64,000 nucleotides of DNA. Source: Escherichia coli (lineage in GTDB: Bacteria; Pseudomonadota; Gammaproteobacteria; Enterobacterales; Enterobacteriaceae). Position 1 is the stretch's first letter, and each line of letters starts with the position of its first letter. The stretch lies in assembly GCF_003790525.1 (NCBI RefSeq), contig NZ_CP033635.1; one strand, given 5' to 3'. The position numbers were made by a program, and so were the translations under genes. Positions 1 to 64,000 of the stretch are shown piece after piece. The notes beneath the pieces were generated by a model. It searched no databases. It saw only the letters and a list, made by a program, of their open reading frames with translations, and was not told where the DNA came from.

Positions 1-3000
1 GCTCAACCCGCAGCCCATCGCCAACCGCAGCTTTTGCGCGCAAGGTCTGGCCGGGCGTTCGCTGGTGGCCTGGCCGCAGATAGATACACAACAAACCATT
101 CCACTGCTTTACCTGCTGACCTCGACCGGTTATCCCTATGAGGGGACGGTGGCGCTGGCTGAACAGAAAGTGACGCTGAACATCGCGCCCGCACAGGGCG
201 ATTTAATTTCGGTGAGCGCCAGTGGTTATAACGAAACGATCGCGGCGGCAAAAACCACCGTTGGTGGCACTATCACGCTGACCGTCACCACCAAAGATTG
301 TCAGGGCAACGTCGCGGGTAATATTCCGTTTATTATCAAACGTAAAGATGCCCAAAACCGTCAGGGCGCGGTGAATAATACCGCGCCGGTGGTGCTGGGG
401 AGTACCGAGTTAACGACGACGGCAACCGAGTATCGTGGCACATCGGATGCCAACGGTACGGCAACCATCACGGTGACCCAACCTAACGGCCCCGGCGTCA
501 AAACGCCGCTGGTGGCGAGTATTTCCGGCATTGCGCAAACCAGCGAAACGGCGGTGATTTTTACCGTACTTACCAGCCCGGACGTGGCGCAGGCCACGAT
601 GTGGGGCCATATGGCGGAAACGGTTGAGGCACACGGCTACACGTTCAGCAGGCCAAAACTGGCGGCGGAAGTCAGCAATGAAAATGCCACGGTCGTCGAT
701 CACAACGAAACCTGGTCCACTTTCACCTGGAGCGGGGCAGACAGCCATTGCACCGTGCTGCCGGGCATGCGCCATTTCGGCGCACTGGCGACGGTGATTC
801 CCTCCACGGTACAGACTGTCCTTGGCTGGCCGATGCAGGATGATTATTACTGGACATCGCTGGCGGGCACTACCGGGCAGCACCATGCAGCGGATGTCTC
901 TAACCGTGCTGAAGCGCAAAAGCCGGATAGCACCACGTTTCTTGTAAGCTGCGTGGACAAACCCGCGCCTGACGTCGAACCGAAAATCGTCCTTACGCCA
1001 GAAAACTATGATGATACGGCACAGGCGATGAAAGCGAAGGTGGGTGAGGATGCCACGATGCGTCTGACGATCACCGACAATAAAAACAACGATCAACCGC
1101 TGGCGTATTATTACTTCTCGCTGCATCTGGATGACGGCGTTAACCGTAAGAATCAAACCGACTCCGCCTGGGAAGCCCATCCGGTGCAGATTACTGGCGG
1201 CAGTAATTTTCGCCAGGTCGACGCACATACCTATGAAGGCATGACCGACGCCAACGGCCAGGCTTCGCTCACCCTGAGCCAGCCCGGCGGCGCGGGGGTG
1301 AAAACCCATATCACGGCGAAAATGCGCAGCGATTTTAACGCCACGGATGCCAAAGATGTGATTTTTACCGTAATCACCAGCCCGGACAGCGACAAAGCGC
1401 GGATGTGGGGCCATATGCGCGGCATTATTGAGTCCGGCAGTCTGTATAAACGCCCGTTGCTGGCGGATGAAACCGAGCATGAACTGGGAACAGTGCGGGA
1501 AAACAACGAAGACTGGGCGTTGTACGATCAAAACACCAGTATGCAGGCGGAATGCGGGGTGGGTCATATACCGCGTCAGAGCTCACTGGAAAGCCTGTTT
1601 TCAGCCCATCCCGGTAACGCGATTGGCACTGAGTATGGCTGGCCTACCGCACAACAGAGCTACCTAAGCGCGGTGGAGCAAGAAACGCATTCATCGGTGA
1701 ATCTGGGGAACGGGAGCGTCGACAGCTATTCCGGCTTTAAGCAGAATTACCTCTCCTGTTCGGGTAATGAGATGGTAGCGAATGTTGAAGTCAGCACCGA
1801 TCATGATGTGTCTGTTGGCACCCAAGCGCAAGCCAAAGTGGGTGACACCATCGTAATGACCGTGCGTACGATTAACGCGCTAAATAATTCCCCGGTACCC
1901 TTTAGCGCATTCACCATTACCAAAGGTATGGGATATAACCGAGCGGGACAGGTGAGCGGGTTTGATGACCCGAGTAGCGGCTCAATCACGATGGATAACT
2001 CGCAATATGGTACATCACAGCCATCGATGGTTTATGCGGGAACAACCGATGTCCGGGGCGTGGCGACGGTCGAGATTAAGCAACCACAGGGCGTCGGGCT
2101 AAAAACGGTGCTGAGCGTAACACCGGTAAATTCCTACCTGCCGAATACCGTTAACTACAGCGTTATTTTTACTACCCCAACCAGCCCGGACGTTTCCGGC
2201 GCGCAGATGTGGGGCCATATGGATGAAACGATTACCGTTGATTCATCAACCTTTACCCGGCCTAGGCTGGCGGCGGAAATCGCCAGCCCGGACGGAACCC
2301 TGACTGAAAATAACGAAATCTGGGCGCGCGTGAGCCAGGCCAATACGTCCAGTACCAGCAAAGGCGGCTGCGGCACCAATATGCTGCCGCGTCGCTCCCA
2401 GCTAAGCGCGTTGTATAGCGCCAACAGTGGTAATGCAGTGCAAACGACGCACGGCTGGCCAACGCAGCGTCAGCCCTACTGGAGCAGCTCTCCGGCGGAT
2501 GTGACGCCGCACTTTTTCACGATAGCGCTGAACGATGGCGCACAAGCTATCGGCGGCGATACGCCGGTTTACGTCAGTTGCCTGACGACGGCGAACAAAC
2601 CTGCCAGCAGCATTACGCTGGAGGTGGTTGATAAAGCGCAATGGAATGCCGGGAATAACGCGGCAACGCTGAAAAAAGGCGAAACGCTACAGGTTAAGGT
2701 GACGGTAAAAGATGCACAGGGCAACGCGTTAGCGGATATGCCATTTACCCTCAGTCGCGGTGATGGCTATACCCGTAGCGGCGAAAAACATATTGCCGGT
2801 AGCGGCGATGCGCTGGTGGCGCCGGTGGTGGTCAATGGCGGGCTGGCCGATGAAACAACGTTGAATGACACCGCAACGGTGTATACCGCCATGACCGGCA
2901 GTGACGGCAGCAAAATTCTTAATATTACCCGTCCGGATACCCACGGCACCAAAACGGCGCTGACGGCAACGCTTTACTCCGATGCGACGAAAAAAGACAG

Positions 3001-6000
3001 CCTGGACACGATCTTTACGGTGGTTACCAGCCCGGATAGCAGCCAGGCGAAAATGTGGGGGCATATGCCGGAAACGGTGACGGCTGAGGACGGTACGGTC
3101 TTTAAACGCCCGCGGTTACTGAAGGAACTGAGCAGTCAGACTGGGCGAACATCAACGCTTGAAGACAACGAAAACTGGGCGTTGTTTAACATTAATTATG
3201 CGAGCTCTTCCACGACGTATAGTGGCTGTGGAACCAACTATATTCCGACTCAGGCCGGTCTGACGTCACTGTTTGCTAATAATGCGGGCAACACCATGAA
3301 AACCGTGCAGGGCTGGCCGGTGGCAACGCGCTATTTGTCCAACACGTCCGACAATGGCAGCATGGAGCAGCGTAACTACAAGGCGGTCGATCTCAGCAAT
3401 GGCACGAGTGCGGCAGTGTCATCAACGGCGCTGCAACTGCTGACCTGTCAGACTACACCGGTAACCACGGTGAGCCAAATCCTGCTGGAAGCGGCAGATC
3501 CGGCGACGCTGGATACCACCTATAACGTGGTAAAAGCGAAAAAAGGCGAAGAATCCGTGGTGCGCGTCACCACCAAAGATGCACAAGGCAACCTGGTGGG
3601 CAATACGGCATTTATCCTGACGCGTGCCAACAGCGTGAGTCGGGCTAATGCATCAGCGACGATGAGCGTGGGCTCGTTGACGGTGACGGATGCCTGGGGC
3701 AATACGCGAAATAATTTCCAGTCGACAAGTGAAACCATTTACGGCGTGACCGGTGCCGACGGGTCAACGACATTGACCCTGAAACAGGATAACAGTACCG
3801 GGTTAAGAACCGATCTCACGGCAAAACTGGATACGTCCAGCAGCGTCAAGGCAACGCTACCGGTGGTCTTTACCGTCGTGACCAGCCCGGATTCGCCAAA
3901 AGCGAATTTTTGGGGACATATGGCCGAAACGGTGGCGGCCTCCGATGGTTCAGTCTATAAACGCCCACTGTTGCTGGCAGAGCTGGCCAACACTGGCGGG
4001 CGACAAATCAGTTCAGAGAACGGGGAAAGCTGGGTACGATTCACCTGGAATCAGTCGACAGATCCTTCTGTAAGCGGCTGCGGCGTTGCGTATATGCCAA
4101 CGTTGGCAGGCCTGCAAGCGTTGTATGACGCTAATAGTGGTAATGCAATGAGTACGGTACAGGGATGGCCGGTAAAAGCGACCTATCTCACCAATACCCC
4201 AAGTGACACGCAAACGGGGAGCCGTTACTACAATGTGGTGCAACTGGATTCTGGCGCAGCCTCGCAAATCACGACGAACACGGGTGTACTGCAAACCTGC
4301 CGTACAACGCCGTTGACGGCTGCCAGCCAGATTACGCTGGAGGCCGCGGATCCTGCGCAATTTGTCAGCATTGACAGCACGCTTAGCGCTGTCAAAGTGC
4401 AGAAAGGCGATAGCGTGCCGATCCGCATTTCGACTAAAGATGCGCAGGGCAATTTCGTCGGCAATACGCCGTTTGCCCTGAAACACGCGAACTCGATCAA
4501 TCGTCAAAATGTGTCGTCATCGCAGAAAGTGTCGGTCACGACGGAGGTGGGTACGACGGTGGATACCAGTGCAACAACCACCCTGTATGGCGTAACCGGG
4601 CCAGACGGAACCACCACGATGACGCTCCGACAGGATGCGTCCACCGGGTTAAGAACCGACTTTTATGCCCTGTTGAACGATACCGGCGTGTCGTCGGACA
4701 CCTTGCCGGTGATCTTTACCGTCATCACCAGCCCGGATACGCCGCTGGCGGCCAACTGGGGCCATATGGCGGAAACCTTTACCAGTAGCGAAGGCGTCAC
4801 CTTCAAGCGGCCTTCCCTCAAAGCTGAACTCTCTGGCGGTACGGCCATAACGGTCAATAATGAAGTCTGGTCGCGCCTGACAGCGGCGGAGAAAGTGGAT
4901 GCCAGCAAGGCCGGGTGTGATGAGACGTATCAACCGCTGGTGAATGACATGCAGGGGTTGTATGCGGATTACCCTAACGGCCAGTTAGGATCGGTGCTCG
5001 GCTTGCCGACGTCTGCCGGGTATTGGTGGGCCTACGACATGATGATGGTTTCTGGCAACTGGACTAATCAGGCATTTTCACCTGTTAATGGTCAGTTGAT
5101 GCAGGCATCGTCCAGCTATACGGCGATCGTGATGTGTCTGGTAGAACCACATACGGAAGCAGCCACAATAGAGCTTACTTCAACGGCGCAGGACGCAGCA
5201 AAATCGGCCAGTAATGGTGGACGACCGAGCGCCGTAGCGAAGAAAGGCGAGACGATTCCGTTGACGGTGACCGTGCGTGATAGCGCCGGGAACCCGATGC
5301 CATATGCTGAGTTTACCCTCACGCGTGAAACGACGCTGGATCGCTCGAAAGCAACCGTTAACACGAGTGCGGACGACCTTACCGTAACGGCATTGGTACC
5401 CGCGAATACAAATAGTGTGTTGGCAGCAAGTGGAGCAAAACTGATCGGCACGACGGGCAGCGATGGCAAAGCGACCTTTGAGGTGAGTCAGAATGCGACG
5501 ACCGGGCTGGCGACGCCGTTAACCGTGACGCTGGCGCGTGATACGACGAAAGCCGCCACGCTGGATGTTATCTATACGGTGATCACCAGCCCGGATTCGC
5601 CGAGTGCGAAATTCTGGGGGCATATGCCGGACACCTTTACCAGCTCGACGGGCGTCACCTTCAAACGACCGCTGCTGAAAGCAGAAACCAGCTCAGGCTC
5701 ATCGATTAGCTCTAACGGCGAAGTTTGGTCATATATGAGCAACGCGCAAAATTTAACATCGACAGATTGCCCGCTCGAAAATCAACCGCGCAGTAATGAG
5801 CTGTTGGATTTGTATAGTGATCACCCGAACGGCACGCTAATGACCGACCTGGGGTTACCCGTATATGCAGGTAACTGGTGGGCCTATGATATGGTCATGC
5901 TGAGTGGAACGTCGTGGACTTATCAACTCATCAGCCTGAAAGACGGAACCATTACGCAGAAGGGGACAACCAGTGCGTTGATGCTTTGCCTGGCACAGCC

Positions 6001-7684
6001 GCATCCGGCCGGCGTCAGCGTAACATTGACGTCATCCGCACAGGATGACGCCAGAACCACCAGCAATGGCGGCCGTCCCAGCGCGTCAGCGAAAAAAGGT
6101 AACTCAATACCGATTGTGGTAACGGTAAAAGATCGTGATGGCAACCCGTTGGCGGGCGAAGCGGTGACGCTCAAACGTGATTCAGCGTTGAGCCGTTCAG
6201 GAACAATCGTGGGGACGCCAGCGAATGAAATAAAGTTGACGGAACTGACGCCCGTGTCGGCGACATTCCCGCTGGTTTCAAATGGTACACAATGGCTTGG
6301 TTTCACCGGTAGCGATGGTACGGCGACATTCAATGTTGAACAGCCTGATACTGTCGGCCTGGCAATCCCCTTTAACGCCATCCTGGCCCGTGACACGGCA
6401 AAGGTATCTACTCTGGATCTGATTTTTACCGTCCTCACCAGCCCGGATGCCGCATTAGCAACTTACTGGGGCCATATGCCGGATACCGTCACGGCGGAAA
6501 ACGGTGCTGTCTTTGAGCGCCCTAAACTGTGGAAAGAGCTGCCGTCGACATCCGGGGTAAGTCAGATAACGAATAGCAATGAAGCCTGGCCAGTGTTTAA
6601 CGCAACGCAGAGGGCTGACAGCAATCTCAGCCCTTGTGAAGCGGCGCGTCGACCATTGAGCGATGATTTAGAAGCGCTCTATACACGTTATCCAGGAAAC
6701 ACGATTACCGCGCAAATTGGCTGGCCTACGCAGTATGCATGGTGGGCGGTGGATAACTGGGAAGGGGGCAGTAATCCGCAGGCCGTCAGCCTGGTAAATG
6801 GTTCGAGAGGCCAATATAATCCCGCTCATCAGGCCTGCCTGGTTAACCCGCGTGCGAGCGTTTCCAGCGTCACGCTGACATCAACGGCGCTGGATGACGC
6901 CACACAGGCGGCGACGGTGAAAAAAGGCGACGCCGCGCCCATTGTCGTTACCGTAAAAGACAGCGCCGGGAAGCCGGTGCCGAATATCGCTTTTATCCTA
7001 AAACGCGGTGAGGCCGTGCCGCGTAACAGCGGGGCGACGCTGTATGGCGATGTGGATGCGATGGACGATTTGACTGTGCAACCTTCATCCGGTGCGGCAG
7101 TCACGTTGGCTGACAGTGGAAATACCATCGACGGAGTCACGGGAGCGGACGGTACGGCAAGCTTTACCGTTCGTCAGGATAATACGCCAGGATATAAAAC
7201 GCCGTTGACGGTGACGCTGACGGATAACGCCACCATAACGGCGACGCTGGACACGATTTTCACCGTGCCGACCAGCCCGAATGTCGCCACGGCGTATTTC
7301 TGGGGTCATATGGCGGATACCGCCACGGTAAGTGGCAAGACGCTGCATCGCCCGCTATTAAAATCGGAGTTGCCGTCAGGCGCTACCGCAGCAGCAACGC
7401 CTGATGTAAATAATGAAACCTGGGCACTGGCGCATGTTATGGATTCCTCTAAATGGGATGTCGCGCAGCAGTGTGGCAGTATGAATAACGTGCCGAGCAG
7501 TGCCGAATTACAAACATTACACTCCGGCTTTAGCACATTGGGATGGCCGTCCTCGATAAGCTTCCCGTATTTATCTACTGATAAGGCTGGGTCGTTCTAT
7601 TGTGGTGTTGATGAAGGCTCTGGCAGTCTCAACTGTGGCATTCAGCCTGCGAAAACGCCGGGGTTTGCAACCTGCTTCCAGTAA
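1..7684 (+). CDS. giant surface adhesin, 5'-truncated by window edge; tandem Big_1-like (invasin/intimin-type) repeats; RatA/RatB/SinH-like
   Basis: Reading frame is open from position 2 to stop at 7684 (ORF track starts at a GTG at 65). About 9 repeats of ~280 aa each end in a TSPD-x5-WGHM motif (e.g. [35 protein letters not shown]). Lies next to xseA, where such adhesin loci occur in enterobacteria. Confidence 0.6.
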
Positions 7685-7715
7685 CCTTATCCACCTTGTC
7701 AATATGAGGTTCCGA

Positions 7716-9135
<1,420 letters not shown>

Positions 9136-9266
9136 TTATTCAGTCGATAGTAACCCGCCCTCCGGGGATAGCAAGCATTTTTTGCAAAAAGGGGTAGATG
9201 CAATCGGTTACGCTCTGTATAATGCCGCGGCAATATTTATTAACCACTCTGGTCGAGATATTGCCC

Positions 9267-10733
9267 ATGCTACGTATCGCTAAAGAAGCTCTGACGTTTG
9301 ACGACGTTCTCCTCGTTCCTGCTCATTCTACCGTTCTGCCGAATACTGCTGACCTCAGCACCCAGCTGACGAAAACTATTCGTCTGAATATCCCTATGCT
9401 TTCCGCAGCAATGGATACCGTAACGGAAGCGCGCCTGGCTATTGCTCTGGCTCAGGAAGGCGGTATCGGCTTTATCCACAAAAACATGTCCATTGAACGC
9501 CAGGCAGAAGAAGTTCGCCGTGTGAAAAAACACGAATCTGGCGTGGTAACTGATCCGCAGACCGTGCTGCCGACAACCACCCTGCGTGAAGTGAAAGAAC
9601 TGACCGAGCGTAACGGCTTTGCGGGCTACCCGGTGGTTACCGAAGAAAACGAACTGGTCGGCATCATCACCGGTCGTGACGTGCGTTTTGTGACCGATCT
9701 GAATCAACCGGTTAGCGTTTACATGACGCCGAAAGAGCGTCTGGTAACCGTGCGTGAAGGCGAAGCCCGTGAAGTGGTGCTGGCAAAAATGCACGAAAAA
9801 CGCGTTGAAAAGGCGCTGGTGGTTGATGACGAATTCCACCTGATCGGCATGATCACTGTGAAGGACTTCCAGAAAGCGGAACGTAAACCGAACGCGTGTA
9901 AAGACGAACAAGGCCGTCTGCGTGTAGGTGCAGCGGTTGGCGCGGGTGCGGGTAACGAAGAGCGTGTTGATGCGCTGGTTGCCGCAGGCGTTGACGTTCT
10001 GCTGATCGACTCCTCTCACGGTCACTCTGAAGGTGTTCTGCAGCGTATCCGTGAAACTCGCGCTAAATATCCTGACCTGCAAATCATCGGCGGCAACGTG
10101 GCAACAGCAGCAGGTGCCCGCGCGCTGGCAGAAGCCGGTTGCAGTGCCGTTAAAGTGGGTATCGGCCCTGGTTCTATTTGTACTACCCGCATTGTTACTG
10201 GCGTCGGTGTTCCGCAGATCACCGCCGTTGCTGACGCAGTAGAAGCCCTGGAAGGCACCGGAATTCCGGTTATCGCTGACGGTGGTATTCGTTTCTCCGG
10301 CGACATCGCCAAAGCTATCGCCGCTGGCGCAAGCGCGGTAATGGTGGGTTCCATGCTGGCAGGTACTGAAGAATCTCCGGGTGAAATTGAACTCTACCAG
10401 GGCCGTTCTTACAAATCTTACCGTGGTATGGGTTCCCTGGGCGCGATGTCCAAAGGTTCTTCTGACCGTTACTTCCAGAGCGACAACGCTGCCGACAAAC
10501 TGGTGCCGGAAGGTATCGAAGGTCGCGTGGCCTATAAAGGTCGCCTGAAAGAGATCATTCACCAGCAGATGGGCGGCCTGCGCTCCTGTATGGGCCTGAC
10601 CGGCTGTGGTACTATCGACGAACTGCGTACTAAAGCGGAGTTTGTACGTATCAGCGGTGCGGGCATTCAGGAAAGCCACGTTCACGACGTGACCATTACT
10701 AAAGAGTCCCCGAACTACCGTCTGGGCTCCTGA
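9267..10733 (+). CDS. guaB: IMP dehydrogenase
   Basis: Translation from ATG 9267 [27 protein letters not shown]..., 488 aa, CBS pair and catalytic GSICTTR loop; ORF track's upstream start at 9198 rejected. Confidence 0.95.
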
Positions 10734-10801
10734 TTCTCTTCGCCCGACTTCATGTCGGGCGATTTATATTATCTGTTTCACTTGCCTCGGAATAAGCGTC
10801 A

Positions 10802-12379
10802 ATGACGGAAAACATTCATAAGCATAGCATCCTCATTCTGGACTTCGGTTCCCAGTATACTCAACTGGTTGCGCGCCGCGTGCGTGAGCTGGGCGTTTAC
10901 TGCGAACTGTGGGCGTGGGATGTGACAGAAGCACAAATTCGTGACTTCAATCCAAGCGGCATTATTCTTTCCGGCGGCCCGGAAAGCACCACCGAAGAAA
11001 ACAGCCCGCGTGCGCCGCAGTATGTCTTTGAAGCAGGCGTACCGGTATTCGGCGTTTGCTATGGCATGCAGACCATGGCGATGCAGTTGGGTGGTCACGT
11101 TGAAGCCTCTAACGAACGTGAATTTGGCTACGCGCAGGTTGAAGTCGTAAACGACAGCGCACTAGTTCGCGGTATCGAAGATGCGCTGACCGCAGACGGT
11201 AAACCTCTGCTCGATGTCTGGATGAGCCACGGCGATAAAGTTACCGCTATCCCGTCCGACTTCGTCACCGTAGCCAGCACCGAAAGCTGCCCGTTTGCCA
11301 TTATGGCTAACGAAGAAAAACGCTTCTATGGCGTACAGTTCCACCCGGAAGTGACTCACACCCGCCAGGGTATGCGCATGCTGGAGCGTTTTGTGCGTGA
11401 TATCTGCCAGTGTGAAGCCCTGTGGACGCCAGCGAAAATTATCGACGATGCTGTAGCCCGTATCCGCGAGCAGGTAGGCGACGATAAAGTCATCCTCGGC
11501 CTCTCTGGTGGCGTGGATTCCTCCGTGACCGCAATGCTGCTGCACCGCGCTATCGGTAAAAATCTGACTTGCGTATTCGTCGATAACGGCCTGCTGCGTC
11601 TCAACGAAGCAGAGCAGGTTCTGGATATGTTTGGCGATCACTTTGGTCTGAACATTGTTCACGTTCCGGCAGAAGATCGCTTCCTGTCAGCGTTGGCCGG
11701 CGAAAACGATCCGGAAGCAAAACGTAAAATCATCGGGCGCGTTTTCGTTGAAGTATTCGATGAAGAAGCACTGAAACTGGAAGACGTGAAGTGGCTGGCG
11801 CAGGGCACTATCTACCCTGACGTTATTGAATCTGCCGCATCTGCAACCGGTAAAGCACACGTCATCAAATCTCACCACAACGTGGGCGGCCTGCCGAAAG
11901 AGATGAAGATGGGCCTGGTTGAACCGCTGAAAGAGCTGTTCAAAGACGAAGTGCGTAAGATTGGTCTGGAGCTGGGCCTGCCGTACGACATGCTGTACCG
12001 TCACCCGTTCCCGGGACCAGGCCTTGGCGTTCGTGTTCTGGGTGAAGTGAAGAAAGAGTATTGTGACCTGCTGCGCCGTGCTGACGCCATCTTCATTGAA
12101 GAACTGCGTAAAGCGGACCTGTACGACAAAGTCAGCCAGGCGTTCACCGTCTTCCTGCCGGTACGTTCCGTTGGCGTAATGGGCGATGGTCGTAAGTATG
12201 ACTGGGTTGTCTCTCTGCGTGCTGTCGAAACCATCGACTTTATGACCGCACACTGGGCGCATCTGCCGTACGATTTCCTCGGTCGCGTTTCCAACCGCAT
12301 TATCAATGAAGTGAACGGTATTTCCCGCGTGGTGTATGACATCAGCGGCAAGCCGCCAGCTACCATTGAGTGGGAATGA
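10802..12379 (+). CDS. guaA: GMP synthase (glutamine-hydrolysing)
   Basis: 525-aa translation [40 protein letters not shown]... ends IEWE; immediately downstream of guaB. Confidence 0.95.
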
Positions 12380-12381
12380 TT
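12365..12381. repeat. attL core, 17-bp direct repeat ATTGAGTGGGAATGATT spanning the guaA stop codon
   Basis: Exact copy at 51948-51964; encodes the last guaA codons (I E W E stop). Confidence 0.8.
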
Positions 12382-12427
12382 AACAGCTAACTCATAGCAA
12401 CTCATTCCTATTCAGACACTAATTTAA

Positions 12428-12452
12428 CCCTCTGTTTTTACAGAGGGTTTTT
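12428..12452 (+). terminator. rho-independent terminator after guaA (prophage-side copy)
   Basis: ccctctg ttttta cagaggg hairpin plus T-run; a near-identical hairpin is present at attR (51994-52018). Confidence 0.6.
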
Positions 12453-12514
12453 GTTTTTATGTATTCATTTCTATTCACTCTACACCATATTTTTTGGCGG
12501 TACAGGTGACGGTA

Positions 12515-12529
12515 TTACCTTAAAGGTAT
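12515..12529. promoter_or_regulatory. TTACC-N5-GGTAA palindromic operator-like site (TTACC TTAAA GGTAT), upstream of int
   Basis: Core palindrome TACCTTAAAGGTA; one of ~14 related sites in the prophage. Confidence 0.45.
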
Positions 12530-12571
12530 ACTCTCATACCGTCATGAAAATGGTTTCTATACGGGTGAATT

Positions 12572-13822
12572 GTGCTTACCGATACAAAATTAAAGAACCT
12601 CAAGCCACAGGACAAACTGTACAAAGTTTCCGATCGTGACGGGCTGTATGTAGCTGTGCTTACGTCAGGTACGGTCTCGTTTCGCTATGACTACCGTATC
12701 AACGGTCGCCGCGAAACACTGGTAATCGGGCAGTATGGGCGTGACGGTATCAGCCTGGCAGAAGCGCGAGAAGAACTGATTGCTGCAAAGAAGCTGCTTA
12801 AAGCAGGCCAGTCGCCGGCTGCGGCTAAACGTGACGGTATCAAAAAGATTCGTGGTGCCGAGACGTTTGCGGTACATACCGACAGTTATATGAAACACGT
12901 CATCCTGGCTGAAAGTACCCGCGCAATGAAGCAGGCAGTGATCGACCGTGACATACTTCCTGTTCTTGGCAACAAAATGATGACTGAAATTACCACATCG
13001 ATGGTTCGTGATTTGTGTGACCGGATTGTCGAACGCGGTGGTCGGGCAACAGCAGTACAGGCCAGGGAGATCATTAGCAGCGTATACCGTCACGCCAATG
13101 ACCGTGGTCATGGTTTGTTTAATCCTGCGGCTGACATTAAACCTTCGTCTATCGCCATATTTAAACCACGAGAGCGAACACTGACACCAGAAGAAATTGG
13201 TCTGTTCTTCCGCACGCTGGATGCCATTGGTGCTATGGGCACTATGAAAATGGCTTTAAAGCTGGTGCTTATCACTATGGTTCGTAAAGGCGAATTCACC
13301 AATGCAACGTGGGACGAAATAGATTTTAAAAAATGGACATGGACAATTCCTTCAGACCGCATGAAGGGAAGCCGGGCGCACGTTATTTACCTGCCAAAAC
13401 AGGCACAGGATATATTGGTTGGGTTGCAGATGTGCGCTGGTGGAAGTGAATATCTGGTTCCTGGTCGTTACAATTTCCGGAAGCCATTATCTAATGCCGC
13501 ACTGAACTCTCTGATCGACAGAACGGTGAAAATAATAAATGAAGATGGTGAGCATATTCAGGGCTTCACCGTACACGATATGCGCCGTACAGCCAGTACG
13601 TTGTTGCATGAGGCTGGTTATCCTTCAGACTGGATTGAAAAGGCTCTGGCACATGAGCAGAAAGGTGTGCGCGCCGTATATAACAAAGCGGAATACGCCA
13701 GACAGCGCGCCTACATGTTGCAGCAGTGGGCCGATATGATTGATTCCTGGATTAACGGGGAGCATACGGATCTAATTCCGTTCTCCCCGTCGAAGTTTGA
13801 GAAGTGGATGGCGGGGGAATAA
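12572..13822 (+). CDS. int: tyrosine-type phage integrase (P4-like family)
   Basis: GTG start; N-terminus MLTDTKLKNLKPQDKLYKVSDRDGLYVAV and C-terminal catalytic region VHDMRRTASTLLHEAGY...AHEQKGVRAVY typical of tyrosine recombinases; adjacent to attL. Confidence 0.9.
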   Translation: MLTDTKLKNLKPQDKLYKVSDRDGLYVAVLTSGTVSFRYDYRINGRRETLVIGQYGRDGISLAEAREELIAAKKLLKAGQSPAAAKRDGIKKIRGAETFAVHTDSYMKHVILAESTRAMKQAVIDRDILPVLGNKMMTEITTSMVRDLCDRIVERGGRATAVQAREIISSVYRHANDRGHGLFNPAADIKPSSIAIFKPRERTLTPEEIGLFFRTLDAIGAMGTMKMALKLVLITMVRKGEFTNATWDEIDFKKWTWTIPSDRMKGSRAHVIYLPKQAQDILVGLQMCAGGSEYLVPGRYNFRKPLSNAALNSLIDRTVKIINEDGEHIQGFTVHDMRRTASTLLHEAGYPSDWIEKALAHEQKGVRAVYNKAEYARQRAYMLQQWADMIDSWINGEHTDLIPFSPSKFEKWMAGE

Positions 13823-13825
13823 CGT

Positions 13826-14020
13826 TTAATAGTTCTGCTGATTTTCTTCCATCTCTGCTTCTGCTGCCAGTGATTCAATTTTGTTTTCGAATATTGCTGA
13901 CAGTGTTGCAAATTCAGCATCAGTGACAGCGGGAATTGGAACAAACCTGATCCCGCTGTGTGCAAGCATGTTTGCAGTTTCAAGGCATTTTCTTAAATCT
14001 GCTGGTGATGCCCTGTTCAT
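13826..14020 (-). CDS. small hypothetical protein (64 aa), translationally coupled to the methyltransferase (ATGA overlap)
   Basis: ATG at 14020 overlaps the MTase TGA stop; translation MNRASPADLRKCLETANMLAHSGIRF... Confidence 0.35.
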   Translation of the reverse strand: MNRASPADLRKCLETANMLAHSGIRFVPIPAVTDAEFATLSAIFENKIESLAAEAEMEENQQNY

Positions 14021-14679
14021 GCAGCACGCTCCCGCCCCTGGTTGTCTGTTGGTGACAGCGGAGAATTGCTGAATGCATTTGTTAATCCGCCAATATCCAA
14101 CGCGTATCCAGGGTGTAGTTGCACTGCCGAGTTTTCGCACTGATTACCCCAAACATCGAAGCCATGAGACGACTGGCGGGCGAACAGTTCAATGCGAGAA
14201 ACATCGCCTAACAATTGCACAAGTTTTTCACGAACGACATCTGGTTTTCTTGAGTGCTCAAGCCGCGGTGCGGTAAATGACTGAACGATCCCTGCATTAA
14301 TGCGCGGAGGTAGTTTTCCCTTTACCGCAAACAGGCAATCTTCACTATTGGCGCGGGTCATGTGTCCCATACCCATAACCAGTTTATCTGGTTGTCGACT
14401 ACCACATTTTATCCACGTGAAGCCCTTCATGGTCATAAGACGAAATCCCCAGGCTTCAACAACTTTTAGTGCTTCGAGTGGTTGTGTTGGCACCCACCAC
14501 ATGGCCAACAGACAGTTTTCAGCGGCCAAATCCCACACAGGAAGGCGGCAGATATCCAGCACACTCATAACTGGATATTTAAAACCGGCACCGCGATTAC
14601 CATCTGCGGCTTTGTCCCGGTATACCCAGGGTGGATCTGCATAGATTAGTGTGTATTTCTTAGTCATAAACCACCCCAC
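14017..14679 (-). CDS. DNA N6-adenine methyltransferase, MT-A70 family (orphan, no cognate nuclease seen)
   Basis: DPPW catalytic motif in LIYADPPWVYRD near N-terminus; 220 aa. Confidence 0.8.
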   Translation of the reverse strand: MGWFMTKKYTLIYADPPWVYRDKAADGNRGAGFKYPVMSVLDICRLPVWDLAAENCLLAMWWVPTQPLEALKVVEAWGFRLMTMKGFTWIKCGSRQPDKLVMGMGHMTRANSEDCLFAVKGKLPPRINAGIVQSFTAPRLEHSRKPDVVREKLVQLLGDVSRIELFARQSSHGFDVWGNQCENSAVQLHPGYALDIGGLTNAFSNSPLSPTDNQGRERAA

Positions 14680-14959
14680 AACATCCTATGCCGCCATAGT
14701 CGCCACGGCGAAGGCCGTTACCTTTTGTGATACATTGGTCCCTGCGAACCGCGATCCTTGCACGCTCAACATCACCAGAAGCAACATCCATACACTGAAG
14801 CCAAAGGTGAGCGGCAATGCGGAACTGCCCTTTTTTCTCTCTTTCAATCGCGCGTTTTTCGATCTCTATCGCCGCAGGAGTAACGGCGACAATCTTTGAC
14901 GGACTGCGCATTGAAACCTTGTTCATGTGATATTTTTCAAGTCGGCTTAACTTTCTCAC
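14660..14959 (-). CDS. hypothetical protein overlapping MTase start (true start uncertain)
   Basis: ORF in operon context between alpA-like gene and MTase; no recognisable motif. Confidence 0.3.
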   Translation of the reverse strand: MRKLSRLEKYHMNKVSMRSPSKIVAVTPAAIEIEKRAIEREKKGQFRIAAHLWLQCMDVASGDVERARIAVRRDQCITKGNGLRRGDYGGIGCCGVVYD

Positions 14960-15068
14960 TTAATCCAACCCTCTCTGAAAATTAATGCCAGCAGATAAAG
15001 CCATGCTGAAACAGAGGCCAGGAATAAGTACCATCCTGACCATTTGCTCCAGTGCCTTAGCAGCACAC

Positions 15069-15317
15069 TCATGCAGCGTTGCTCACAGGACGATATACAC
15101 GTTGCTGAACAGGAGGCTTTTTACCCTGGAACTCTGCCGGGCTTGCTGCCTGACGTTCATCAAGCCAACGCTCAACTTCATCACGGTTCCATGCGCAGCG
15201 TTTATCGGTGATATACCAGCGTTTAGGAAATTCCCCTGCGCGCTCCATACGGTCGATAGTGCTCCATGACAGTGGCACCACCGCCAGGAGTTCCTTCTTA
15301 CCTAATGCACCTTTCAT
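15069..15317 (-). CDS. AlpA/excisionase-like small DNA-binding protein
   Basis: 82 aa; LLAVVPLSWSTIDRMERAGEFPKRWYITDKRCAWNRDEVERWL resembles AlpA/Xis-type HTH proteins. Confidence 0.65.
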   Translation of the reverse strand: MKGALGKKELLAVVPLSWSTIDRMERAGEFPKRWYITDKRCAWNRDEVERWLDERQAASPAEFQGKKPPVQQRVYRPVSNAA

Positions 15318-15366
15318 AAATACCTCTCTTGGTTGCAGTGCGGCGCGCGTGGCGCCGCGGTGGTGG

Positions 15367-16248
15367 TTACATAGATGTTTCGTTTAATTCTTCCCGACGA
15401 ACGCTGTAAACGTCGGTGGCTTTTGCCAGCAGTTCGTCATCATCTGAAAGTTTTTGTGCAATGTATTTGTAAGCCTTATCCAGTTCGGAGACAGTGCTGT
15501 AATTCATCGCTGCGCTGGTAAAGGCCATCAGCATTTCTTCTGGCTCACGGCTATCCGCTTTACGCGTTTGCTCATCAGGCTTTTTCACTGATTTAGCGTT
15601 GATCAGACTGTTCATTCCCGCAGCCGTAGTCATTTGCGGAGTAATGTCTCGCTCAACGCGCGGTGCCGTTTCCTGTAATTCGTCAGGGGTGTAAACACCG
15701 AGAAGTACATCAGGAGCGTGCAGGCGAGCCCATCGTTTCGTGCAAAGATATGCAAGTTGCTGGCGCGGATCCTGTTCCCACAATGGAGAGTTACGCACTC
15801 CTGCTTGCGCCATACTGATGGTAAGCTCACGTGGTTCTGCTTCTCCTTTAAGAACTGCTGACACAGTTACCGTCAGATTCGGTGATTTATCTGTTTTGCC
15901 GTTAACATTCGACCAGTCACCGCTCCAGCGATAATTCAGGCGTGTCGCCAGCAGGCTGGAAGAGGATACGACCGCGTTTACCAACTGTGCTTCGTAGCCT
16001 AACGTTCCGTTTACCACATGCGTTTTCTGCGCCACGGCGAAAGGGTTCATTCCCCACTGTGCCGCCTGCATGGTCACCGCCAGGCAATCGGCAGGTTTGC
16101 CTTCAAGATGTTTCGGTACAGTCGCTTTGCTTTGTGACATCAACTCCGCGAAACGCACCAGTTGATTCATACCCTCGGGGCTGAAGATTGCAGCAGCAGT
16201 GCCTACAGTTGCGCCTGGTTGTGATGTGATTGCGATATCATTGCTCAT
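15367..16248 (-). CDS. RecT-family single-strand annealing recombinase
   Basis: 293 aa; position immediately downstream of and coupled (ATGA overlap) to the exonuclease gene; RecT-like sequence. Confidence 0.75.
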   Translation of the reverse strand: MSNDIAITSQPGATVGTAAAIFSPEGMNQLVRFAELMSQSKATVPKHLEGKPADCLAVTMQAAQWGMNPFAVAQKTHVVNGTLGYEAQLVNAVVSSSSLLATRLNYRWSGDWSNVNGKTDKSPNLTVTVSAVLKGEAEPRELTISMAQAGVRNSPLWEQDPRQQLAYLCTKRWARLHAPDVLLGVYTPDELQETAPRVERDITPQMTTAAGMNSLINAKSVKKPDEQTRKADSREPEEMLMAFTSAAMNYSTVSELDKAYKYIAQKLSDDDELLAKATDVYSVRREELNETSM

Positions 16249-17066
16249 ACGTACATATCCTGTTTACGTGCCCAGTCAGGGCGTTTAATAATTTCCACTC
16301 CGCCCCATTCATCGTTGATGCGGCATTCGTGATAGGTATTCAGATCCCGGCGGAACAGAGCGTGCCCGGCATCGACATCCTGCGCATCCAGCTCGAACAC
16401 GCGTACCGGATACCGACCACAATCAATGCTTTCGCTCACGGCAAGAAAGAAAAAACCATGCGGCTGACCAGTAACCATCATTGCGCCTTCGCGGTACATT
16501 GCGTCCTGCACGTGGTAGCGGAATTCCTCGATGTGGCGTGCAAAACGGTCCATATCTGCAACCTTTTTCACGTCGACGATCACGTTGTGCTCGTTCAGCC
16601 ATTTGTCTGGACGAATTCGGCACAACTCCCCCGTCTCTTCATCGTTCCAGTACATTGATGCTTCGCAGTAACCAGGTGCTTCCAGCATCCAGCGTGCCGC
16701 CGGGTGAGCCATTGCGCTATCACGCATCAGCTCCAGTTTCCGCCACTGCTCGGCATCAAGTACCGTAATCCCCATATCCGCCACATCACGAAGAAATTCC
16801 TCTTCGTCAGCTTTACCTTGTTTCGTCCGACGATCGAATTTCGGTGAAACAATGAAGCGTTTGTCGAACTCTCCAGGCTCCAGAAGCAGACAGTGCAATG
16901 CGGTTCCCATATCCAGTGCAGACTTTTTCTCTTCGTCTTCTGGTGCTGCCTGAACCCATTTAAGAAGCGCCGGATTCTTGGCAACCATGTCCAGTTGCGA
17001 CTTACTCACGCCGTCACCGGCGTGGTAGTCTTCGTTGCTGATGTCGAAATAAATTCCCGGTTTCAT
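16245..17066 (-). CDS. phage recombination exonuclease (RecE C-terminal / PD-(D/E)XK-like)
   Basis: 273 aa; MKPGIYFDISNEDYHAGDGVSKSQLD... N-terminus typical of this exonuclease family; partner of RecT. Confidence 0.7.
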   Translation of the reverse strand: MKPGIYFDISNEDYHAGDGVSKSQLDMVAKNPALLKWVQAAPEDEEKKSALDMGTALHCLLLEPGEFDKRFIVSPKFDRRTKQGKADEEEFLRDVADMGITVLDAEQWRKLELMRDSAMAHPAARWMLEAPGYCEASMYWNDEETGELCRIRPDKWLNEHNVIVDVKKVADMDRFARHIEEFRYHVQDAMYREGAMMVTGQPHGFFFLAVSESIDCGRYPVRVFELDAQDVDAGHALFRRDLNTYHECRINDEWGGVEIIKRPDWARKQDMYV

Positions 17067-17362
17067 GCCGCGTCCCTCTGCCCATCAAGCTGATCAGCCA
17101 GATCCCAGCGGGCGATAATTGCCATTGCCTCGCGCCGGTAGGCATCCATTAGTTCTTCGAACTCAGGGCTGTCTTTAGCGGCCTCCAGTACTTCCTGGCG
17201 AACGCCTTTAACTGTTACAACGTCGAAAGTTGATGCCAGTTGATGAAGCCGGATACTCTCAATCAGTTCAACTTGTCGGTCATATAGCTGTTCTGACAGA
17301 CGGTAGTCCTTGTCGAATGCCAGCATGATTTTTTGAAGATTTTTCTGCTGATTAACGTTCAT
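17063..17362 (-). CDS. hypothetical early protein (start MNVNQQ)
   Basis: ATGA overlaps with flanking genes; SD GGGAGGG upstream. Confidence 0.4.
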   Translation of the reverse strand: MNVNQQKNLQKIMLAFDKDYRLSEQLYDRQVELIESIRLHQLASTFDVVTVKGVRQEVLEAAKDSPEFEELMDAYRREAMAIIARWDLADQLDGQRDAA

Positions 17363-17364
17363 TA

Positions 17365-17517
17365 TCAGCCCTCCCATATCTCGTTATCGTTGGCCACATC
17401 GCGAGCTTCTTTGCTGACGAAAGCCCACTTAATGCCTTCCTGTAAGGTGCGGAACTTCCAGCTCATGAATCCGCATGCAGTAACGCAGTACCAACCGTTG
17501 ATGATTTTCCACTGCAT
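17365..17517 (-). CDS. small Cys-containing early protein (50 aa), first gene of leftward early operon
   Basis: ATG 17517 with SD GAGGTAA; MQWKIINGWYCVTACGFMSWKF...; not in ORF track (<60 aa). Confidence 0.3.
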   Translation of the reverse strand: MQWKIINGWYCVTACGFMSWKFRTLQEGIKWAFVSKEARDVANDNEIWEG

Positions 17518-17536
17518 AACTTGTTACCTCGGTCTG

Positions 17537-17551
17537 TTACCGTTGAGGTAA
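17537..17551. promoter_or_regulatory. TTACC-N5-GGTAA operator-like site (perfect), leftward early promoter region
   Basis: TTACC GTTGA GGTAA. Confidence 0.5.
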
Positions 17552-17598
17552 TAATTATGCGTATATGGTTTGATGTCAATAGATATGAGTTAAAAAAA

Positions 17599-17613
17599 TT
17601 ACCCGTTAGGTAA
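17599..17613. promoter_or_regulatory. TTACC-N5-GGTAA operator-like site (perfect), leftward early promoter region
   Basis: TTACC CGTTA GGTAA. Confidence 0.5.
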
Positions 17614-17622
17614 TCGAATAGG

Positions 17623-17650
17623 CAATAAAAAAGCCGCCATAAGGCGGCTT
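17623..17650 (-). terminator. rho-independent terminator after repressor gene
   Basis: aagccgcc ataa ggcggctt hairpin with T-run on minus strand. Confidence 0.55.
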
Positions 17651-17670
17651 ACTTACTGAAAAATATGGTT

Positions 17671-18255
17671 TTATTGTTTGTTTTTTTCGTTCTGGTTGAT
17701 GACAAATTCAATGTAACTTTCGATCTTTGCTTTCTCGGTTTCGGGTAACAATGCGTAGCGCGAGCGATCATAGTTGATGGTCGCAGGGTCATGCGGATGA
17801 ATCAGTAGTTCATATCCGTGACGCCCGAATGCAGATGCAACATTCTCCAGGGTGGAAATGGAAACGCTGACCTCATTGTTTAACAGGCGGCTTATTGTCA
17901 CCTGGGCGACGCCGGATGCGCGGTGAAGTTTTCCCTGAGTTGAAAGGTCGCGGCTTTCACTCATCCAGCGTTCCAGGTTGTGAGCCGCCAGCTGACCTAT
18001 ATCACTCGGGCCGACAGGCTGAAAACCCTCCTGAGAAAGCGAGCGATCAATATCAAGCCAGTTACGGGGTTTATTGGCGGCAGCTTCAATTTTTCGCGCA
18101 ACCTGGTCGCCGATAACCTTCTTGCCAAGAGCCCAGCGGTTTACCAGATTTGCCTGAGTTCCAAGTTTTTCTGCCATCCGCGTCTGAACACCATTGAATT
18201 CACGGTCGATCAAGTCGTTGAGATTTTGCCTGCGGACGTCCTGGATACTTTTCAT
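17671..18255 (-). CDS. putative immunity repressor with two HTH regions, no S24 peptidase domain
   Basis: 194 aa; HTH-like segments TRMAEKLGTQANLVNRWALG and ASGVAQVTISRLLNNEVSVSISTLENVASAF; divergent from cro-like gene across an operator cluster. Confidence 0.6.
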   Translation of the reverse strand: MKSIQDVRRQNLNDLIDREFNGVQTRMAEKLGTQANLVNRWALGKKVIGDQVARKIEAAANKPRNWLDIDRSLSQEGFQPVGPSDIGQLAAHNLERWMSESRDLSTQGKLHRASGVAQVTISRLLNNEVSVSISTLENVASAFGRHGYELLIHPHDPATINYDRSRYALLPETEKAKIESYIEFVINQNEKNKQ

Positions 18256-18310
18256 TTTCTGGAAAATCGCCTCATATATGAATCAGTAGATGATTCAATT
18301 TAAAGCAATA

Positions 18311-18325
18311 TTACCCAACAGGTAA
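18311..18325. promoter_or_regulatory. operator-like site 1 of 3 in repressor/cro intergenic region (perfect TTACC CAACA GGTAA)
   Basis: Palindrome in divergent promoter region. Confidence 0.55.
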
Positions 18326-18327
18326 AT

Positions 18328-18342
18328 GCACCTCATGGGTAA
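18328..18342. promoter_or_regulatory. operator-like site 2 of 3 (GCACC TCATG GGTAA, one degenerate half)
   Basis: Adjacent to site 1. Confidence 0.35.
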
Positions 18343-18358
18343 CTATCCTTGATTTTTG

Positions 18359-18373
18359 TTACCTTATGGGTGA
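18359..18373. promoter_or_regulatory. operator-like site 3 of 3 (TTACC TTATG GGTGA), overlaps putative rightward promoter
   Basis: Possible -35 TTGATT at 18349-18354 and -10-like GAATAT at 18372-18377. Confidence 0.4.
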
Positions 18374-18409
18374 ATATTTATTATCTGAAATAAATATCAG
18401 GCAATAGCT

Positions 18410-18640
18410 ATGAGCGATAACGGACATTTCGATTTCAAAAAGCACTGGCTTGCACTTACTCCGGATGAGCGTGAAGCCTTCGCACAGGAAGCCGGAACGA
18501 CGAGTCACTATATCCAGACTCACTTAACAGGTAAGCGCAAAATGCCAGGTAAAGTATTGATGAATGGGCTTTTTAAAGCCTGTAAAACAAGACAATGGCT
18601 GCGCTCAAAAGCAGAACTGGCATACTTCTTCTACTCATGA
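18410..18640 (+). CDS. Cro-like small regulatory protein
   Basis: 76 aa; divergent from repressor; MSDNGHFDFKKHWLALTPDEREAFAQEAGTTSHYIQTHLTGKRK. Confidence 0.5.
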   Translation: MSDNGHFDFKKHWLALTPDEREAFAQEAGTTSHYIQTHLTGKRKMPGKVLMNGLFKACKTRQWLRSKAELAYFFYS

Positions 18641-18695
18641 TATCCAGCTACAACCCTCTGTAGACCGCCACCCGGCGGTCTTTTCATATCTATTC

Positions 18696-18710
18696 GTACC
18701 TCAAAGGTAA
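18696..18710. promoter_or_regulatory. TTACC-N5-GGTAA-like site (GTACC TCAAA GGTAA)
   Basis: Between cro-like gene and next ORF. Confidence 0.35.
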
Positions 18711-18788
18711 TAAAAAACCAAATCTGGTTGATCAAATTTTCCAATTGTGCAAAATAGCCAATATCAATAACAAAAAGGTGCGGAAAAA

Positions 18789-19001
18789 TTGAAGATAGTA
18801 ACCAGAATGGAGGCCGCAAAAGCCGGGTTAAATCGCTATTTCACAGGAAAGCGGTGCCGTCACGGCCATCTCTCTGAAAGGTATGTTCTGAACGGAACAT
18901 GTGTTGAATGTGCAATGAATAGCGCCAACCGCCATCGTAATGAATTTGCTTGTGCACTAAAGAGTGCAAGAGGGGAAACCTATGGCAAGCAGCTGGATTA
19001 A
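18789..19001 (+). CDS. small Cys4 zinc-ribbon protein (hypothetical), alternative start
   Basis: CRHGH...CVEC pattern; start codon uncertain (TTG). Confidence 0.3.
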   Translation: MKIVTRMEAAKAGLNRYFTGKRCRHGHLSERYVLNGTCVECAMNSANRHRNEFACALKSARGETYGKQLD

Positions 19002-19812
19002 GGTTGAAGTTATCACTCCTGATAAACCTGAAATTTTTCAGATAGCAGAAATTCTGGGTATTGATCCAGATGCTGTTCTTGGAAAGCTGGTTCGTATATG
19101 GGCATGGGCTGACCAGCAAACAATAGACGGTAACGCTGGCAGCGTTACAAAAGGAGTACTTGATAGACTCGCTTTTATTACAGGATTTGCTGACGCCCTC
19201 ATTAGCGTCGGATGGCTTGCTTATCATGACGGCAAACTAATTCTTCCAAACTTTGAGCGACACAATGGAGAATCATCGAAAAAACGTGCACTTACGAATA
19301 GAAGAGTGGCAGAGCATCGAAAACGAGTAACGCAAAAAGTAACGCCAACAGCGTTACAAAAGGAGTTACCAGAGGAAGAGGAAGAGGAAGATATATATAA
19401 AACCCCACACATAGCGCACGTGCGCGAGGGGGCTACGACCAGTGAAGCGAACGGTATGCCGTTGCAGGTGGCTGAACCTGAATTTCTGGATGGCCTGAGT
19501 GAACCCATCGGGAAATTTCCGATGACCGATGACTGGCATCCGTCGCCGGATTTTCGACGGCGTGCTGCGCTGTGGGGAACGGCCCTGCCGGAACCGGAAT
19601 TTACACCTGCTGAACTTGCTGCATTCCGGGATTACTGGATGGCTGAGGGCAAAGTGTTCACGCAGGTTCAGTGGGAACAAAAATTCGCCAGGCACGTAAA
19701 TCATATCAGGGGAAAATCAAAAAACGCCGGGAAAAGCGATGAGCTTGACTGGAATAACACTGACTGGATAGAAGGGGTGTGGGATGAAATCAACTCCAGA
19801 ACTTCTCAATGA
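18982..19812 (+). CDS. phage replisome organiser (lambda O-like role)
   Basis: MASSWIKVEVITPDKPEIFQIAEILGIDPDAVLGKLVRIWAWADQQ N-terminal domain; precedes P-like gene. Confidence 0.6.
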   Translation: MASSWIKVEVITPDKPEIFQIAEILGIDPDAVLGKLVRIWAWADQQTIDGNAGSVTKGVLDRLAFITGFADALISVGWLAYHDGKLILPNFERHNGESSKKRALTNRRVAEHRKRVTQKVTPTALQKELPEEEEEEDIYKTPHIAHVREGATTSEANGMPLQVAEPEFLDGLSEPIGKFPMTDDWHPSPDFRRRAALWGTALPEPEFTPAELAAFRDYWMAEGKVFTQVQWEQKFARHVNHIRGKSKNAGKSDELDWNNTDWIEGVWDEINSRTSQ

Positions 19813-20560
19813 GTACGATCGCTTACGTGAGCATGGTGTTGCTGTGCATGAAGAGCGGCGTGACAGCAATGGCAAAAAGGAGCAGGTCGCTAGAATTTTC
19901 AATGAACTATTTGTCCAGTTACAGGCTGCATTTCCCGCAAGCGTTTCGACCATAAGGGAGCAGAACAAACTTAATGAATTCCGTAAGCAATGGATGCTTG
20001 CGTTTCTGGAGAATGGGATCACAACAATGGAACAGGTTAACGCTGGTATGCGCCACGCCCGCGCCAGTGAGTCTCCGTTCTGGCCGTCGCCAGGGCAATT
20101 TATCAAGTGGTGTAAAGACAGCAAGATGGTTCTTGGCGTCACCATTGACGATGTGATGGCGGAGTTTCACCGGTACAGCAAGGAAAAAAGTTTATATCCT
20201 GGTGGTCCCGAAAGATTCCCGTGGCGGCATCCGGTTATGTACTGGGTCGTATGTGATACCCGCCGTGCAATGTATCAGCGCCAGCTTAGCGAGATTGAAG
20301 TTGAGAAACACGCGCGCAGGCTGCTCGATGATTGGGCGAAAAAGGTGGCTTCCGGGCAGCAGATACCCGATCCGGTGATCAGCATACAGGCAAAGCCAGA
20401 ACCCATGAGTACGCCTCCGGACACAGGGAGAGACGTTTACCACCCGCCAGGGCGAAGTTTCGGGTGCATGCCTAACGCCGCCACCCTTGGGGGAATAACA
20501 CCGGCTCAGTGGCTGATGGAGGAATACAGGCGGGGAAAGGCGGCAGGATTTATCAAGTAA
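19784..20560 (+). CDS. replication protein P-like (DnaB helicase loader)
   Basis: Segment FPASVSTIREQNKLNEFRKQWMLAFLENGITTMEQVNAGMRHAR closely resembles lambda P as recalled. Confidence 0.7.
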   Translation: MKSTPELLNEYDRLREHGVAVHEERRDSNGKKEQVARIFNELFVQLQAAFPASVSTIREQNKLNEFRKQWMLAFLENGITTMEQVNAGMRHARASESPFWPSPGQFIKWCKDSKMVLGVTIDDVMAEFHRYSKEKSLYPGGPERFPWRHPVMYWVVCDTRRAMYQRQLSEIEVEKHARRLLDDWAKKVASGQQIPDPVISIQAKPEPMSTPPDTGRDVYHPPGRSFGCMPNAATLGGITPAQWLMEEYRRGKAAGFIK

Positions 20561-20597
20561 TACCAGCGCGATAGCGCATTTTTTTACGCCTTGATAA

Positions 20598-20612
20598 TTA
20601 CCTGTAGGGTAA
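20598..20612. promoter_or_regulatory. TTACC-N5-GGTAA operator-like site (perfect)
   Basis: TTACC TGTAG GGTAA. Confidence 0.5.
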
Positions 20613-20659
20613 CAAAATATTCTAAACTCTATTGATTTCGTGTCTTATGTGGTTTTTAA

Positions 20660-20674
20660 TTACCTCAGAGGTAA
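20660..20674. promoter_or_regulatory. TTACC-N5-GGTAA operator-like site (perfect), ends 4 nt before ATG 20678
   Basis: TTACC TCAGA GGTAA; GAGGT half doubles as SD. Confidence 0.5.
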
Positions 20675-20677
20675 ATC

Positions 20678-21022
20678 ATGAGAAAACAGATACAGGCTCT
20701 TGGTCGACTCAAAACAGGCCAGATGAACAAAACAGAATCTGCGTATTGCCAGCACCTTGAGCTGCGTAAACGTGCAGGGGAAATCGCCTGGTATCGATTC
20801 GAGGGTATCAAGCTGCGGTTAGCTGACAACACGTTCTATACGCCCGATTTTGCTGTGATGCTCGCCACCGGCGAGATGGAACTGCACGAAGTGAAAGGTT
20901 TCTGGACCGACGACGCTAGGGTGAAAACCAAAGTCGCCGCAGATCAGTATCCGTTCCGAATCATCGGGGTAACGGTTAAACCAAAGAAAGCAGGTGGTGG
21001 CTGGAACATCGAAGAGTTCTGA
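20678..21022 (+). CDS. small phage protein (DUF1064-like, uncertain)
   Basis: 114 aa; MRKQIQALGRLKTGQMNKTESAYCQHLELRKRAGEIAWYRFEGIKLRL. Confidence 0.4.
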   Translation: MRKQIQALGRLKTGQMNKTESAYCQHLELRKRAGEIAWYRFEGIKLRLADNTFYTPDFAVMLATGEMELHEVKGFWTDDARVKTKVAADQYPFRIIGVTVKPKKAGGGWNIEEF

Positions 21023-21083
21023 ATCGACGATCTTTTTAGTTATCAATGTAATCAATAAGTTATGTGGATAAGCGAGGGTAAAG

Positions 21084-21626
21084 ATGGAAAGTAATATCAA
21101 AGGGTTAGTTGCCGCCGGGCATGAGATGGCTTCGGAACTGAAAGCTGAATGTGGTGCCGTTGATATGCGTAGTGTGGCAAAGCTGCTCAGCGATTTGGCA
21201 ACGCAACTGGAAGTGCAACTGGTGCGTGCTAATGCGCTGGCCGAAGACCAACAGAGAGCGATTGAGTCAATTAAGCAGGCTGATTCGGCTGTTAAGTTGG
21301 CACACAAGAAGTTTTCGGAGCTGGCAGCGGAGAATGCGGCACTGAAGGCTGCGCACCCTCAACCATTCGGACCTGAGATGATGAAGGCTCTTGATGCGTA
21401 TGAGAAGTATCAGGATGAAGTGCCGGAGACTGGGATGCTCAATGCATTTTTCATCTTGCGCGACAGTATCCGTGTTGACACCCCAGCCACCGACGCTTTC
21501 CTAGCTGAAGTTCGAGCGCAGGGTGTAGATATGGCAGCTTGCGCCCTTGATAACGTAAACCAGTTCAATTACGCAAACATGCTCGATGATTTAGCGCAGA
21601 AGATTCGCAAAGGAGTGCAGTCATGA
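21084..21626 (+). CDS. hypothetical coiled-coil protein
   Basis: 180 aa ORF with SD; stop overlaps next ATG. Confidence 0.4.
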   Translation: MESNIKGLVAAGHEMASELKAECGAVDMRSVAKLLSDLATQLEVQLVRANALAEDQQRAIESIKQADSAVKLAHKKFSELAAENAALKAAHPQPFGPEMMKALDAYEKYQDEVPETGMLNAFFILRDSIRVDTPATDAFLAEVRAQGVDMAACALDNVNQFNYANMLDDLAQKIRKGVQS

Positions 21627-21808
21627 AAAACCGTAAAGCCAAAATCATCGTTCTTCGCGCTCTGAAAAACTGCTACCCGCGCCAATGGCTGAATGTAAGC
21701 AATCGACGCATGGTTCTCTTCACGCTAGGTGGTGTTAGCCGTGAAGGGCATCAATTCAAAAACAGCGCAGCACAGAATCGCTGGAAGAATCATGCGAGGT
21801 TCCAATGA
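21623..21808 (+). CDS. small basic protein, MKNRKAK family copy A
   Basis: N-terminus MKNRKAKI and C-terminus SAAQNRWKNH shared with copy C; synonymous differences in the shared C-terminal codons. Confidence 0.4.
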   Translation: MKNRKAKIIVLRALKNCYPRQWLNVSNRRMVLFTLGGVSREGHQFKNSAAQNRWKNHARFQ

Positions 21809-21914
21809 GCAATATCGACAAGCGGCCTCTACGTGACAAGCTGTCACCGTATGACACAGAAGAGATGCTTGAGGCTATGCGTATTTTTCTGTAAGAACAG
21901 GGAGGTGAGCAAAA

Positions 21915-22232
21915 ATGACGATCACAAAACAACGGGTAGAAGAAATCATATCCCGCATTGAAATGTATGGGCATGGCGCAGGGTATACCGCCGAAGAGGT
22001 TTATGACCTGGCTGTACTGGCGCTGAATTTATCAAATATCGCAAAACTCAAGCGATACGAGCTTGATATGGATGGTTGTGACTCGTTCGGTCAGGATTGT
22101 GGCGCTGACATGACTGAAGATTCTGATGGCGATTATGTCCTGTTTGATGACGTGGTTAAGTTGTTTGAGTTTGATACAACCACTCAGAAGATAGAAAGCC
22201 CAGCAAAGGAGGCAACCAGTGAGCAAGATTGA
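21915..22232 (+). CDS. hypothetical acidic protein
   Basis: 105 aa ORF, SD GGAGG upstream. Confidence 0.35.
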   Translation: MTITKQRVEEIISRIEMYGHGAGYTAEEVYDLAVLALNLSNIAKLKRYELDMDGCDSFGQDCGADMTEDSDGDYVLFDDVVKLFEFDTTTQKIESPAKEATSEQD

Positions 22233-22773
22233 CTATCAGGCACTGCGTGAAAAGGCAGAGAAAGCAACGTGTGGTGTATGGTCGATCGAATATGGAGAGA
22301 GCCGATTTGATGGTGATGATGCGTTAATTCACCGTGAAGTTGCTGGATATATTCCCATTTGCAGAATTGAAGGAGCGCATCCTGAAAGCGGTTTCGATGA
22401 AGATTTCCAAACTGAACAGCAGGCCAATGCTGAATTCATCGCCGCAGCCAATCCGGCTACTGTGCTGGCGCTTCTGGATGAACGGGAAAGAAACCAGCAA
22501 TACATCAAACGCCGCGACCAGGAGAACGAGGATATTGCGCTAACGGTAGGGAAGCTGCGCGTTGAGCTGGAAGCCGCAGAGAAGCGCATAGCAGAACTGG
22601 AAGCGCGGGAAATACTGCTCCCTGAACGTAGCAGCATGCTTCATCGAACAGATTTTCACGATGATTACCAAACGGTAATGGCATACAAAGTTTCTGAAGT
22701 CATCGATGCAATCCGCGCTACTGGCATTTGCATCAAAGGAGACGCAGGAGAGCAAAACGATGAAAAACCGTAA
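22219..22773 (+). CDS. Ead/Ea22-like early protein (uncertain)
   Basis: Contains NAEFIAAANPATVLALLDERE segment typical of this family as recalled; coiled-coil C-terminus. Confidence 0.45.
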   Translation: MSKIDYQALREKAEKATCGVWSIEYGESRFDGDDALIHREVAGYIPICRIEGAHPESGFDEDFQTEQQANAEFIAAANPATVLALLDERERNQQYIKRRDQENEDIALTVGKLRVELEAAEKRIAELEAREILLPERSSMLHRTDFHDDYQTVMAYKVSEVIDAIRATGICIKGDAGEQNDEKP

Positions 22774-22936
22774 AGCAAAATTACTTCTTTTATCGCGTTC
22801 GACGGGGTACGAGAAGCTACCAATCAGCAATCACAAACGGGCGGTGATCGGCATGTTTGGTAGGGTGGTATTCGCATTTAACTATAAACCCACCGCGTCG
22901 CGGAACAGACGAGAGAAGGGGTACGCAGTGCGATGA
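22760..22936 (+). CDS. small basic protein, MKNRKAK family copy B
   Basis: Starts with conserved ATGAAAAACCGTAAAGC; overlaps upstream gene end. Confidence 0.3.
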   Translation: MKNRKAKLLLLSRSTGYEKLPISNHKRAVIGMFGRVVFAFNYKPTASRNRREKGYAVR

Positions 22937-23124
22937 AAAACCGTAAGGCAAAGATGCTGATAGCAAAGCCCGGGCAGCGTATCCGTATCTCAAATCGGCT
23001 TGTTATTTACTATAGATATCTGGGTTTTAGGGGGTGTTCCTCTATTCGTTTTTACGGTGTCTGGCGAAACAGAAGCGCAGCACAAAACCGCTGGAAAAAC
23101 CACTTTCGCACTAAAGGAGAGTGA
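22933..23124 (+). CDS. small basic protein, MKNRKAK family copy C
   Basis: MKNRKAKM...SAAQNRWKNHFRTKGE. Confidence 0.4.
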   Translation: MKNRKAKMLIAKPGQRIRISNRLVIYYRYLGFRGCSSIRFYGVWRNRSAAQNRWKNHFRTKGE

Positions 23125-23125
23125 T

Positions 23126-23875
23126 ATGACCACTTTCACCGACAAAGAACTGATTAAAGAAATCAAAGAGCGTATCAGCAGCCTGGACGTTCGAGACAAT
23201 ATTGAACGCCGGGCTTATGAAATTGCACTGGCATCGCTGGAAGCAGATCCAGTTGCTTATATTTTCAAACATCCGGCCGGGAAATTATTCTGGGCTTTGA
23301 CGGATGAAAGCAATAAAGAGCAATCGGACGTTATTCCTGTTTATGCCGCCCCTCCAGTGCCAGTAGTACCTGAAGAAAAACCAATGCCTAACCCTCTTAA
23401 AATGTACGCGGTCGATGCTGTTGCCGCTATTGCAGAGGTGAGAGGCTGGAACGCCTGCCGCGCCGCCATGCTTCAGGCCGAACCTGTAAGTAATAGTGAT
23501 GAGTTACCGCTGGACTATCTGCAAGGACACAAAGACGGCCTGGAGTGGGCTGCACAATTGGCAGAAGCCAATCATCCGCAAACAGGTGACTGGTTGTACG
23601 ACGACCCAATCGATCTTGCCAGGGCGATTCGCAAAGGTCCTGATATGCCTACTGTTCAGGCTGGCAACTATCCGGTAACTCCGGATGGTTGGATAAGCTG
23701 TAGTGAGCGAATGCCCGCTCAAGATGATTGGATTTTTATTTATTCAAAGCACGGCGAGTATATGGCAGGACAGGTACAAGGGGAATACGTGGAGTTGAGC
23801 GACGGCACTTTATCGTGGTTAGGGAACGCCTTGTACTGGATGCCTCTACCGGAACCGCCGCAGGAGGTTAATTGA
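23126..23875 (+). CDS. DUF551-like phage protein
   Basis: Start MTTFTDKEL with SD AAGGAGAG; C-terminus GEYVELSDGTLSWLGNALYWMPLPEPP. Confidence 0.45.
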   Translation: MTTFTDKELIKEIKERISSLDVRDNIERRAYEIALASLEADPVAYIFKHPAGKLFWALTDESNKEQSDVIPVYAAPPVPVVPEEKPMPNPLKMYAVDAVAAIAEVRGWNACRAAMLQAEPVSNSDELPLDYLQGHKDGLEWAAQLAEANHPQTGDWLYDDPIDLARAIRKGPDMPTVQAGNYPVTPDGWISCSERMPAQDDWIFIYSKHGEYMAGQVQGEYVELSDGTLSWLGNALYWMPLPEPPQEVN

Positions 23876-24159
23876 TGGTCTCCTTCGCGAAATATACGAT
23901 TATTGACTGGATAGCATTCATTCAGGTTTTGCTCATCTGGTTTTATATGGCTTACAGGAGTGGACAGTGGATTGTCAGTGTAGCCTGTAGCAATGGATGG
24001 CGTTGGTGGAACCGAAAGAATAAAAAAGCGCTGGCCTTGGCTTCGTTTTACGAAGCATTCAATCTTAACAGTCTTCAGCCTGGTTCTGTCGTTGTAGTCA
24101 CCACTCAAAGCGGCATGACGATACAAATTCACAAGCCAAAGGAGGAAGGTCGTGGCTAA
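23872..24159 (+). CDS. hypothetical small membrane protein
   Basis: 95 aa, hydrophobic N-terminal half. Confidence 0.3.
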   Translation: MMVSFAKYTIIDWIAFIQVLLIWFYMAYRSGQWIVSVACSNGWRWWNRKNKKALALASFYEAFNLNSLQPGSVVVVTTQSGMTIQIHKPKEEGRG

Positions 24160-24433
24160 CCTGCAACTTGCCGTTAAAGGTGAATACTTCGATGCCATGA
24201 TTCGCGGGGAGAAAACGGAAGAGTATCGCCTGTGTAATGACTACTGGAATAAGCGAATTATGTTCCGCGAGTATGACCGCCTGATTATCACAAAGGGATA
24301 TCCGAAGCGCGACGATTCCAGCCGCAGAATTGACGTCCCGTATGACGGATATGAAATCAAGACAATCACACATCCGCACTTCGGCGATAAACCGGTAAAG
24401 GTGTTCGCTATAAAGGTGAATATTGATGGCTAA
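24152..24433 (+). CDS. ASCH-domain protein
   Basis: 93 aa; GEYFDAMIRGEKTEEYR matches ASCH GxKxxExR signature. Confidence 0.5.
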   Translation: MANLQLAVKGEYFDAMIRGEKTEEYRLCNDYWNKRIMFREYDRLIITKGYPKRDDSSRRIDVPYDGYEIKTITHPHFGDKPVKVFAIKVNIDG

Positions 24434-24764
24434 ATCAGCAGCAGAGCGCAAAGCCGCGCAGCGCGCTCGGCAGTCCGCCGCCGGTGAGCGCAAAATTGAA
24501 CTGGTGCTGGATAAGCAGGAGCAGGAAATGCTGGCGCGGAACTGCGCCGCCCGGCGCCCTGGTCACGATCCCTATGAAATGGCCGAGTACATCGCGCTGC
24601 TGATCCGCCAGGATGATGCACGTGTGCGCGGGCGTATAAAATCGATCAGTAGAAAACGTTGCGGTAAGTGCGGCGAGAGAGTTCCAGTTAATTCATGTCC
24701 GTGTAATGGTGACTCGCAATGCTGGGTGACTAAAGGCTGGCATGAAACGAAATTAATAGTGTGA
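24423..24764 (+). CDS. small zinc-ribbon protein immediately upstream of the late operon (candidate late regulator)
   Basis: C-terminal CGKCGERVPVNSCPCNGDSQC cluster; stop codon lies inside GTGACATGTCAC palindrome. Confidence 0.35.
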   Translation: MMAKSAAERKAAQRARQSAAGERKIELVLDKQEQEMLARNCAARRPGHDPYEMAEYIALLIRQDDARVRGRIKSISRKRCGKCGERVPVNSCPCNGDSQCWVTKGWHETKLIV

Positions 24765-24772
24765 CATGTCAC
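24761..24772. promoter_or_regulatory. 12-bp perfect palindrome GTGACATGTCAC (copy 1)
   Basis: Identical copy at 44886-44897. Confidence 0.4.
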
Positions 24773-24813
24773 GAGTAGATTATGCATGATGAATTTGATG
24801 GGTTTTGAATACT

Positions 24814-24839
24814 GCCGCCAACTATGGCGGCTTTATTTT
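24814..24839 (+). terminator. rho-independent terminator at end of early/replication region
   Basis: gccgcca acta tggcggc hairpin then tttatttt. Confidence 0.55.
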
Positions 24840-24850
24840 GCATGGTACTA

Positions 24851-24865
24851 TTACCACAACGGTAA
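24851..24865. promoter_or_regulatory. TTACC-N5-GGTAA operator-like site (perfect) upstream of terminase small subunit
   Basis: TTACC ACAAC GGTAA; degenerate second copy at 24869-24883. Confidence 0.5.
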
Positions 24866-24882
24866 CTATTACCACGGTGGTT

Positions 24883-25479
24883 ATGATGCCTGCTGAACCT
24901 AAAACCTATAAACGCAAATCAACGCAATTTAAGCCGCTCACAGCAATGCAGGAGGCTTATTGCCAGTCATACATCAAAACGCCTGAAAACCAGACTCAGG
25001 CAGCGATTAACGCAGGATTCTCCCCAAATACAGCGGCAGTTAAAGCCAGTGTCATGATGCGCGATGAACGCATTCAAAAACGGATTGCCGAGTTGATGGA
25101 GGAGCGCAACAAACGAATGCGCGTCAGTGCTGATTACGTTCTCATGCGCCTGGTGGAGATCGACCAGATGGACGTGATCGATATCCTCAACGACGATGGG
25201 AGCCTTAAACCAATCCGTGAGTGGCCGAAAATCTGGCGCACTACGCTTAGTGGCTTTGATCTGTCATCGACCATCATGAACATGAACGAGGATTCGATAG
25301 AGACAATCCTCAAAAAAATTAAATGGCCTGACAAGGTGAAGAACCTCGAACTGATTGGTAAGCACGTCGACGTTAACGCGTTCAAAGAACGTCTGGATGT
25401 TAATGTGAATGTGACAATTGCTGATCGCATAGCAGCAGCCAGGAAGCGACTCAAAGAACGTCAGGATGGTAATCAGTGA
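24883..25479 (+). CDS. terminase small subunit
   Basis: Start MMPAEPKTYKRKSTQFKPLTAMQEAYCQSYIKT...; directly precedes terminase large subunit. Confidence 0.6.
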   Translation: MMPAEPKTYKRKSTQFKPLTAMQEAYCQSYIKTPENQTQAAINAGFSPNTAAVKASVMMRDERIQKRIAELMEERNKRMRVSADYVLMRLVEIDQMDVIDILNDDGSLKPIREWPKIWRTTLSGFDLSSTIMNMNEDSIETILKKIKWPDKVKNLELIGKHVDVNAFKERLDVNVNVTIADRIAAARKRLKERQDGNQ

Positions 25480-26950
25480 CAGATACAGCGTTATCTCCTG
25501 AAGAGCAGTTGATCGAGGATATTGCAGGGTTCACTCACGATCCGCTTGGCTATGCCCTCTATGCGTTCCCGTGGGGGAAGAGGGTACTGAACTGGCACAT
25601 GCCACCGGCCCACGTCAGTGGCAGGCTGATGCGTTCCGAGAGATACGTGATCACCTGCAGAATCCAGAGACGCGCTATCAGCCGCTTATGCTGGCACGCG
25701 CTTCTGGTCACGGTATTGGTAAATCCGCATTCATCTCAATGCTGATCAACTGGGGCATGTCCACTTGCGAGGATTGTAAGGTCGTGGTGACCGCCAACAC
25801 CGACAACCAGCTACGAACTAAGACCTGGCCGGAAATTATCAAGTGGTCGAACCTTGCTATCACGAAAGACTGGTTTACCTGTACCGCTACCGCGATGTAC
25901 AGCAATGATCCTGGGCACGACAAGCGGTGGCGAGCTGACGCAATCCCTTGGTCTGAGCACAACACTGAGGCATTCGCCGGACTACACAACGAGCGTAAAC
26001 GCATCATCGTGGTATTTGATGAAGCGTCGAACATTGCGGATCTGGTGTGGGAAGTTGCCGAGGGTGCGCTAACGGACGAAGACACTGAGATTATCTGGGT
26101 GGCGTTCGGAAACCCTACACGTAACACCGGACGTTTCCGCGAATGTTTCCGCAAATATAAACACCGCTGGAAAACTGCGCAGATTGACAGCCGAACGGTG
26201 GAAGGCACTAACAAACAGCAGTTGCAGAAATGGGTTGATGACTACGGGGAAGACAGCGACTTCGTTAAAATCCGTGTGCGCGGCATATTCCCTGATGCAT
26301 CTGAATTGCAGTTTATCCCTACCGGTCTTACTGATGAGGCAATGAAACGGGTGGTGACCGCTGCGCAGGTGGCGCATGCTCCGGTGATAATCGGTGTTGA
26401 CCCGGCATATTCAGGCGTTGATGACGCGGTGATATACCTGCGGCAGGGGCTACACAGTAAGGTGCTGTGGACTGGCAACAAGACTACCGACGATCTGATT
26501 ATGGCGAAGCGTATCGCTGACTTTGAAGACCAGTATCAGGCTGACGCGGTGTTCATCGACTTCGGTTACGGAACCGGTTTGAAGTCAATCGGTGATGGCT
26601 GGGGACGTACATGGCAACTTGTTCCGTTCGGTGGCGCGTCTACTGACCCGCAGATGCTCAACAAGCGTGGGGAGATGTTCAACTCATGCAAGACATGGCT
26701 GAGGCTCGGCGGCATGCTGGATGACCAGGAAACTGCAGACGACCTGTCGGCGGCAGAGTACAAAGTTCGTGTGGACGGTAAAATCGTTATCGAACCGAAG
26801 GAAGATATCAAAGAGCGGCTTGGGCGTTCGCCTGGTAAAGGCGATGCGCTACTGCTGACGTTTGCTTTCCCGGTGTCAAAGCGCCTGCGACTTCCCGGGC
26901 AGCAGAACCAGCAAGGCAAGGCGCTTACCGAGTACGATCCATATGCTTAG
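25476..26950 (+). CDS. terminase large subunit; frame changes (-1) in a G5 run at 25573-25577, so either frameshifted or it starts at GTG 25571
   Basis: Walker A ASGHGIGKS in frame of 25571-26950; upstream 32 codons (GTG 25476, overlapping terS stop, SD AGGA) are in the other frame. Confidence 0.7.
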
Positions 26951-27765
26951 TCTTTATTTTTATCCTCGAAACCTGATAATCCAGATAGAACACCAAAGTT
27001 ATTAAAAACGTTTGGCTTACCAGATTTTAATCCGGATAAGTTGTGTTGCTCCAAAAAGTTACTAATTGTTTGGCCGTTGCCAAGTGCAAGGCTTTTTATT
27101 TGAGATTTTTCAGGGTATTTGAGTTTGTATTCGTCGAAATCATTTTGGAGGGTCTTATATGCCTCATTCATTCTTCCAAGAGTTTCCGATATCTCTTTTA
27201 ATGAATGATTTAGAGCTGCTAACTGAGCACTGGCGGATCTCAATTCGTCATCTTTAGCTTTCAACTCGGCAGTCAATTCACCCATACTATTCTTTGATCG
27301 AATAATCTCTTCTTTCATCTCTTGGATGTCTTTTTCCGCGCCAGTCTTAACTTTGTCGTATGTAACATCTTTTTTAGCCAATAACCTCTGCAGTCTTGTT
27401 TCACGCTGGATTTTTCTTGCCTTCAGGTGATTTTCGATTGAGTCATTATTATCAAGAGGCTTTGCTTGCCATACGTTAATGATATTGTTTACCCATGGTA
27501 ATAGGCAGCAGATAGCAATTACAGATAAGCATGGATAAAACATAACAGTTTTCCATGTGCTGTTATCTGAGATATATGAAATTTTATCTATTATGTTTGA
27601 TTTGCTAAAAAATAGATAAAGAATTGATTTCCAGTTGAAGGCGCACCAGGACATAACAAAAGCACCAAGCACAGGGTTTTTGGCTCGATTCACGGCAGTA
27701 TTGGCAGTAGATAAAAACAGCTCTTTGAACGATTCAAACATGCTAATTACCTTGAAGTTTTTCAT
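26947..27765 (-). CDS. membrane-anchored coiled-coil protein, antisense to the packaging/structural genes (candidate accessory or exclusion protein)
   Basis: Start MKNFKVISMFESFKE; two hydrophobic segments then long coiled-coil; AT-rich; own upstream palindromic motif. Confidence 0.5.
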   Translation of the reverse strand: MKNFKVISMFESFKELFLSTANTAVNRAKNPVLGAFVMSWCAFNWKSILYLFFSKSNIIDKISYISDNSTWKTVMFYPCLSVIAICCLLPWVNNIINVWQAKPLDNNDSIENHLKARKIQRETRLQRLLAKKDVTYDKVKTGAEKDIQEMKEEIIRSKNSMGELTAELKAKDDELRSASAQLAALNHSLKEISETLGRMNEAYKTLQNDFDEYKLKYPEKSQIKSLALGNGQTISNFLEQHNLSGLKSGKPNVFNNFGVLSGLSGFEDKNKD

Positions 27766-27769
27766 GATT

Positions 27770-27784
27770 ATACCTTTAAGGTAA
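27770..27784. promoter_or_regulatory. TTACC-N5-GGTAA-like site (ATACC TTTAA GGTAA) immediately upstream of minus-strand membrane protein gene
   Basis: Core palindrome TACCTTTAAGGTA. Confidence 0.45.
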
Positions 27785-27901
27785 TTTGCGGTCATCAAGC
27801 AAAAAAATGCCCGGCGAACCGGGCGAACTGGAAGCAATGAGTTATGCCTTCCGTGGCTGTACGGGTTTACAGCATGAAGTCATCGCAATGGCGTCCTGCT
27901 G

Positions 27902-27944
27902 TAAAAAGGGCGGTGATAGTCCTTCAAGGGAAACCATCACCGCC
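27902..27944 (-). terminator. rho-independent terminator downstream of tRNA-Arg
   Basis: ggcggtgat...atcaccgcc hairpin followed by T6 on minus strand. Confidence 0.55.
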
Positions 27945-27987
27945 AAGCCCCTGGAACTTCTGGCATCACGGTCCTTAGGCGTGATTC

Positions 27988-28064
27988 TGGCGCGGCATGC
28001 AGGATTCGAACCTGCGACCAACCGCTTAGAAGGCGGTTGCTCTGTCCAACTGAGCTAATGCCAC
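27988..28064 (-). tRNA. tRNA-Arg (anticodon UCU), phage-encoded
   Basis: 77-nt cloverleaf folded by hand: acceptor GUGGCAU/AUGCCGC, D-stem GCUC/GAGC, anticodon stem ACCGC/GCGGU with loop CUUCUAA, T-arm GCAGG-UUCGAAU-CCUGC, encoded CCA. Confidence 0.85.
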
Positions 28065-28386
28065 AACGCTGAGAGCACTTAGCCTGTTAAGGCACCACAC
28101 TTTGTCGCGGCTCCATAAATGCTCTCATCGTTGCACCCTCGTCTCTTCCGAGGTGTCACACCGAATCGCCGGGATGGTGAATCCCCGTGCGCGGAATAAA
28201 ACCGCTCGACTTGCACATTCCGGCTACCTGGTTCGTTTGCCCGAGCAAGGGAGGGTGCCCCTTAAACGTATCCAGACCGCTATCGGCGCATGTGCCATAC
28301 ACCGTACTGCTCAAAATAAAAGCTCACCCCACCTGTTCAATTTAACGACAAGCCAGTCAGGTTAATAACCGGAATGAACTCTTTGC

Positions 28387-28401
28387 TTACCTGAAAGGTA
28401 A
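28387..28401. promoter_or_regulatory. TTACC-N5-GGTAA operator-like site (perfect) upstream of portal operon
   Basis: TTACC TGAAA GGTAA. Confidence 0.5.
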
Positions 28402-28480
28402 TAATTAGTGCAGTATCTACGATAAATAAATCACATGTGGTTAAATTGGTAATAATTTAATTGCGTACGGAGTCATTGAT

Positions 28481-28687
28481 ATGTGCATGGGTAGCTCACC
28501 ATCAGTGCCTGCAACACCAGAAGTTCAGGCAGCACCACAGGAGCAGGATGCCGCCGTTGTTGATGCCCGCGACGAAGAAACTCGTCGCCGTCGCGCTGCT
28601 GCTGGTCGTAGTTCTACGCTGCTTACCGGTTCTCAGGGCGACACATCAACCGCTAATACCAGCGGTAAAACGCTGCTTGGTCAGTAA
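28481..28687 (+). CDS. small protein preceding portal gene (hypothetical)
   Basis: Same SD context (GGAGTCATTGA-ATG) as portal gene. Confidence 0.35.
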   Translation: MCMGSSPSVPATPEVQAAPQEQDAAVVDARDEETRRRRAAAGRSSTLLTGSQGDTSTANTSGKTLLGQ

Positions 28688-28701
28688 CCGGAGTCATTGA
28701 A

Positions 28702-30381
28702 ATGGCGGAAACAACTAAAGAGCGATTGAACAAACAGTTCGCACAACTTGAAAGCGAGCGTCAGTCGTTCGAGCCGCACTGGCGCGAGTTGAGTGATTAC
28801 ATCAACCCGCGTGGTTCCCGCTTTCTGACTTCTGAGGTCAACCGTAACGATCGACGCAATACACGCATTATTGATTCGACCGGGACTATGGCGGCGCGCA
28901 CTCTCGCCAGCGGCATGATGTCAGGCATCACAAGCCCCGCGCGTCCGTGGTTTCGCCTGGCTACGCCAGATCCTGAAATGATGGATTATGGCCCTGTTAA
29001 GTTGTGGCTTGAGGCGGTGCAGAACCGCATGAACGATATGTTCAATAAGTCGAATCTCTACCAGTCTCTTCCGCAGTTATACGGAAGCCTCGGCACATAC
29101 AGCACTGGTGCAATGGCGGTGCTGGAGGATGACGAGGACATCATTCGCACAATGCCATTCCCGATAGGCAGTTACTACCTGGCTAACTCACCTCGTGGCA
29201 GTGTGGACACCTGTTTTCGCAAGTTCTCTATGACTGTTCGTCAGCTTGTTCAGGAGTTCGGGCTAAATAACGTCAGCGAATCCGTAAAAAGCATGTGGGA
29301 AAGCGGCACCTACGAGAAGTGGATTGAAGTGATGCATTCGGTTTACCCGAACATTGACCGCGATACATCGAAGCTGGATAGCAAGAACAAGCCATTCAAA
29401 TCGGTTTATTACGAGGTTGGTGGCGATAACGACAAGTTGTTGCGTGAGTCCGGATTCGATGAGTTTCCAATTATGGCTCCGCGCTGGGAAGTTAACGGCG
29501 AAGATGTTTATGGATCATCATGCCCGGGTATGCTGGCGCTTGGACCTGTTAAGGCATTGCAGCTTCTCCAGAAGCGCAAGTCGCAGTTGATTGATAAAGC
29601 CACCAATCCGCCGATGGTTGCTCCGACTTCCCTCAAGAATCAGCGCGCCTCCCTTCTTCCTGGCGACATAACGTATATCGATCAGATTACTGGTCAGGAT
29701 GGTTTCAGGCCTGCTTATCTGGTTAACCCCAGTACAGCAGATCTGGTAGCAGACATTCAGGACACCCGCCAAATCATTAACAGCGCCTACTTTGTCGATC
29801 TGTTCATGATGTTGCAGAACATCAATACCCGCTCGATGCCTGTTGAAGCGGTGATCGAAATGAAAGAAGAAAAACTTCTGATGTTGGGGCCGGTTCTGGA
29901 GCGTCTGAACGACGAATGTCTTAATCCTCTCATTGACCGCGCTTTCTCGATGATGGTGCGTAAAAACATGCTGCCGCCACCGCCTGACGCGATGGAAGGT
30001 ATGCCCCTGAAGGTCGAATACATTTCTGTCATGGCTCAGGCGCAGAAGTCTATCGGCCTGTCCAGTCTGGCGTCTACGGTCAACTTCATTGGTCAACTTG
30101 CGCAAGCGAAACCAGAAGCTCTCGACAAACTCAATGTTGATCAGGCGATCGATGCATTCGCTGATATGTCCGGAGTGTCTCCAACCGTCATTGTTCCGCA
30201 GGAACAGGTTGAGCAGGCTCGCCAGCAACGGGCACAGCAGCAACAGCAGCAACAAATGATGGCGATGGGAATGGCGGCGGCACAGGGCGCCAAGACGCTA
30301 AGCGAAGCTAAAACTTCGGATCCGAGTGTTTTGTCAGCTATGGCGAATGCAGTTAGTGGTCAGGGTGGGCAATCACAATGA
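28702..30381 (+). CDS. portal protein
   Basis: 559 aa; position after terminase, before scaffold and capsid; size typical for portal. Confidence 0.65.
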   Translation: MAETTKERLNKQFAQLESERQSFEPHWRELSDYINPRGSRFLTSEVNRNDRRNTRIIDSTGTMAARTLASGMMSGITSPARPWFRLATPDPEMMDYGPVKLWLEAVQNRMNDMFNKSNLYQSLPQLYGSLGTYSTGAMAVLEDDEDIIRTMPFPIGSYYLANSPRGSVDTCFRKFSMTVRQLVQEFGLNNVSESVKSMWESGTYEKWIEVMHSVYPNIDRDTSKLDSKNKPFKSVYYEVGGDNDKLLRESGFDEFPIMAPRWEVNGEDVYGSSCPGMLALGPVKALQLLQKRKSQLIDKATNPPMVAPTSLKNQRASLLPGDITYIDQITGQDGFRPAYLVNPSTADLVADIQDTRQIINSAYFVDLFMMLQNINTRSMPVEAVIEMKEEKLLMLGPVLERLNDECLNPLIDRAFSMMVRKNMLPPPPDAMEGMPLKVEYISVMAQAQKSIGLSSLASTVNFIGQLAQAKPEALDKLNVDQAIDAFADMSGVSPTVIVPQEQVEQARQQRAQQQQQQQMMAMGMAAAQGAKTLSEAKTSDPSVLSAMANAVSGQGGQSQ

Positions 30382-30674
30382 CAGATTACGAAGATGATCA
30401 ACTGAAAGAAGAAAACGCCCGTAAGCAACGTGACATGGCACAGCGTGAAATTGATGACATTCGCTTTGTCATGAGCAGTGAACAGGGGCGTCGCGTTGTC
30501 TGGTCGGTGCTGGAGAAAGGCCGTGTGTTTTCCGCTATCTCACCGATGGACGCTATGGCAATGGCATTTAATGAGGGGCAACGCAATCTGGCGCTGGAAC
30601 TGTTTCAGCGCGTTATGGCGCATTGCCCTGAACAGTATTTGAAGATGGCCAAAGAGGCCAGTGAACAGGAGTGA
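30378..30674 (+). CDS. hypothetical head protein
   Basis: 98 aa, coupled to neighbours. Confidence 0.35.
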   Translation: MTDYEDDQLKEENARKQRDMAQREIDDIRFVMSSEQGRRVVWSVLEKGRVFSAISPMDAMAMAFNEGQRNLALELFQRVMAHCPEQYLKMAKEASEQE

Positions 30675-31372
30675 TCATGAATTTATTTGAGCGTTTGCTG
30701 TATCGCCGTCTTTGCAATGAGCAACCAGTCGATGGTGGAGCAGCTCCGGCTGCGTCAGAACCGTCAGCGCCTGCAGGTGATAACCCTGCTCCAGTTGGTG
30801 ATCCATCACAACCGGAAGGTGATAAGCCACAACCTGTTGCTGATGGCGATAAACCTGCTGATGACAAAAAGCCTGAAAACGATAAGCAGGATGAAAAAAA
30901 GGACGGCGATAAACCAGAGGGTGCGCCTGAGAAGTACGAGTTTCAGGCTGCCGAAGGCGTAGAGCTGGATACAGAAGCGTTGAAGGAATTCGAGCCGGTG
31001 GCGCGAGAACTAAACCTGACCAACGAGCAAGCGCAAAAGCTGGTTGATGCTTATCCGAAGATTCTGGCAGGTGTTCAGCAGCGCCAGGCAGAAGCCTGGC
31101 AGAAAACAACCGAGCAGTGGGCTACGGATGTAAAAGCTGACAAAGAAATCGGTGGCGACAAGTTGATTTCTAACCTTAGCGCCGCACAGCGTGCGCTTGA
31201 CCAGTTCGGGACACCTGAACTCAAAGAATATCTGAACACCACCGGGCTGGGTAATCACCCTGATCTGGTCAAAACGTTCGTGAAAATCGGAAAGGCGATG
31301 TCTGAAGATGGCATGGTCACCGGTGGTAATGAAGGCCAGCGTAGTGCGGCCGAAGTGCTCTATGGCAAATAA
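30671..31372 (+). CDS. putative scaffolding protein
   Basis: Acidic, Pro/Asp/Lys-rich low-complexity N-terminal half; precedes major capsid gene. Confidence 0.45.
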   Translation: MIMNLFERLLYRRLCNEQPVDGGAAPAASEPSAPAGDNPAPVGDPSQPEGDKPQPVADGDKPADDKKPENDKQDEKKDGDKPEGAPEKYEFQAAEGVELDTEALKEFEPVARELNLTNEQAQKLVDAYPKILAGVQQRQAEAWQKTTEQWATDVKADKEIGGDKLISNLSAAQRALDQFGTPELKEYLNTTGLGNHPDLVKTFVKIGKAMSEDGMVTGGNEGQRSAAEVLYGK

Positions 31373-31380
31373 GAGAGGAA

Positions 31381-32373
31381 ATGACAATGGCTGTTAAAGG
31401 CTTAACTGCGCTAACGCTGGCTGACTGGGGTAAGCGCGTCGATCCAAACGGGAAAGTAGATAAGATTATCGAGCTTCTCGGTCAAACTAACCCGATCCTT
31501 CAGGATATGCCTTTTGTCGAAGGGAACCTTCCTACCGGACACCGAACCACCATTCGTTCTGGTTTACCTTCAGCTACCTGGCGTTTGCTGAACTATGGCG
31601 TACAGCCAAGCAAATCAACCACAGTGCAGGTAACCGATTCCGTTGGCATGCTGGAAACCTATGCTGAAGTCGATAAGTCACTGGCTGATCTGAACGGCAA
31701 TACCGCTGAATTCCGCCTGTCTGAAGACCGCGCATTTATTGAAGCGATGAATCAGCAGATGGCGCAGACGCTGTTTTATGGTGATTCCAGCGTTAACCCT
31801 CAGCAGTTTATGGGACTGTCCTCCCGCTATTCCAGCCTGTCTGCGGGTAATGCTCAGAACATCATTGATGCTGGTGGCACGGGTACAGATAACACCTCAA
31901 TCTGGTTAGTGGTGTGGGGCGAAAACACCGTGCATGGCATCTTCCCGAAAGGGCAGAAGGCTGGCATCCAGATGGAAGATAAAGGCCAGGTGACACTGGA
32001 AGATGCGAATGGCGGCAAGTACGAAGGCTACCGTACCCATTACAAATGGGACAACGGACTTGCTCTGCGTGACTGGCGTTATGTTGTTCGCATTGCAAAC
32101 ATCGATGTCAGCAATCTTTCAGAACCTTCCTCTGCCGCAAATATTGCGAAGTTGATGGTTAAAGCACTGCATCGCATTCCAAATCGTGGCATGGGTCGCC
32201 CGGTGTTCTACATGAACCGCACTGTAGGCCAGGCTCTTGATCTGCAATCTCTGGAGAAAACATCTCTGGCGATCAGCGTAAAAGAGACAGAAGGCGAGTG
32301 GTGGACTTCATTCCGTGGTGTACCAATCCGTGAAACTGATGCGCTTCTGGAAACAGAAGCCCGCGTGGTGTAA
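31381..32373 (+). CDS. major capsid protein
   Basis: 330 aa, strong SD GAGAGGAAATGACAATG; position after scaffold. Confidence 0.6.
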   Translation: MTMAVKGLTALTLADWGKRVDPNGKVDKIIELLGQTNPILQDMPFVEGNLPTGHRTTIRSGLPSATWRLLNYGVQPSKSTTVQVTDSVGMLETYAEVDKSLADLNGNTAEFRLSEDRAFIEAMNQQMAQTLFYGDSSVNPQQFMGLSSRYSSLSAGNAQNIIDAGGTGTDNTSIWLVVWGENTVHGIFPKGQKAGIQMEDKGQVTLEDANGGKYEGYRTHYKWDNGLALRDWRYVVRIANIDVSNLSEPSSAANIAKLMVKALHRIPNRGMGRPVFYMNRTVGQALDLQSLEKTSLAISVKETEGEWWTSFRGVPIRETDALLETEARVV

Positions 32374-32424
32374 CGCCTGTTATTAACCTGTGGGTCGTAA
32401 CAGACCCACTAATGGAGAAAGAAG

Positions 32425-32862
32425 ATGATCACCGACAAACTGTTGATGTTCTCCGAAGCTCAGGCGGTTACGAATACCGCGGCTTCTACTGACGTAATCG
32501 ATCTCGGTCCAATTGACGGAAAACGTCGTGATATCGGCGTGGGTTACCCGCTTGAGTTTTGGGCGCTGGTTAACACAGCCGCCGCGGCAAGCGGTGATGC
32601 AACTGTAAACATCCAGTTGCAGACGAGTGAGAATAACAGCTCATGGACCACTATTTATGATAGTGGCGCACTGGCAAAGACCGCCCTGACAGCAGGTAAA
32701 CGAGTTGTTTCTGCAAAGGTGCCTGCCGGTGTTCAGCGATATCTGCGTGTTAACTACTCCGTCGCAACTGGCCCACTAACGGCTGGCGAATTCACTGCTG
32801 GTATCAGTCTTGATGTTGATGCCAATACGCCGTATCCGATCCGCTCAAAAGTAACTGGTTAA
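32425..32862 (+). CDS. virion protein (possible capsid decoration/staple)
   Basis: 145 aa following capsid gene. Confidence 0.35.
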   Translation: MITDKLLMFSEAQAVTNTAASTDVIDLGPIDGKRRDIGVGYPLEFWALVNTAAAASGDATVNIQLQTSENNSSWTTIYDSGALAKTALTAGKRVVSAKVPAGVQRYLRVNYSVATGPLTAGEFTAGISLDVDANTPYPIRSKVTG

Positions 32863-32863
32863 G

Positions 32864-33208
32864 GTGATATCGATGTCAGGTGAGAAACCAAGATACCGCG
32901 TTCTGCGCCTCTCTCATATCCATAACACTCTGTGGCCGGAGGGGGCAGAAATCGAATACGAAGGTGAGCCCGGTAGCGCACTGGAACCTGTTAACGATGC
33001 AGCCAGACAGGCAAAAGCAAAAATTGCAGGAAAGGTGTCAATGGCAGCAACCAGCACCAAAATCATCAACGATGTGTCAGATGATGGTGAACTGGATAAG
33101 CTCCGTGAAGAGTACGAATTGCTCTTTAACGAGAAGCCACACCATAACGCCAAAGCCGAAACGCTCCGCGAGAAGATCGCAGATAAGCGTAAAGAACTGG
33201 GCGTGTAA
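32864..33208 (+). CDS. hypothetical virion protein
   Basis: 114 aa ORF in structural operon. Confidence 0.3.
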   Translation: MISMSGEKPRYRVLRLSHIHNTLWPEGAEIEYEGEPGSALEPVNDAARQAKAKIAGKVSMAATSTKIINDVSDDGELDKLREEYELLFNEKPHHNAKAETLREKIADKRKELGV

Positions 33209-33252
33209 GCCTCGCGGATCAGACAAGGGGCTTCGGCCCCTTTATTGCAGGA

Positions 33253-33582
33253 GTGTATATGGAACTCGTAAACCTCAAAACCGGCACTGACAGCTACCAG
33301 GATGAGAGCGGAGAAACCAGAACTCGCGATGAATACCCGTGGGGGCTGTGCATCACTCTTAATAACGACACATTGAATAAGCTGAAGGCGCAACCTCAGG
33401 GCGTCGGAACAGAAGTGATGATAACTGCAAAGGCTGTTATTCGAGGCCTGTCTGCCAGAGAAACTGACGATGGTGTTAATCGCAGCGCCGATCTGCAGAT
33501 CACTGATATGGCGATCGCTCCTGTTTCCGGGGATGTAGAAAAATCAGCGGCTGAAACCCTGTACGGCAATGGGGGTGAGTAA
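33253..33582 (+). CDS. hypothetical virion protein
   Basis: 109 aa ORF in structural operon. Confidence 0.3.
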   Translation: MYMELVNLKTGTDSYQDESGETRTRDEYPWGLCITLNNDTLNKLKAQPQGVGTEVMITAKAVIRGLSARETDDGVNRSADLQITDMAIAPVSGDVEKSAAETLYGNGGE

Positions 33583-34187
33583 TGGCCTCTGTAGTAGAGA
33601 TCTGCAATCGTGCGCTGTCCAATATTGGCAATAGCCGCAGCATTAACAGCCTGACGGAAGCCAGCAAGGAAGCGGGGGAATGTTCGCTGCACTTTGAGGC
33701 CTGCCGTGATGCTGTGCTTTCTGATTTTGACTGGAACTTTGCTACCAAACGCGTGGCGCTTGCAGATACGAGCAATCCACCGCCTGACTGGGAATATGCG
33801 TACCAGTACCCGTCAGATTGTCTGCGCATTACTGAAATTATGCTTCCTGGTGTACGCAATCCAACAGCAGCAATGCGCGTTCAGTACGAAGTTGGTGCAG
33901 ACACCAACGGAACAGGAAAGTTGATCTACACAGACCAGCCTCAGGCATGGCTCAAGTATGTCTCTCTCGTTACAGATGTGAACATGTTTGATGCCATTTT
34001 TATGGAGGCGTTGGCCTGGCGTCTTGCGGCAGCTATTAACATGGCGCTGACTGGGAATGCAGACCTCGGTACGTTTGCCCTCAATATGTACAATCGCGTG
34101 ATTCTTAGTGCTGGCTCGCATAGCCAGAATGAATCACAGGAACCACAGCCACCGGTTGATGAGTTTACCATTGCGAGGTTGTCCTGA
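33582..34187 (+). CDS. hypothetical virion protein (possible head-tail adaptor)
   Basis: 201 aa, coupled. Confidence 0.35.
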   Translation: MASVVEICNRALSNIGNSRSINSLTEASKEAGECSLHFEACRDAVLSDFDWNFATKRVALADTSNPPPDWEYAYQYPSDCLRITEIMLPGVRNPTAAMRVQYEVGADTNGTGKLIYTDQPQAWLKYVSLVTDVNMFDAIFMEALAWRLAAAINMALTGNADLGTFALNMYNRVILSAGSHSQNESQEPQPPVDEFTIARLS

Positions 34188-36658
34188 TGGCTATCAGTTG
34201 GATCCAGCCCAGCTTTGCCGGTGGTGAGATTGGACCGTCGTTGTACGGGCGTATTGACATGGCGAAGTACCAGGTAGCATTGCGCAAGTGCGATAACTTT
34301 ATCGTGCGGCAGTATGGCGGCGTTGAGAATCGACCTGGTACGCGTTTTGTCGGTGCCGCCAAATACCCAAATCGGAAATGCCGCCTGATCCCGTTCCAAT
34401 TCTCGACGGTTCAGACTTATGCTCTGGAGTTCGGACACCAGTACATGCGCGTTATCAAAGATGGTGCGTTGGTGCTGAACAGCAGCAATGTTATTTATGA
34501 AATTGCCACGCCATATACTGAAGCCGATCTGTTCCGAATTAAATTCACGCAAAGCGCCGACGTGCTTACGCTGGTTCACCCGGCATACCCGCCGAAAGAG
34601 CTGCGCCGCTATGCGCATGACAACTGGCAACTGGTTGATGTGGTAACGAAGAACGGGCCATTTGAAGATATCAATATTGATGAGTCAGTGACGGTTTATG
34701 CCAGCGCCAGCACCGGGACAATTACGTTAACGGCAAGCGCCTCTATTTTTGGCGCGGAGCAGGTAGGCAAATTGTTCTATCTGGAACAGCCTGCAGTGGA
34801 TTCTGTGCCGGTATGGGAAACCAGTAAGAGTACGTCGATTGGCGATATTCGCCGTGCAGACAGTAACTACTATCGCGCCGTTACAGCAGGCAAAACAGGC
34901 ACTTTGCGCCCTTCGCATACAGAAGGCACATCATGGGATGGCTGGGGCGGATCCGGTGATGATGATACTGGCATTGAGTGGGAGTATCTGCACAGTGGTT
35001 TTGGCATTGCCCGTATAACTGCTGTAAATGGCACTACTGCAACTGCTGAGGTGATTTCCTATATCCCTTCGCAGGTCGTTGGCGAGGATAATGCCAGCTA
35101 TAAATGGGCTAAATATGCCTGGAACAGTGTTAATGGTTATCCTGGCACTGTTGTTTATTATCAACAACGTCTTTACTTCGCCGCATCGACTGCGTTCCCT
35201 CAGACCATCTGGGCCAGCCGTACCGGGGATTATAAGGATTTTGGCAAAAGCAATCCTACGCAGGATGACGACAGAATTATCTACACCTATGCCGGGCGTC
35301 AGGTTAATGAGATCCGTCACCTGATTGATGTTGGTTCTCTGGTGGCGCTGACTTCCGGAGGTGAGTACGTCATCACCGGCGACCAGAACAAAGTGTTAAC
35401 CCCATCATCATTTGCATTCAGCTCTCAGGGATCAAATGGCTCGAGTAATGTCCCACCAATTGCCGTAGCGAATATTGCTCTGTTCGTCCAGGAGAAAGGC
35501 AGTGTTGTCCGTGATCTGGCCTACTCATTCGATGTTGACGGCTATCAGGGGAACGACCTGACCATCCTTGCCAATCATCTTTTTCAGAAGCACAGCATTG
35601 TTGACTGGTGCTTCTCGATTGTCCCTTACTCCAGCGCCTTCTGCATCCGTGATGACGGTAAATTACTGGTGATGACCTATTTGCGTGATCAACAGGTTTT
35701 TGCATGGGCACCACAGTCCAGTACCGGAAAATATGAAAGCACATGCAGTATCAGCGAAGGCAATGAAGATGCGGTGTATTTCGTCGTTAACCGAACCGTT
35801 AACGGGCAAACAGTGAGATACATCGAGAGACTGTCCAGCCGTTTATTTACCAGCGATGAAGATGCTTTCTTTGTTGATTCTGGCCTTAGCTATGATGGAA
35901 GAAATACGTCTGACAGAACGATGACCATCACTGGTGGTTCTGGTGAATGGGATTACCGCGCGGAATATACAATCAGTGTTTCTGGTGGTGCGTACTTCAC
36001 CAGTAGTGATGTCGGTGCGCAACTACAGTTCCCTTATACCGGAACTGATCCTGATACTGGCGATGAAGTGTCAAAAGAATTACGTTGCGACATTATTTCT
36101 GTAACCAGCAATACCGCTGTAGTGGTTCGTGCTAACAGGAACGTCCCGCCATCCCTCAGGAATGTGGCCACCACGAACTGGCAGATGGCGCGCCGGACAT
36201 TTGGAGGCCTGTCTCATCTTGAAGGCCAGACCGTAAACATTCTTTCTGATGCGAATGTTGAGCCACAGAAAGTTGTTTCCGGAGGTGCCGTCACACTGGA
36301 ATCACCGGGGGCTGTAGTGCACATCGGCCTGCCAATAACTGCTGAATTCGAAACACTGGATATCAACATTAACGGACAGGAAACGCTGCTGGACAAAAAA
36401 CAGGTGATCCCCTCCGTTACTCTGGTTGTGAATGCCAGCCGCGGCATCTGGGCGACTACGCCTGGCGGTAAATGGTACGAACATCCACAGCGTGAATTCG
36501 AGTTCTACGATGATCCTGTTGATGATGCTACCGGAAAAGTAGAAGTGAAACTGGACAGTAACTGGGGCAAAAACGGACGTGTAAAAATCCGTCAGCTTGA
36601 CCCGTTGCCGCTGTCTGTTCTTGCCGTTATTCCTCGCCTTACTGTTGGGGGATTCTGA
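34187..36658 (+). CDS. large tail tube/nozzle-type structural protein
   Basis: 823 aa in tail region of a podovirus-like module. Confidence 0.4.
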   Translation: MAISWIQPSFAGGEIGPSLYGRIDMAKYQVALRKCDNFIVRQYGGVENRPGTRFVGAAKYPNRKCRLIPFQFSTVQTYALEFGHQYMRVIKDGALVLNSSNVIYEIATPYTEADLFRIKFTQSADVLTLVHPAYPPKELRRYAHDNWQLVDVVTKNGPFEDINIDESVTVYASASTGTITLTASASIFGAEQVGKLFYLEQPAVDSVPVWETSKSTSIGDIRRADSNYYRAVTAGKTGTLRPSHTEGTSWDGWGGSGDDDTGIEWEYLHSGFGIARITAVNGTTATAEVISYIPSQVVGEDNASYKWAKYAWNSVNGYPGTVVYYQQRLYFAASTAFPQTIWASRTGDYKDFGKSNPTQDDDRIIYTYAGRQVNEIRHLIDVGSLVALTSGGEYVITGDQNKVLTPSSFAFSSQGSNGSSNVPPIAVANIALFVQEKGSVVRDLAYSFDVDGYQGNDLTILANHLFQKHSIVDWCFSIVPYSSAFCIRDDGKLLVMTYLRDQQVFAWAPQSSTGKYESTCSISEGNEDAVYFVVNRTVNGQTVRYIERLSSRLFTSDEDAFFVDSGLSYDGRNTSDRTMTITGGSGEWDYRAEYTISVSGGAYFTSSDVGAQLQFPYTGTDPDTGDEVSKELRCDIISVTSNTAVVVRANRNVPPSLRNVATTNWQMARRTFGGLSHLEGQTVNILSDANVEPQKVVSGGAVTLESPGAVVHIGLPITAEFETLDININGQETLLDKKQVIPSVTLVVNASRGIWATTPGGKWYEHPQREFEFYDDPVDDATGKVEVKLDSNWGKNGRVKIRQLDPLPLSVLAVIPRLTVGGF

Positions 36659-37122
36659 TGATCGATGTTCGAATTATTCCCGCTACCGAAGAGCATCTTC
36701 AGATGATTTTGCCGGATGTTCGTCAGGCTGATATTGACGAACTGTATGCGGTATCGCTGATGACTACCGAAGATGCGCTGCGCGTTGGTCTGCGCACTGC
36801 GACTATGGCCTGGTCAGGGTTCGCGAACGGAGAACTGGTAACCATGTTTGGTGTATCTCCGGCGTCAATGATCGGTGGCAATGGTACACCCTGGCTGGTC
36901 GGGACCAGCCGTATTGAAAAATATCAGAAGACATTTCTGCGCCACTGCCGCCCTGTATTGCAGCAGATGCTGGCAGTTTATCCGCGCCTGGAAAACTACG
37001 TCGACGAGCGAAACTATGTTGCCAAAGCATGGCTGCACTGGCTTGGATTCAGGCTTGAAGAGGCCGCGCCTTATGGTGCTCTTGGTCTTAATTTCCACAG
37101 ATTTCACATGGAGAGAAAATAA
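36658..37122 (+). CDS. hypothetical virion protein
   Basis: 154 aa, coupled. Confidence 0.3.
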   Translation: MIDVRIIPATEEHLQMILPDVRQADIDELYAVSLMTTEDALRVGLRTATMAWSGFANGELVTMFGVSPASMIGGNGTPWLVGTSRIEKYQKTFLRHCRPVLQQMLAVYPRLENYVDERNYVAKAWLHWLGFRLEEAAPYGALGLNFHRFHMERK

Positions 37123-37667
37123 TGTGCGATCCGGTTATTGCTGGTGGCGCAATGCTCGCCATGAGTGGCATTCAGGCATACACCCAGTACCAACAGGGAA
37201 AGTATGCCTCGAAGGTTGCAGAAGCGAACGCAGATATAGCCACTGCTCAGGCAAATGATGCAATAAACATAGGTAACGCTGAAGCTGAGCAACGGCGCAG
37301 AGAGACCCGACAGCGGCTTGGTACACAGGCGGCGACAATGGGGGCTACCGGCGCTGATTTATCTACAGGTAACGCGCTGGATATATTTGGCGACACTGCT
37401 CAGTTTGGCGCTCTTGATGCGCTGACGACGGTGAATAACGCGCAACGCGAGGCTTACGGTTATCAGATGCAGGCTGCTAACTATAAAGCAGAAGCCAGTT
37501 CAGCCCGTAAACAGGGGAATGTGGGAGCAGCAACAACATTGCTCACTGCGCCTCTGAAGGCATACGGTGCGTACCAGATGTTTGGTGGGACGTGGAGTCC
37601 GTTTACTCAAAGCACTCCTGCGCCAATCGGGGCAGCAGCAGGAACCAGATTACCCGGAGGATTATAA
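37122..37667 (+). CDS. hypothetical virion protein (Ala/Gln-rich)
   Basis: 181 aa; TAATG overlap with next gene. Confidence 0.3.
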   Translation: MCDPVIAGGAMLAMSGIQAYTQYQQGKYASKVAEANADIATAQANDAINIGNAEAEQRRRETRQRLGTQAATMGATGADLSTGNALDIFGDTAQFGALDALTTVNNAQREAYGYQMQAANYKAEASSARKQGNVGAATTLLTAPLKAYGAYQMFGGTWSPFTQSTPAPIGAAAGTRLPGGL

Positions 37668-40180
37668 TGCCAGTCGTACCAACAGTATCCGGACGTCAGG
37701 TTGAGAGCCGTGGAGTTCAGTCAGCAGGCTTGCAGACGTTTTCTCAGCCAGGTATTGGTGATGCTTTTGTTCTGGCAGGGGAAGAGGCAATTGATGTTTT
37801 TGGGCAGGCAAAACAGCGTGCCAATATTGCCTTGGCTCAGGAGGCATCTCTTAACCTCAGTCAGATAAGCAGTGATTTGCTGAATAATCCTGAAACAGGA
37901 TTGCTTAACCTGAAAGGGAAAAATGCTATTGGAAAAGGCCATGAGTATACGCAGCAGTTTGATGCTCAGGTCGAACAATTGGCTATGTCGCTGCCGGATG
38001 AACAGGCTCGTAATGCTTTCATGCAGCAGGCGCAGCAGCAGCGCATTCAGTTCACTACGCAGGCCGGGCGGCACGAGATAGGGCAAATAAATGCCTACGA
38101 AGAAGGCCAGTTTCAGGCGACGCTGCTGAACAATGGTAAAAATGCCGCAGCATTGTATGGCGACAACGCCGCATACGTATTGGCTAATAAGCAAACTTTC
38201 CAGCAAATTGAGGATTACGGCATTGCGCATGGCTGGAGCGACGAGCAAATCCAGGCCAAGAAAATCGAGTTTAAAGAGAAGGTTGCTGATGCCGCATTGT
38301 CCCAGTGGTCGGCAAACAATGCGACCGCATTCATCCAAAGTAATGGCGAGTTAAGTGATACTGCTGCTGGAGCTCGCCGTGCTGTAGCAGATAGTGACTC
38401 TTCCGAGCGTGCCCGTGGCATACGCAACAATAACCCAGGAAATCTCGAATACAGCAAAACTAATCCGTGGGTAGGCCAGACCGGTGATGATGGTCGATTT
38501 GCTAAATTCGAAACACCTGAACACGGGATTCGTGCATTAGGGCGGAACCTGATGTCGTATCAGAGGCAGGGTATTGATACCGTCAGCGAGATAATTAATC
38601 GCTGGGCACCGCCTACTGATAAAAATGACACTATGTCGTATATCAAAGCAGTGTGCGAACAACTTGGCGTTTCTGCTGATGAGCCTCTCGATGCATCTAA
38701 TCCTGATACCCTGAAGGCGCTTTGTGCAGCCATTATCCATCATGAGAACGGTAGCCAGCCATACAGTGATCAGCAGTTAACTGCTGGTGTCAGTGCAGCA
38801 CTTGGTTTATCAACAATTCCAACCAACATCAAACGCTATACCGGTAATGCAGCATTCGATGCGGCATCTCCTGAGGCGCAGGCAAGTTTTATGCGACAGG
38901 CGGATCAACTGCGTCGGCAGCAGCAGGCTGAATATAAAACGATGATTGACAGCCAGGTTCGCGATGCGACAGCTGCGTATATGCGTGGCGTTGAATTTCC
39001 TAACCCACCTGGTGAGGCTGATTTTATTGCAGCTTATGGAGTCAGAGAAGGAAACCTGCGATATACCGAGTTCAGAAATGCGCAAATCGCCGGACAGTAT
39101 ATAGGCTCTTTCCGCAACATGCCGACAAGCAGCATTACATCATATGTTGAGCAATTACGCCCGGATACTGGTGAGACAGGGGAGGGTTATGCGGCACGAG
39201 CCGCTCTTTATGACAACGTTGTGTCGGCTGCAAGTCAGGTGATAAAGCAGCGACAGGCTGATCCTGTACAGTTCTCTCTTGCCGCCGGACAGGCAAAGCC
39301 TATCGACATGAGCAATAAGGATAACTTTGGACAGAGCGTTGCCTTGCGTGCCGCTCAGGTCAGTGACCTTGCTAAGTCATATGGCACTCCACTGACGTTC
39401 TTTTCCAAAGACGAGGCCAATCAGATCGGTGTTTTCTTTCGTGATGCGCCCGTTTCCCAACAGGCAGCATATCTCGATACCATCAGGCAGAGCACTGGTG
39501 GTGGGCAGGTGTATATGTCAGCACTACAGCAGATCAGTGCCAACGCTCCATCTGCTGCCGTTGCCGGGATACTGATGGATAAGCCAGGTGGTATTTTGGC
39601 AGAAAAAAACTGGTTTAATCCGGATGTTTCCGTGTCTCCTGAAACCGCTGCGCAGACAATTCTTGCTGGCGCGGCGGCTCGTAAAGGTACTGATGACGCG
39701 AAAGGTATTCCGATGCCTAAAGATGCTGATCTTCGCCTTGAGTTTTCTGACATGGTGAAGGATGCATTTGCTGGTGATGCTCAGGGGGCATCAATGGCAT
39801 ACGAGATCGCAAAGGACTATTACGCTGGTGTGATGGCGAAAAAAGGCGTGGTATCAGGCGAAATTGACAATGATATCTGGAAACAGGCTGTTAACGTAGC
39901 TACAGGTGGCGTGCATGACTATAACGGAATGGGGAATGTTCTTTTGCCGTGGGGAATGTCTGCAGAGCAATTCGATAAGCAGGTTAATCAGGCTTGGAAT
40001 GAACAAGTTGTTGGCACAGGGATAAAAACACCGCCTGGTCAGTATGGTTTGCAAAGTTACGGCGATAGTCAGTACCTGGTGAAACTTGGTACTGGTTATC
40101 TGCTAAAAGATGATGGTTCTCCCGTTGTTCTTGATCTGACACAGAAGCGTCAGAGATTCTCCGGAGATATTCCGAAATGA
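37667..40180 (+). CDS. internal virion/ejection protein
   Basis: Start MPVVPTVSGRQ with SD GGAGGATTATA; 837 aa. Confidence 0.4.
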   Translation: MPVVPTVSGRQVESRGVQSAGLQTFSQPGIGDAFVLAGEEAIDVFGQAKQRANIALAQEASLNLSQISSDLLNNPETGLLNLKGKNAIGKGHEYTQQFDAQVEQLAMSLPDEQARNAFMQQAQQQRIQFTTQAGRHEIGQINAYEEGQFQATLLNNGKNAAALYGDNAAYVLANKQTFQQIEDYGIAHGWSDEQIQAKKIEFKEKVADAALSQWSANNATAFIQSNGELSDTAAGARRAVADSDSSERARGIRNNNPGNLEYSKTNPWVGQTGDDGRFAKFETPEHGIRALGRNLMSYQRQGIDTVSEIINRWAPPTDKNDTMSYIKAVCEQLGVSADEPLDASNPDTLKALCAAIIHHENGSQPYSDQQLTAGVSAALGLSTIPTNIKRYTGNAAFDAASPEAQASFMRQADQLRRQQQAEYKTMIDSQVRDATAAYMRGVEFPNPPGEADFIAAYGVREGNLRYTEFRNAQIAGQYIGSFRNMPTSSITSYVEQLRPDTGETGEGYAARAALYDNVVSAASQVIKQRQADPVQFSLAAGQAKPIDMSNKDNFGQSVALRAAQVSDLAKSYGTPLTFFSKDEANQIGVFFRDAPVSQQAAYLDTIRQSTGGGQVYMSALQQISANAPSAAVAGILMDKPGGILAEKNWFNPDVSVSPETAAQTILAGAAARKGTDDAKGIPMPKDADLRLEFSDMVKDAFAGDAQGASMAYEIAKDYYAGVMAKKGVVSGEIDNDIWKQAVNVATGGVHDYNGMGNVLLPWGMSAEQFDKQVNQAWNEQVVGTGIKTPPGQYGLQSYGDSQYLVKLGTGYLLKDDGSPVVLDLTQKRQRFSGDIPK

Positions 40181-41979
40181 GTTACTTTGGCCTTAATCCA
40201 GTAAACCAGAATCAGCAGCTTGACGAAGCAGCATCAAATCCAGTTGGCTTTAACAGCGATGTTGGTTTTTTCGACAATGCTGTAGGAGCGGCATTGTCTG
40301 GTTTGTACTCCGGGCTGGTGGCAAAGCCTGATCAGTTGCTCTGGGCAGGGATGGATAAAATCGTATCCCCGATTGCTCAGTTTGTTAACGAAAACACCTC
40401 GCTCAATGACACTTCAGTTTCATACATTGCCGAGCAGAGAAAACTAGCAGAGCAGCAGGTTAAGCGGCTGACGCCTGATGCCGCGACAACCGGAACCGCC
40501 GGGCAGGTTCTTTATGGGTTGTTCGATATGGGCGGGCAGGCTGTTATCGGTACAACGCTCGGTGGTCCGGTCGGAGGTGCTGCGGCGGTAACTTCGCTAC
40601 AGGGTTTTTCTGAGTTTGAACGGCTGACAGCACAGGGTGTTGATTTCAGGACGGCGCAGGAAGCGGGATTAGTGCAGGGTATTACTGCTGGTGCCGGAAC
40701 ACTGATCCCTATGAGCCTCGGGTTACGTGCTGGTGGTGCGCTGGCGGAAGGTGTGGCGGCTCAGCTTGCGCGGACGGGTGAAAGTTCAGTGCGACGCGCC
40801 GCAGCAACAGCAGTACGTGCAACGCCAGATATTGCCTATGCCGCAGGTACAAATATTGCGTTCGGTATGGCACAGCGTGGGCTTACTGCAAAAACGCTTC
40901 GTGATGGTGGCTATAGCGAAATGGCTAACCAGTATGATGTGTTGGATCGACAGGCAATTGCTATTGATGCTGTTCTTGGGGTGGCGTTTGGTGGTGTCGG
41001 CAGATTTATTAACTCTCGCGGCGAGTCTACAAGCGCACCAAATTTTTCACCAGTTGATATCGATGCTGCACTGGCGGCGAATGCCGCTCATCATGCTGAA
41101 ATTGATATTGCTCCCGGTGTGCCGATCAACGTGCTTTCGCGTAATTCGCACATTCAGGCTCTGCGAAAAGCCATGTCTGATGTTAGCCAGGGGAGACCTG
41201 TAGACGTTGCCAGCATTGTTGAGTCTGCATCTTTCAGTGAAATTCCTGGGCGCAAGAGTCTGCTTTCTCAGGCAGTTAATGAGGCTCTGTCATCTGTAGA
41301 TGATGGAGTAACGGCGCGCGCTATAGAAAATCGGTTGCTTGAAGAACAGGCCGCGCAGCTTTTGCCGCGTGGCGATAGACAGGTTTACCAGTCTGAAATC
41401 GCTAATAGCCAACGAATTATTGAAAATCTCACTGAACAGCGCGCACAAATTCTTGCAGAAGAGCCAACCGGTAGCGGTAAAGCTTTGTCTCGTGCTCGAT
41501 CAGATAAACAGGCCAGACTTCGCGATATTGATCAACGAATCCGGCAGGCACAAGAACGCCTGGAGTTTTCCCGTAACGCGTTGGCTCCGCACGAGCCTGG
41601 CGGTCAGTTTTTTGAAGCTCGAGCAGAACTGGCACGACGACAGCAGGCAGAAAGTGAACTTAATGCTCAGGCTGTTTCATTCTATAAAACAGCAGAGGTC
41701 AGGACGCCAGACGAAGTAGCTCCTTTTGAGCCCGGTAAGATATTGCAACAGACAGAACAAAAAATGATGGCAGATCCGGCAGGAGATATTGATCTGCGTA
41801 TAGCTGAAGACTCGCTGCTTGAATCTCCGGACATGATAATCACCGTGCTGGATGATGATGGTAATCCACAATCGCGCAGTGCGCGTGAAGTACTGGATGA
41901 AGCGAACAGGGAAAGTGAGCAGGCAATACAGGATTCCAGCCTGTTTGATGTTGCTGTGGCGTGTTTCTTGAGAGGTTAA
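40177..41979 (+). CDS. internal virion/ejection protein
   Basis: 600 aa, Ala/Gly-rich N-terminal half. Confidence 0.35.
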   Translation: MSYFGLNPVNQNQQLDEAASNPVGFNSDVGFFDNAVGAALSGLYSGLVAKPDQLLWAGMDKIVSPIAQFVNENTSLNDTSVSYIAEQRKLAEQQVKRLTPDAATTGTAGQVLYGLFDMGGQAVIGTTLGGPVGGAAAVTSLQGFSEFERLTAQGVDFRTAQEAGLVQGITAGAGTLIPMSLGLRAGGALAEGVAAQLARTGESSVRRAAATAVRATPDIAYAAGTNIAFGMAQRGLTAKTLRDGGYSEMANQYDVLDRQAIAIDAVLGVAFGGVGRFINSRGESTSAPNFSPVDIDAALAANAAHHAEIDIAPGVPINVLSRNSHIQALRKAMSDVSQGRPVDVASIVESASFSEIPGRKSLLSQAVNEALSSVDDGVTARAIENRLLEEQAAQLLPRGDRQVYQSEIANSQRIIENLTEQRAQILAEEPTGSGKALSRARSDKQARLRDIDQRIRQAQERLEFSRNALAPHEPGGQFFEARAELARRQQAESELNAQAVSFYKTAEVRTPDEVAPFEPGKILQQTEQKMMADPAGDIDLRIAEDSLLESPDMIITVLDDDGNPQSRSAREVLDEANRESEQAIQDSSLFDVAVACFLRG

Positions 41980-41984
41980 ATTAA

Positions 41985-44459
41985 ATGAGACAGGAATGTA
42001 TACAAGCGGTCCAGCAGGCGGCGCAGCGCACGTTAACGGCGCGAGAAATACAGAACATTGAAGACCGCATTTATCGAAATATGCGCTCCATTGCTCGTGA
42101 TGACCCGATGTCGTGGCGACAACTTTCCGAATCAGAACGGTTGTATCGTGCAGCACAATTGGCATCTGAAGAATTACAGCGAGAAGCGGCATTAAAGAAA
42201 CGTCGTGTGGCCCTCACTATAGCCGCACGTCAGAGATTGGATAAATTTATCAATAGCTATCAAGGGGCTGATGGGAAACTTGGCGCTCTTAACCGTACTA
42301 TTGCTTTTAATGCAGACGGTAAATCGAATTTCCTCTCTGTTGAATCCAGAACAAAAGCCACCCGTGATTATGCATTGAGTCAATTGCAGGAGGCATTCGA
42401 AGCAGTTGATCCTCGCTTTTTTGGTCTGTTTGAAGATGAAGCGGGCGTACGTGACCTGGTATATGAAATGCGGGGGCAAAATACTGGCAATGCTAAAGCA
42501 AGAAAAGGTGCTAAGGCGTGGAGAGAAGTTACAGAGCTGCTGCGCCGCCGGTTTAATGATGCTGGTGGGGACATTGGCTATCTCGAAAACTGGGGGATCC
42601 CTCAACATCATTCTATGGAAAAGGTTGGGGCGGTATCAAAGGATAAGTGGGTTAGCGATGTTATAGGTAAGCTGGATCGCAAATATTATACCCGAGCCGA
42701 TGGACAACTGATGAACGATGCCGAGTTGTCTGAATTTCTTGGAGAGGCTTATAACACGATCGCTACTGGTGGGCTGAATAAGCTTACTGATACCGGAATG
42801 CGAATTTCCGGCGCACGTGCTAACCGTGGTAATGCATCACGACAGATACATTTCAAAGATGCAGATTCCTATCTGCAATATCAGCAACTTTATGGCGATC
42901 GCTCTCTATGGGAAATCATGGTCGGTCACCTGGAAGGTATCAGTAAAGATATTGCGCTGGTGGAAACATATGGCCCAAACCCCGATCATGTTTTCCGCTC
43001 CCTTCTTGATCAGGTTAAGGCAGAAACGGCAACAGCTAACCCGAGTAAAACCGGTAGCGTCGAGCGTCTGGCGAACAAAACAGAGAACTTGTACAACTTT
43101 ATTTCCGGAAAAACACAGCCTGTAGCGAATCCGCACATCGCGCGATGGTCTGACAATATCCGCAACTGGCTGGTTGCCAGCAGACTCGGATCCGCGTTGC
43201 TGTCATCGTTCTCTGATCTTGGAACCATGTATCTGTCTGCGAAGGTTACCAACCTTCCAATGAACCAGTTATTTCGCAACCAGCTTGAAGCTATGGACCC
43301 AACGAACCGTACAGAACTTGCGCGGGCGCGCCGCGCTGGCCTGGCGATGGAATCTCTACTTGGCAGCGTTAACCGCTGGGCGATGGATAATATGGGGCCG
43401 TCTGTGTCTCGTTGGGCGGCAACGGCGGTAATGCGTGCCAGTGGGCTTACAGCATGGTCAGATGCGCACAAGCGCGCCTATGGCGTAACCATGATGGGAA
43501 GCCTGGGAGAAGTAGTGTCACGGACACCAGACCTTCGTAGCCTCGATGACTCTGATTTTCGTATCCTGAAAAGCAAAGGGATTACTGACACAGACTGGAG
43601 CGTATGGAAGCTGGCGCAACAGGAGGACTGGGGGAACGGTAATAATACGATGCTGACACCGGAAAGCATTATGCGTATCCCTGATTCAGCAGTTAAACAT
43701 CTTGGTGAGCCTGAACGCGTGAAATTTGAGGCAATGCGTAAACTGCTCGGTGCCGTAACTGAAGAAGTTGATATGGCTGTTATTACACCGGGCGCACGTG
43801 AACAGATGTTCGTAGGGTCTGGTCTTCAGCGTGGAACATGGAAAGGTGAATTAACGAGAAGTGTTTTCCTGTTTAAATCGTTCCCTATCTCGGTAGTTAT
43901 GCGTCACTGGCATAGAGCTATGGGGATGCCGTCTGCTGGTGGGCGTGCGGCATATATAGCAACGTTTTTAGCAAGCACAACCATGCTTGGTGCTCTTTCC
44001 ATGCAGATTACTGATCTTATTAATGGGAGAAATCCAAAAGAAATGACCGGTGACAACATGGTTAAATTCTGGATAAATGCATTTTTAAAAGGTGGTGGGG
44101 CAGGGTTGTATGGTGATTTTCTTTTCTCTGACCACACCAGGTACGGGAGCGGCGCACTAGCGTCGATGCTTGGCCCGGTAGCTGGTCTGGTTGATGACGT
44201 AGTGAAGATTGCTCAGGGCATACCGTTAAATGCTGTGGAAGGGAAGAATGAGCAGACTGGTGGTGATCTGGTTAAGCTTGGGAAAGGTTTGATGCCTGGT
44301 GCGAATCTCTGGTACTTGAAGGCGGCTCTCGATCACATGATCTTTAATCAGATGCAGGAGTATTTTTCACCAGGCTATTTGCGTAAAATGGAGCAACGTT
44401 CGAAGAAAGAGTTTAACCAGACATACTGGTGGCGACCTCAGGATGTCACTCCGCAATAA
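41985..44459 (+). CDS. large internal virion/ejection protein
   Basis: 824 aa, last gene of core structural block. Confidence 0.4.
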   Translation: MRQECIQAVQQAAQRTLTAREIQNIEDRIYRNMRSIARDDPMSWRQLSESERLYRAAQLASEELQREAALKKRRVALTIAARQRLDKFINSYQGADGKLGALNRTIAFNADGKSNFLSVESRTKATRDYALSQLQEAFEAVDPRFFGLFEDEAGVRDLVYEMRGQNTGNAKARKGAKAWREVTELLRRRFNDAGGDIGYLENWGIPQHHSMEKVGAVSKDKWVSDVIGKLDRKYYTRADGQLMNDAELSEFLGEAYNTIATGGLNKLTDTGMRISGARANRGNASRQIHFKDADSYLQYQQLYGDRSLWEIMVGHLEGISKDIALVETYGPNPDHVFRSLLDQVKAETATANPSKTGSVERLANKTENLYNFISGKTQPVANPHIARWSDNIRNWLVASRLGSALLSSFSDLGTMYLSAKVTNLPMNQLFRNQLEAMDPTNRTELARARRAGLAMESLLGSVNRWAMDNMGPSVSRWAATAVMRASGLTAWSDAHKRAYGVTMMGSLGEVVSRTPDLRSLDDSDFRILKSKGITDTDWSVWKLAQQEDWGNGNNTMLTPESIMRIPDSAVKHLGEPERVKFEAMRKLLGAVTEEVDMAVITPGAREQMFVGSGLQRGTWKGELTRSVFLFKSFPISVVMRHWHRAMGMPSAGGRAAYIATFLASTTMLGALSMQITDLINGRNPKEMTGDNMVKFWINAFLKGGGAGLYGDFLFSDHTRYGSGALASMLGPVAGLVDDVVKIAQGIPLNAVEGKNEQTGGDLVKLGKGLMPGANLWYLKAALDHMIFNQMQEYFSPGYLRKMEQRSKKEFNQTYWWRPQDVTPQ

Positions 44460-44468
44460 GGAACAACA

Positions 44469-44882
44469 ATGAAGGAATTATTGCTGTTATCGGTATTTTT
44501 GATATCCGCTTGCTCGACATCCTATGATGTTTATGACGGTGTTGATAAGGCATATTGCGACAAAGTTAAAATGGATTTTTCTCTTGCCAAGACGGCGAAG
44601 GATAGTTGTATTGATCACTACGTCAAGACTTATACCAAGCCAGCCTCATCGGCATCTGATATTGCTGAAGGTGCTGTGTTTGAGTGTAACAAGGTGATAT
44701 CCATCGCAGCGAGTTCTTCATACGATGCTGCTGTATGTGCAATGGCTGAAAGAAACGGCATGTCAGTGCAAAAAATTAATAGCATGATAAGCAGTAATGA
44801 CGAAGCCAAAATAAGAACTGATATCAGCTCGGTGAAAAAAGATGCCATGAACAGAGTTGTAAAATATCAGTCATCTTTATAA
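44469..44882 (+). CDS. lipoprotein (candidate superinfection-exclusion/cargo)
   Basis: Signal peptide with lipobox LISAC; low GC; followed by terminator. Confidence 0.5.
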   Translation: MKELLLLSVFLISACSTSYDVYDGVDKAYCDKVKMDFSLAKTAKDSCIDHYVKTYTKPASSASDIAEGAVFECNKVISIAASSSYDAAVCAMAERNGMSVQKINSMISSNDEAKIRTDISSVKKDAMNRVVKYQSSL

Positions 44883-44885
44883 GTC

Positions 44886-44897
44886 GTGACATGTCAC
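44886..44897. promoter_or_regulatory. 12-bp perfect palindrome GTGACATGTCAC (copy 2)
   Basis: Identical to 24761-24772; followed by hairpin aggccgc tttc gcggcct plus T-run. Confidence 0.4.
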
Positions 44898-44920
44898 AGG
44901 CCGCTTTCGCGGCCTTGTTT

Positions 44921-45082
44921 TTAACGAATGCCACCGCCACCCGGGCGGGAATCCGCAGAACGCCCACCGCAGCGGGAGCCGTCAGCAGCAGTGTCGCTGT
45001 CGTGCTGACAACGACCGGCAAAGGCCTGAGTTGAAGCTACCAGAGACAACAAAACGAACAGTGCAGCAAATGCTTTTTTCAT
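44921..45082 (-). CDS. small secreted Gly/Arg-rich peptide with two Cys (53 aa precursor)
   Basis: MKKAFAALFVLLSLVASTQAFA signal peptide then GRCQHDSDTAADGSRCGGRSADSRPGGGGIR. Confidence 0.3.
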   Translation of the reverse strand: MKKAFAALFVLLSLVASTQAFAGRCQHDSDTAADGSRCGGRSADSRPGGGGIR

Positions 45083-45152
45083 TGTGAAATTTCCATCTAT
45101 AAGCCACCTCAATGTGGCGTCAATGAGTGTAGCACTGACTTTTGTTTCGCCC

Positions 45153-45175
45153 ACAAAAAAGCCCGCAGCGCGGGC
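45153..45175 (-). terminator. rho-independent terminator after two-gene cassette
   Basis: gcccgc agcg cgggc hairpin with T-run on minus strand. Confidence 0.5.
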
Positions 45176-45615
45176 TATTCTTCTTCATCATTAAAAAGCG
45201 GATTGTTGTTTCCATCTGATGAAAGGAAAGGTATGTGTTCTCTTGAAAATCCAACAATGACAATTTCATTATCATTTTTTGCATAATGAATGCATTCATT
45301 AGAATGCCTTCCGCCAGGGTTGAAATTTAAGTTAATGGTATAATTCTTAAATGTGTTTGGATACCATGTTGGCCCACAATGATAATGCCAATAATTCTCT
45401 TGCTCATAATTGTCTGAGCCGGGAATTTTATCATGGTTATCATCAACCCACGAGGGCTTGTTTTTTCCAACAAGCGCCCTTCCATTGGCAACATCCTCTA
45501 AAAAACTTTGTATGATTTTTATTTCATCATCAGTAAGGAAAGGTCCGTCTACAGCGAAAGGGGTGTTGCTTTCCCCATGTAGAAAACTATTAGATATTCT
45601 AATGTTAAACTTCAA
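45175..45615 (-). CDS. hypothetical ~147-aa protein, downstream gene of two-gene cassette (candidate toxin/effector)
   Basis: TTG start with SD AGGAG 6 nt upstream (an in-frame ATG at 45756 has no SD and overlaps the upstream gene); contains WHYHCGP and GGRHSNECIH segments; low GC. Confidence 0.4.
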   Translation of the reverse strand: MKFNIRISNSFLHGESNTPFAVDGPFLTDDEIKIIQSFLEDVANGRALVGKNKPSWVDDNHDKIPGSDNYEQENYWHYHCGPTWYPNTFKNYTINLNFNPGGRHSNECIHYAKNDNEIVIVGFSREHIPFLSSDGNNNPLFNDEEE

Positions 45616-45635
45616 GGAAAACTCCTGATGTGCTT

Positions 45636-45803
45636 CTATTTGGAGCGAAATGCCGCCTTGAAGTCGCTGAAAGATGTTCCTGTCTGGTAAACCATATCCT
45701 TGTCGCGCTCTTTGCTTGCGCGGCCAAGCATAACTTTTCCAATGACATCCCAGCATTGCTTGGCTTGTTCATTGTGCTGAGTACGATTTTTCAACGCTGT
45801 CAT
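45636..45803 (-). CDS. hypothetical 55-aa protein, upstream gene of two-gene cassette (candidate antitoxin/regulator)
   Basis: ATG with SD AGGAGG; MTALKNRTQHNEQAKQCWDVIGKVMLGRASKERDKDMVYQTGTSFSDFKAAFRSK; not in ORF track (<60 aa). Confidence 0.4.
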   Translation of the reverse strand: MTALKNRTQHNEQAKQCWDVIGKVMLGRASKERDKDMVYQTGTSFSDFKAAFRSK

Positions 45804-45815
45804 ATCGCGCCTCCT

Positions 45816-45830
45816 TTACCTTTAAGGTAA
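45816..45830. promoter_or_regulatory. TTACC-N5-GGTAA operator-like site (perfect) upstream of two-gene cassette
   Basis: TTACC TTTAA GGTAA. Confidence 0.5.
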
Positions 45831-45902
45831 TAGTACGCTATTCACCCACAGTCTGCAATCTGTACAGAATTATTTAAAGGCACATCCCTGTGCCGCCGCC
45901 CG

Positions 45903-46592
45903 TCAGAAGAACCCAGCCTTGTCGTTGATGTACTCCGCGTGGGTCTGGATATCACGCAGGCATTTGCTCACACCAACAATGTAGCAGAACATGGTGGTCA
46001 GCTCCGCCGCCGCGCCCGATACGTCGTGCCCGTCTTCCTGTAACTGGTTCAGCAGATTCATCAGCAGTGAGTTCTCCGTCAGGCCGAGAACACCAGACGG
46101 AGAATGAATCAGGCTGCGGTAGCCGGGCTTCAGTGGGGCACTGTAGGTTTTGTTCTCTATCTTCATTGCCTGCATCACTGCTGATGCTGTGGCGTTGGCT
46201 ACCTGGTCGGCAACTATCTTTATGCGTTCTTCCTGCGGGAGCGAGTTTTTAATGTAACTTCCGGTGCGGCGGATCTGAGGAAGAACCTCACCTGTAACCC
46301 ATTTACGAAAGCGGTAGGGGATAGTGCCTGGTGTCACTGCGTCGCGGCAGCGGAGGATCAGTGTGTAGAGGCCTGACTCGTTGATAATATTGGTTTCACC
46401 TTGACGGCCTAAGTTAAATTTAGCCCTTTCATCATCATCAAGAGATTTTATTGACATAGTGGGGTTTGTCAGTTGAAGAGCTTTAATAACGTCTTTGGCA
46501 ACAAACCAAGGATTTCCATCAATAACAATGGCTCGAATGGTGGCTTCTGATTCAAAATGAAAAACAGATGGGGTTACGTTAGCAGTCATAGT
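45903..46592 (-). CDS. Bro-N domain protein (antirepressor-like)
   Basis: Start MTANVTPSVFHFESEATIRAIVIDGNPWFVAKDVIKALQL typical of Bro-N/KilA-N-type N-terminus; SD AAAGGTGAT. Confidence 0.55.
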   Translation of the reverse strand, partial: TMTANVTPSVFHFESEATIRAIVIDGNPWFVAKDVIKALQLTNPTMSIKSLDDDERAKFNLGRQGETNIINESGLYTLILRCRDAVTPGTIPYRFRKWVTGEVLPQIRRTGSYIKNSLPQEERIKIVADQVANATASAVMQAMKIENKTYSAPLKPGYRSLIHSPSGVLGLTENSLLMNLLNQLQEDGHDVSGAAAELTTMFCYIVGVSKCLRDIQTHAEYINDKAGFF

Positions 46593-46855
46593 GATCACCT
46601 TTGTAGTTAGGTTAATCACCACTACCGACGCCAATCGGTTGGTGGTGAACTGTGCAGGGTTGGCGTAACCGGCTACAAAGGACCCGGCGCACCTTTCGGT
46701 GCCCCCACACAGCCCACCATAGAATAGGTGCGCTTTACACATAAAAAAACCGCTTATGCGGCATATGTGCCTCTGTAGTAACCCGGGACGCCAATCCCGG
46801 CACTGGATTTTGCCAGTGCCCGATTACTATGGCACAAGAGGAGTGCGATGTAAAT

Positions 46856-46870
46856 TTACCGAAAAGGTAA
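46856..46870. promoter_or_regulatory. TTACC-N5-GGTAA operator-like site (perfect)
   Basis: TTACC GAAAA GGTAA. Confidence 0.5.
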
Positions 46871-46901
46871 TAATAAACACTCTACTTGGTAATTGCAAAC
46901 C

Positions 46902-47159
46902 TTATCTGGTTTGTTTTCGTAATTGTTCGGCACAATAGTCGAGATGTGTTTGCAGATCCCGCATAGACATCTGTGAGCTGGTGACGTAGTTAATCAGTGC
47001 AGTCAGTTCGGCAAGTGGGCCATCGACATTAAATCCATCCTTATCGAGATCCCGGAGTAATTTCATCAAGTGCGATCCCTCCACCAGTGACCTGACGCCT
47101 CCCGGCGTGTGAATCCTTTCGGTAAATCCGTCTTCCAGTGGATAGTGATACTGCTGCAT
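46902..47159 (-). CDS. small protein homologous to the C-terminal domain of the adjacent Bro-N protein
   Basis: IHTPGGVRSLVEGSHLMKLLRDLDKDGFNVDGPLAELT aligns with IHSPSGVLGLTENSLLMNLLNQLQEDGHDVSGAAAELT of 45903-46592. Confidence 0.45.
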   Translation of the reverse strand: MQQYHYPLEDGFTERIHTPGGVRSLVEGSHLMKLLRDLDKDGFNVDGPLAELTALINYVTSSQMSMRDLQTHLDYCAEQLRKQTR

Positions 47160-47235
47160 CTTATCTTCTCCATGCAATAACTGTATATTTATACAGTATC
47201 AAATAATTTGTTTGCTATCCAGCACGTTTTGCAAA

Positions 47236-47250
47236 TTACCCGAAAGGTAA
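47236..47250. promoter_or_regulatory. TTACC-N5-GGTAA operator-like site (perfect) in divergent region upstream of tailspike
   Basis: TTACC CGAAA GGTAA. Confidence 0.5.
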
Positions 47251-47354
47251 TATCTATTCGTATTTACAGTCTTTCTATCCATATGTGGTTTTTCAGGTAA
47301 TAGAATAACCAGATATGCGGCGCAACGGGTGCTGCGACTATCTGGAGATTTAAC

Positions 47355-49544
47355 ATGACGGTCTCAACCGAAGTTGACCACAACGAATACACCGGTAACG
47401 GCGTTACGACATCATTTCCGTATACCTTCCGTATTTTCAAAAAAACCGACCTGGTTGTTCAGGTGTCTGACCTGAACGGGAACGTAACAGAATTGGTTCT
47501 GGATACCGGTTATAAGGTAACTGGAGCGGGCACTTATAGTGGCGGTGAAGTGGTTCTCCAGTCGCCGCTTGCTGCTGGCTGGCGAATTACGATAGAGCGT
47601 GTGCTTGATGTGGTGCAGGAGACTGATCTTCGCAATCAGGGAAAATTTTTCCCCGAAGTTCATGAAGATGCATTTGACTACCTGACGATGCTGATCCAGC
47701 GATGTTTTGGGTGGTTCAGACGTGCATTGATGAAACCATCTTTGCTTGCAAAATATTACGATGCAAAGCAAAACAAAATTTCTAACCTTGCAGATCCATC
47801 ATTTGAGCAGGACGCTGTAAATAATCGCTCAATGCGTAATTATGTCGATGCTGCAATCGCCGGGGTTGTTGGTGGTTTTGGTTGGTTTATACCGTCAGGA
47901 AGCGGGGCAAGACAACGAACATTTCAAAGCAAAATGAGGGATATAATTTCTCCTTGTGATTACGAAGATAATATTTTTATGATTAAGGAGTTGATATCCA
48001 AAGGCAAAAATGCCGCTGTTTTTAACTCATATTATACTTTTGTTATTACTGTTGGCGAATGGGGTGATTTCCCTACACTCAAAGATGCAATCATTGCAGC
48101 CCAGTCAATGAGACCTATGTGGGATGGTGGTAATGCTTTCTGCGAAATAAGAATTAAGACCGGGCATATTATCAACTATCAAATTGAATTCAGTTCAGGT
48201 GTTGATTTGTCTTGGATTAAAATAACATCAGAAGACTCAGTGGTTTTCTCTGACACTCGTTTGTTTACTAAAATCGTTAGAACGTATTACGAATACAAGT
48301 ATTTATTTTACATTTGCGATGCAGCAAAAAGTCCTGTATTTGCTATTCAGATCGAAGAAAATAGAGATGATAGCGATGTTTGTGCATTTATTGTAACTCA
48401 AAAAGCTGAACTTAATTTCTATCCGTATTCAGGTGCTCGAAAGTTCTACGTTGGAATTCATGGTAGTTTTGGTGCAAAAATTAGTGCATATCATACCGGA
48501 TGTGCTCCTGATGAGGAAAGTGTTGCTGCATATATGCCAGAAGGGTATTACGTATGTGATTTTTCTTATAGCAGATACTCTTCCCTGCAACTGGTAAATA
48601 ATGTCAAGGCATCAATGCCTGTAAGCAAGTTTGAACGGTGCACAGAGAGTACGGTTGCGTCAGTTAATTGTATTTATAATGTTAAAGCAGATTTTCAGGG
48701 GTCAAGTGCAAGCTATTGTTATATAGGATGGAATGTAAGAGATGGTTCAAATGTTAATATACGCGACCATAAAACTATACATTGCTCATATCGTGGATTA
48801 ACCTGCATTCATACAGCATATGTTGATGCAAGACGACATGACGTTGAAGAAAGTGATGCAGAAACAAGTGGTAAAGTCCTTGAACCAAATATTGAAAAAG
48901 GTTTTTATGGATGTGCACTTGGTGTGCGTATTGATGGTGCGGGTTGCGTTGATGTTGCTGGTAATGATATGCGCAATTGTGGAACAGCCGTTAATGCAGA
49001 CACTGGTGCTGTTATTTCAGGAAAGGCTGTAGATATCTCAGGGGCTGAGCTGGGATTTGATTGCCATGCAGGAGCATCTGTTAATTTTCCAAGGCTATGG
49101 GGTACAGATATAAAAAAATTAATGCACCTCCAAGATGGTGTAAGGTTTAACTCTAATATTTGTCATGTATTTGGTGCAAATCCCACAAAAGATATTAGAT
49201 GGATTGATGTAGAGAGATCTGAAGCTTCTTTTATGAATGCAACGCTGGATGCAGATTCAGGATTTATTGCCGACTGTGGTAGTAGGATAACCATTGAAGG
49301 AAGTAAAGTTAAAAACCAAACAATAAGAAGTTTTTTTGGATCATATGTGGCTATAAATAATACTGTTGCTGACAGAACTTATTCAGATATAGCCGATGTT
49401 CCGCAGTTGACTATTAGTGGAGGATCTTTTATTTCTGCTACAGGATATTCTAATTCTGACTCCAGCCCTCTGAGGTTGAGCACAACACGAAATACACTTG
49501 GCGTTGGAGGAGCCATATTTTCAACCAATGGGGAAGTTTCATGA
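47355..49544 (+). CDS. tailspike/tail fiber protein
   Basis: 729 aa; conserved-looking N-terminal particle-binding region then AT-rich C-terminal region with repetitive beta-rich sequence. Confidence 0.65.
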   Translation: MTVSTEVDHNEYTGNGVTTSFPYTFRIFKKTDLVVQVSDLNGNVTELVLDTGYKVTGAGTYSGGEVVLQSPLAAGWRITIERVLDVVQETDLRNQGKFFPEVHEDAFDYLTMLIQRCFGWFRRALMKPSLLAKYYDAKQNKISNLADPSFEQDAVNNRSMRNYVDAAIAGVVGGFGWFIPSGSGARQRTFQSKMRDIISPCDYEDNIFMIKELISKGKNAAVFNSYYTFVITVGEWGDFPTLKDAIIAAQSMRPMWDGGNAFCEIRIKTGHIINYQIEFSSGVDLSWIKITSEDSVVFSDTRLFTKIVRTYYEYKYLFYICDAAKSPVFAIQIEENRDDSDVCAFIVTQKAELNFYPYSGARKFYVGIHGSFGAKISAYHTGCAPDEESVAAYMPEGYYVCDFSYSRYSSLQLVNNVKASMPVSKFERCTESTVASVNCIYNVKADFQGSSASYCYIGWNVRDGSNVNIRDHKTIHCSYRGLTCIHTAYVDARRHDVEESDAETSGKVLEPNIEKGFYGCALGVRIDGAGCVDVAGNDMRNCGTAVNADTGAVISGKAVDISGAELGFDCHAGASVNFPRLWGTDIKKLMHLQDGVRFNSNICHVFGANPTKDIRWIDVERSEASFMNATLDADSGFIADCGSRITIEGSKVKNQTIRSFFGSYVAINNTVADRTYSDIADVPQLTISGGSFISATGYSNSDSSPLRLSTTRNTLGVGGAIFSTNGEVS

Positions 49545-49837
49545 TTAAGAGCATTGATGTCACTCCATTTCTTCACTCGCTTTGCGCTTTTGCGGCTCAG
49601 GTACTGGTTGGTATTTTTACCGGAAACTGGGCTTACGGTGCGATAGCCGGTTGTACGTTCTTCATTGCGCGTGAACACACCCAGGCAGAATATCGCTGGA
49701 TAGAAAAGTTTGGGAAAGGGAAACGTATCAACATGCCGTGGTGGGGAGGTTTTGATCCACGCGTGTGGGATGTGGGAAGTCTGTTGGATTTTGCTGTTCC
49801 TGTTGTTTTTTGTTTTTGTGTTTATTTCTCTATTTGA
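49541..49837 (+). CDS. small membrane protein (holin or serotype-conversion candidate)
   Basis: 98 aa with hydrophobic segments; ATGA overlap with tailspike stop. Confidence 0.35.
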   Translation: MIKSIDVTPFLHSLCAFAAQVLVGIFTGNWAYGAIAGCTFFIAREHTQAEYRWIEKFGKGKRINMPWWGGFDPRVWDVGSLLDFAVPVVFCFCVYFSI

Positions 49838-50030
49838 CTGCTACCGCGCCATTAAATGGTGCGGTATTCAACCTGCTCTTCACTGTTTGTTTCTTCAGAG
49901 TCATGTAAAAGGTGAGCTTTATTCTCGGCATGAAAAACAGGGAATTGACGATGTTAAAGTAACAAAAAACCATAAATGGTTTATTATGCGTAATGCTTTA
50001 CTGTTCAGGAGGTTGTTATGCATATAAACG

Positions 50031-50444
50031 GTGGAAAACATGTCAGCTCAACTAACCAGTGAAACTTTAAATCAGTGGCTTAGCATGAGTTCTCTGGCGG
50101 CGGTGATAGCAGGAGTTCCTCCTGAGGTTGCTTTGGGTGCTTTGGCTGGAGCGGTAATTTTTGTTACCTCTGCAGTAGAGTACCCCATCCGTCGCCGGGT
50201 GCTCCTGTCGATGCTCAGCTTTCTTTGCGGCCTTCTCTTTTACAAACCAGCAGCATCAATTCTTATCGGCATAGCCAGCCTGATCCCTACCATCACGCAG
50301 GACTCTTTTGAAAAAGGGATTGTTTTCTCTGCAGGCGCATTCGTGTCAGCAATTGTCGCTGTGCGTATTGGTATATGGCTCTATCACCGTTCCGATAATC
50401 CACGCGAGTTAATTCCGGGGAGAAAAGACGATGGTAACGCATGA
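50031..50444 (+). CDS. membrane protein, holin-like
   Basis: 137 aa, multiple TM segments, immediately upstream of lysis genes. Confidence 0.4.
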   Translation: MENMSAQLTSETLNQWLSMSSLAAVIAGVPPEVALGALAGAVIFVTSAVEYPIRRRVLLSMLSFLCGLLFYKPAASILIGIASLIPTITQDSFEKGIVFSAGAFVSAIVAVRIGIWLYHRSDNPRELIPGRKDDGNA

Positions 50445-50739
50445 GTTTTTTTTGCTTATCACCAATGCAGTTATTTGCACTGGCATAGCAATTCGCGTTG
50501 TCACATTCCGGCGTAACGGCTCTCAACACCGAAGGTGGGGAGGATGGCTTGCTTATTTCCTGATTGTTGCTGCGGCCAGTATTCCTGTTCGTGTCGCCTA
50601 TGCAATCTGGTTACGTACGCCAATGGCTGTGGATTTATCTGAGGTCATTATCAACGCTGTCATGCTAGCTGCGGTTATTAAAACGCGCGGTAACGTCGTT
50701 CAAATTTTCAAAGTATCGAGGTCTAAACATGGAGATTAA
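50431..50739 (+). CDS. membrane protein, holin-like
   Basis: 102 aa, about 3 TM segments, directly precedes endolysin. Confidence 0.45.
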
Positions 50740-51358
50740 ACAATTCCAGCGAGCTGCTGGTATCAGCGAGGCACTGGCCGCACGCTGGTTCTCGCATATA
50801 ACTTCTGCGATGAAAGAGTTTGGTATCAGCAAACCAGAAGATCAGGCTATGTTTATTGCTCAGGTCGGGCATGAGTCTGGAGGCTTCACCCGGTTGCAGG
50901 AGAATTTCAACTACAGCGTCAGCGGACTGGCTAACTTTGTTCGGGCTGGGCGTCTCACTCAGGGACAGGCCAACGCATTGGGGCGACGTGCAGGCGAACC
51001 ACCATTGCCACTTGAGCGCCAGAGAGCGATTGCCAATCTGGTGTACAGCAAACGCATGGGGAACAATGCCCCTGGTGATGGCTGGAACTACCGTGGGCGC
51101 GGGCTTATCCAGGTTACCGGTTTGAATAACTATCGTGACTGTGGAAACGGTCTTAAGGTTGACCTGCTGGAGAGTCCTGAACTGCTGGCGCAGGACGAAT
51201 ACGCGGCTCGTAGCGCGGCGTGGTTCTTTGCCAGCAAAGGATGCATGAAGTATACCGGCGATATTGCACGTGTAACTCTGATTATCAATGGTGGCCGGAA
51301 CGGCATCGACGACCGGCGCGCGCGATACATCAATGCCAGTAAGGTGCTGGCGGTATGA
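50729..51358 (+). CDS. endolysin, glycoside hydrolase family 19 (chitinase-like lysozyme)
   Basis: [12 protein letters not shown] and [16 protein letters not shown] motifs typical of GH19 phage endolysins. Confidence 0.75.
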
Positions 51359-51837
51359 TCTGGGCATTCGTAAAAGCATACTGGAAACAGTTGGTTATCA
51401 TGGCGATGCTTGCTGTTCTGGTCATATCAGGAGTTGTAGCCTGGAATGCACACGGTAGTCGTCAGTACGACGCCGGGTATGCGCAGGCGGAAGAAGACCG
51501 CAAAGACGAAGAAGACAAAGTTCGTCAGTACTACGAACAGGAGAAAGTGACCAATGAACGTGAAGCGCAGCAAAGAATCGACCAGGCGCGCAATGATGCT
51601 CTTGATGCTGCCGCTCGCGCTGGCAGGTTGCAGCAACAACTCTTTGCCATCCGTGAGCAGCTCAGGCAGTATAACGCCATTGTCGGCGCTGGGACGTCAG
51701 CCGCAGACACCGGAGTTTTGCTTGCCGACGTGCTCAGCAAATCTCTCGAGAGAAACAGACAACTGGCAGAGTATGCTGACCGGGCAGCCGAAGCCGGAAG
51801 AGTCTGCGAAAAACAGTACGACACCCTGACCAGATAG
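51355..51837 (+). CDS. Rz-like i-spanin
   Basis: N-terminal TM segment plus coiled-coil periplasmic domain; follows endolysin. Confidence 0.6.
51554..51829 (+). CDS. Rz1-like o-spanin lipoprotein, embedded in a different frame within Rz
   Basis: Lipobox LALAGC followed by Pro/Ser-rich sequence; fully nested in 51355-51837. Confidence 0.55.
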   Translation: MNVKRSKESTRRAMMLLMLPLALAGCSNNSLPSVSSSGSITPLSALGRQPQTPEFCLPTCSANLSRETDNWQSMLTGQPKPEESAKNSTTP

Positions 51838-51947
51838 CATGGTATTTTTCATGGCACTGATTTCCGGTGACGGTATATAAAACGGTACGGGAAAAGTTGA
51901 GCTTTGGAAAAATGTTATCACTCAATTGGTTATGGTGTCCGTGAATA

Positions 51948-51964
51948 ATTGAGTGGGAATGATT
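51948..51964. repeat. attR core, 17-bp direct repeat ATTGAGTGGGAATGATT
   Basis: Exact copy of 12365-12381. Confidence 0.8.
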
Positions 51965-51993
51965 TTGATCCCTGCACTATGAATGAACAAAAC

Positions 51994-52018
51994 CCTCTGT
52001 TACTACAGAGGGTTTTTT
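51994..52018. terminator. bidirectional terminator between prophage end and yfgI (presumed original guaA terminator)
   Basis: ccctctg ttacta cagaggg hairpin flanked by A-run and T-run. Confidence 0.6.
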
Positions 52019-52056
52019 ATACTCACGAATCATAGGCTTGAAGTTACTGACATCGC

Positions 52057-52596
52057 TTAGTTAAACCAGCTGTCCGATTTGTTCTCTTCTGCTTTGCCCA
52101 CGCTTTTCATCAGATCGCGACCGCCTTCAGTCATATTTCTGTTTGCGTCAGCTTCAGATTGCACCACATCGGTTTGCGCAGCTTTGTGCTTCAGTTCCTG
52201 ATCGATAAATTCGTTTTCTCGCTTAACGCGGGCTTCTTCTTTCGCCAGCGCCAGTTTTTGTTTCTGAATCTCTAAGCTGCGTAGCTCATCTTCATAACTT
52301 TGATCGCGTTTTTTGTCCGCAGTGGCTTCGGCGTCCAGTTTATCCTGACGAGCTTTCTTATTCGCTGCTGCCGTTGCCGCTCTTTTATTAGCCGCGGCCT
52401 GGGCGTTTGCGCGACGTTGCTTCTCTTGCTGGATTTCCCTGTTGCGCTCCGCGACCCATTCGTCATGCTGCCTTTGCTCTTCATTTTTACCTTGCTGTTC
52501 CGCTTCTGCGACAGCAGAGAGTTGATCCTGCAATGATGAGGCGATAGCCGGATAGCTTAAGGAGGCTAAGATGGCGCAAAGAAAAACTTTCTTCAT
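52057..52596 (-). CDS. yfgI: periplasmic protein YfgI
   Basis: 179 aa, signal peptide, Lys/Glu/Gln-rich; synteny with yfgH/yfgG/pdeF. Confidence 0.7.
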   Translation of the reverse strand: MKKVFLCAILASLSYPAIASSLQDQLSAVAEAEQQGKNEEQRQHDEWVAERNREIQQEKQRRANAQAAANKRAATAAANKKARQDKLDAEATADKKRDQSYEDELRSLEIQKQKLALAKEEARVKRENEFIDQELKHKAAQTDVVQSEADANRNMTEGGRDLMKSVGKAEENKSDSWFN

Positions 52597-52611
52597 GACT
52601 CCTCCTGATTA

Positions 52612-53130
52612 TTAGCTCTTTTCAGGACATTTGGTATTTGGCTGAATACGCGTTTCGTTATACGTCGTGGTAATAACAACGGCTAAACCTGTCGTAAACT
52701 GGCACTCTTTACCCACCTGGGTGGAGGTATACACTTTGGTGCCTTCCTTATACGTTAGAGAAACACCTTCCACTAAGGTTTTATCATTCACCATAGAACC
52801 CGCTGCCGCGCCAACAGCTCCGCCGCCAACTGCACCTGCCGTCGTTCCGGAATTGCTGCCAGACCCCACGTTGTGGCCGATTACACCGCCAGCGACTGCA
52901 CCAATAAGTGCGCCGAAGGCTTGTGCGTTTCGTTTATTTTGGGAGTTGTCTACGGCAACTTTTGCGGGAAGAATGGAAATAATATTAACGGTTTTAGTTT
53001 CTTGTTTGGTATTCAGTTGATCGGTTTGATAAACATCGGCGGCATGATCATCAGCATTTGACTGGCATCCTGCCAGAGTGAATGACGCTAACATTGCCAC
53101 AGGCAGAAGACATTTTTTAAATTTCATCAC
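52612..53130 (-). CDS. yfgH: outer-membrane lipoprotein YfgH (glycine-zipper)
   Basis: 172 aa; lipobox LAGC; Gly-rich GALIGAVAGGVIGHNVG segment. Confidence 0.75.
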   Translation of the reverse strand: MMKFKKCLLPVAMLASFTLAGCQSNADDHAADVYQTDQLNTKQETKTVNIISILPAKVAVDNSQNKRNAQAFGALIGAVAGGVIGHNVGSGSNSGTTAGAVGGGAVGAAAGSMVNDKTLVEGVSLTYKEGTKVYTSTQVGKECQFTTGLAVVITTTYNETRIQPNTKCPEKS

Positions 53131-53440
53131 TATTCCTTGTTATACACATTACGAAAAATAAGACATTTAAGATCATCAAAAGAGGAAAGTAAATGTATTG
53201 CGTATAAAGGAATAGATTAAATTTATTAAAATTCATGTGGGAAATAATTTATAAAAATACATCATTAAAATATATGTATTAATTTTATATTTATTTCGCA
53301 GCCAAACAGGATAAACATCAGTCAGGACAAAGACGTAAAATTTAAGATGAAAGAATATCTGCCGCTTTGATAATCCCAAAGAGCAAAAGCATCCGACAGC
53401 GAGGTGCCGTTATGTTCTGTGAAAGTGGAGAAGGTAACCG

Positions 53441-53632
53441 CTAACGTTGTACCGGTGATTCGACGGAGAGTGTGGATTGCTGAGCTTCTTTTTTGCTCTG
53501 ATGGTGCTGCCATGCACCGACGGACGAGTAGATAAAACGGCCAAAGAAGAAGATAAAGCTGATGAGCAGTACGATACGGGTCATGCGACTGTTAAATCGG
53601 TGTCGTTTTCGCATACTGGTTGCCTGACTCAC
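53441..53632 (-). CDS. yfgG: small membrane protein YfgG
   Basis: 63 aa with one TM segment; conserved position between yfgH and pdeF. Confidence 0.6.
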   Translation of the reverse strand: MSQATSMRKRHRFNSRMTRIVLLISFIFFFGRFIYSSVGAWQHHQSKKEAQQSTLSVESPVQR

Positions 53633-53983
53633 AAAAGGTTCCTTGAAGTATGTCCCACGCTGTGGACAGTACTTACATTAAGGCACAACAGGACAAAATG
53701 GTCAATTCTTCGTTATGTAAAAAAGCGTCAGTGGATACATATTTTAATGTTATGGAAGTTAATTTAATTATTTACAATGATGATGTAATAATGATGAATT
53801 AACATGATAAACGTAATAATTCATTAATCAGGGTTATTTTGTTTGATATATATCAATTGGAACTTTCATATGACACTTAGAATCAATGCTCTCTATAGTG
53901 ATGAATAATCATCATTCGAAGTCAGGTGGGATGCCTGTCTGAATACACCTCCTTCAGGATGTGGGGGATTCTGCTGAGCATCT

Positions 53984-56227
53984 ATGAAACTGAATGCAAC
54001 TTATATAAAAATACGTGATAAATGGTGGGGGCTTCCGCTGTTCCTGCCTTCTTTAATCTTGCCCATTTTCGCCCACATTAATACTTTCGCGCATATTTCT
54101 TCCGGTGAGGTTTTTCTCTTTTATCTGCCTCTGGCTCTGATGATCAGCATGATGATGTTTTTCAGCTGGGCGGCATTGCCAGGGATCGCCTTAGGGATTT
54201 TTGTCCGCAAATATGCAGAGCTGGGTTTTTACGAAACGCTCTCATTAACGGCTAATTTTATTATCATTATCATTCTCTGTTGGGGCGGTTACAGGGTCTT
54301 TACTCCCCGGCGTAACAACGTTTCACATGGTGATACCCGTTTAATTTCCCAGCGTATATTCTGGCAGATTGTGTTTCCTGCAACGCTGTTTCTGATACTT
54401 TTCCAGTTTGCTGCGTTTGTAGGATTACTGGCGAGCAGAGAAAATCTGGTCGGCGTCATGCCTTTTAACCTCGGGACCTTAATCAATTATCAGGCCTTAC
54501 TGGTGGGCAATCTGATTGGTGTCCCGCTGTGCTACTTCATCATTCGTGTAGTGCGAAATCCGTTTTATTTACGCAGTTATTATTCGCAATTAAAACAGCA
54601 GGTTGATGTCAAAGTCACCAAAAAAGAGTTCGCACTCTGGCTACTGGCATTAGGTGCTTTACTGCTGCTGTTATGCATGCCGTTAAATGAAAAAAGCACA
54701 ATTTTTAGCACCAACTATACCTTGTCATTATTGCTGCCCCTGATGATGTGGGGAGCGATGCGCTATGGTTATAAGCTGATTTCGCTGCTCTGGGCGGTCG
54801 TGTTGATGATCAGCATCCACAGCTATCAAAATTACATTCCCATTTATCCTGGCTATACCACGCAACTGACCATAACCTCCTCCAGTTATCTGGTATTCTC
54901 TTTTATTGTCAATTATATGGCTGTACTGGCAACCCGTCAGCGAGCGGTAGTCAGACGCATTCAGCGGCTTGCGTATGTGGACCCGGTGGTTCATCTGCCA
55001 AATGTTCGCGCCCTGAATCGCGCGTTGCGTGATGCCCCCTGGTCTGCGCTTTGTTATTTACGCATCCCTGGCATGGAAATGCTGGTTAAGAACTATGGCA
55101 TCATGCTACGGATTCAATACAAGCAAAAACTTTCTCACTGGCTGTCACCCTTGCTGGAACCGGGTGAAGATGTTTATCAGCTTTCGGGTAACGATCTCGC
55201 GCTGCGACTGAATACAGAATCGCACCAGGAGCGCATTACCGAACTGGATAGCCATCTCAAGCAATTTCGTTTCTTTTGGGATGGAATGCCGATGCAACCG
55301 CAGATTGGCGTCAGTTACTGCTATGTGCGCTCGCCAGTGAATCATATCTACCTGCTGCTGGGAGAGCTAAATACGGTCGCCGAGCTTTCCATCGTGACCA
55401 ACGCCCCGGAAAATATGCAGCGTCGCGGGGCAATGTATTTGCAACGCGAATTGAAAGATAAAGTCGCGATGATGAATCGGCTACAGCAGGCGCTGGAACA
55501 CAACCATTTTTTCCTGATGGCCCAGCCGATTACCGGTATGCGTGGTGATGTCTACCATGAAATTCTTCTGCGCATGAAAGGTGAGAATGATGAACTGATC
55601 AGCCCCGACAGCTTCTTGCCGGTCGCGCACGAATTTGGTTTATCGTCGAGTATCGACATGTGGGTCATTGAGCATACGCTGCAATTTATGGCTGAAAACA
55701 GAGCGAAGATGCCCGCTCACCGTTTTGCGATTAATCTGTCGCCAACCTCGGTATGTCAGGCGCGTTTTCCCGTTGAAGTCAGTCAGCTGCTGGCTAAATA
55801 TCAAATTGAAGCGTGGCAACTTATTTTTGAAGTCACCGAAAGTAATGCTCTGACCAATGTTAAGCAGGCGCAAATCACCTTGCAGCATCTTCAGGAATTA
55901 GGCTGCCAGATTGCGATTGATGATTTCGGCACCGGCTATGCCAGCTATGCGCGGCTTAAAAATGTGAATGCCGATTTGCTTAAAATTGACGGCAGTTTTA
56001 TCCGCAATATTGTGTCAAATAGTCTGGATTATCAGATAGTGGCGTCGATTTGCCACCTGGCGCGAATGAAGAAAATGCGGGTAGTGGCAGAGTACGTTGA
56101 AAACGAAGAGATCCGCGAGGCGGTGTTCTCTTTGGGGATCGATTATATGCAGGGTTATCTTATTGGTAAGCCGCAACCGTTAATTGATACGCTGAATGAA
56201 ATCGAACCCATTCGCGAAAGTGCCTGA
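53984..56227 (+). CDS. pdeF: cyclic-di-GMP phosphodiesterase PdeF (MASE1-degenerate GGDEF-EAL)
   Basis: 747 aa; N-terminal multi-TM domain and C-terminal EAL region (QPITGMRGDVYHEILLRM...IDDFGTGYAS). Confidence 0.85.
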   Translation: MKLNATYIKIRDKWWGLPLFLPSLILPIFAHINTFAHISSGEVFLFYLPLALMISMMMFFSWAALPGIALGIFVRKYAELGFYETLSLTANFIIIIILCWGGYRVFTPRRNNVSHGDTRLISQRIFWQIVFPATLFLILFQFAAFVGLLASRENLVGVMPFNLGTLINYQALLVGNLIGVPLCYFIIRVVRNPFYLRSYYSQLKQQVDVKVTKKEFALWLLALGALLLLLCMPLNEKSTIFSTNYTLSLLLPLMMWGAMRYGYKLISLLWAVVLMISIHSYQNYIPIYPGYTTQLTITSSSYLVFSFIVNYMAVLATRQRAVVRRIQRLAYVDPVVHLPNVRALNRALRDAPWSALCYLRIPGMEMLVKNYGIMLRIQYKQKLSHWLSPLLEPGEDVYQLSGNDLALRLNTESHQERITELDSHLKQFRFFWDGMPMQPQIGVSYCYVRSPVNHIYLLLGELNTVAELSIVTNAPENMQRRGAMYLQRELKDKVAMMNRLQQALEHNHFFLMAQPITGMRGDVYHEILLRMKGENDELISPDSFLPVAHEFGLSSSIDMWVIEHTLQFMAENRAKMPAHRFAINLSPTSVCQARFPVEVSQLLAKYQIEAWQLIFEVTESNALTNVKQAQITLQHLQELGCQIAIDDFGTGYASYARLKNVNADLLKIDGSFIRNIVSNSLDYQIVASICHLARMKKMRVVAEYVENEEIREAVFSLGIDYMQGYLIGKPQPLIDTLNEIEPIRESA

Positions 56228-56232
56228 ATAAT

Positions 56233-56259
56233 GCGGGCCGACATTTCTCGTCGGCCCGC
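56233..56259. terminator. hairpin between convergent pdeF and ppx
   Basis: gcgggccgac atttc tcgtcggcccgc inverted repeat; no strong T-run. Confidence 0.4.
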
Positions 56260-56265
56260 AAAGCA

Positions 56266-59878
<3,613 letters not shown>

Positions 59879-60049
59879 TACCACTTTTACTCCGTTTTAT
59901 TCACGGGACACTGCCTGGATATTATGGCGAGCAATATTGGCAGATGTCCAACTATGCCAGAAAAGGGGGAAAAAAACTGCTGGAGCTTGCGATTTACAGG
60001 TGAATTGAAAAACGCCAGCGGCAGAGCTGGCGCTTTAACTACGGGGGCA

Positions 60050-60687
60050 TTACTCGTCGGCAGCGTAGCCCTGCGGCGGCAGACGTTGACCATCCAGCCA
60101 CGCGGCGTTTTCGTGCATTTTCAGACGACCATCGGCAAACCAGCTAATCACCAGTGGATAAATAGCGTGTTCCTGGGTTTGCACGCGGGCGGTGATGTCA
60201 TCTTCCGTATCACCAGCAAATACCGGGACTTTCGCCTGTAAAATAACCGGGCCACCGTCCAGTTCATCGGTGACGAAATGCACCGATGTACCGTGCTCCT
60301 CATCGCCATTTTCCAGCGCCTGACGATGGGTGTGTAATCCGGGATATTTCGGCAGCAGAGAAGGGTGAATGTTCAGCAAACGCCCGGCATAATGGGAGAC
60401 AAACGCCGGGCTGAGAATGCGCATAAAACCAGCCAGCACGACCACATCGGGTGCGTACATGTCGATTTCATGAATCAACTCCCGGTCATAGGCTTCACGA
60501 CTGTCAAACGCGCTGGTGATGAGCGTATGTGTTGCAATACCCGCCTGGCGGGCGCGTTCAAGGCCGAACGCGTCGGCCTTATTGCTGAAAACTGCCCGTA
60601 CGGTGCCTTTAATTTTGTTGGTTTTGCAGGCGTCAATAATTGCCTGCAAATTACTTCCGTTGCCGGAAATAAGCACCACAATATTCA

Positions 60688-60688
<1 letters not shown>
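60050..60688 (-). CDS. purN: phosphoribosylglycinamide formyltransferase
   Basis: 212 aa; MNIVVLISGNGSNLQAIIDA; ATG overlaps purM stop by 1 nt. Confidence 0.9.
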
Positions 60689-61743
<1,055 letters not shown>

Positions 61744-61788
61744 TTACTTGCGGTAGAAAAATAAAATTCGGCGCAATTCTAACAGGGA

Positions 61789-61804
61789 AAGCAAACGTTT
61801 GCGA
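61789..61804. promoter_or_regulatory. PurR operator (PUR box) in purMN/upp divergent control region
   Basis: AAGCAAACGTTTGCGA contains palindrome GCAAACGTTTGC. Confidence 0.6.
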
Positions 61805-62049
61805 GACTGCTTTACACAACCTTTTTGTACGTCTTTTCCCCAGGCGCGCGGCAAAAGAATACTTGTACCAGGGTAAAGGTTAGTTTTCGGATGGAATAAT
61901 CTTCTTCCATAACCATTTGAATATAAAATAACTTTATCTCAAACCGTTATCATTTTGACTAAAGTCAACGAAAATAATATTGCCGCCTTGAAGAAAGGAG
62001 GTATAATCCGTCGATTTTTTTTGTGGCTGCCCCTCAAAGGAGAAAGAGT

Positions 62050-62676
62050 ATGAAGATCGTGGAAGTCAAACACCCACTCGTCAAACACAAGCTGGGACTG
62101 ATGCGTGAGCAAGATATCAGCACCAAGCGCTTTCGCGAACTCGCTTCCGAAGTGGGTAGCCTGCTGACTTACGAAGCGACCGCCGACCTCGAAACGGAAA
62201 AAGTCACTATCGAAGGCTGGAACGGCCCGGTAGAAATCGACCAGATCAAAGGTAAGAAAATTACCGTTGTGCCAATTCTGCGTGCCGGTCTGGGGATGAT
62301 GGACGGTGTGCTGGAAAACGTTCCGAGCGCGCGCATCAGCGTCGTCGGTATGTACCGTAATGAAGAAACGCTGGAGCCGGTACCGTACTTCCAGAAACTG
62401 GTTTCTAACATCGATGAGCGTATGGCGCTGATCGTTGACCCAATGCTGGCAACCGGTGGTTCCGTTATCGCGACCATCGACCTGCTGAAAAAAGCGGGCT
62501 GCAGCAGCATCAAAGTTCTGGTGCTGGTAGCTGCGCCAGAAGGTATCGCTGCGCTGGAAAAAGCGCACCCGGACGTCGAACTGTATACTGCATCGATTGA
62601 CCAGGGACTGAACGAGCACGGATACATTATTCCGGGCCTCGGCGATGCCGGTGACAAAATCTTTGGTACGAAATAA
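62050..62676 (+). CDS. upp: uracil phosphoribosyltransferase
   Basis: Start [22 protein letters not shown]; 208 aa. Confidence 0.9.
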
Positions 62677-62692
62677 AGAATAAAAATAATTA

Positions 62693-62725
62693 AAGCCGAC
62701 TTTAAGAGTCGGCTTTTTTTTGAGT
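62693..62725 (+). terminator. rho-independent terminator after upp
   Basis: agccgact ttaag agtcggct hairpin plus T8. Confidence 0.6.
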
Positions 62726-62761
62726 AAAGCGCCTATAACACATAATACAGAGGATAATACT

Positions 62762-64000
62762 ATGACGCGCCGTGCTATCGGGGTGAGTGAAAGACCGCCA
62801 CTTTTACAGACAATCCCGCTTAGTTTGCAACATTTGTTCGCCATGTTTGGTGCAACCGTCCTGGTGCCCGTCTTATTTCATATTAACCCGGCGACTGTAC
62901 TGTTATTTAACGGTATAGGAACGCTGCTGTATCTCTTCATCTGTAAAGGGAAAATCCCGGCTTATCTTGGTTCCAGCTTTGCCTTTATTTCACCGGTATT
63001 GTTACTGTTGCCGTTAGGGTATGAAGTCGCGCTGGGCGGCTTTATTATGTGCGGCGTGCTGTTCTGCCTGGTTTCTTTTATCGTGAAGAAAGCGGGGACC
63101 GGCTGGCTGGACGTGCTGTTTCCACCTGCGGCAATGGGCGCAATCGTTGCCGTCATCGGTCTGGAGTTGGCGGGCGTAGCTGCCGGTATGGCAGGTTTAC
63201 TCCCGGCTGAAGGGCAAACGCCAGACTCCAAAACCATCATCATCTCCATTACCACCCTGGCGGTCACGGTTTTAGGTTCCGTGCTGTTTCGTGGTTTCCT
63301 GGCAATTATCCCGATTTTAATTGGCGTGCTGGTGGGCTACGCGCTCTCTTTCGCAATGGGAATTGTCGATACCACGCCGATTATTAATGCTCACTGGTTT
63401 GCGCTGCCAACCCTCTATACGCCGCGCTTCGAGTGGTTTGCCATTCTGACTATTCTACCAGCGGCGTTAGTGGTTATTGCCGAACACGTAGGGCACCTGG
63501 TGGTAACGGCTAATATCGTCAAAAAAGATCTGCTGCGCGATCCAGGTCTGCACCGTTCGATGTTTGCTAACGGCTTGTCGACCGTGATCTCCGGCTTCTT
63601 TGGCTCCACGCCAAACACCACTTACGGAGAAAACATTGGCGTGATGGCGATCACCCGTGTTTACAGTACCTGGGTTATCGGCGGTGCGGCGATTTTCGCT
63701 ATCCTGCTTTCCTGCGTCGGTAAACTGGCTGCTGCTATCCAGATGATTCCATTGCCGGTGATGGGCGGCGTTTCGCTGCTGCTTTACGGTGTCATCGGTG
63801 CTTCCGGTATTCGTGTGTTGATCGAATCGAAAGTGGATTACAACAAAGCACAGAACCTGATCCTGACTTCCGTTATTTTGATCATCGGCGTCAGTGGCGC
63901 GAAGGTAAACATTGGCGCGGCGGAGCTGAAAGGTATGGCGCTGGCGACCATCGTCGGTATCGGCTTAAGTTTGATCTTCAAACTGATTAGTATGCTGCGC
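62762..64000 (+). CDS. uraA: uracil permease, 3'-truncated by window edge
   Basis: Frame open from ATG 62762 to window end (so absent from ORF track); MTRRAIGVSERPPLLQTIPLSLQHLFAMFGATVLVP. Confidence 0.85.
   Translation, partial: MTRRAIGVSERPPLLQTIPLSLQHLFAMFGATVLVPVLFHINPATVLLFNGIGTLLYLFICKGKIPAYLGSSFAFISPVLLLLPLGYEVALGGFIMCGVLFCLVSFIVKKAGTGWLDVLFPPAAMGAIVAVIGLELAGVAAGMAGLLPAEGQTPDSKTIIISITTLAVTVLGSVLFRGFLAIIPILIGVLVGYALSFAMGIVDTTPIINAHWFALPTLYTPRFEWFAILTILPAALVVIAEHVGHLVVTANIVKKDLLRDPGLHRSMFANGLSTVISGFFGSTPNTTYGENIGVMAITRVYSTWVIGGAAIFAILLSCVGKLAAAIQMIPLPVMGGVSLLLYGVIGASGIRVLIESKVDYNKAQNLILTSVILIIGVSGAKVNIGAAELKGMALATIVGIGLSLIFKLISMLR

What the first reader, a model, noticed from the sequence alone, without database searches (positions are those of the whole stretch)
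47355..49544. Tailspike appears mosaic: conserved-looking N-terminus and AT-rich C-terminal receptor-binding region
Base composition shifts by eye from roughly balanced in the first ~550 bp to strongly AT-rich afterwards. This is consistent with horizontal swapping of the receptor-binding/enzymatic domain onto a conserved particle-binding domain. Small membrane proteins immediately downstream (49541-50739) could be holins or O-antigen conversion factors.
Basis: partly seen in the sequence, partly recalled or inferred. Interest (0 to 1): 0.35.

Follow-up and report, generated by a model that had tools for sequence, protein, structure and literature searches.

The report
Mosaic prophage tailspike, likely capsule-specific
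This is the tailspike gene of an epsilon15-like E. coli prophage whose host-recognition part was recently swapped in from unrelated phages, an ordinary kind of event, but the swapped part seems to target the K52/K116 capsules of invasive E. coli rather than the O antigen.

Summary
ORF 47355-49544 (729 aa) drops from 46% GC (GC3 44%) in its first 536 bp to 38% (GC3 24%) afterwards, and that part is the lowest-GC stretch of its length in the window.

The mosaic reading is also right, and the breaks are sharp:
- aa 1-179 are the epsilon15-type (Uetakevirus) particle-binding domain, 95% identical to phage ZX5.
- aa 180-272 are a divergent neck with no close relative.
- aa 273-729 are a beta-helix receptor-binding domain, 97.5% identical in DNA to P22-like phages JEP4 and HZ41 and to the 130-kb phage 92CQ.

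Sister prophages at the same guaA-yfgI site carry other receptor-binding domains. They lose homology exactly at 47890 and regain it at 50016, so the swapped cassette is 47891-50015.

The cassette includes a 98-aa membrane ORF of unknown function (49541-49837). The next two small ORFs are holins, followed by an endolysin and a spanin.

Three carriers have different O-antigen loci (O11, O15, O83). In contrast, 14 of 15 carrier genomes have the rare K52 or K116 capsule locus (48 of 5426 genomes). I therefore infer a capsule-specific tailspike, probably a depolymerase; no enzymatic activity was tested.

This is a new member of a known kind and of moderate interest.

The parts
47355..47890 (+). Tailspike module 1 (aa 1-179): epsilon15/Uetakevirus-type particle-binding N-terminal domain
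   Evidence: 95.3% nt and 95.5% aa identity to the phage ZX5 (Uetakevirus) tailspike. 74.5% nt identity to Salmonella epsilon15-like phages. N-terminal match to about 20 PHROG tail-spike/fibre families. PDB sequence match to residues 1-207 of the Dpo31/Dpo36 tailspike, E 1e-30. GC 46.1%.
47891..48171 (+). Tailspike module 2 (aa 180-272): linker motif (GSGA..RTFQ.KMRD..SP.DY) plus the divergent N-terminal cap of the receptor-binding domain
   Evidence: DNA homology to four sister prophages/phages stops knife-edge after GGTTGGTTTAT at 47890. The only nucleotide-level relatives are HEMP4 and the identical prophages. 44-45% aa and 54% nt identity to JEP4/92CQ. This is the least conserved part of the family, 30-53%. 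GC 38.4%.
48172..49544 (+). Tailspike module 3 (aa 273-729): right-handed beta-helix receptor-binding domain, probably a depolymerase
49541..49837 (+). 98-aa three-helix membrane ORF (phrog_1443) that overlaps the tailspike stop codon (ATGA); part of the swapped cassette; function unknown
   Evidence: 91% aa identity to JEP4_21, which sits in the same position after the JEP4 tailspike; DNA homology runs to 49800. Absent from sister prophages that carry other receptor-binding domains. AlphaFold pLDDT 91.8, three helices. No Pfam, NCBIfam or PDB fold match. RefSeq annotates it from 49553.
49838..50015 (.). Right-hand spacer of the swapped cassette (GC 0.36)
   Evidence: Homology to the Uetakevirus backbone resumes at 50016/50017 in ZX5, E23 and WWCOL-236.
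50040..50444 (+). Holin (Phage_holin_8); backbone gene, not part of the cassette
   Evidence: Pfam PF16931, E 4e-12; phrog_198 holin. RefSeq 'putative holin'.
50431..50739 (+). Holin (Phage_holin_3_7)
   Evidence: Pfam PF05449, E 5e-27; phrog_217 holin.
50729..51358 (+). Endolysin (glycoside hydrolase family 19)
   Evidence: Pfam PF00182; phrog_181 endolysin, E 2.5e-91.
51355..51837 (+). Rz-like i-spanin (DUF2514); last gene of the prophage before yfgI
   Evidence: Pfam PF10721, E 9e-43; phrog_312. yfgI follows at 52057-52596.

Best explanation
ORF 47355-49544 is the tailspike of a ~39.5-kb epsilon15-like (Uetakevirus) prophage integrated between guaA and yfgI. It was built by at least two recombination events.

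SHOWN
- aa 1-179 are the lineage's conserved adaptor, which fixes the trimer to the tail.
- At a recombination hot-spot right after the codons for GGFGWFI (47890), a foreign low-GC cassette (47891-50015) replaces whatever receptor-binding domain was there before.
- The cassette holds a divergent neck (aa 180-272), a beta-helix receptor-binding domain (aa 273-729) and a small membrane-protein gene.
- From 48172 to 49800 the cassette is 97.5-98% identical in DNA to the tailspike ends of P22-like phages. It matches a 130-kb phage as far as 49557. So the transfers between unrelated phages are recent.

INFERRED
- The beta-helix binds, and probably cleaves, a surface polysaccharide so that the virion can reach the outer membrane.
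- The target is the K52/K116 group-2 capsule (teichoic-acid-like, made by related TagF-like polymerases), not the O antigen.
- The basis is that 14 of 15 carrier genomes have one of these two rare K loci, while their O loci differ.

My confidence by step: mosaic and cassette, 0.95; K52/K116 specificity, about 0.65; enzymatic depolymerase rather than pure binder, about 0.5. The 98-aa ORF travels with the domain here, but it is a general neighbour of receptor-binding genes and its function is unknown.
For: Composition.

Module homology.

Sharp shared breakpoints at 47890 and 50016 in sister prophages that carry GH28-type, endosialidase or other receptor-binding domains. One of them, WWCOL-236, is 99.9% identical over the 3.9 kb upstream.

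Same domain family fused to five or more different anchors (Head_binding, Tail_spike_N, Phage_tail_fib, Phage_T7_tail, epsilon15-type).

Fold.

Prophage frame (guaB, guaA, integrase ... Rz, yfgI).

Capsule association:
- The domain is in 15 of 5426 complete genomes: 10 on the epsilon15-type backbone and 5 on the P22-type.
- The kps region 2 of carrier 118UI is in 39 genomes, including 9 carriers. A related locus is in 9 genomes, including 5 carriers.
- The two loci match K52 and K116 of the kTYPr catalogue in gene order, gene sizes and the GalT identity of 63.11%.
- Fisher p 3e-29. Counting only 5 independent backbone-by-K-type combinations, p 3e-8.

O loci differ among carriers: O11, O15, O83. 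O11 wzy is in 66 genomes; of the 60 listed, only one is a carrier.

Internal control: a sister prophage with an endosialidase tailspike sits in a strain labelled O2:K1:H5.
Against:
- One carrier (EC332) has a different group-2 K locus containing glf and ugd.
- Carriers are phylogenetically related to an unknown degree (K52 is mostly CC69; PMC13171598), so the association is inflated by shared descent.
- The K-type assignment is indirect, because the typing tool was not run.
- The JEP4 paper reports infection of 74% of phylogroup A isolates, which does not fit a group-2 capsule receptor. However, that paper's electron micrographs (myovirus, 106-nm head) do not fit the 39-kb P22-like genome deposited under that name.
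Confidence: 0.75

Rival explanations
1. O-antigen-specific tailspike with an O-antigen conversion gene downstream.
For: The position matches known serotype-converting podoviruses: tailspike followed by a small membrane protein. The backbone is epsilon15-like.
Against: Carriers of the 99.9%-identical domain have three unrelated O loci: O11, O15 and O83. O11 wzy is in 66 genomes; of the 60 listed, only one is a carrier. The small ORF has no GtrA, acyltransferase or Wzy signature. It also follows unrelated fibres in lambdoid, P2-like and other phages and is present in 1827 of 5426 genomes.
Confidence: 0.07
2. The domain binds the K52/K116 capsule, or another structure linked to those lineages, without cleaving it. 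It would be a lectin-like beta-helix fibre rather than a depolymerase.
For: The closest solved structure, Andhra gp15, has no demonstrated enzymatic activity. There is no Pfam hydrolase or lyase hit. Two relatives carry an extra SGNH esterase domain, which suggests the beta-helix alone may not supply the enzymatic step in them.
Against: The central beta-helix (aa 273-545) is the most conserved part of the family, with many invariant Asp, Glu, His, Arg and Tyr residues, as expected for an active-site groove. Most beta-helix tailspikes of capsule- or O-antigen-specific podoviruses are enzymes (general knowledge).
Confidence: 0.2
3. The capsule association is a by-product of clonal descent: a few lysogenic clones that happen to be K52 or K116. 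It would say nothing about the receptor.
For: K52 is concentrated in CC69. Several carriers are near-identical at the prophage, 99.9%. Two records (CB7286 and OZ392470) look like the same genome.
Against: The domain sits on two unrelated prophage backbones, and each of those occurs in both K types. Hosts range over human, pig, chicken and seawater isolates and carry different O loci. Five of the nine K116 genomes carry it.
Confidence: 0.1
4. The composition shift reflects only amino-acid or codon usage of a beta-helix domain, with no horizontal transfer.
For: Beta-helix domains are rich in Asn, Ser, Thr, Ile and similar residues, which favours AT-rich codons.
Against: The shift is strongest at third codon positions, 44% -> 24%. 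It coincides with abrupt homology breakpoints.
Confidence: 0.01

Closest known systems
Epsilon15 gp20 and other Uetakevirus tailspikes (ZX5, phiv142-3, PAS61, phiV10)
   Same: Same N-terminal particle-binding domain: 95% aa identity to ZX5, 74.5% nt to Salmonella epsilon15-like phages. Same gene position, between the antirepressor region and the holin-endolysin-Rz cassette. Same prophage backbone.
   Different: From aa 180 on there is no similarity. ZX5 has an endosialidase-type 1039-aa protein, while epsilon15 and phiV10 target O antigens. This protein is shorter (729 aa) and is followed by an extra small ORF.
P22-family tailspike module exchange (P22, Sf6, HK620, CUS-3): head-binding domain plus an interchangeable beta-helix
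   Same: Same principle: a conserved adaptor carries an exchangeable beta-helix. The very same receptor-binding domain (98% aa) is found on a P22-type Head_binding (PF09008) adaptor in JEP4, HZ41 and five E. coli prophages.
Capsule-specific tailspikes of temperate or virulent coliphages (K1 endosialidases of CUS-3 and K1F, K5 lyase)
   Same: A tailspike whose presence tracks the host K type. A sister prophage at the same locus carries an endosialidase in a K1 strain.
   Different: Unrelated fold details and sequence. The predicted target (K52/K116) is absent from the list of known E. coli K-specific depolymerases in PMC12488582. No activity is shown.
Staphylococcus phage Andhra gp15 receptor-binding protein (PDB 8egr)
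   Different: 17% sequence identity. No sequence-level hit even with a family profile. Different anchor (coiled coil). Gram-positive host.
Receptor-blocking or exclusion genes placed next to receptor-binding genes (T5 llp, phi80/N15 cor; P22 gtr, Sf6 oac)
   Same: ORF 49541-49837 occupies the same position, directly downstream of the receptor-binding gene. It did so in all seven contexts that could be read, across podo-, sipho- and myovirus-type elements.
   Different: No sequence or fold similarity to any of them. It is an inner-membrane-type three-helix protein, with its conserved polar motif probably cytoplasmic by the positive-inside rule. It stays 60-85% identical next to unrelated fibres, so it does not co-vary with receptor specificity. 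Function untested.

Membership tests
Uetakevirus (epsilon15-like) tailspike | N-terminal particle-binding domain homologous to epsilon15 gp20 and its relatives | tested here: met
   95.5% aa identity to ZX5 over aa 1-179. 74.5% nt identity to Salmonella epsilon15-like phages over bp 1-346. Full-length match to phrog_5662 and N-terminal matches to about 20 tail families.
Uetakevirus (epsilon15-like) tailspike | Located in an epsilon15-like genome, upstream of the holin-endolysin-Rz cassette | tested here: met
   Flanks are 91-96% identical to ZX5, which is classified as Uetakevirus. Lysis genes identified.
Right-handed parallel beta-helix tailspike receptor-binding domain | Beta-helix fold of the C-terminal part | tested here: met
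Polysaccharide depolymerase (glycosidase, lyase or phosphodiesterase) | Identifiable catalytic residues or demonstrated cleavage | not testable with these tools
P22-like tailspike | Head_binding domain (PF09008) at the N-terminus | tested here: not met
   No Pfam hit. The relatives P0002, P0006, P0007 and P0016 do have it.
K-antigen (capsule)-specific receptor-binding protein | Occurrence restricted to hosts of one K type or related K types | tested here: met
   14 of 15 carriers are K52 or K116, against 48 of 5426 genomes overall. One exception, EC332. This is a genomic association only, with no adsorption data.
Holins (for the three small ORFs at 49541-50739) | Match to a curated holin family | tested here: met
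   Met for 50040-50444 (PF16931) and 50431-50739 (PF05449). Not met for 49541-49837, which has no family in Pfam, NCBIfam or PADLOC-independent scans.
O-antigen conversion factors (GtrA/GtrB, Oac acyltransferase, Wzy or Wzy inhibitors) | Family signature, plus linkage to a tailspike of one O specificity | tested here: not met
   No Pfam or NCBIfam hit for 49541-49837. It follows unrelated fibres. Carrier hosts have different O loci.

The most novel reading that the evidence does not exclude
The receptor-binding domain would be the founding member, with no solved structure and no Pfam family, of a class of phage enzymes that degrade teichoic-acid-like, phosphodiester-linked capsules of Gram-negative bacteria (E. 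coli K52/K116). It would be evolutionarily related to the wall-teichoic-acid-directed receptor-binding proteins of Gram-positive picoviruses (Andhra gp15, phi29 gp12). That would give the first K52-specific depolymerase, for the K type reported to have the highest invasive potential. Separately, the 98-aa ORF would be a widespread, uncharacterised phage membrane factor tied to receptor-binding genes and present in a third of E. coli genomes.
Probability: 0.25. Interest if true: 0.65.

Novelty: new member of a known kind. Interest (0 to 1): 0.4.

Why it matters
Modular exchange of tailspike receptor-binding domains is textbook phage biology, so the mosaic itself is not news. A 99.5% identical, unannotated copy is already in GenBank as phage HEMP4.

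Two things could matter:
- The predicted specificity. [quoted passage not shown] K52 is missing from the list of known E. coli capsule depolymerases (PMC12488582). A ready-made K52/K116-binding or -degrading domain would be useful for typing, phage engineering and depolymerase therapy.
- The locus as a worked example. Three unrelated phage types share one module at 97.5-98% DNA identity, with base-pair-resolved junctions.

Tried and rejected
- O-antigen hypothesis. O11 wzy does not track the domain. Rejected.
- JEP4 paper read for receptor data. No receptor is defined, and its micrographs do not fit the deposited genome, so its host range was not used.
- Sequence search of the domain against PDB, both as a single sequence and as a family profile. 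Only the N-terminal adaptors hit.
- Pfam and NCBIfam on the domain: nothing for this protein.
- Small ORF. Pfam, NCBIfam and PHROGs gave only phrog_1443 'unknown'. A Foldseek search of PDB found nothing below E = 5. The afdb50 library was unavailable. A profile search of 1.8 billion representatives found 444 clusters, all stand-alone proteins of about 100 aa. A Pfam scan of 50 distant members showed no consistent family. Contexts of three distant members were too short or unannotated to be informative.
- Promoter and terminator scan of 46700-50200: no excess over shuffles, and nothing between the tailspike and the small ORF.
- The Aeromonas P2-like fibre next to a small-ORF homologue does not share this receptor-binding domain. 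So the small ORF is not tied to this domain.
- Literature search for an E. coli K52 phage depolymerase: none found in the held library.
Full report

Yes. ORF 47355..49544 (+, 729 aa) is present as described.
- Its GC content is 0.40, against 0.50 for the window and 0.49 for the prophage.
- Split at bp 536 of the gene (window 47890), GC falls from 46.1% to 38.0% (p 0.0011). Third-position GC falls from 44.4% to 24.3% (p 5e-7).
- An unconstrained change-point search puts the break at bp 371. Only 9 of 2000 codon shuffles reached its likelihood gain.
- The right-hand 1.8 kb is the lowest-GC stretch of its length in the 64-kb window.

**2. Genomic setting**

guaB (9270-10685) and guaA (10802-12379) are followed by an integrase (12572-13822). 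At the other end, the tailspike is followed by two holins, a GH19 endolysin and an Rz spanin, then the host gene yfgI. The element is thus a ~39.5-kb prophage between guaA and yfgI. Its flanks around the tailspike are 91-96% identical to phage vB_EcoP_ZX5, which is classified in Uetakevirus, the epsilon15-like podoviruses. Many complete E. coli genomes carry the same backbone at the same site.

**3. The gene is a three-piece mosaic**

*Piece 1, aa 1-179 (47355-47890).* It is 95% identical in DNA and protein to the ZX5 tailspike and 74.5% in DNA to Salmonella epsilon15-like phages. It matches residues 1-207 of a solved tailspike (Dpo31/Dpo36, E 1e-30). This is the particle-binding adaptor.

*Piece 2, aa 180-272 (47891-48171).* It has no nucleotide-level relative apart from HEMP4 and the identical prophages. 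It keeps the protein motif GSGA..RTFQ.KMRD..SP.D[FY] that opens the receptor-binding part in sister tailspikes. It is only 44-45% identical in protein to the corresponding part of JEP4 and 92CQ.

*Piece 3, aa 273-729 (48172-49544).* It is 97.4-97.6% identical in DNA and 98% in protein to:
- the tailspikes of JEP4 and HZ41 (Lederbergvirus, P22-like, with a Head_binding N-terminus);
- a 'tail fiber protein' of the 130-kb phage 92CQ.

Identity in 60-nt windows jumps from about 55% to 90-98% between 48147 and 48327. Phage HEMP4, an unannotated GenBank record, has the whole gene at 99.5%.

**4. The exchanged unit is a cassette, 47891-50015**

Four relatives with different receptor-binding domains were compared:
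- WWCOL-236, 'GH28-related';
- E23 and ZX5, endosialidase type;
- CEA601S, another type.

Three of them are identical or near-identical to the window up to the same base, 47890, and WWCOL-236 is 99.9% identical over the preceding 3.9 kb. They are then unrelated to the window and align again from 50016/50017. CEA601S breaks at 47944 and 49956. The left junction lies right after GGTTGGTTTAT, the codons for ..GWFI. These sister prophages go from the tailspike stop straight to the holin gene. The window has an extra ORF there, 49541-49837.

**5. What the receptor-binding part is**

A database search found only 23 clusters of relatives. None has a Pfam domain on this part. They are fused to at least five different anchors: Head_binding, Tail_spike_N, Phage_tail_fib, Phage_T7_tail and the epsilon15 type. 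Two have an added SGNH esterase.

Within the family, aa 273-545 are the most conserved part (46-97%). The neck and the C-terminal third are variable. Invariant residues cluster in aa 284-544.

**6. What it probably recognises**

The domain occurs in 15 of 5426 complete E. coli genomes. Ten have the epsilon15-type gene at 99.8-99.9% identity, and five have a P22-type gene at 98%.

*O antigen.* The rfb loci of three carriers are annotated O11 (MS 198-1), O15 (118UI) and O83 (PD23). O11 wzy is in 66 genomes; of the 60 listed, only one is a carrier. An O-antigen receptor is therefore unlikely.

*Capsule.*
- The group-2 capsule region 2 of 118UI contains a 1248-aa TagF-like 'CDP-glycerol glycerophosphotransferase family' gene, a galactosyltransferase-related gene, an 829-aa acyltransferase and a GT2, with kpsT displaced into the middle.
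- That region is found in only 39 genomes, and nine of them are carriers: six epsilon15-type and three P22-type.
- A related, simpler locus contains a 262-aa acetyltransferase, a 1249-aa TagF-like gene and a GalT-related gene. It is in nine genomes, five of them carriers.
- Gene order and sizes match K52 and K116 of the kTYPr catalogue. So does the GalT identity: 63.110% computed here against 63.11 in the paper's table (PMC13171606).
- One carrier, EC332, has another group-2 locus.

Fourteen of 15 carriers, against 48 of 5426 genomes overall, gives Fisher p 3e-29. Counting only five independent backbone-by-K-type combinations still gives p 3e-8. Shared descent inflates these figures. Even so, the pattern recurs across two prophage backbones, two K types, three or more O types and several host sources.

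A sister prophage with an endosialidase tailspike sits in a strain labelled O2:K1:H5. This shows that the lineage matches its tailspike to the host capsule.

From memory (Hofmann, Jann & Jann 1985, cited), K52 is a galactose-phosphate polymer with fructose and O-acyl groups. The TagF-like polymerase fits a phosphodiester-linked, teichoic-acid-like capsule, and so, tentatively, does the structural kinship with a Gram-positive phage receptor-binding protein.

**7. The downstream small ORFs**

ORFs 50040-50444 (Phage_holin_8) and 50431-50739 (Phage_holin_3_7) are holins of the backbone.

ORF 49541-49837 overlaps the tailspike stop codon (ATGA).
- It is 91% identical to the ORF in the same position in JEP4, and DNA homology runs to 49800.
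- It is predicted with high confidence as three helices. Two segments are strongly hydrophobic, and a net-positive, very conserved loop reads ..AREHTQAEYRWI..G.GKR.NMPWWGGFD.R.W.
- It has no Pfam, NCBIfam or PDB-fold match.
- The family is large: 428 or more clusters at 90% identity, and 444 at 50%, all stand-alone.
- It is present in 1827 of 5426 E. coli genomes, and also in phage 21 and lambda-like phages.
- In all seven contexts that could be read, it lies directly downstream of the receptor-binding gene, whatever the phage type and whatever the fibre.
- Other Uetakeviruses with different receptor-binding domains also have it.

It is therefore neither a recognisable holin nor a recognisable O-antigen conversion factor. 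Its position recalls exclusion or receptor-blocking genes such as cor and llp, but nothing was tested.

**8. Verdict**

The kind of event is well known, and an almost identical gene is already public. The added value is threefold: base-resolved junctions, evidence that the module moves among three unrelated phage types together with (or without) a small membrane-protein gene, and a genomic inference that the module is specific for K52/K116 capsules. I found no report of that specificity.

Noticed in passing
window 49541-49837; loci L007-L020: The 98-aa three-helix membrane protein family (phrog_1443) has no Pfam, NCBIfam or PDB match. It is present in 1827 of 5426 complete E. coli genomes, with up to 7 copies per genome. 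In all seven readable contexts it sits directly downstream of the receptor-binding gene, in podo-, sipho- and myovirus-type elements. Near-invariant motif: H12 .. R44-E45-H46-T-Q-A-E-Y-R-W .. R62 .. P66 .. G69-G70 .. W76.
   Followed up: partly
window 45186-45814 (ORF 45175-45756, - strand): A second low-GC (0.34-0.40) variable cassette holds a 193-aa ORF (phrog_5954, unknown function). Homology to E23 and ZX5 is interrupted exactly here, while WWCOL-236 and MS 198-1 share it.
   Followed up: no
window 27988-28064 (- strand): A tRNA-Arg (anticodon TCT) gene lies inside the prophage, far from both ends.
   Followed up: no
window 51554-51829 (+): An ORF embedded in another frame of the Rz gene carries a lipobox-like LALAGC. 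It is probably the o-spanin Rz1.
   Followed up: no
L004 (MS 198-1) versus window 46876/46902 and after 51837: The closest complete genome has an extra ~0.86-kb segment with a 729-nt hypothetical gene between the antirepressor region and the tailspike. It also has an IS200C between Rz and yfgI. The window lacks both.
   Followed up: partly
L023 (CEA601S) 3856-6432: RefSeq names this sister-prophage tailspike 'phage head-binding domain-containing protein'. Yet its first ~196 codons are the epsilon15-type adaptor, with homology to the window up to 47944. The annotation may be misleading, or the protein may be a further chimera.
   Followed up: no
GenBank MT740315 (JEP4), locus L001: The paper describing JEP4 reports a myovirus with a 106-nm head, but the deposited genome is a 39-kb P22-like Lederbergvirus with an integrase. 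The sequence may be an induced prophage of the propagation host rather than the imaged phage.
   Followed up: no
L024 (MS 198-1) 4779-7110: In this O11 carrier, galF at the head of the O-antigen cluster is split by an IS4 element.
   Followed up: no
window 65-7684 (+): A very long ORF (2539 aa) lies at the left edge of the window, upstream of xseA and guaB. It is presumably a host surface or adhesin-type protein.
   Followed up: no
L029 (118UI) 7081-7761 and 12791-13567: In the K52-type kps locus, kpsT lies between serotype-specific genes and is separated from kpsM. An IS3 remnant follows kpsS. This agrees with the rearrangements reported for K52 in PMC13171606.
   Followed up: partly

Follow-up and report, generated by a model that had tools for sequence, protein, structure and literature searches.

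The closest described relatives of the gene pair reported here are embedded spanins that Kongari et al. (2018) listed under the family name Bcep176, which appears in both the i-spanin and the o-spanin tables of their survey and whose members include Bcep176, BcepC6B, SPN1S, SPN9TCW, TL-2011b, epsilon15, and phiV10. The nested pair has been annotated in phiV10 (p30/p30a), epsilon15 (p06/p07), and SPN9TCW (SPN9TCW_028), with an inner gene of 276 nt at an offset of 199 nt. The epsilon15 i-spanin has been named gp26, with Rz1 inside. A literature search for experiments on the SPN1S, epsilon15, or DUF2514 spanins returned nothing beyond the 2018 survey.

We analyzed a window of 64,000 nucleotides from an Escherichia coli contig (NZ_CP033635.1) and found that positions 51355-51837 of the plus strand almost certainly encode an embedded two-component spanin, the gene pair with which a prophage lysis cassette ends. 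The pair is an ordinary one that has been catalogued before and is already known. The initial annotation had recognized in it the classic nested layout of two-component spanins, and this view is borne out by PHROG and Pfam matches, a TMD, a lipobox, and the lysis context.

Architecture of the nested gene pair

51355..51837 (+): i-spanin (Rz-like) gene, an ATG open reading frame of 483 nt encoding 160 aa, the same length as phiV10 p30 and epsilon15 p06
51388..51444 (+): codons of the i-spanin TMD, residues 12-30, best Kyte-Doolittle 19-residue window 2.37
51540..51543 (+): GGAG Shine-Dalgarno-like element, read from the sequence, 10 nt upstream of the o-spanin ATG
51554..51829 (+): embedded o-spanin gene, an ATG open reading frame of 276 nt encoding 91 aa in the +1 frame of the i-spanin; phrog_11621
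51614..51631 (+): lipobox LALAG/C, o-spanin residues 21-26, with the codon of Cys26, the predicted lipidation site, at 51629-51631
51698..51766 (+): conserved core of the o-spanin, residues 49-71, including Cys56 and Cys60, with invariant columns and low Rz third-position variability

The ATG of the outer gene overlaps the stop codon of the endolysin gene (ATGA). Its product matched PF10721 (DUF2514) in Pfam with an E value of 9.3e-43 (146.5 bits, against a cutoff of 26) and phrog_312, "Rz-like spanin," in PHROGs with an E value of 1.6e-59. No second hydrophobic segment was found in the i-spanin, all 19-residue Kyte-Doolittle windows past residue 40 scoring at most 1.33, and the product thus bears the signal of a type II protein of the inner membrane. 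The periplasmic part is Pro-free and rich in Ala, Gln, Arg, and Glu, and one Cys of the protein (Cys151) is invariant in the homologue alignment. An AlphaFold2 model built with 13 homologues (mean pLDDT, 75) shows helices at residues 10-109 and 115-159, joined at 110-114 by a linker, and the predicted fold plan is the TMD-CC1-linker-CC2 arrangement described for lambda Rz.

The second reading frame, which had been placed wholly within the i-spanin gene and credited with a lipobox, LALAGC, proved to be correct in both respects. The o-spanin gene starts 199 nt after the i-spanin start, which puts it in the +1 frame, and stops 8 nt ahead of the i-spanin stop, with an in-frame stop codon two codons ahead of its ATG. 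Relative to the i-spanin it runs from 0.41 to 0.98, and embedded spanins have been reported to show this geometry most often (Kongari et al. 2018). Its product matched phrog_11621 with an E value of 4.3e-41; searches of Pfam and NCBIfam gave no family, only sub-threshold matches to lipoprotein signal peptides (VirB7, YgdI/YgdR).

The inner protein carries a lipoprotein signal. Its n-region has a net charge of +4, with three K/R within the first 7 residues, and an 11-residue hydrophobic core (KD11 = 2.43) accompanies the lipobox, the lipoprotein call being based on a PROSITE PS00013-type pattern rule and on hydropathy. Residue +2 after Cys26 is Ser, and with no Asp there the protein is predicted to fit the outer-membrane sorting rule. 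The description of the periplasmic peptide as proline-rich holds only moderately: the mature part of 66 residues contains 8 Pro (12%) versus 13 Ser (20%) and is richer in Ser than in Pro. In its AlphaFold2 model the o-spanin is largely coil, apart from a short helix at residues 65-75; the model, given its low confidence (pLDDT, 58), may be taken only as consistent with disorder. The locus thus combines the features by which the spanin class is recognized, namely, a single i-spanin TMD, an o-spanin lipobox without Asp at +2, nesting, location in a lysis cassette, and periplasmic Cys residues.

Lysis cassette and prophage context

50040..50444 (+): holin-like membrane protein, 134 aa from the ATG; PF16931 (Phage_holin_8), 4e-12; phrog_198, 7e-42
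50431..50739 (+): holin, 102 aa; PF05449 (Phage_holin_3_7), 5e-27; phrog_217, 1.5e-35
50729..51358 (+): endolysin of glycoside hydrolase family 19 (GH19), 209 aa; PF00182, 1.5e-8; phrog_181, 2.5e-91
51948..51964 (+): attR core ATTGAGTGGGAATGATT, 17 bp, a duplicate of the last guaA codons and stop; right end of the prophage
51989..52016 (+): hairpin and T-run terminator after the lysis operon; folding energy, -17.8 kcal/mol, z = -5.6

The cassette runs in the order holin-like protein, holin, GH19 endolysin, and Rz with Rz1 inside, and successive genes overlap by a few bases. The open frame of the holin-like protein begins at a GTG at 50031, and its 405-nt gene has the length of phiV10 p27. The cassette belongs to an epsilon15/phiV10-like prophage (Uetakevirus) of about 39.6 kb, which is integrated at the 3′ end of guaA and lies between guaA and yfgI. 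A second exact copy of ATTGAGTGGGAATGATT occurs at 12365-12381, at the end of guaA, where zero would be expected by chance. The attR assignment is also supported by alignment with the phiV10 attP region and places the end of the prophage 111 nt past the Rz stop.

The element is a prophage, its junction with yfgI being present in 524 of the 5426 complete E. coli genomes (∼10%), and the spanin genes might be real while lying in a decayed, cryptic element whose cassette no longer functions in this strain. We consider this very unlikely. As the initial annotation had supposed, the lysis cassette is intact: all five lysis genes are full length, with no frameshift or premature stop, and each has exactly the length found in phiV10 and epsilon15, both of which form plaques. 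Over its 2 kb, the cassette shares 98.3% identity with phage isolate HEMP4 (TL-2011b, 92%; phiV10, 89.5%; epsilon15, 82.6%), the integrase at 12572-13822 is full length, and the att repeats are intact. The guaA-integrated prophage thus has a lysis cassette in which none of the four steps (holins, endolysin, i-spanin, and o-spanin) is missing, a result that carries little biological weight.

Several observations concern the surroundings of the cassette. The terminator at 51989-52016, which was missed by the terminator scan and shown by direct folding, lies on the host side of attR in the junction alignment and probably belonged to guaA originally. At attL, guaA is followed by a look-alike terminator that comes from the prophage, and the host terminator now stands behind the phage lysis operon. 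Upstream, a 729-aa tailspike is encoded at 47355-49544 (+). Its N-terminus is conserved and of the epsilon15/phiV10 type, and its distal part matches those phages poorly, which suggests a receptor specificity different from theirs. The tailspike stop is overlapped by a 98-aa hydrophobic open reading frame at 49541-49837 (+), which matches phrog_1443 (function unknown) and is without a Pfam match. In the tailspike-to-lysis module, this frame sits in the slot taken by the O-acetyltransferase gene oac in phiV10 and by the O-antigen conversion genes in epsilon15, and it may represent a different surface-modification or moron cargo. Phage matches over 40000-51964 fall into three to five pieces.

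Selection on the inner frame

The inner reading frame might be open by chance, with only the DUF2514 protein being made, and its length says little on this point. When the codons of Rz were permuted synonymously, a +1 ATG open reading frame of at least 91 codons arose in 2920 of 20000 permutations (14.6%), because a protein rich in Ala, Arg, Gln, and Glu seldom creates +1 stops; length was rejected as evidence for the o-spanin. A lipobox-like pattern appeared in 5.4% of the permutations, and a complete lipoprotein-like frame, defined as a start, K/R, a lipobox, and at least 30 further codons, was obtained in 353 of 20000 (1.8%).

Conservation is a different matter. Fourteen relatives were taken from a phage collection, namely, Escherichia phages phiV10, TL-2011b, and EC.W1-9, Salmonella phages epsilon15, SPN9TCW, and Skate, Enterobacter phage BUCT554, four Klebsiella phages, Flyfo siphovirus Tbat1_6, Burkholderia phage BcepC6B, and Ralstonia phage DU_RP_II. 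The embedded frame is kept in every one of the 14, open in +1 and with a lipobox at the equivalent place. Alignment of 13 o-spanins gave 16 invariant columns, including C26, C56, and C60, and those of the core are Q49, P50, P53, C56, L57, T59, C60, S61, L64, and W71 (QPxxPxxCLxTCSxxL...W). Frame, start, lipobox Cys, and invariant core persist even where the Rz proteins are only 26-35% identical.

We then codon-shuffled the Rz gene of each relative and scored its +1 frame against the window o-spanin. In all seven relatives analyzed in this way, the +1-frame similarity exceeded that of all 2000 synonymous-codon shuffles (z, 6.7-11.3), a null that is inflated by shared ancestry for close relatives, such that the distant relatives alone are informative. 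The similarity scores for BcepC6B were 173 in the +1 frame versus 145 in the Rz frame, and those for DU_RP_II were 152 versus 130.

Variability at the third codon positions of Rz, which are second positions of the o-spanin, was examined in ten Uetakevirus-like sequences. A plain comparison of overlapped with non-overlapped codons was uninformative, the whole C-terminal half of Rz being more conserved, and the comparison gained meaning only once it was split by o-spanin segment. Of the Rz third positions, 11 of 60 vary over o-spanin residues 13-72, versus 38 of 66 outside the overlap and 14 of 19 where Rz covers residues 73-91, the o-spanin tail (Fisher's test, p = 8e-6 and 2e-5). The suppression is about 3-fold and confined to o-spanin residues 13-72. 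In the tail, 15 of the 19 o-spanin residues vary versus 3 of the 19 Rz residues; constraint is partitioned both ways between the frames, the o-spanin tail being variable where Rz is conserved. These data show that the inner frame is under purifying selection of its own, exactly at the signal peptide and the core, because Rz third-position variability tracks what the inner frame encodes. The locus is a clean worked example of dual-frame constraint, with Rz synonymous sites suppressed only where the o-spanin is conserved.

Annotation records could also be read as favoring a chance frame. The inner gene is omitted by RefSeq/PGAP in E. coli (e.g., strain HS4, 2556-3038, where the outer gene is a "DUF2514 domain-containing protein") and in most related phage records, and in a collection of ∼15 billion predicted proteins the exact i-spanin was found on 38 contigs while the exact o-spanin sequence was absent. 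However, such omission repeats a bias of gene callers already described in 2018, 196 of the 528 o-spanins in that survey being unannotated (PMC6139136). Set against the PHROG family match and the alignments described above, a chance frame is exceedingly improbable: conservation across the relatives lies far beyond chance and, on comparative grounds, settles the reality of the predicted o-spanin frame. The gene for this putative outer-membrane lipoprotein is being missed systematically, because it is unannotated in RefSeq E. coli while about one complete genome in ten carries the prophage junction.

Proposed mode of action

The membrane location of the two products, their complex formation, their disulfides, and membrane fusion can be proposed by analogy with lambda and T4, following the lambda Rz/Rz1 and T4 work of Berry, Young, and co-workers as summarized in PMC6139136. 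The i-spanin would lie in the inner membrane and extend its helical domain into the periplasm. The o-spanin precursor would be cut by signal peptidase II at LALAG/C and acylated at Cys26, and Lol sorting would take the acylated protein to the outer membrane. The two proteins would then bind each other through their C-terminal parts, yielding a bridge across the periplasm that is threaded through the peptidoglycan and probably stabilized by homotypic disulfides, via Cys151 in the i-spanin and via Cys56 and Cys60 in the o-spanin. At least one periplasmic Cys was reported for 507 of 528 two-component spanins (PMC6139136), and these three predicted periplasmic residues fit that pattern. When the holins have let the GH19 endolysin out and the murein has been broken down, the freed spanin complexes would collapse, fusing the inner membrane with the outer one and completing lysis.

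Some phage lipoproteins act in exclusion, T5 Llp being one example, and the inner product might likewise be a genuine lipoprotein that stays in the inner membrane or serves another role such as superinfection exclusion, but we give this hardly any credence, for Asp never occurs at +2 across the homologous o-spanins (the residue is Ser, or Arg in phiV10), nesting within the C-terminal 0.41-0.98 of an i-spanin that ends a lysis cassette is seen throughout and is typical of embedded spanins, and the conserved periplasmic Cys residues of both partners match the spanin pattern.

Comparison with related spanins and with lambda Rz/Rz1

By its sequence matches, the window pair is assigned to the Bcep176/DUF2514 spanin family (PF10721, PHROGs 312 and 11621), and its alignments with phiV10, epsilon15, TL-2011b, and BcepC6B hold in both frames. 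It resembles the phiV10 and epsilon15 pairs in gene order, gene lengths (483 and 276 nt), the 199-nt offset, and the +1 frame, and the o-spanins have the same lipobox and Cys pattern. The window o-spanin is 94.5% identical to that of phiV10 and 88.8% identical to that of epsilon15, and the pairs differ by point substitutions only (e.g., K7, N29, and T89 in the window o-spanin).

Homology in both frames extends to siphoviruses Flyfo Tbat1_6 and Skate, whose o-spanins are 60-65% identical to that of the window, and to the N4-like Klebsiella phage FBKp27 (E = 1e-21 and 8e-17), whose o-spanin is 41% identical (E = 8e-17). The o-spanins of all three phages have the QPxxPxxCLxTCSxxL core in common with the window o-spanin. 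Their partner endolysins and holins differ from those of the window, and the order is endolysin before holin in Skate and Tbat1_6. In FBKp27 (vB_KpP_FBKp27), in whose record the o-spanin is unannotated, the pair occupies 543-1052 and 748-1077, and the o-spanin stop falls 25 nt past the i-spanin stop, which makes this pair overlapped rather than embedded. The 2018 survey found no family that mixed embedded with other architectures; the DUF2514/Bcep176 family appears to span both the embedded layout (Uetakevirus, BcepC6B) and the overlapped one (FBKp27).

The pair also has much in common with lambda Rz/Rz1, which is embedded in the +1 frame as well, its o-spanin likewise occupying the distal half of the i-spanin. 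Both i-spanins comprise a TMD, a helix, a linker, and a second helix and carry a Cys near the C-terminus (C152 in lambda, C151 in the window). Both o-spanins are small lipoproteins with little predicted structure, and in both phages the spanin pair follows holin and endolysin and closes the cassette. Differences are seen in the mature o-spanin, which has 66 aa in the window versus 40 in lambda, with 12% versus 25% Pro (10 of 40 residues in lambda Rz1), in the number of periplasmic o-spanin Cys residues (two versus one), and in the endolysin, a GH19 enzyme in the window versus the lambda R transglycosylase.

At the sequence level, neither window spanin matched PF03245 (Phage_lysis) or PF06085 (Rz1) at an E value of 0.1 or below, whereas lambda's own Rz and Rz1 matched these models with E values of 2.6e-54 and 2.9e-20. 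BLASTP comparison of the window pair with the lambda pair gave E values of 0.01 and 7e-4, with matches that did not reach beyond the DNA encoding the signal peptide and lipobox, and hhalign assigned probabilities of 3.6% and 15.5%. Homology to lambda Rz/Rz1 is marginal by both methods and was not accepted.

A weak likeness is nevertheless visible between window positions 51584-51631 and lambda positions 1193-1246, in both frames of the same DNA and at equivalent positions. In the inner frame it consists of an MMLxxMLPLxxxGC signal peptide and a DWQ..L.G motif, and in the outer frame of A.NDAL....AGR. This faint collinear likeness might be a remnant of common ancestry of the DUF2514/Bcep176 and lambda embedded families, which we regard as unlikely. 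Convergence from dual-coding constraints, with a lipoprotein signal in the +1 frame, is the likelier cause because hhalign does not support homology.

The name Rz1-like, given to the inner gene in the initial annotation, therefore stands for architecture and predicted function but not for sequence family: the window pair is built like lambda Rz/Rz1 and is predicted to work like it, while the two pairs belong to different sequence families.
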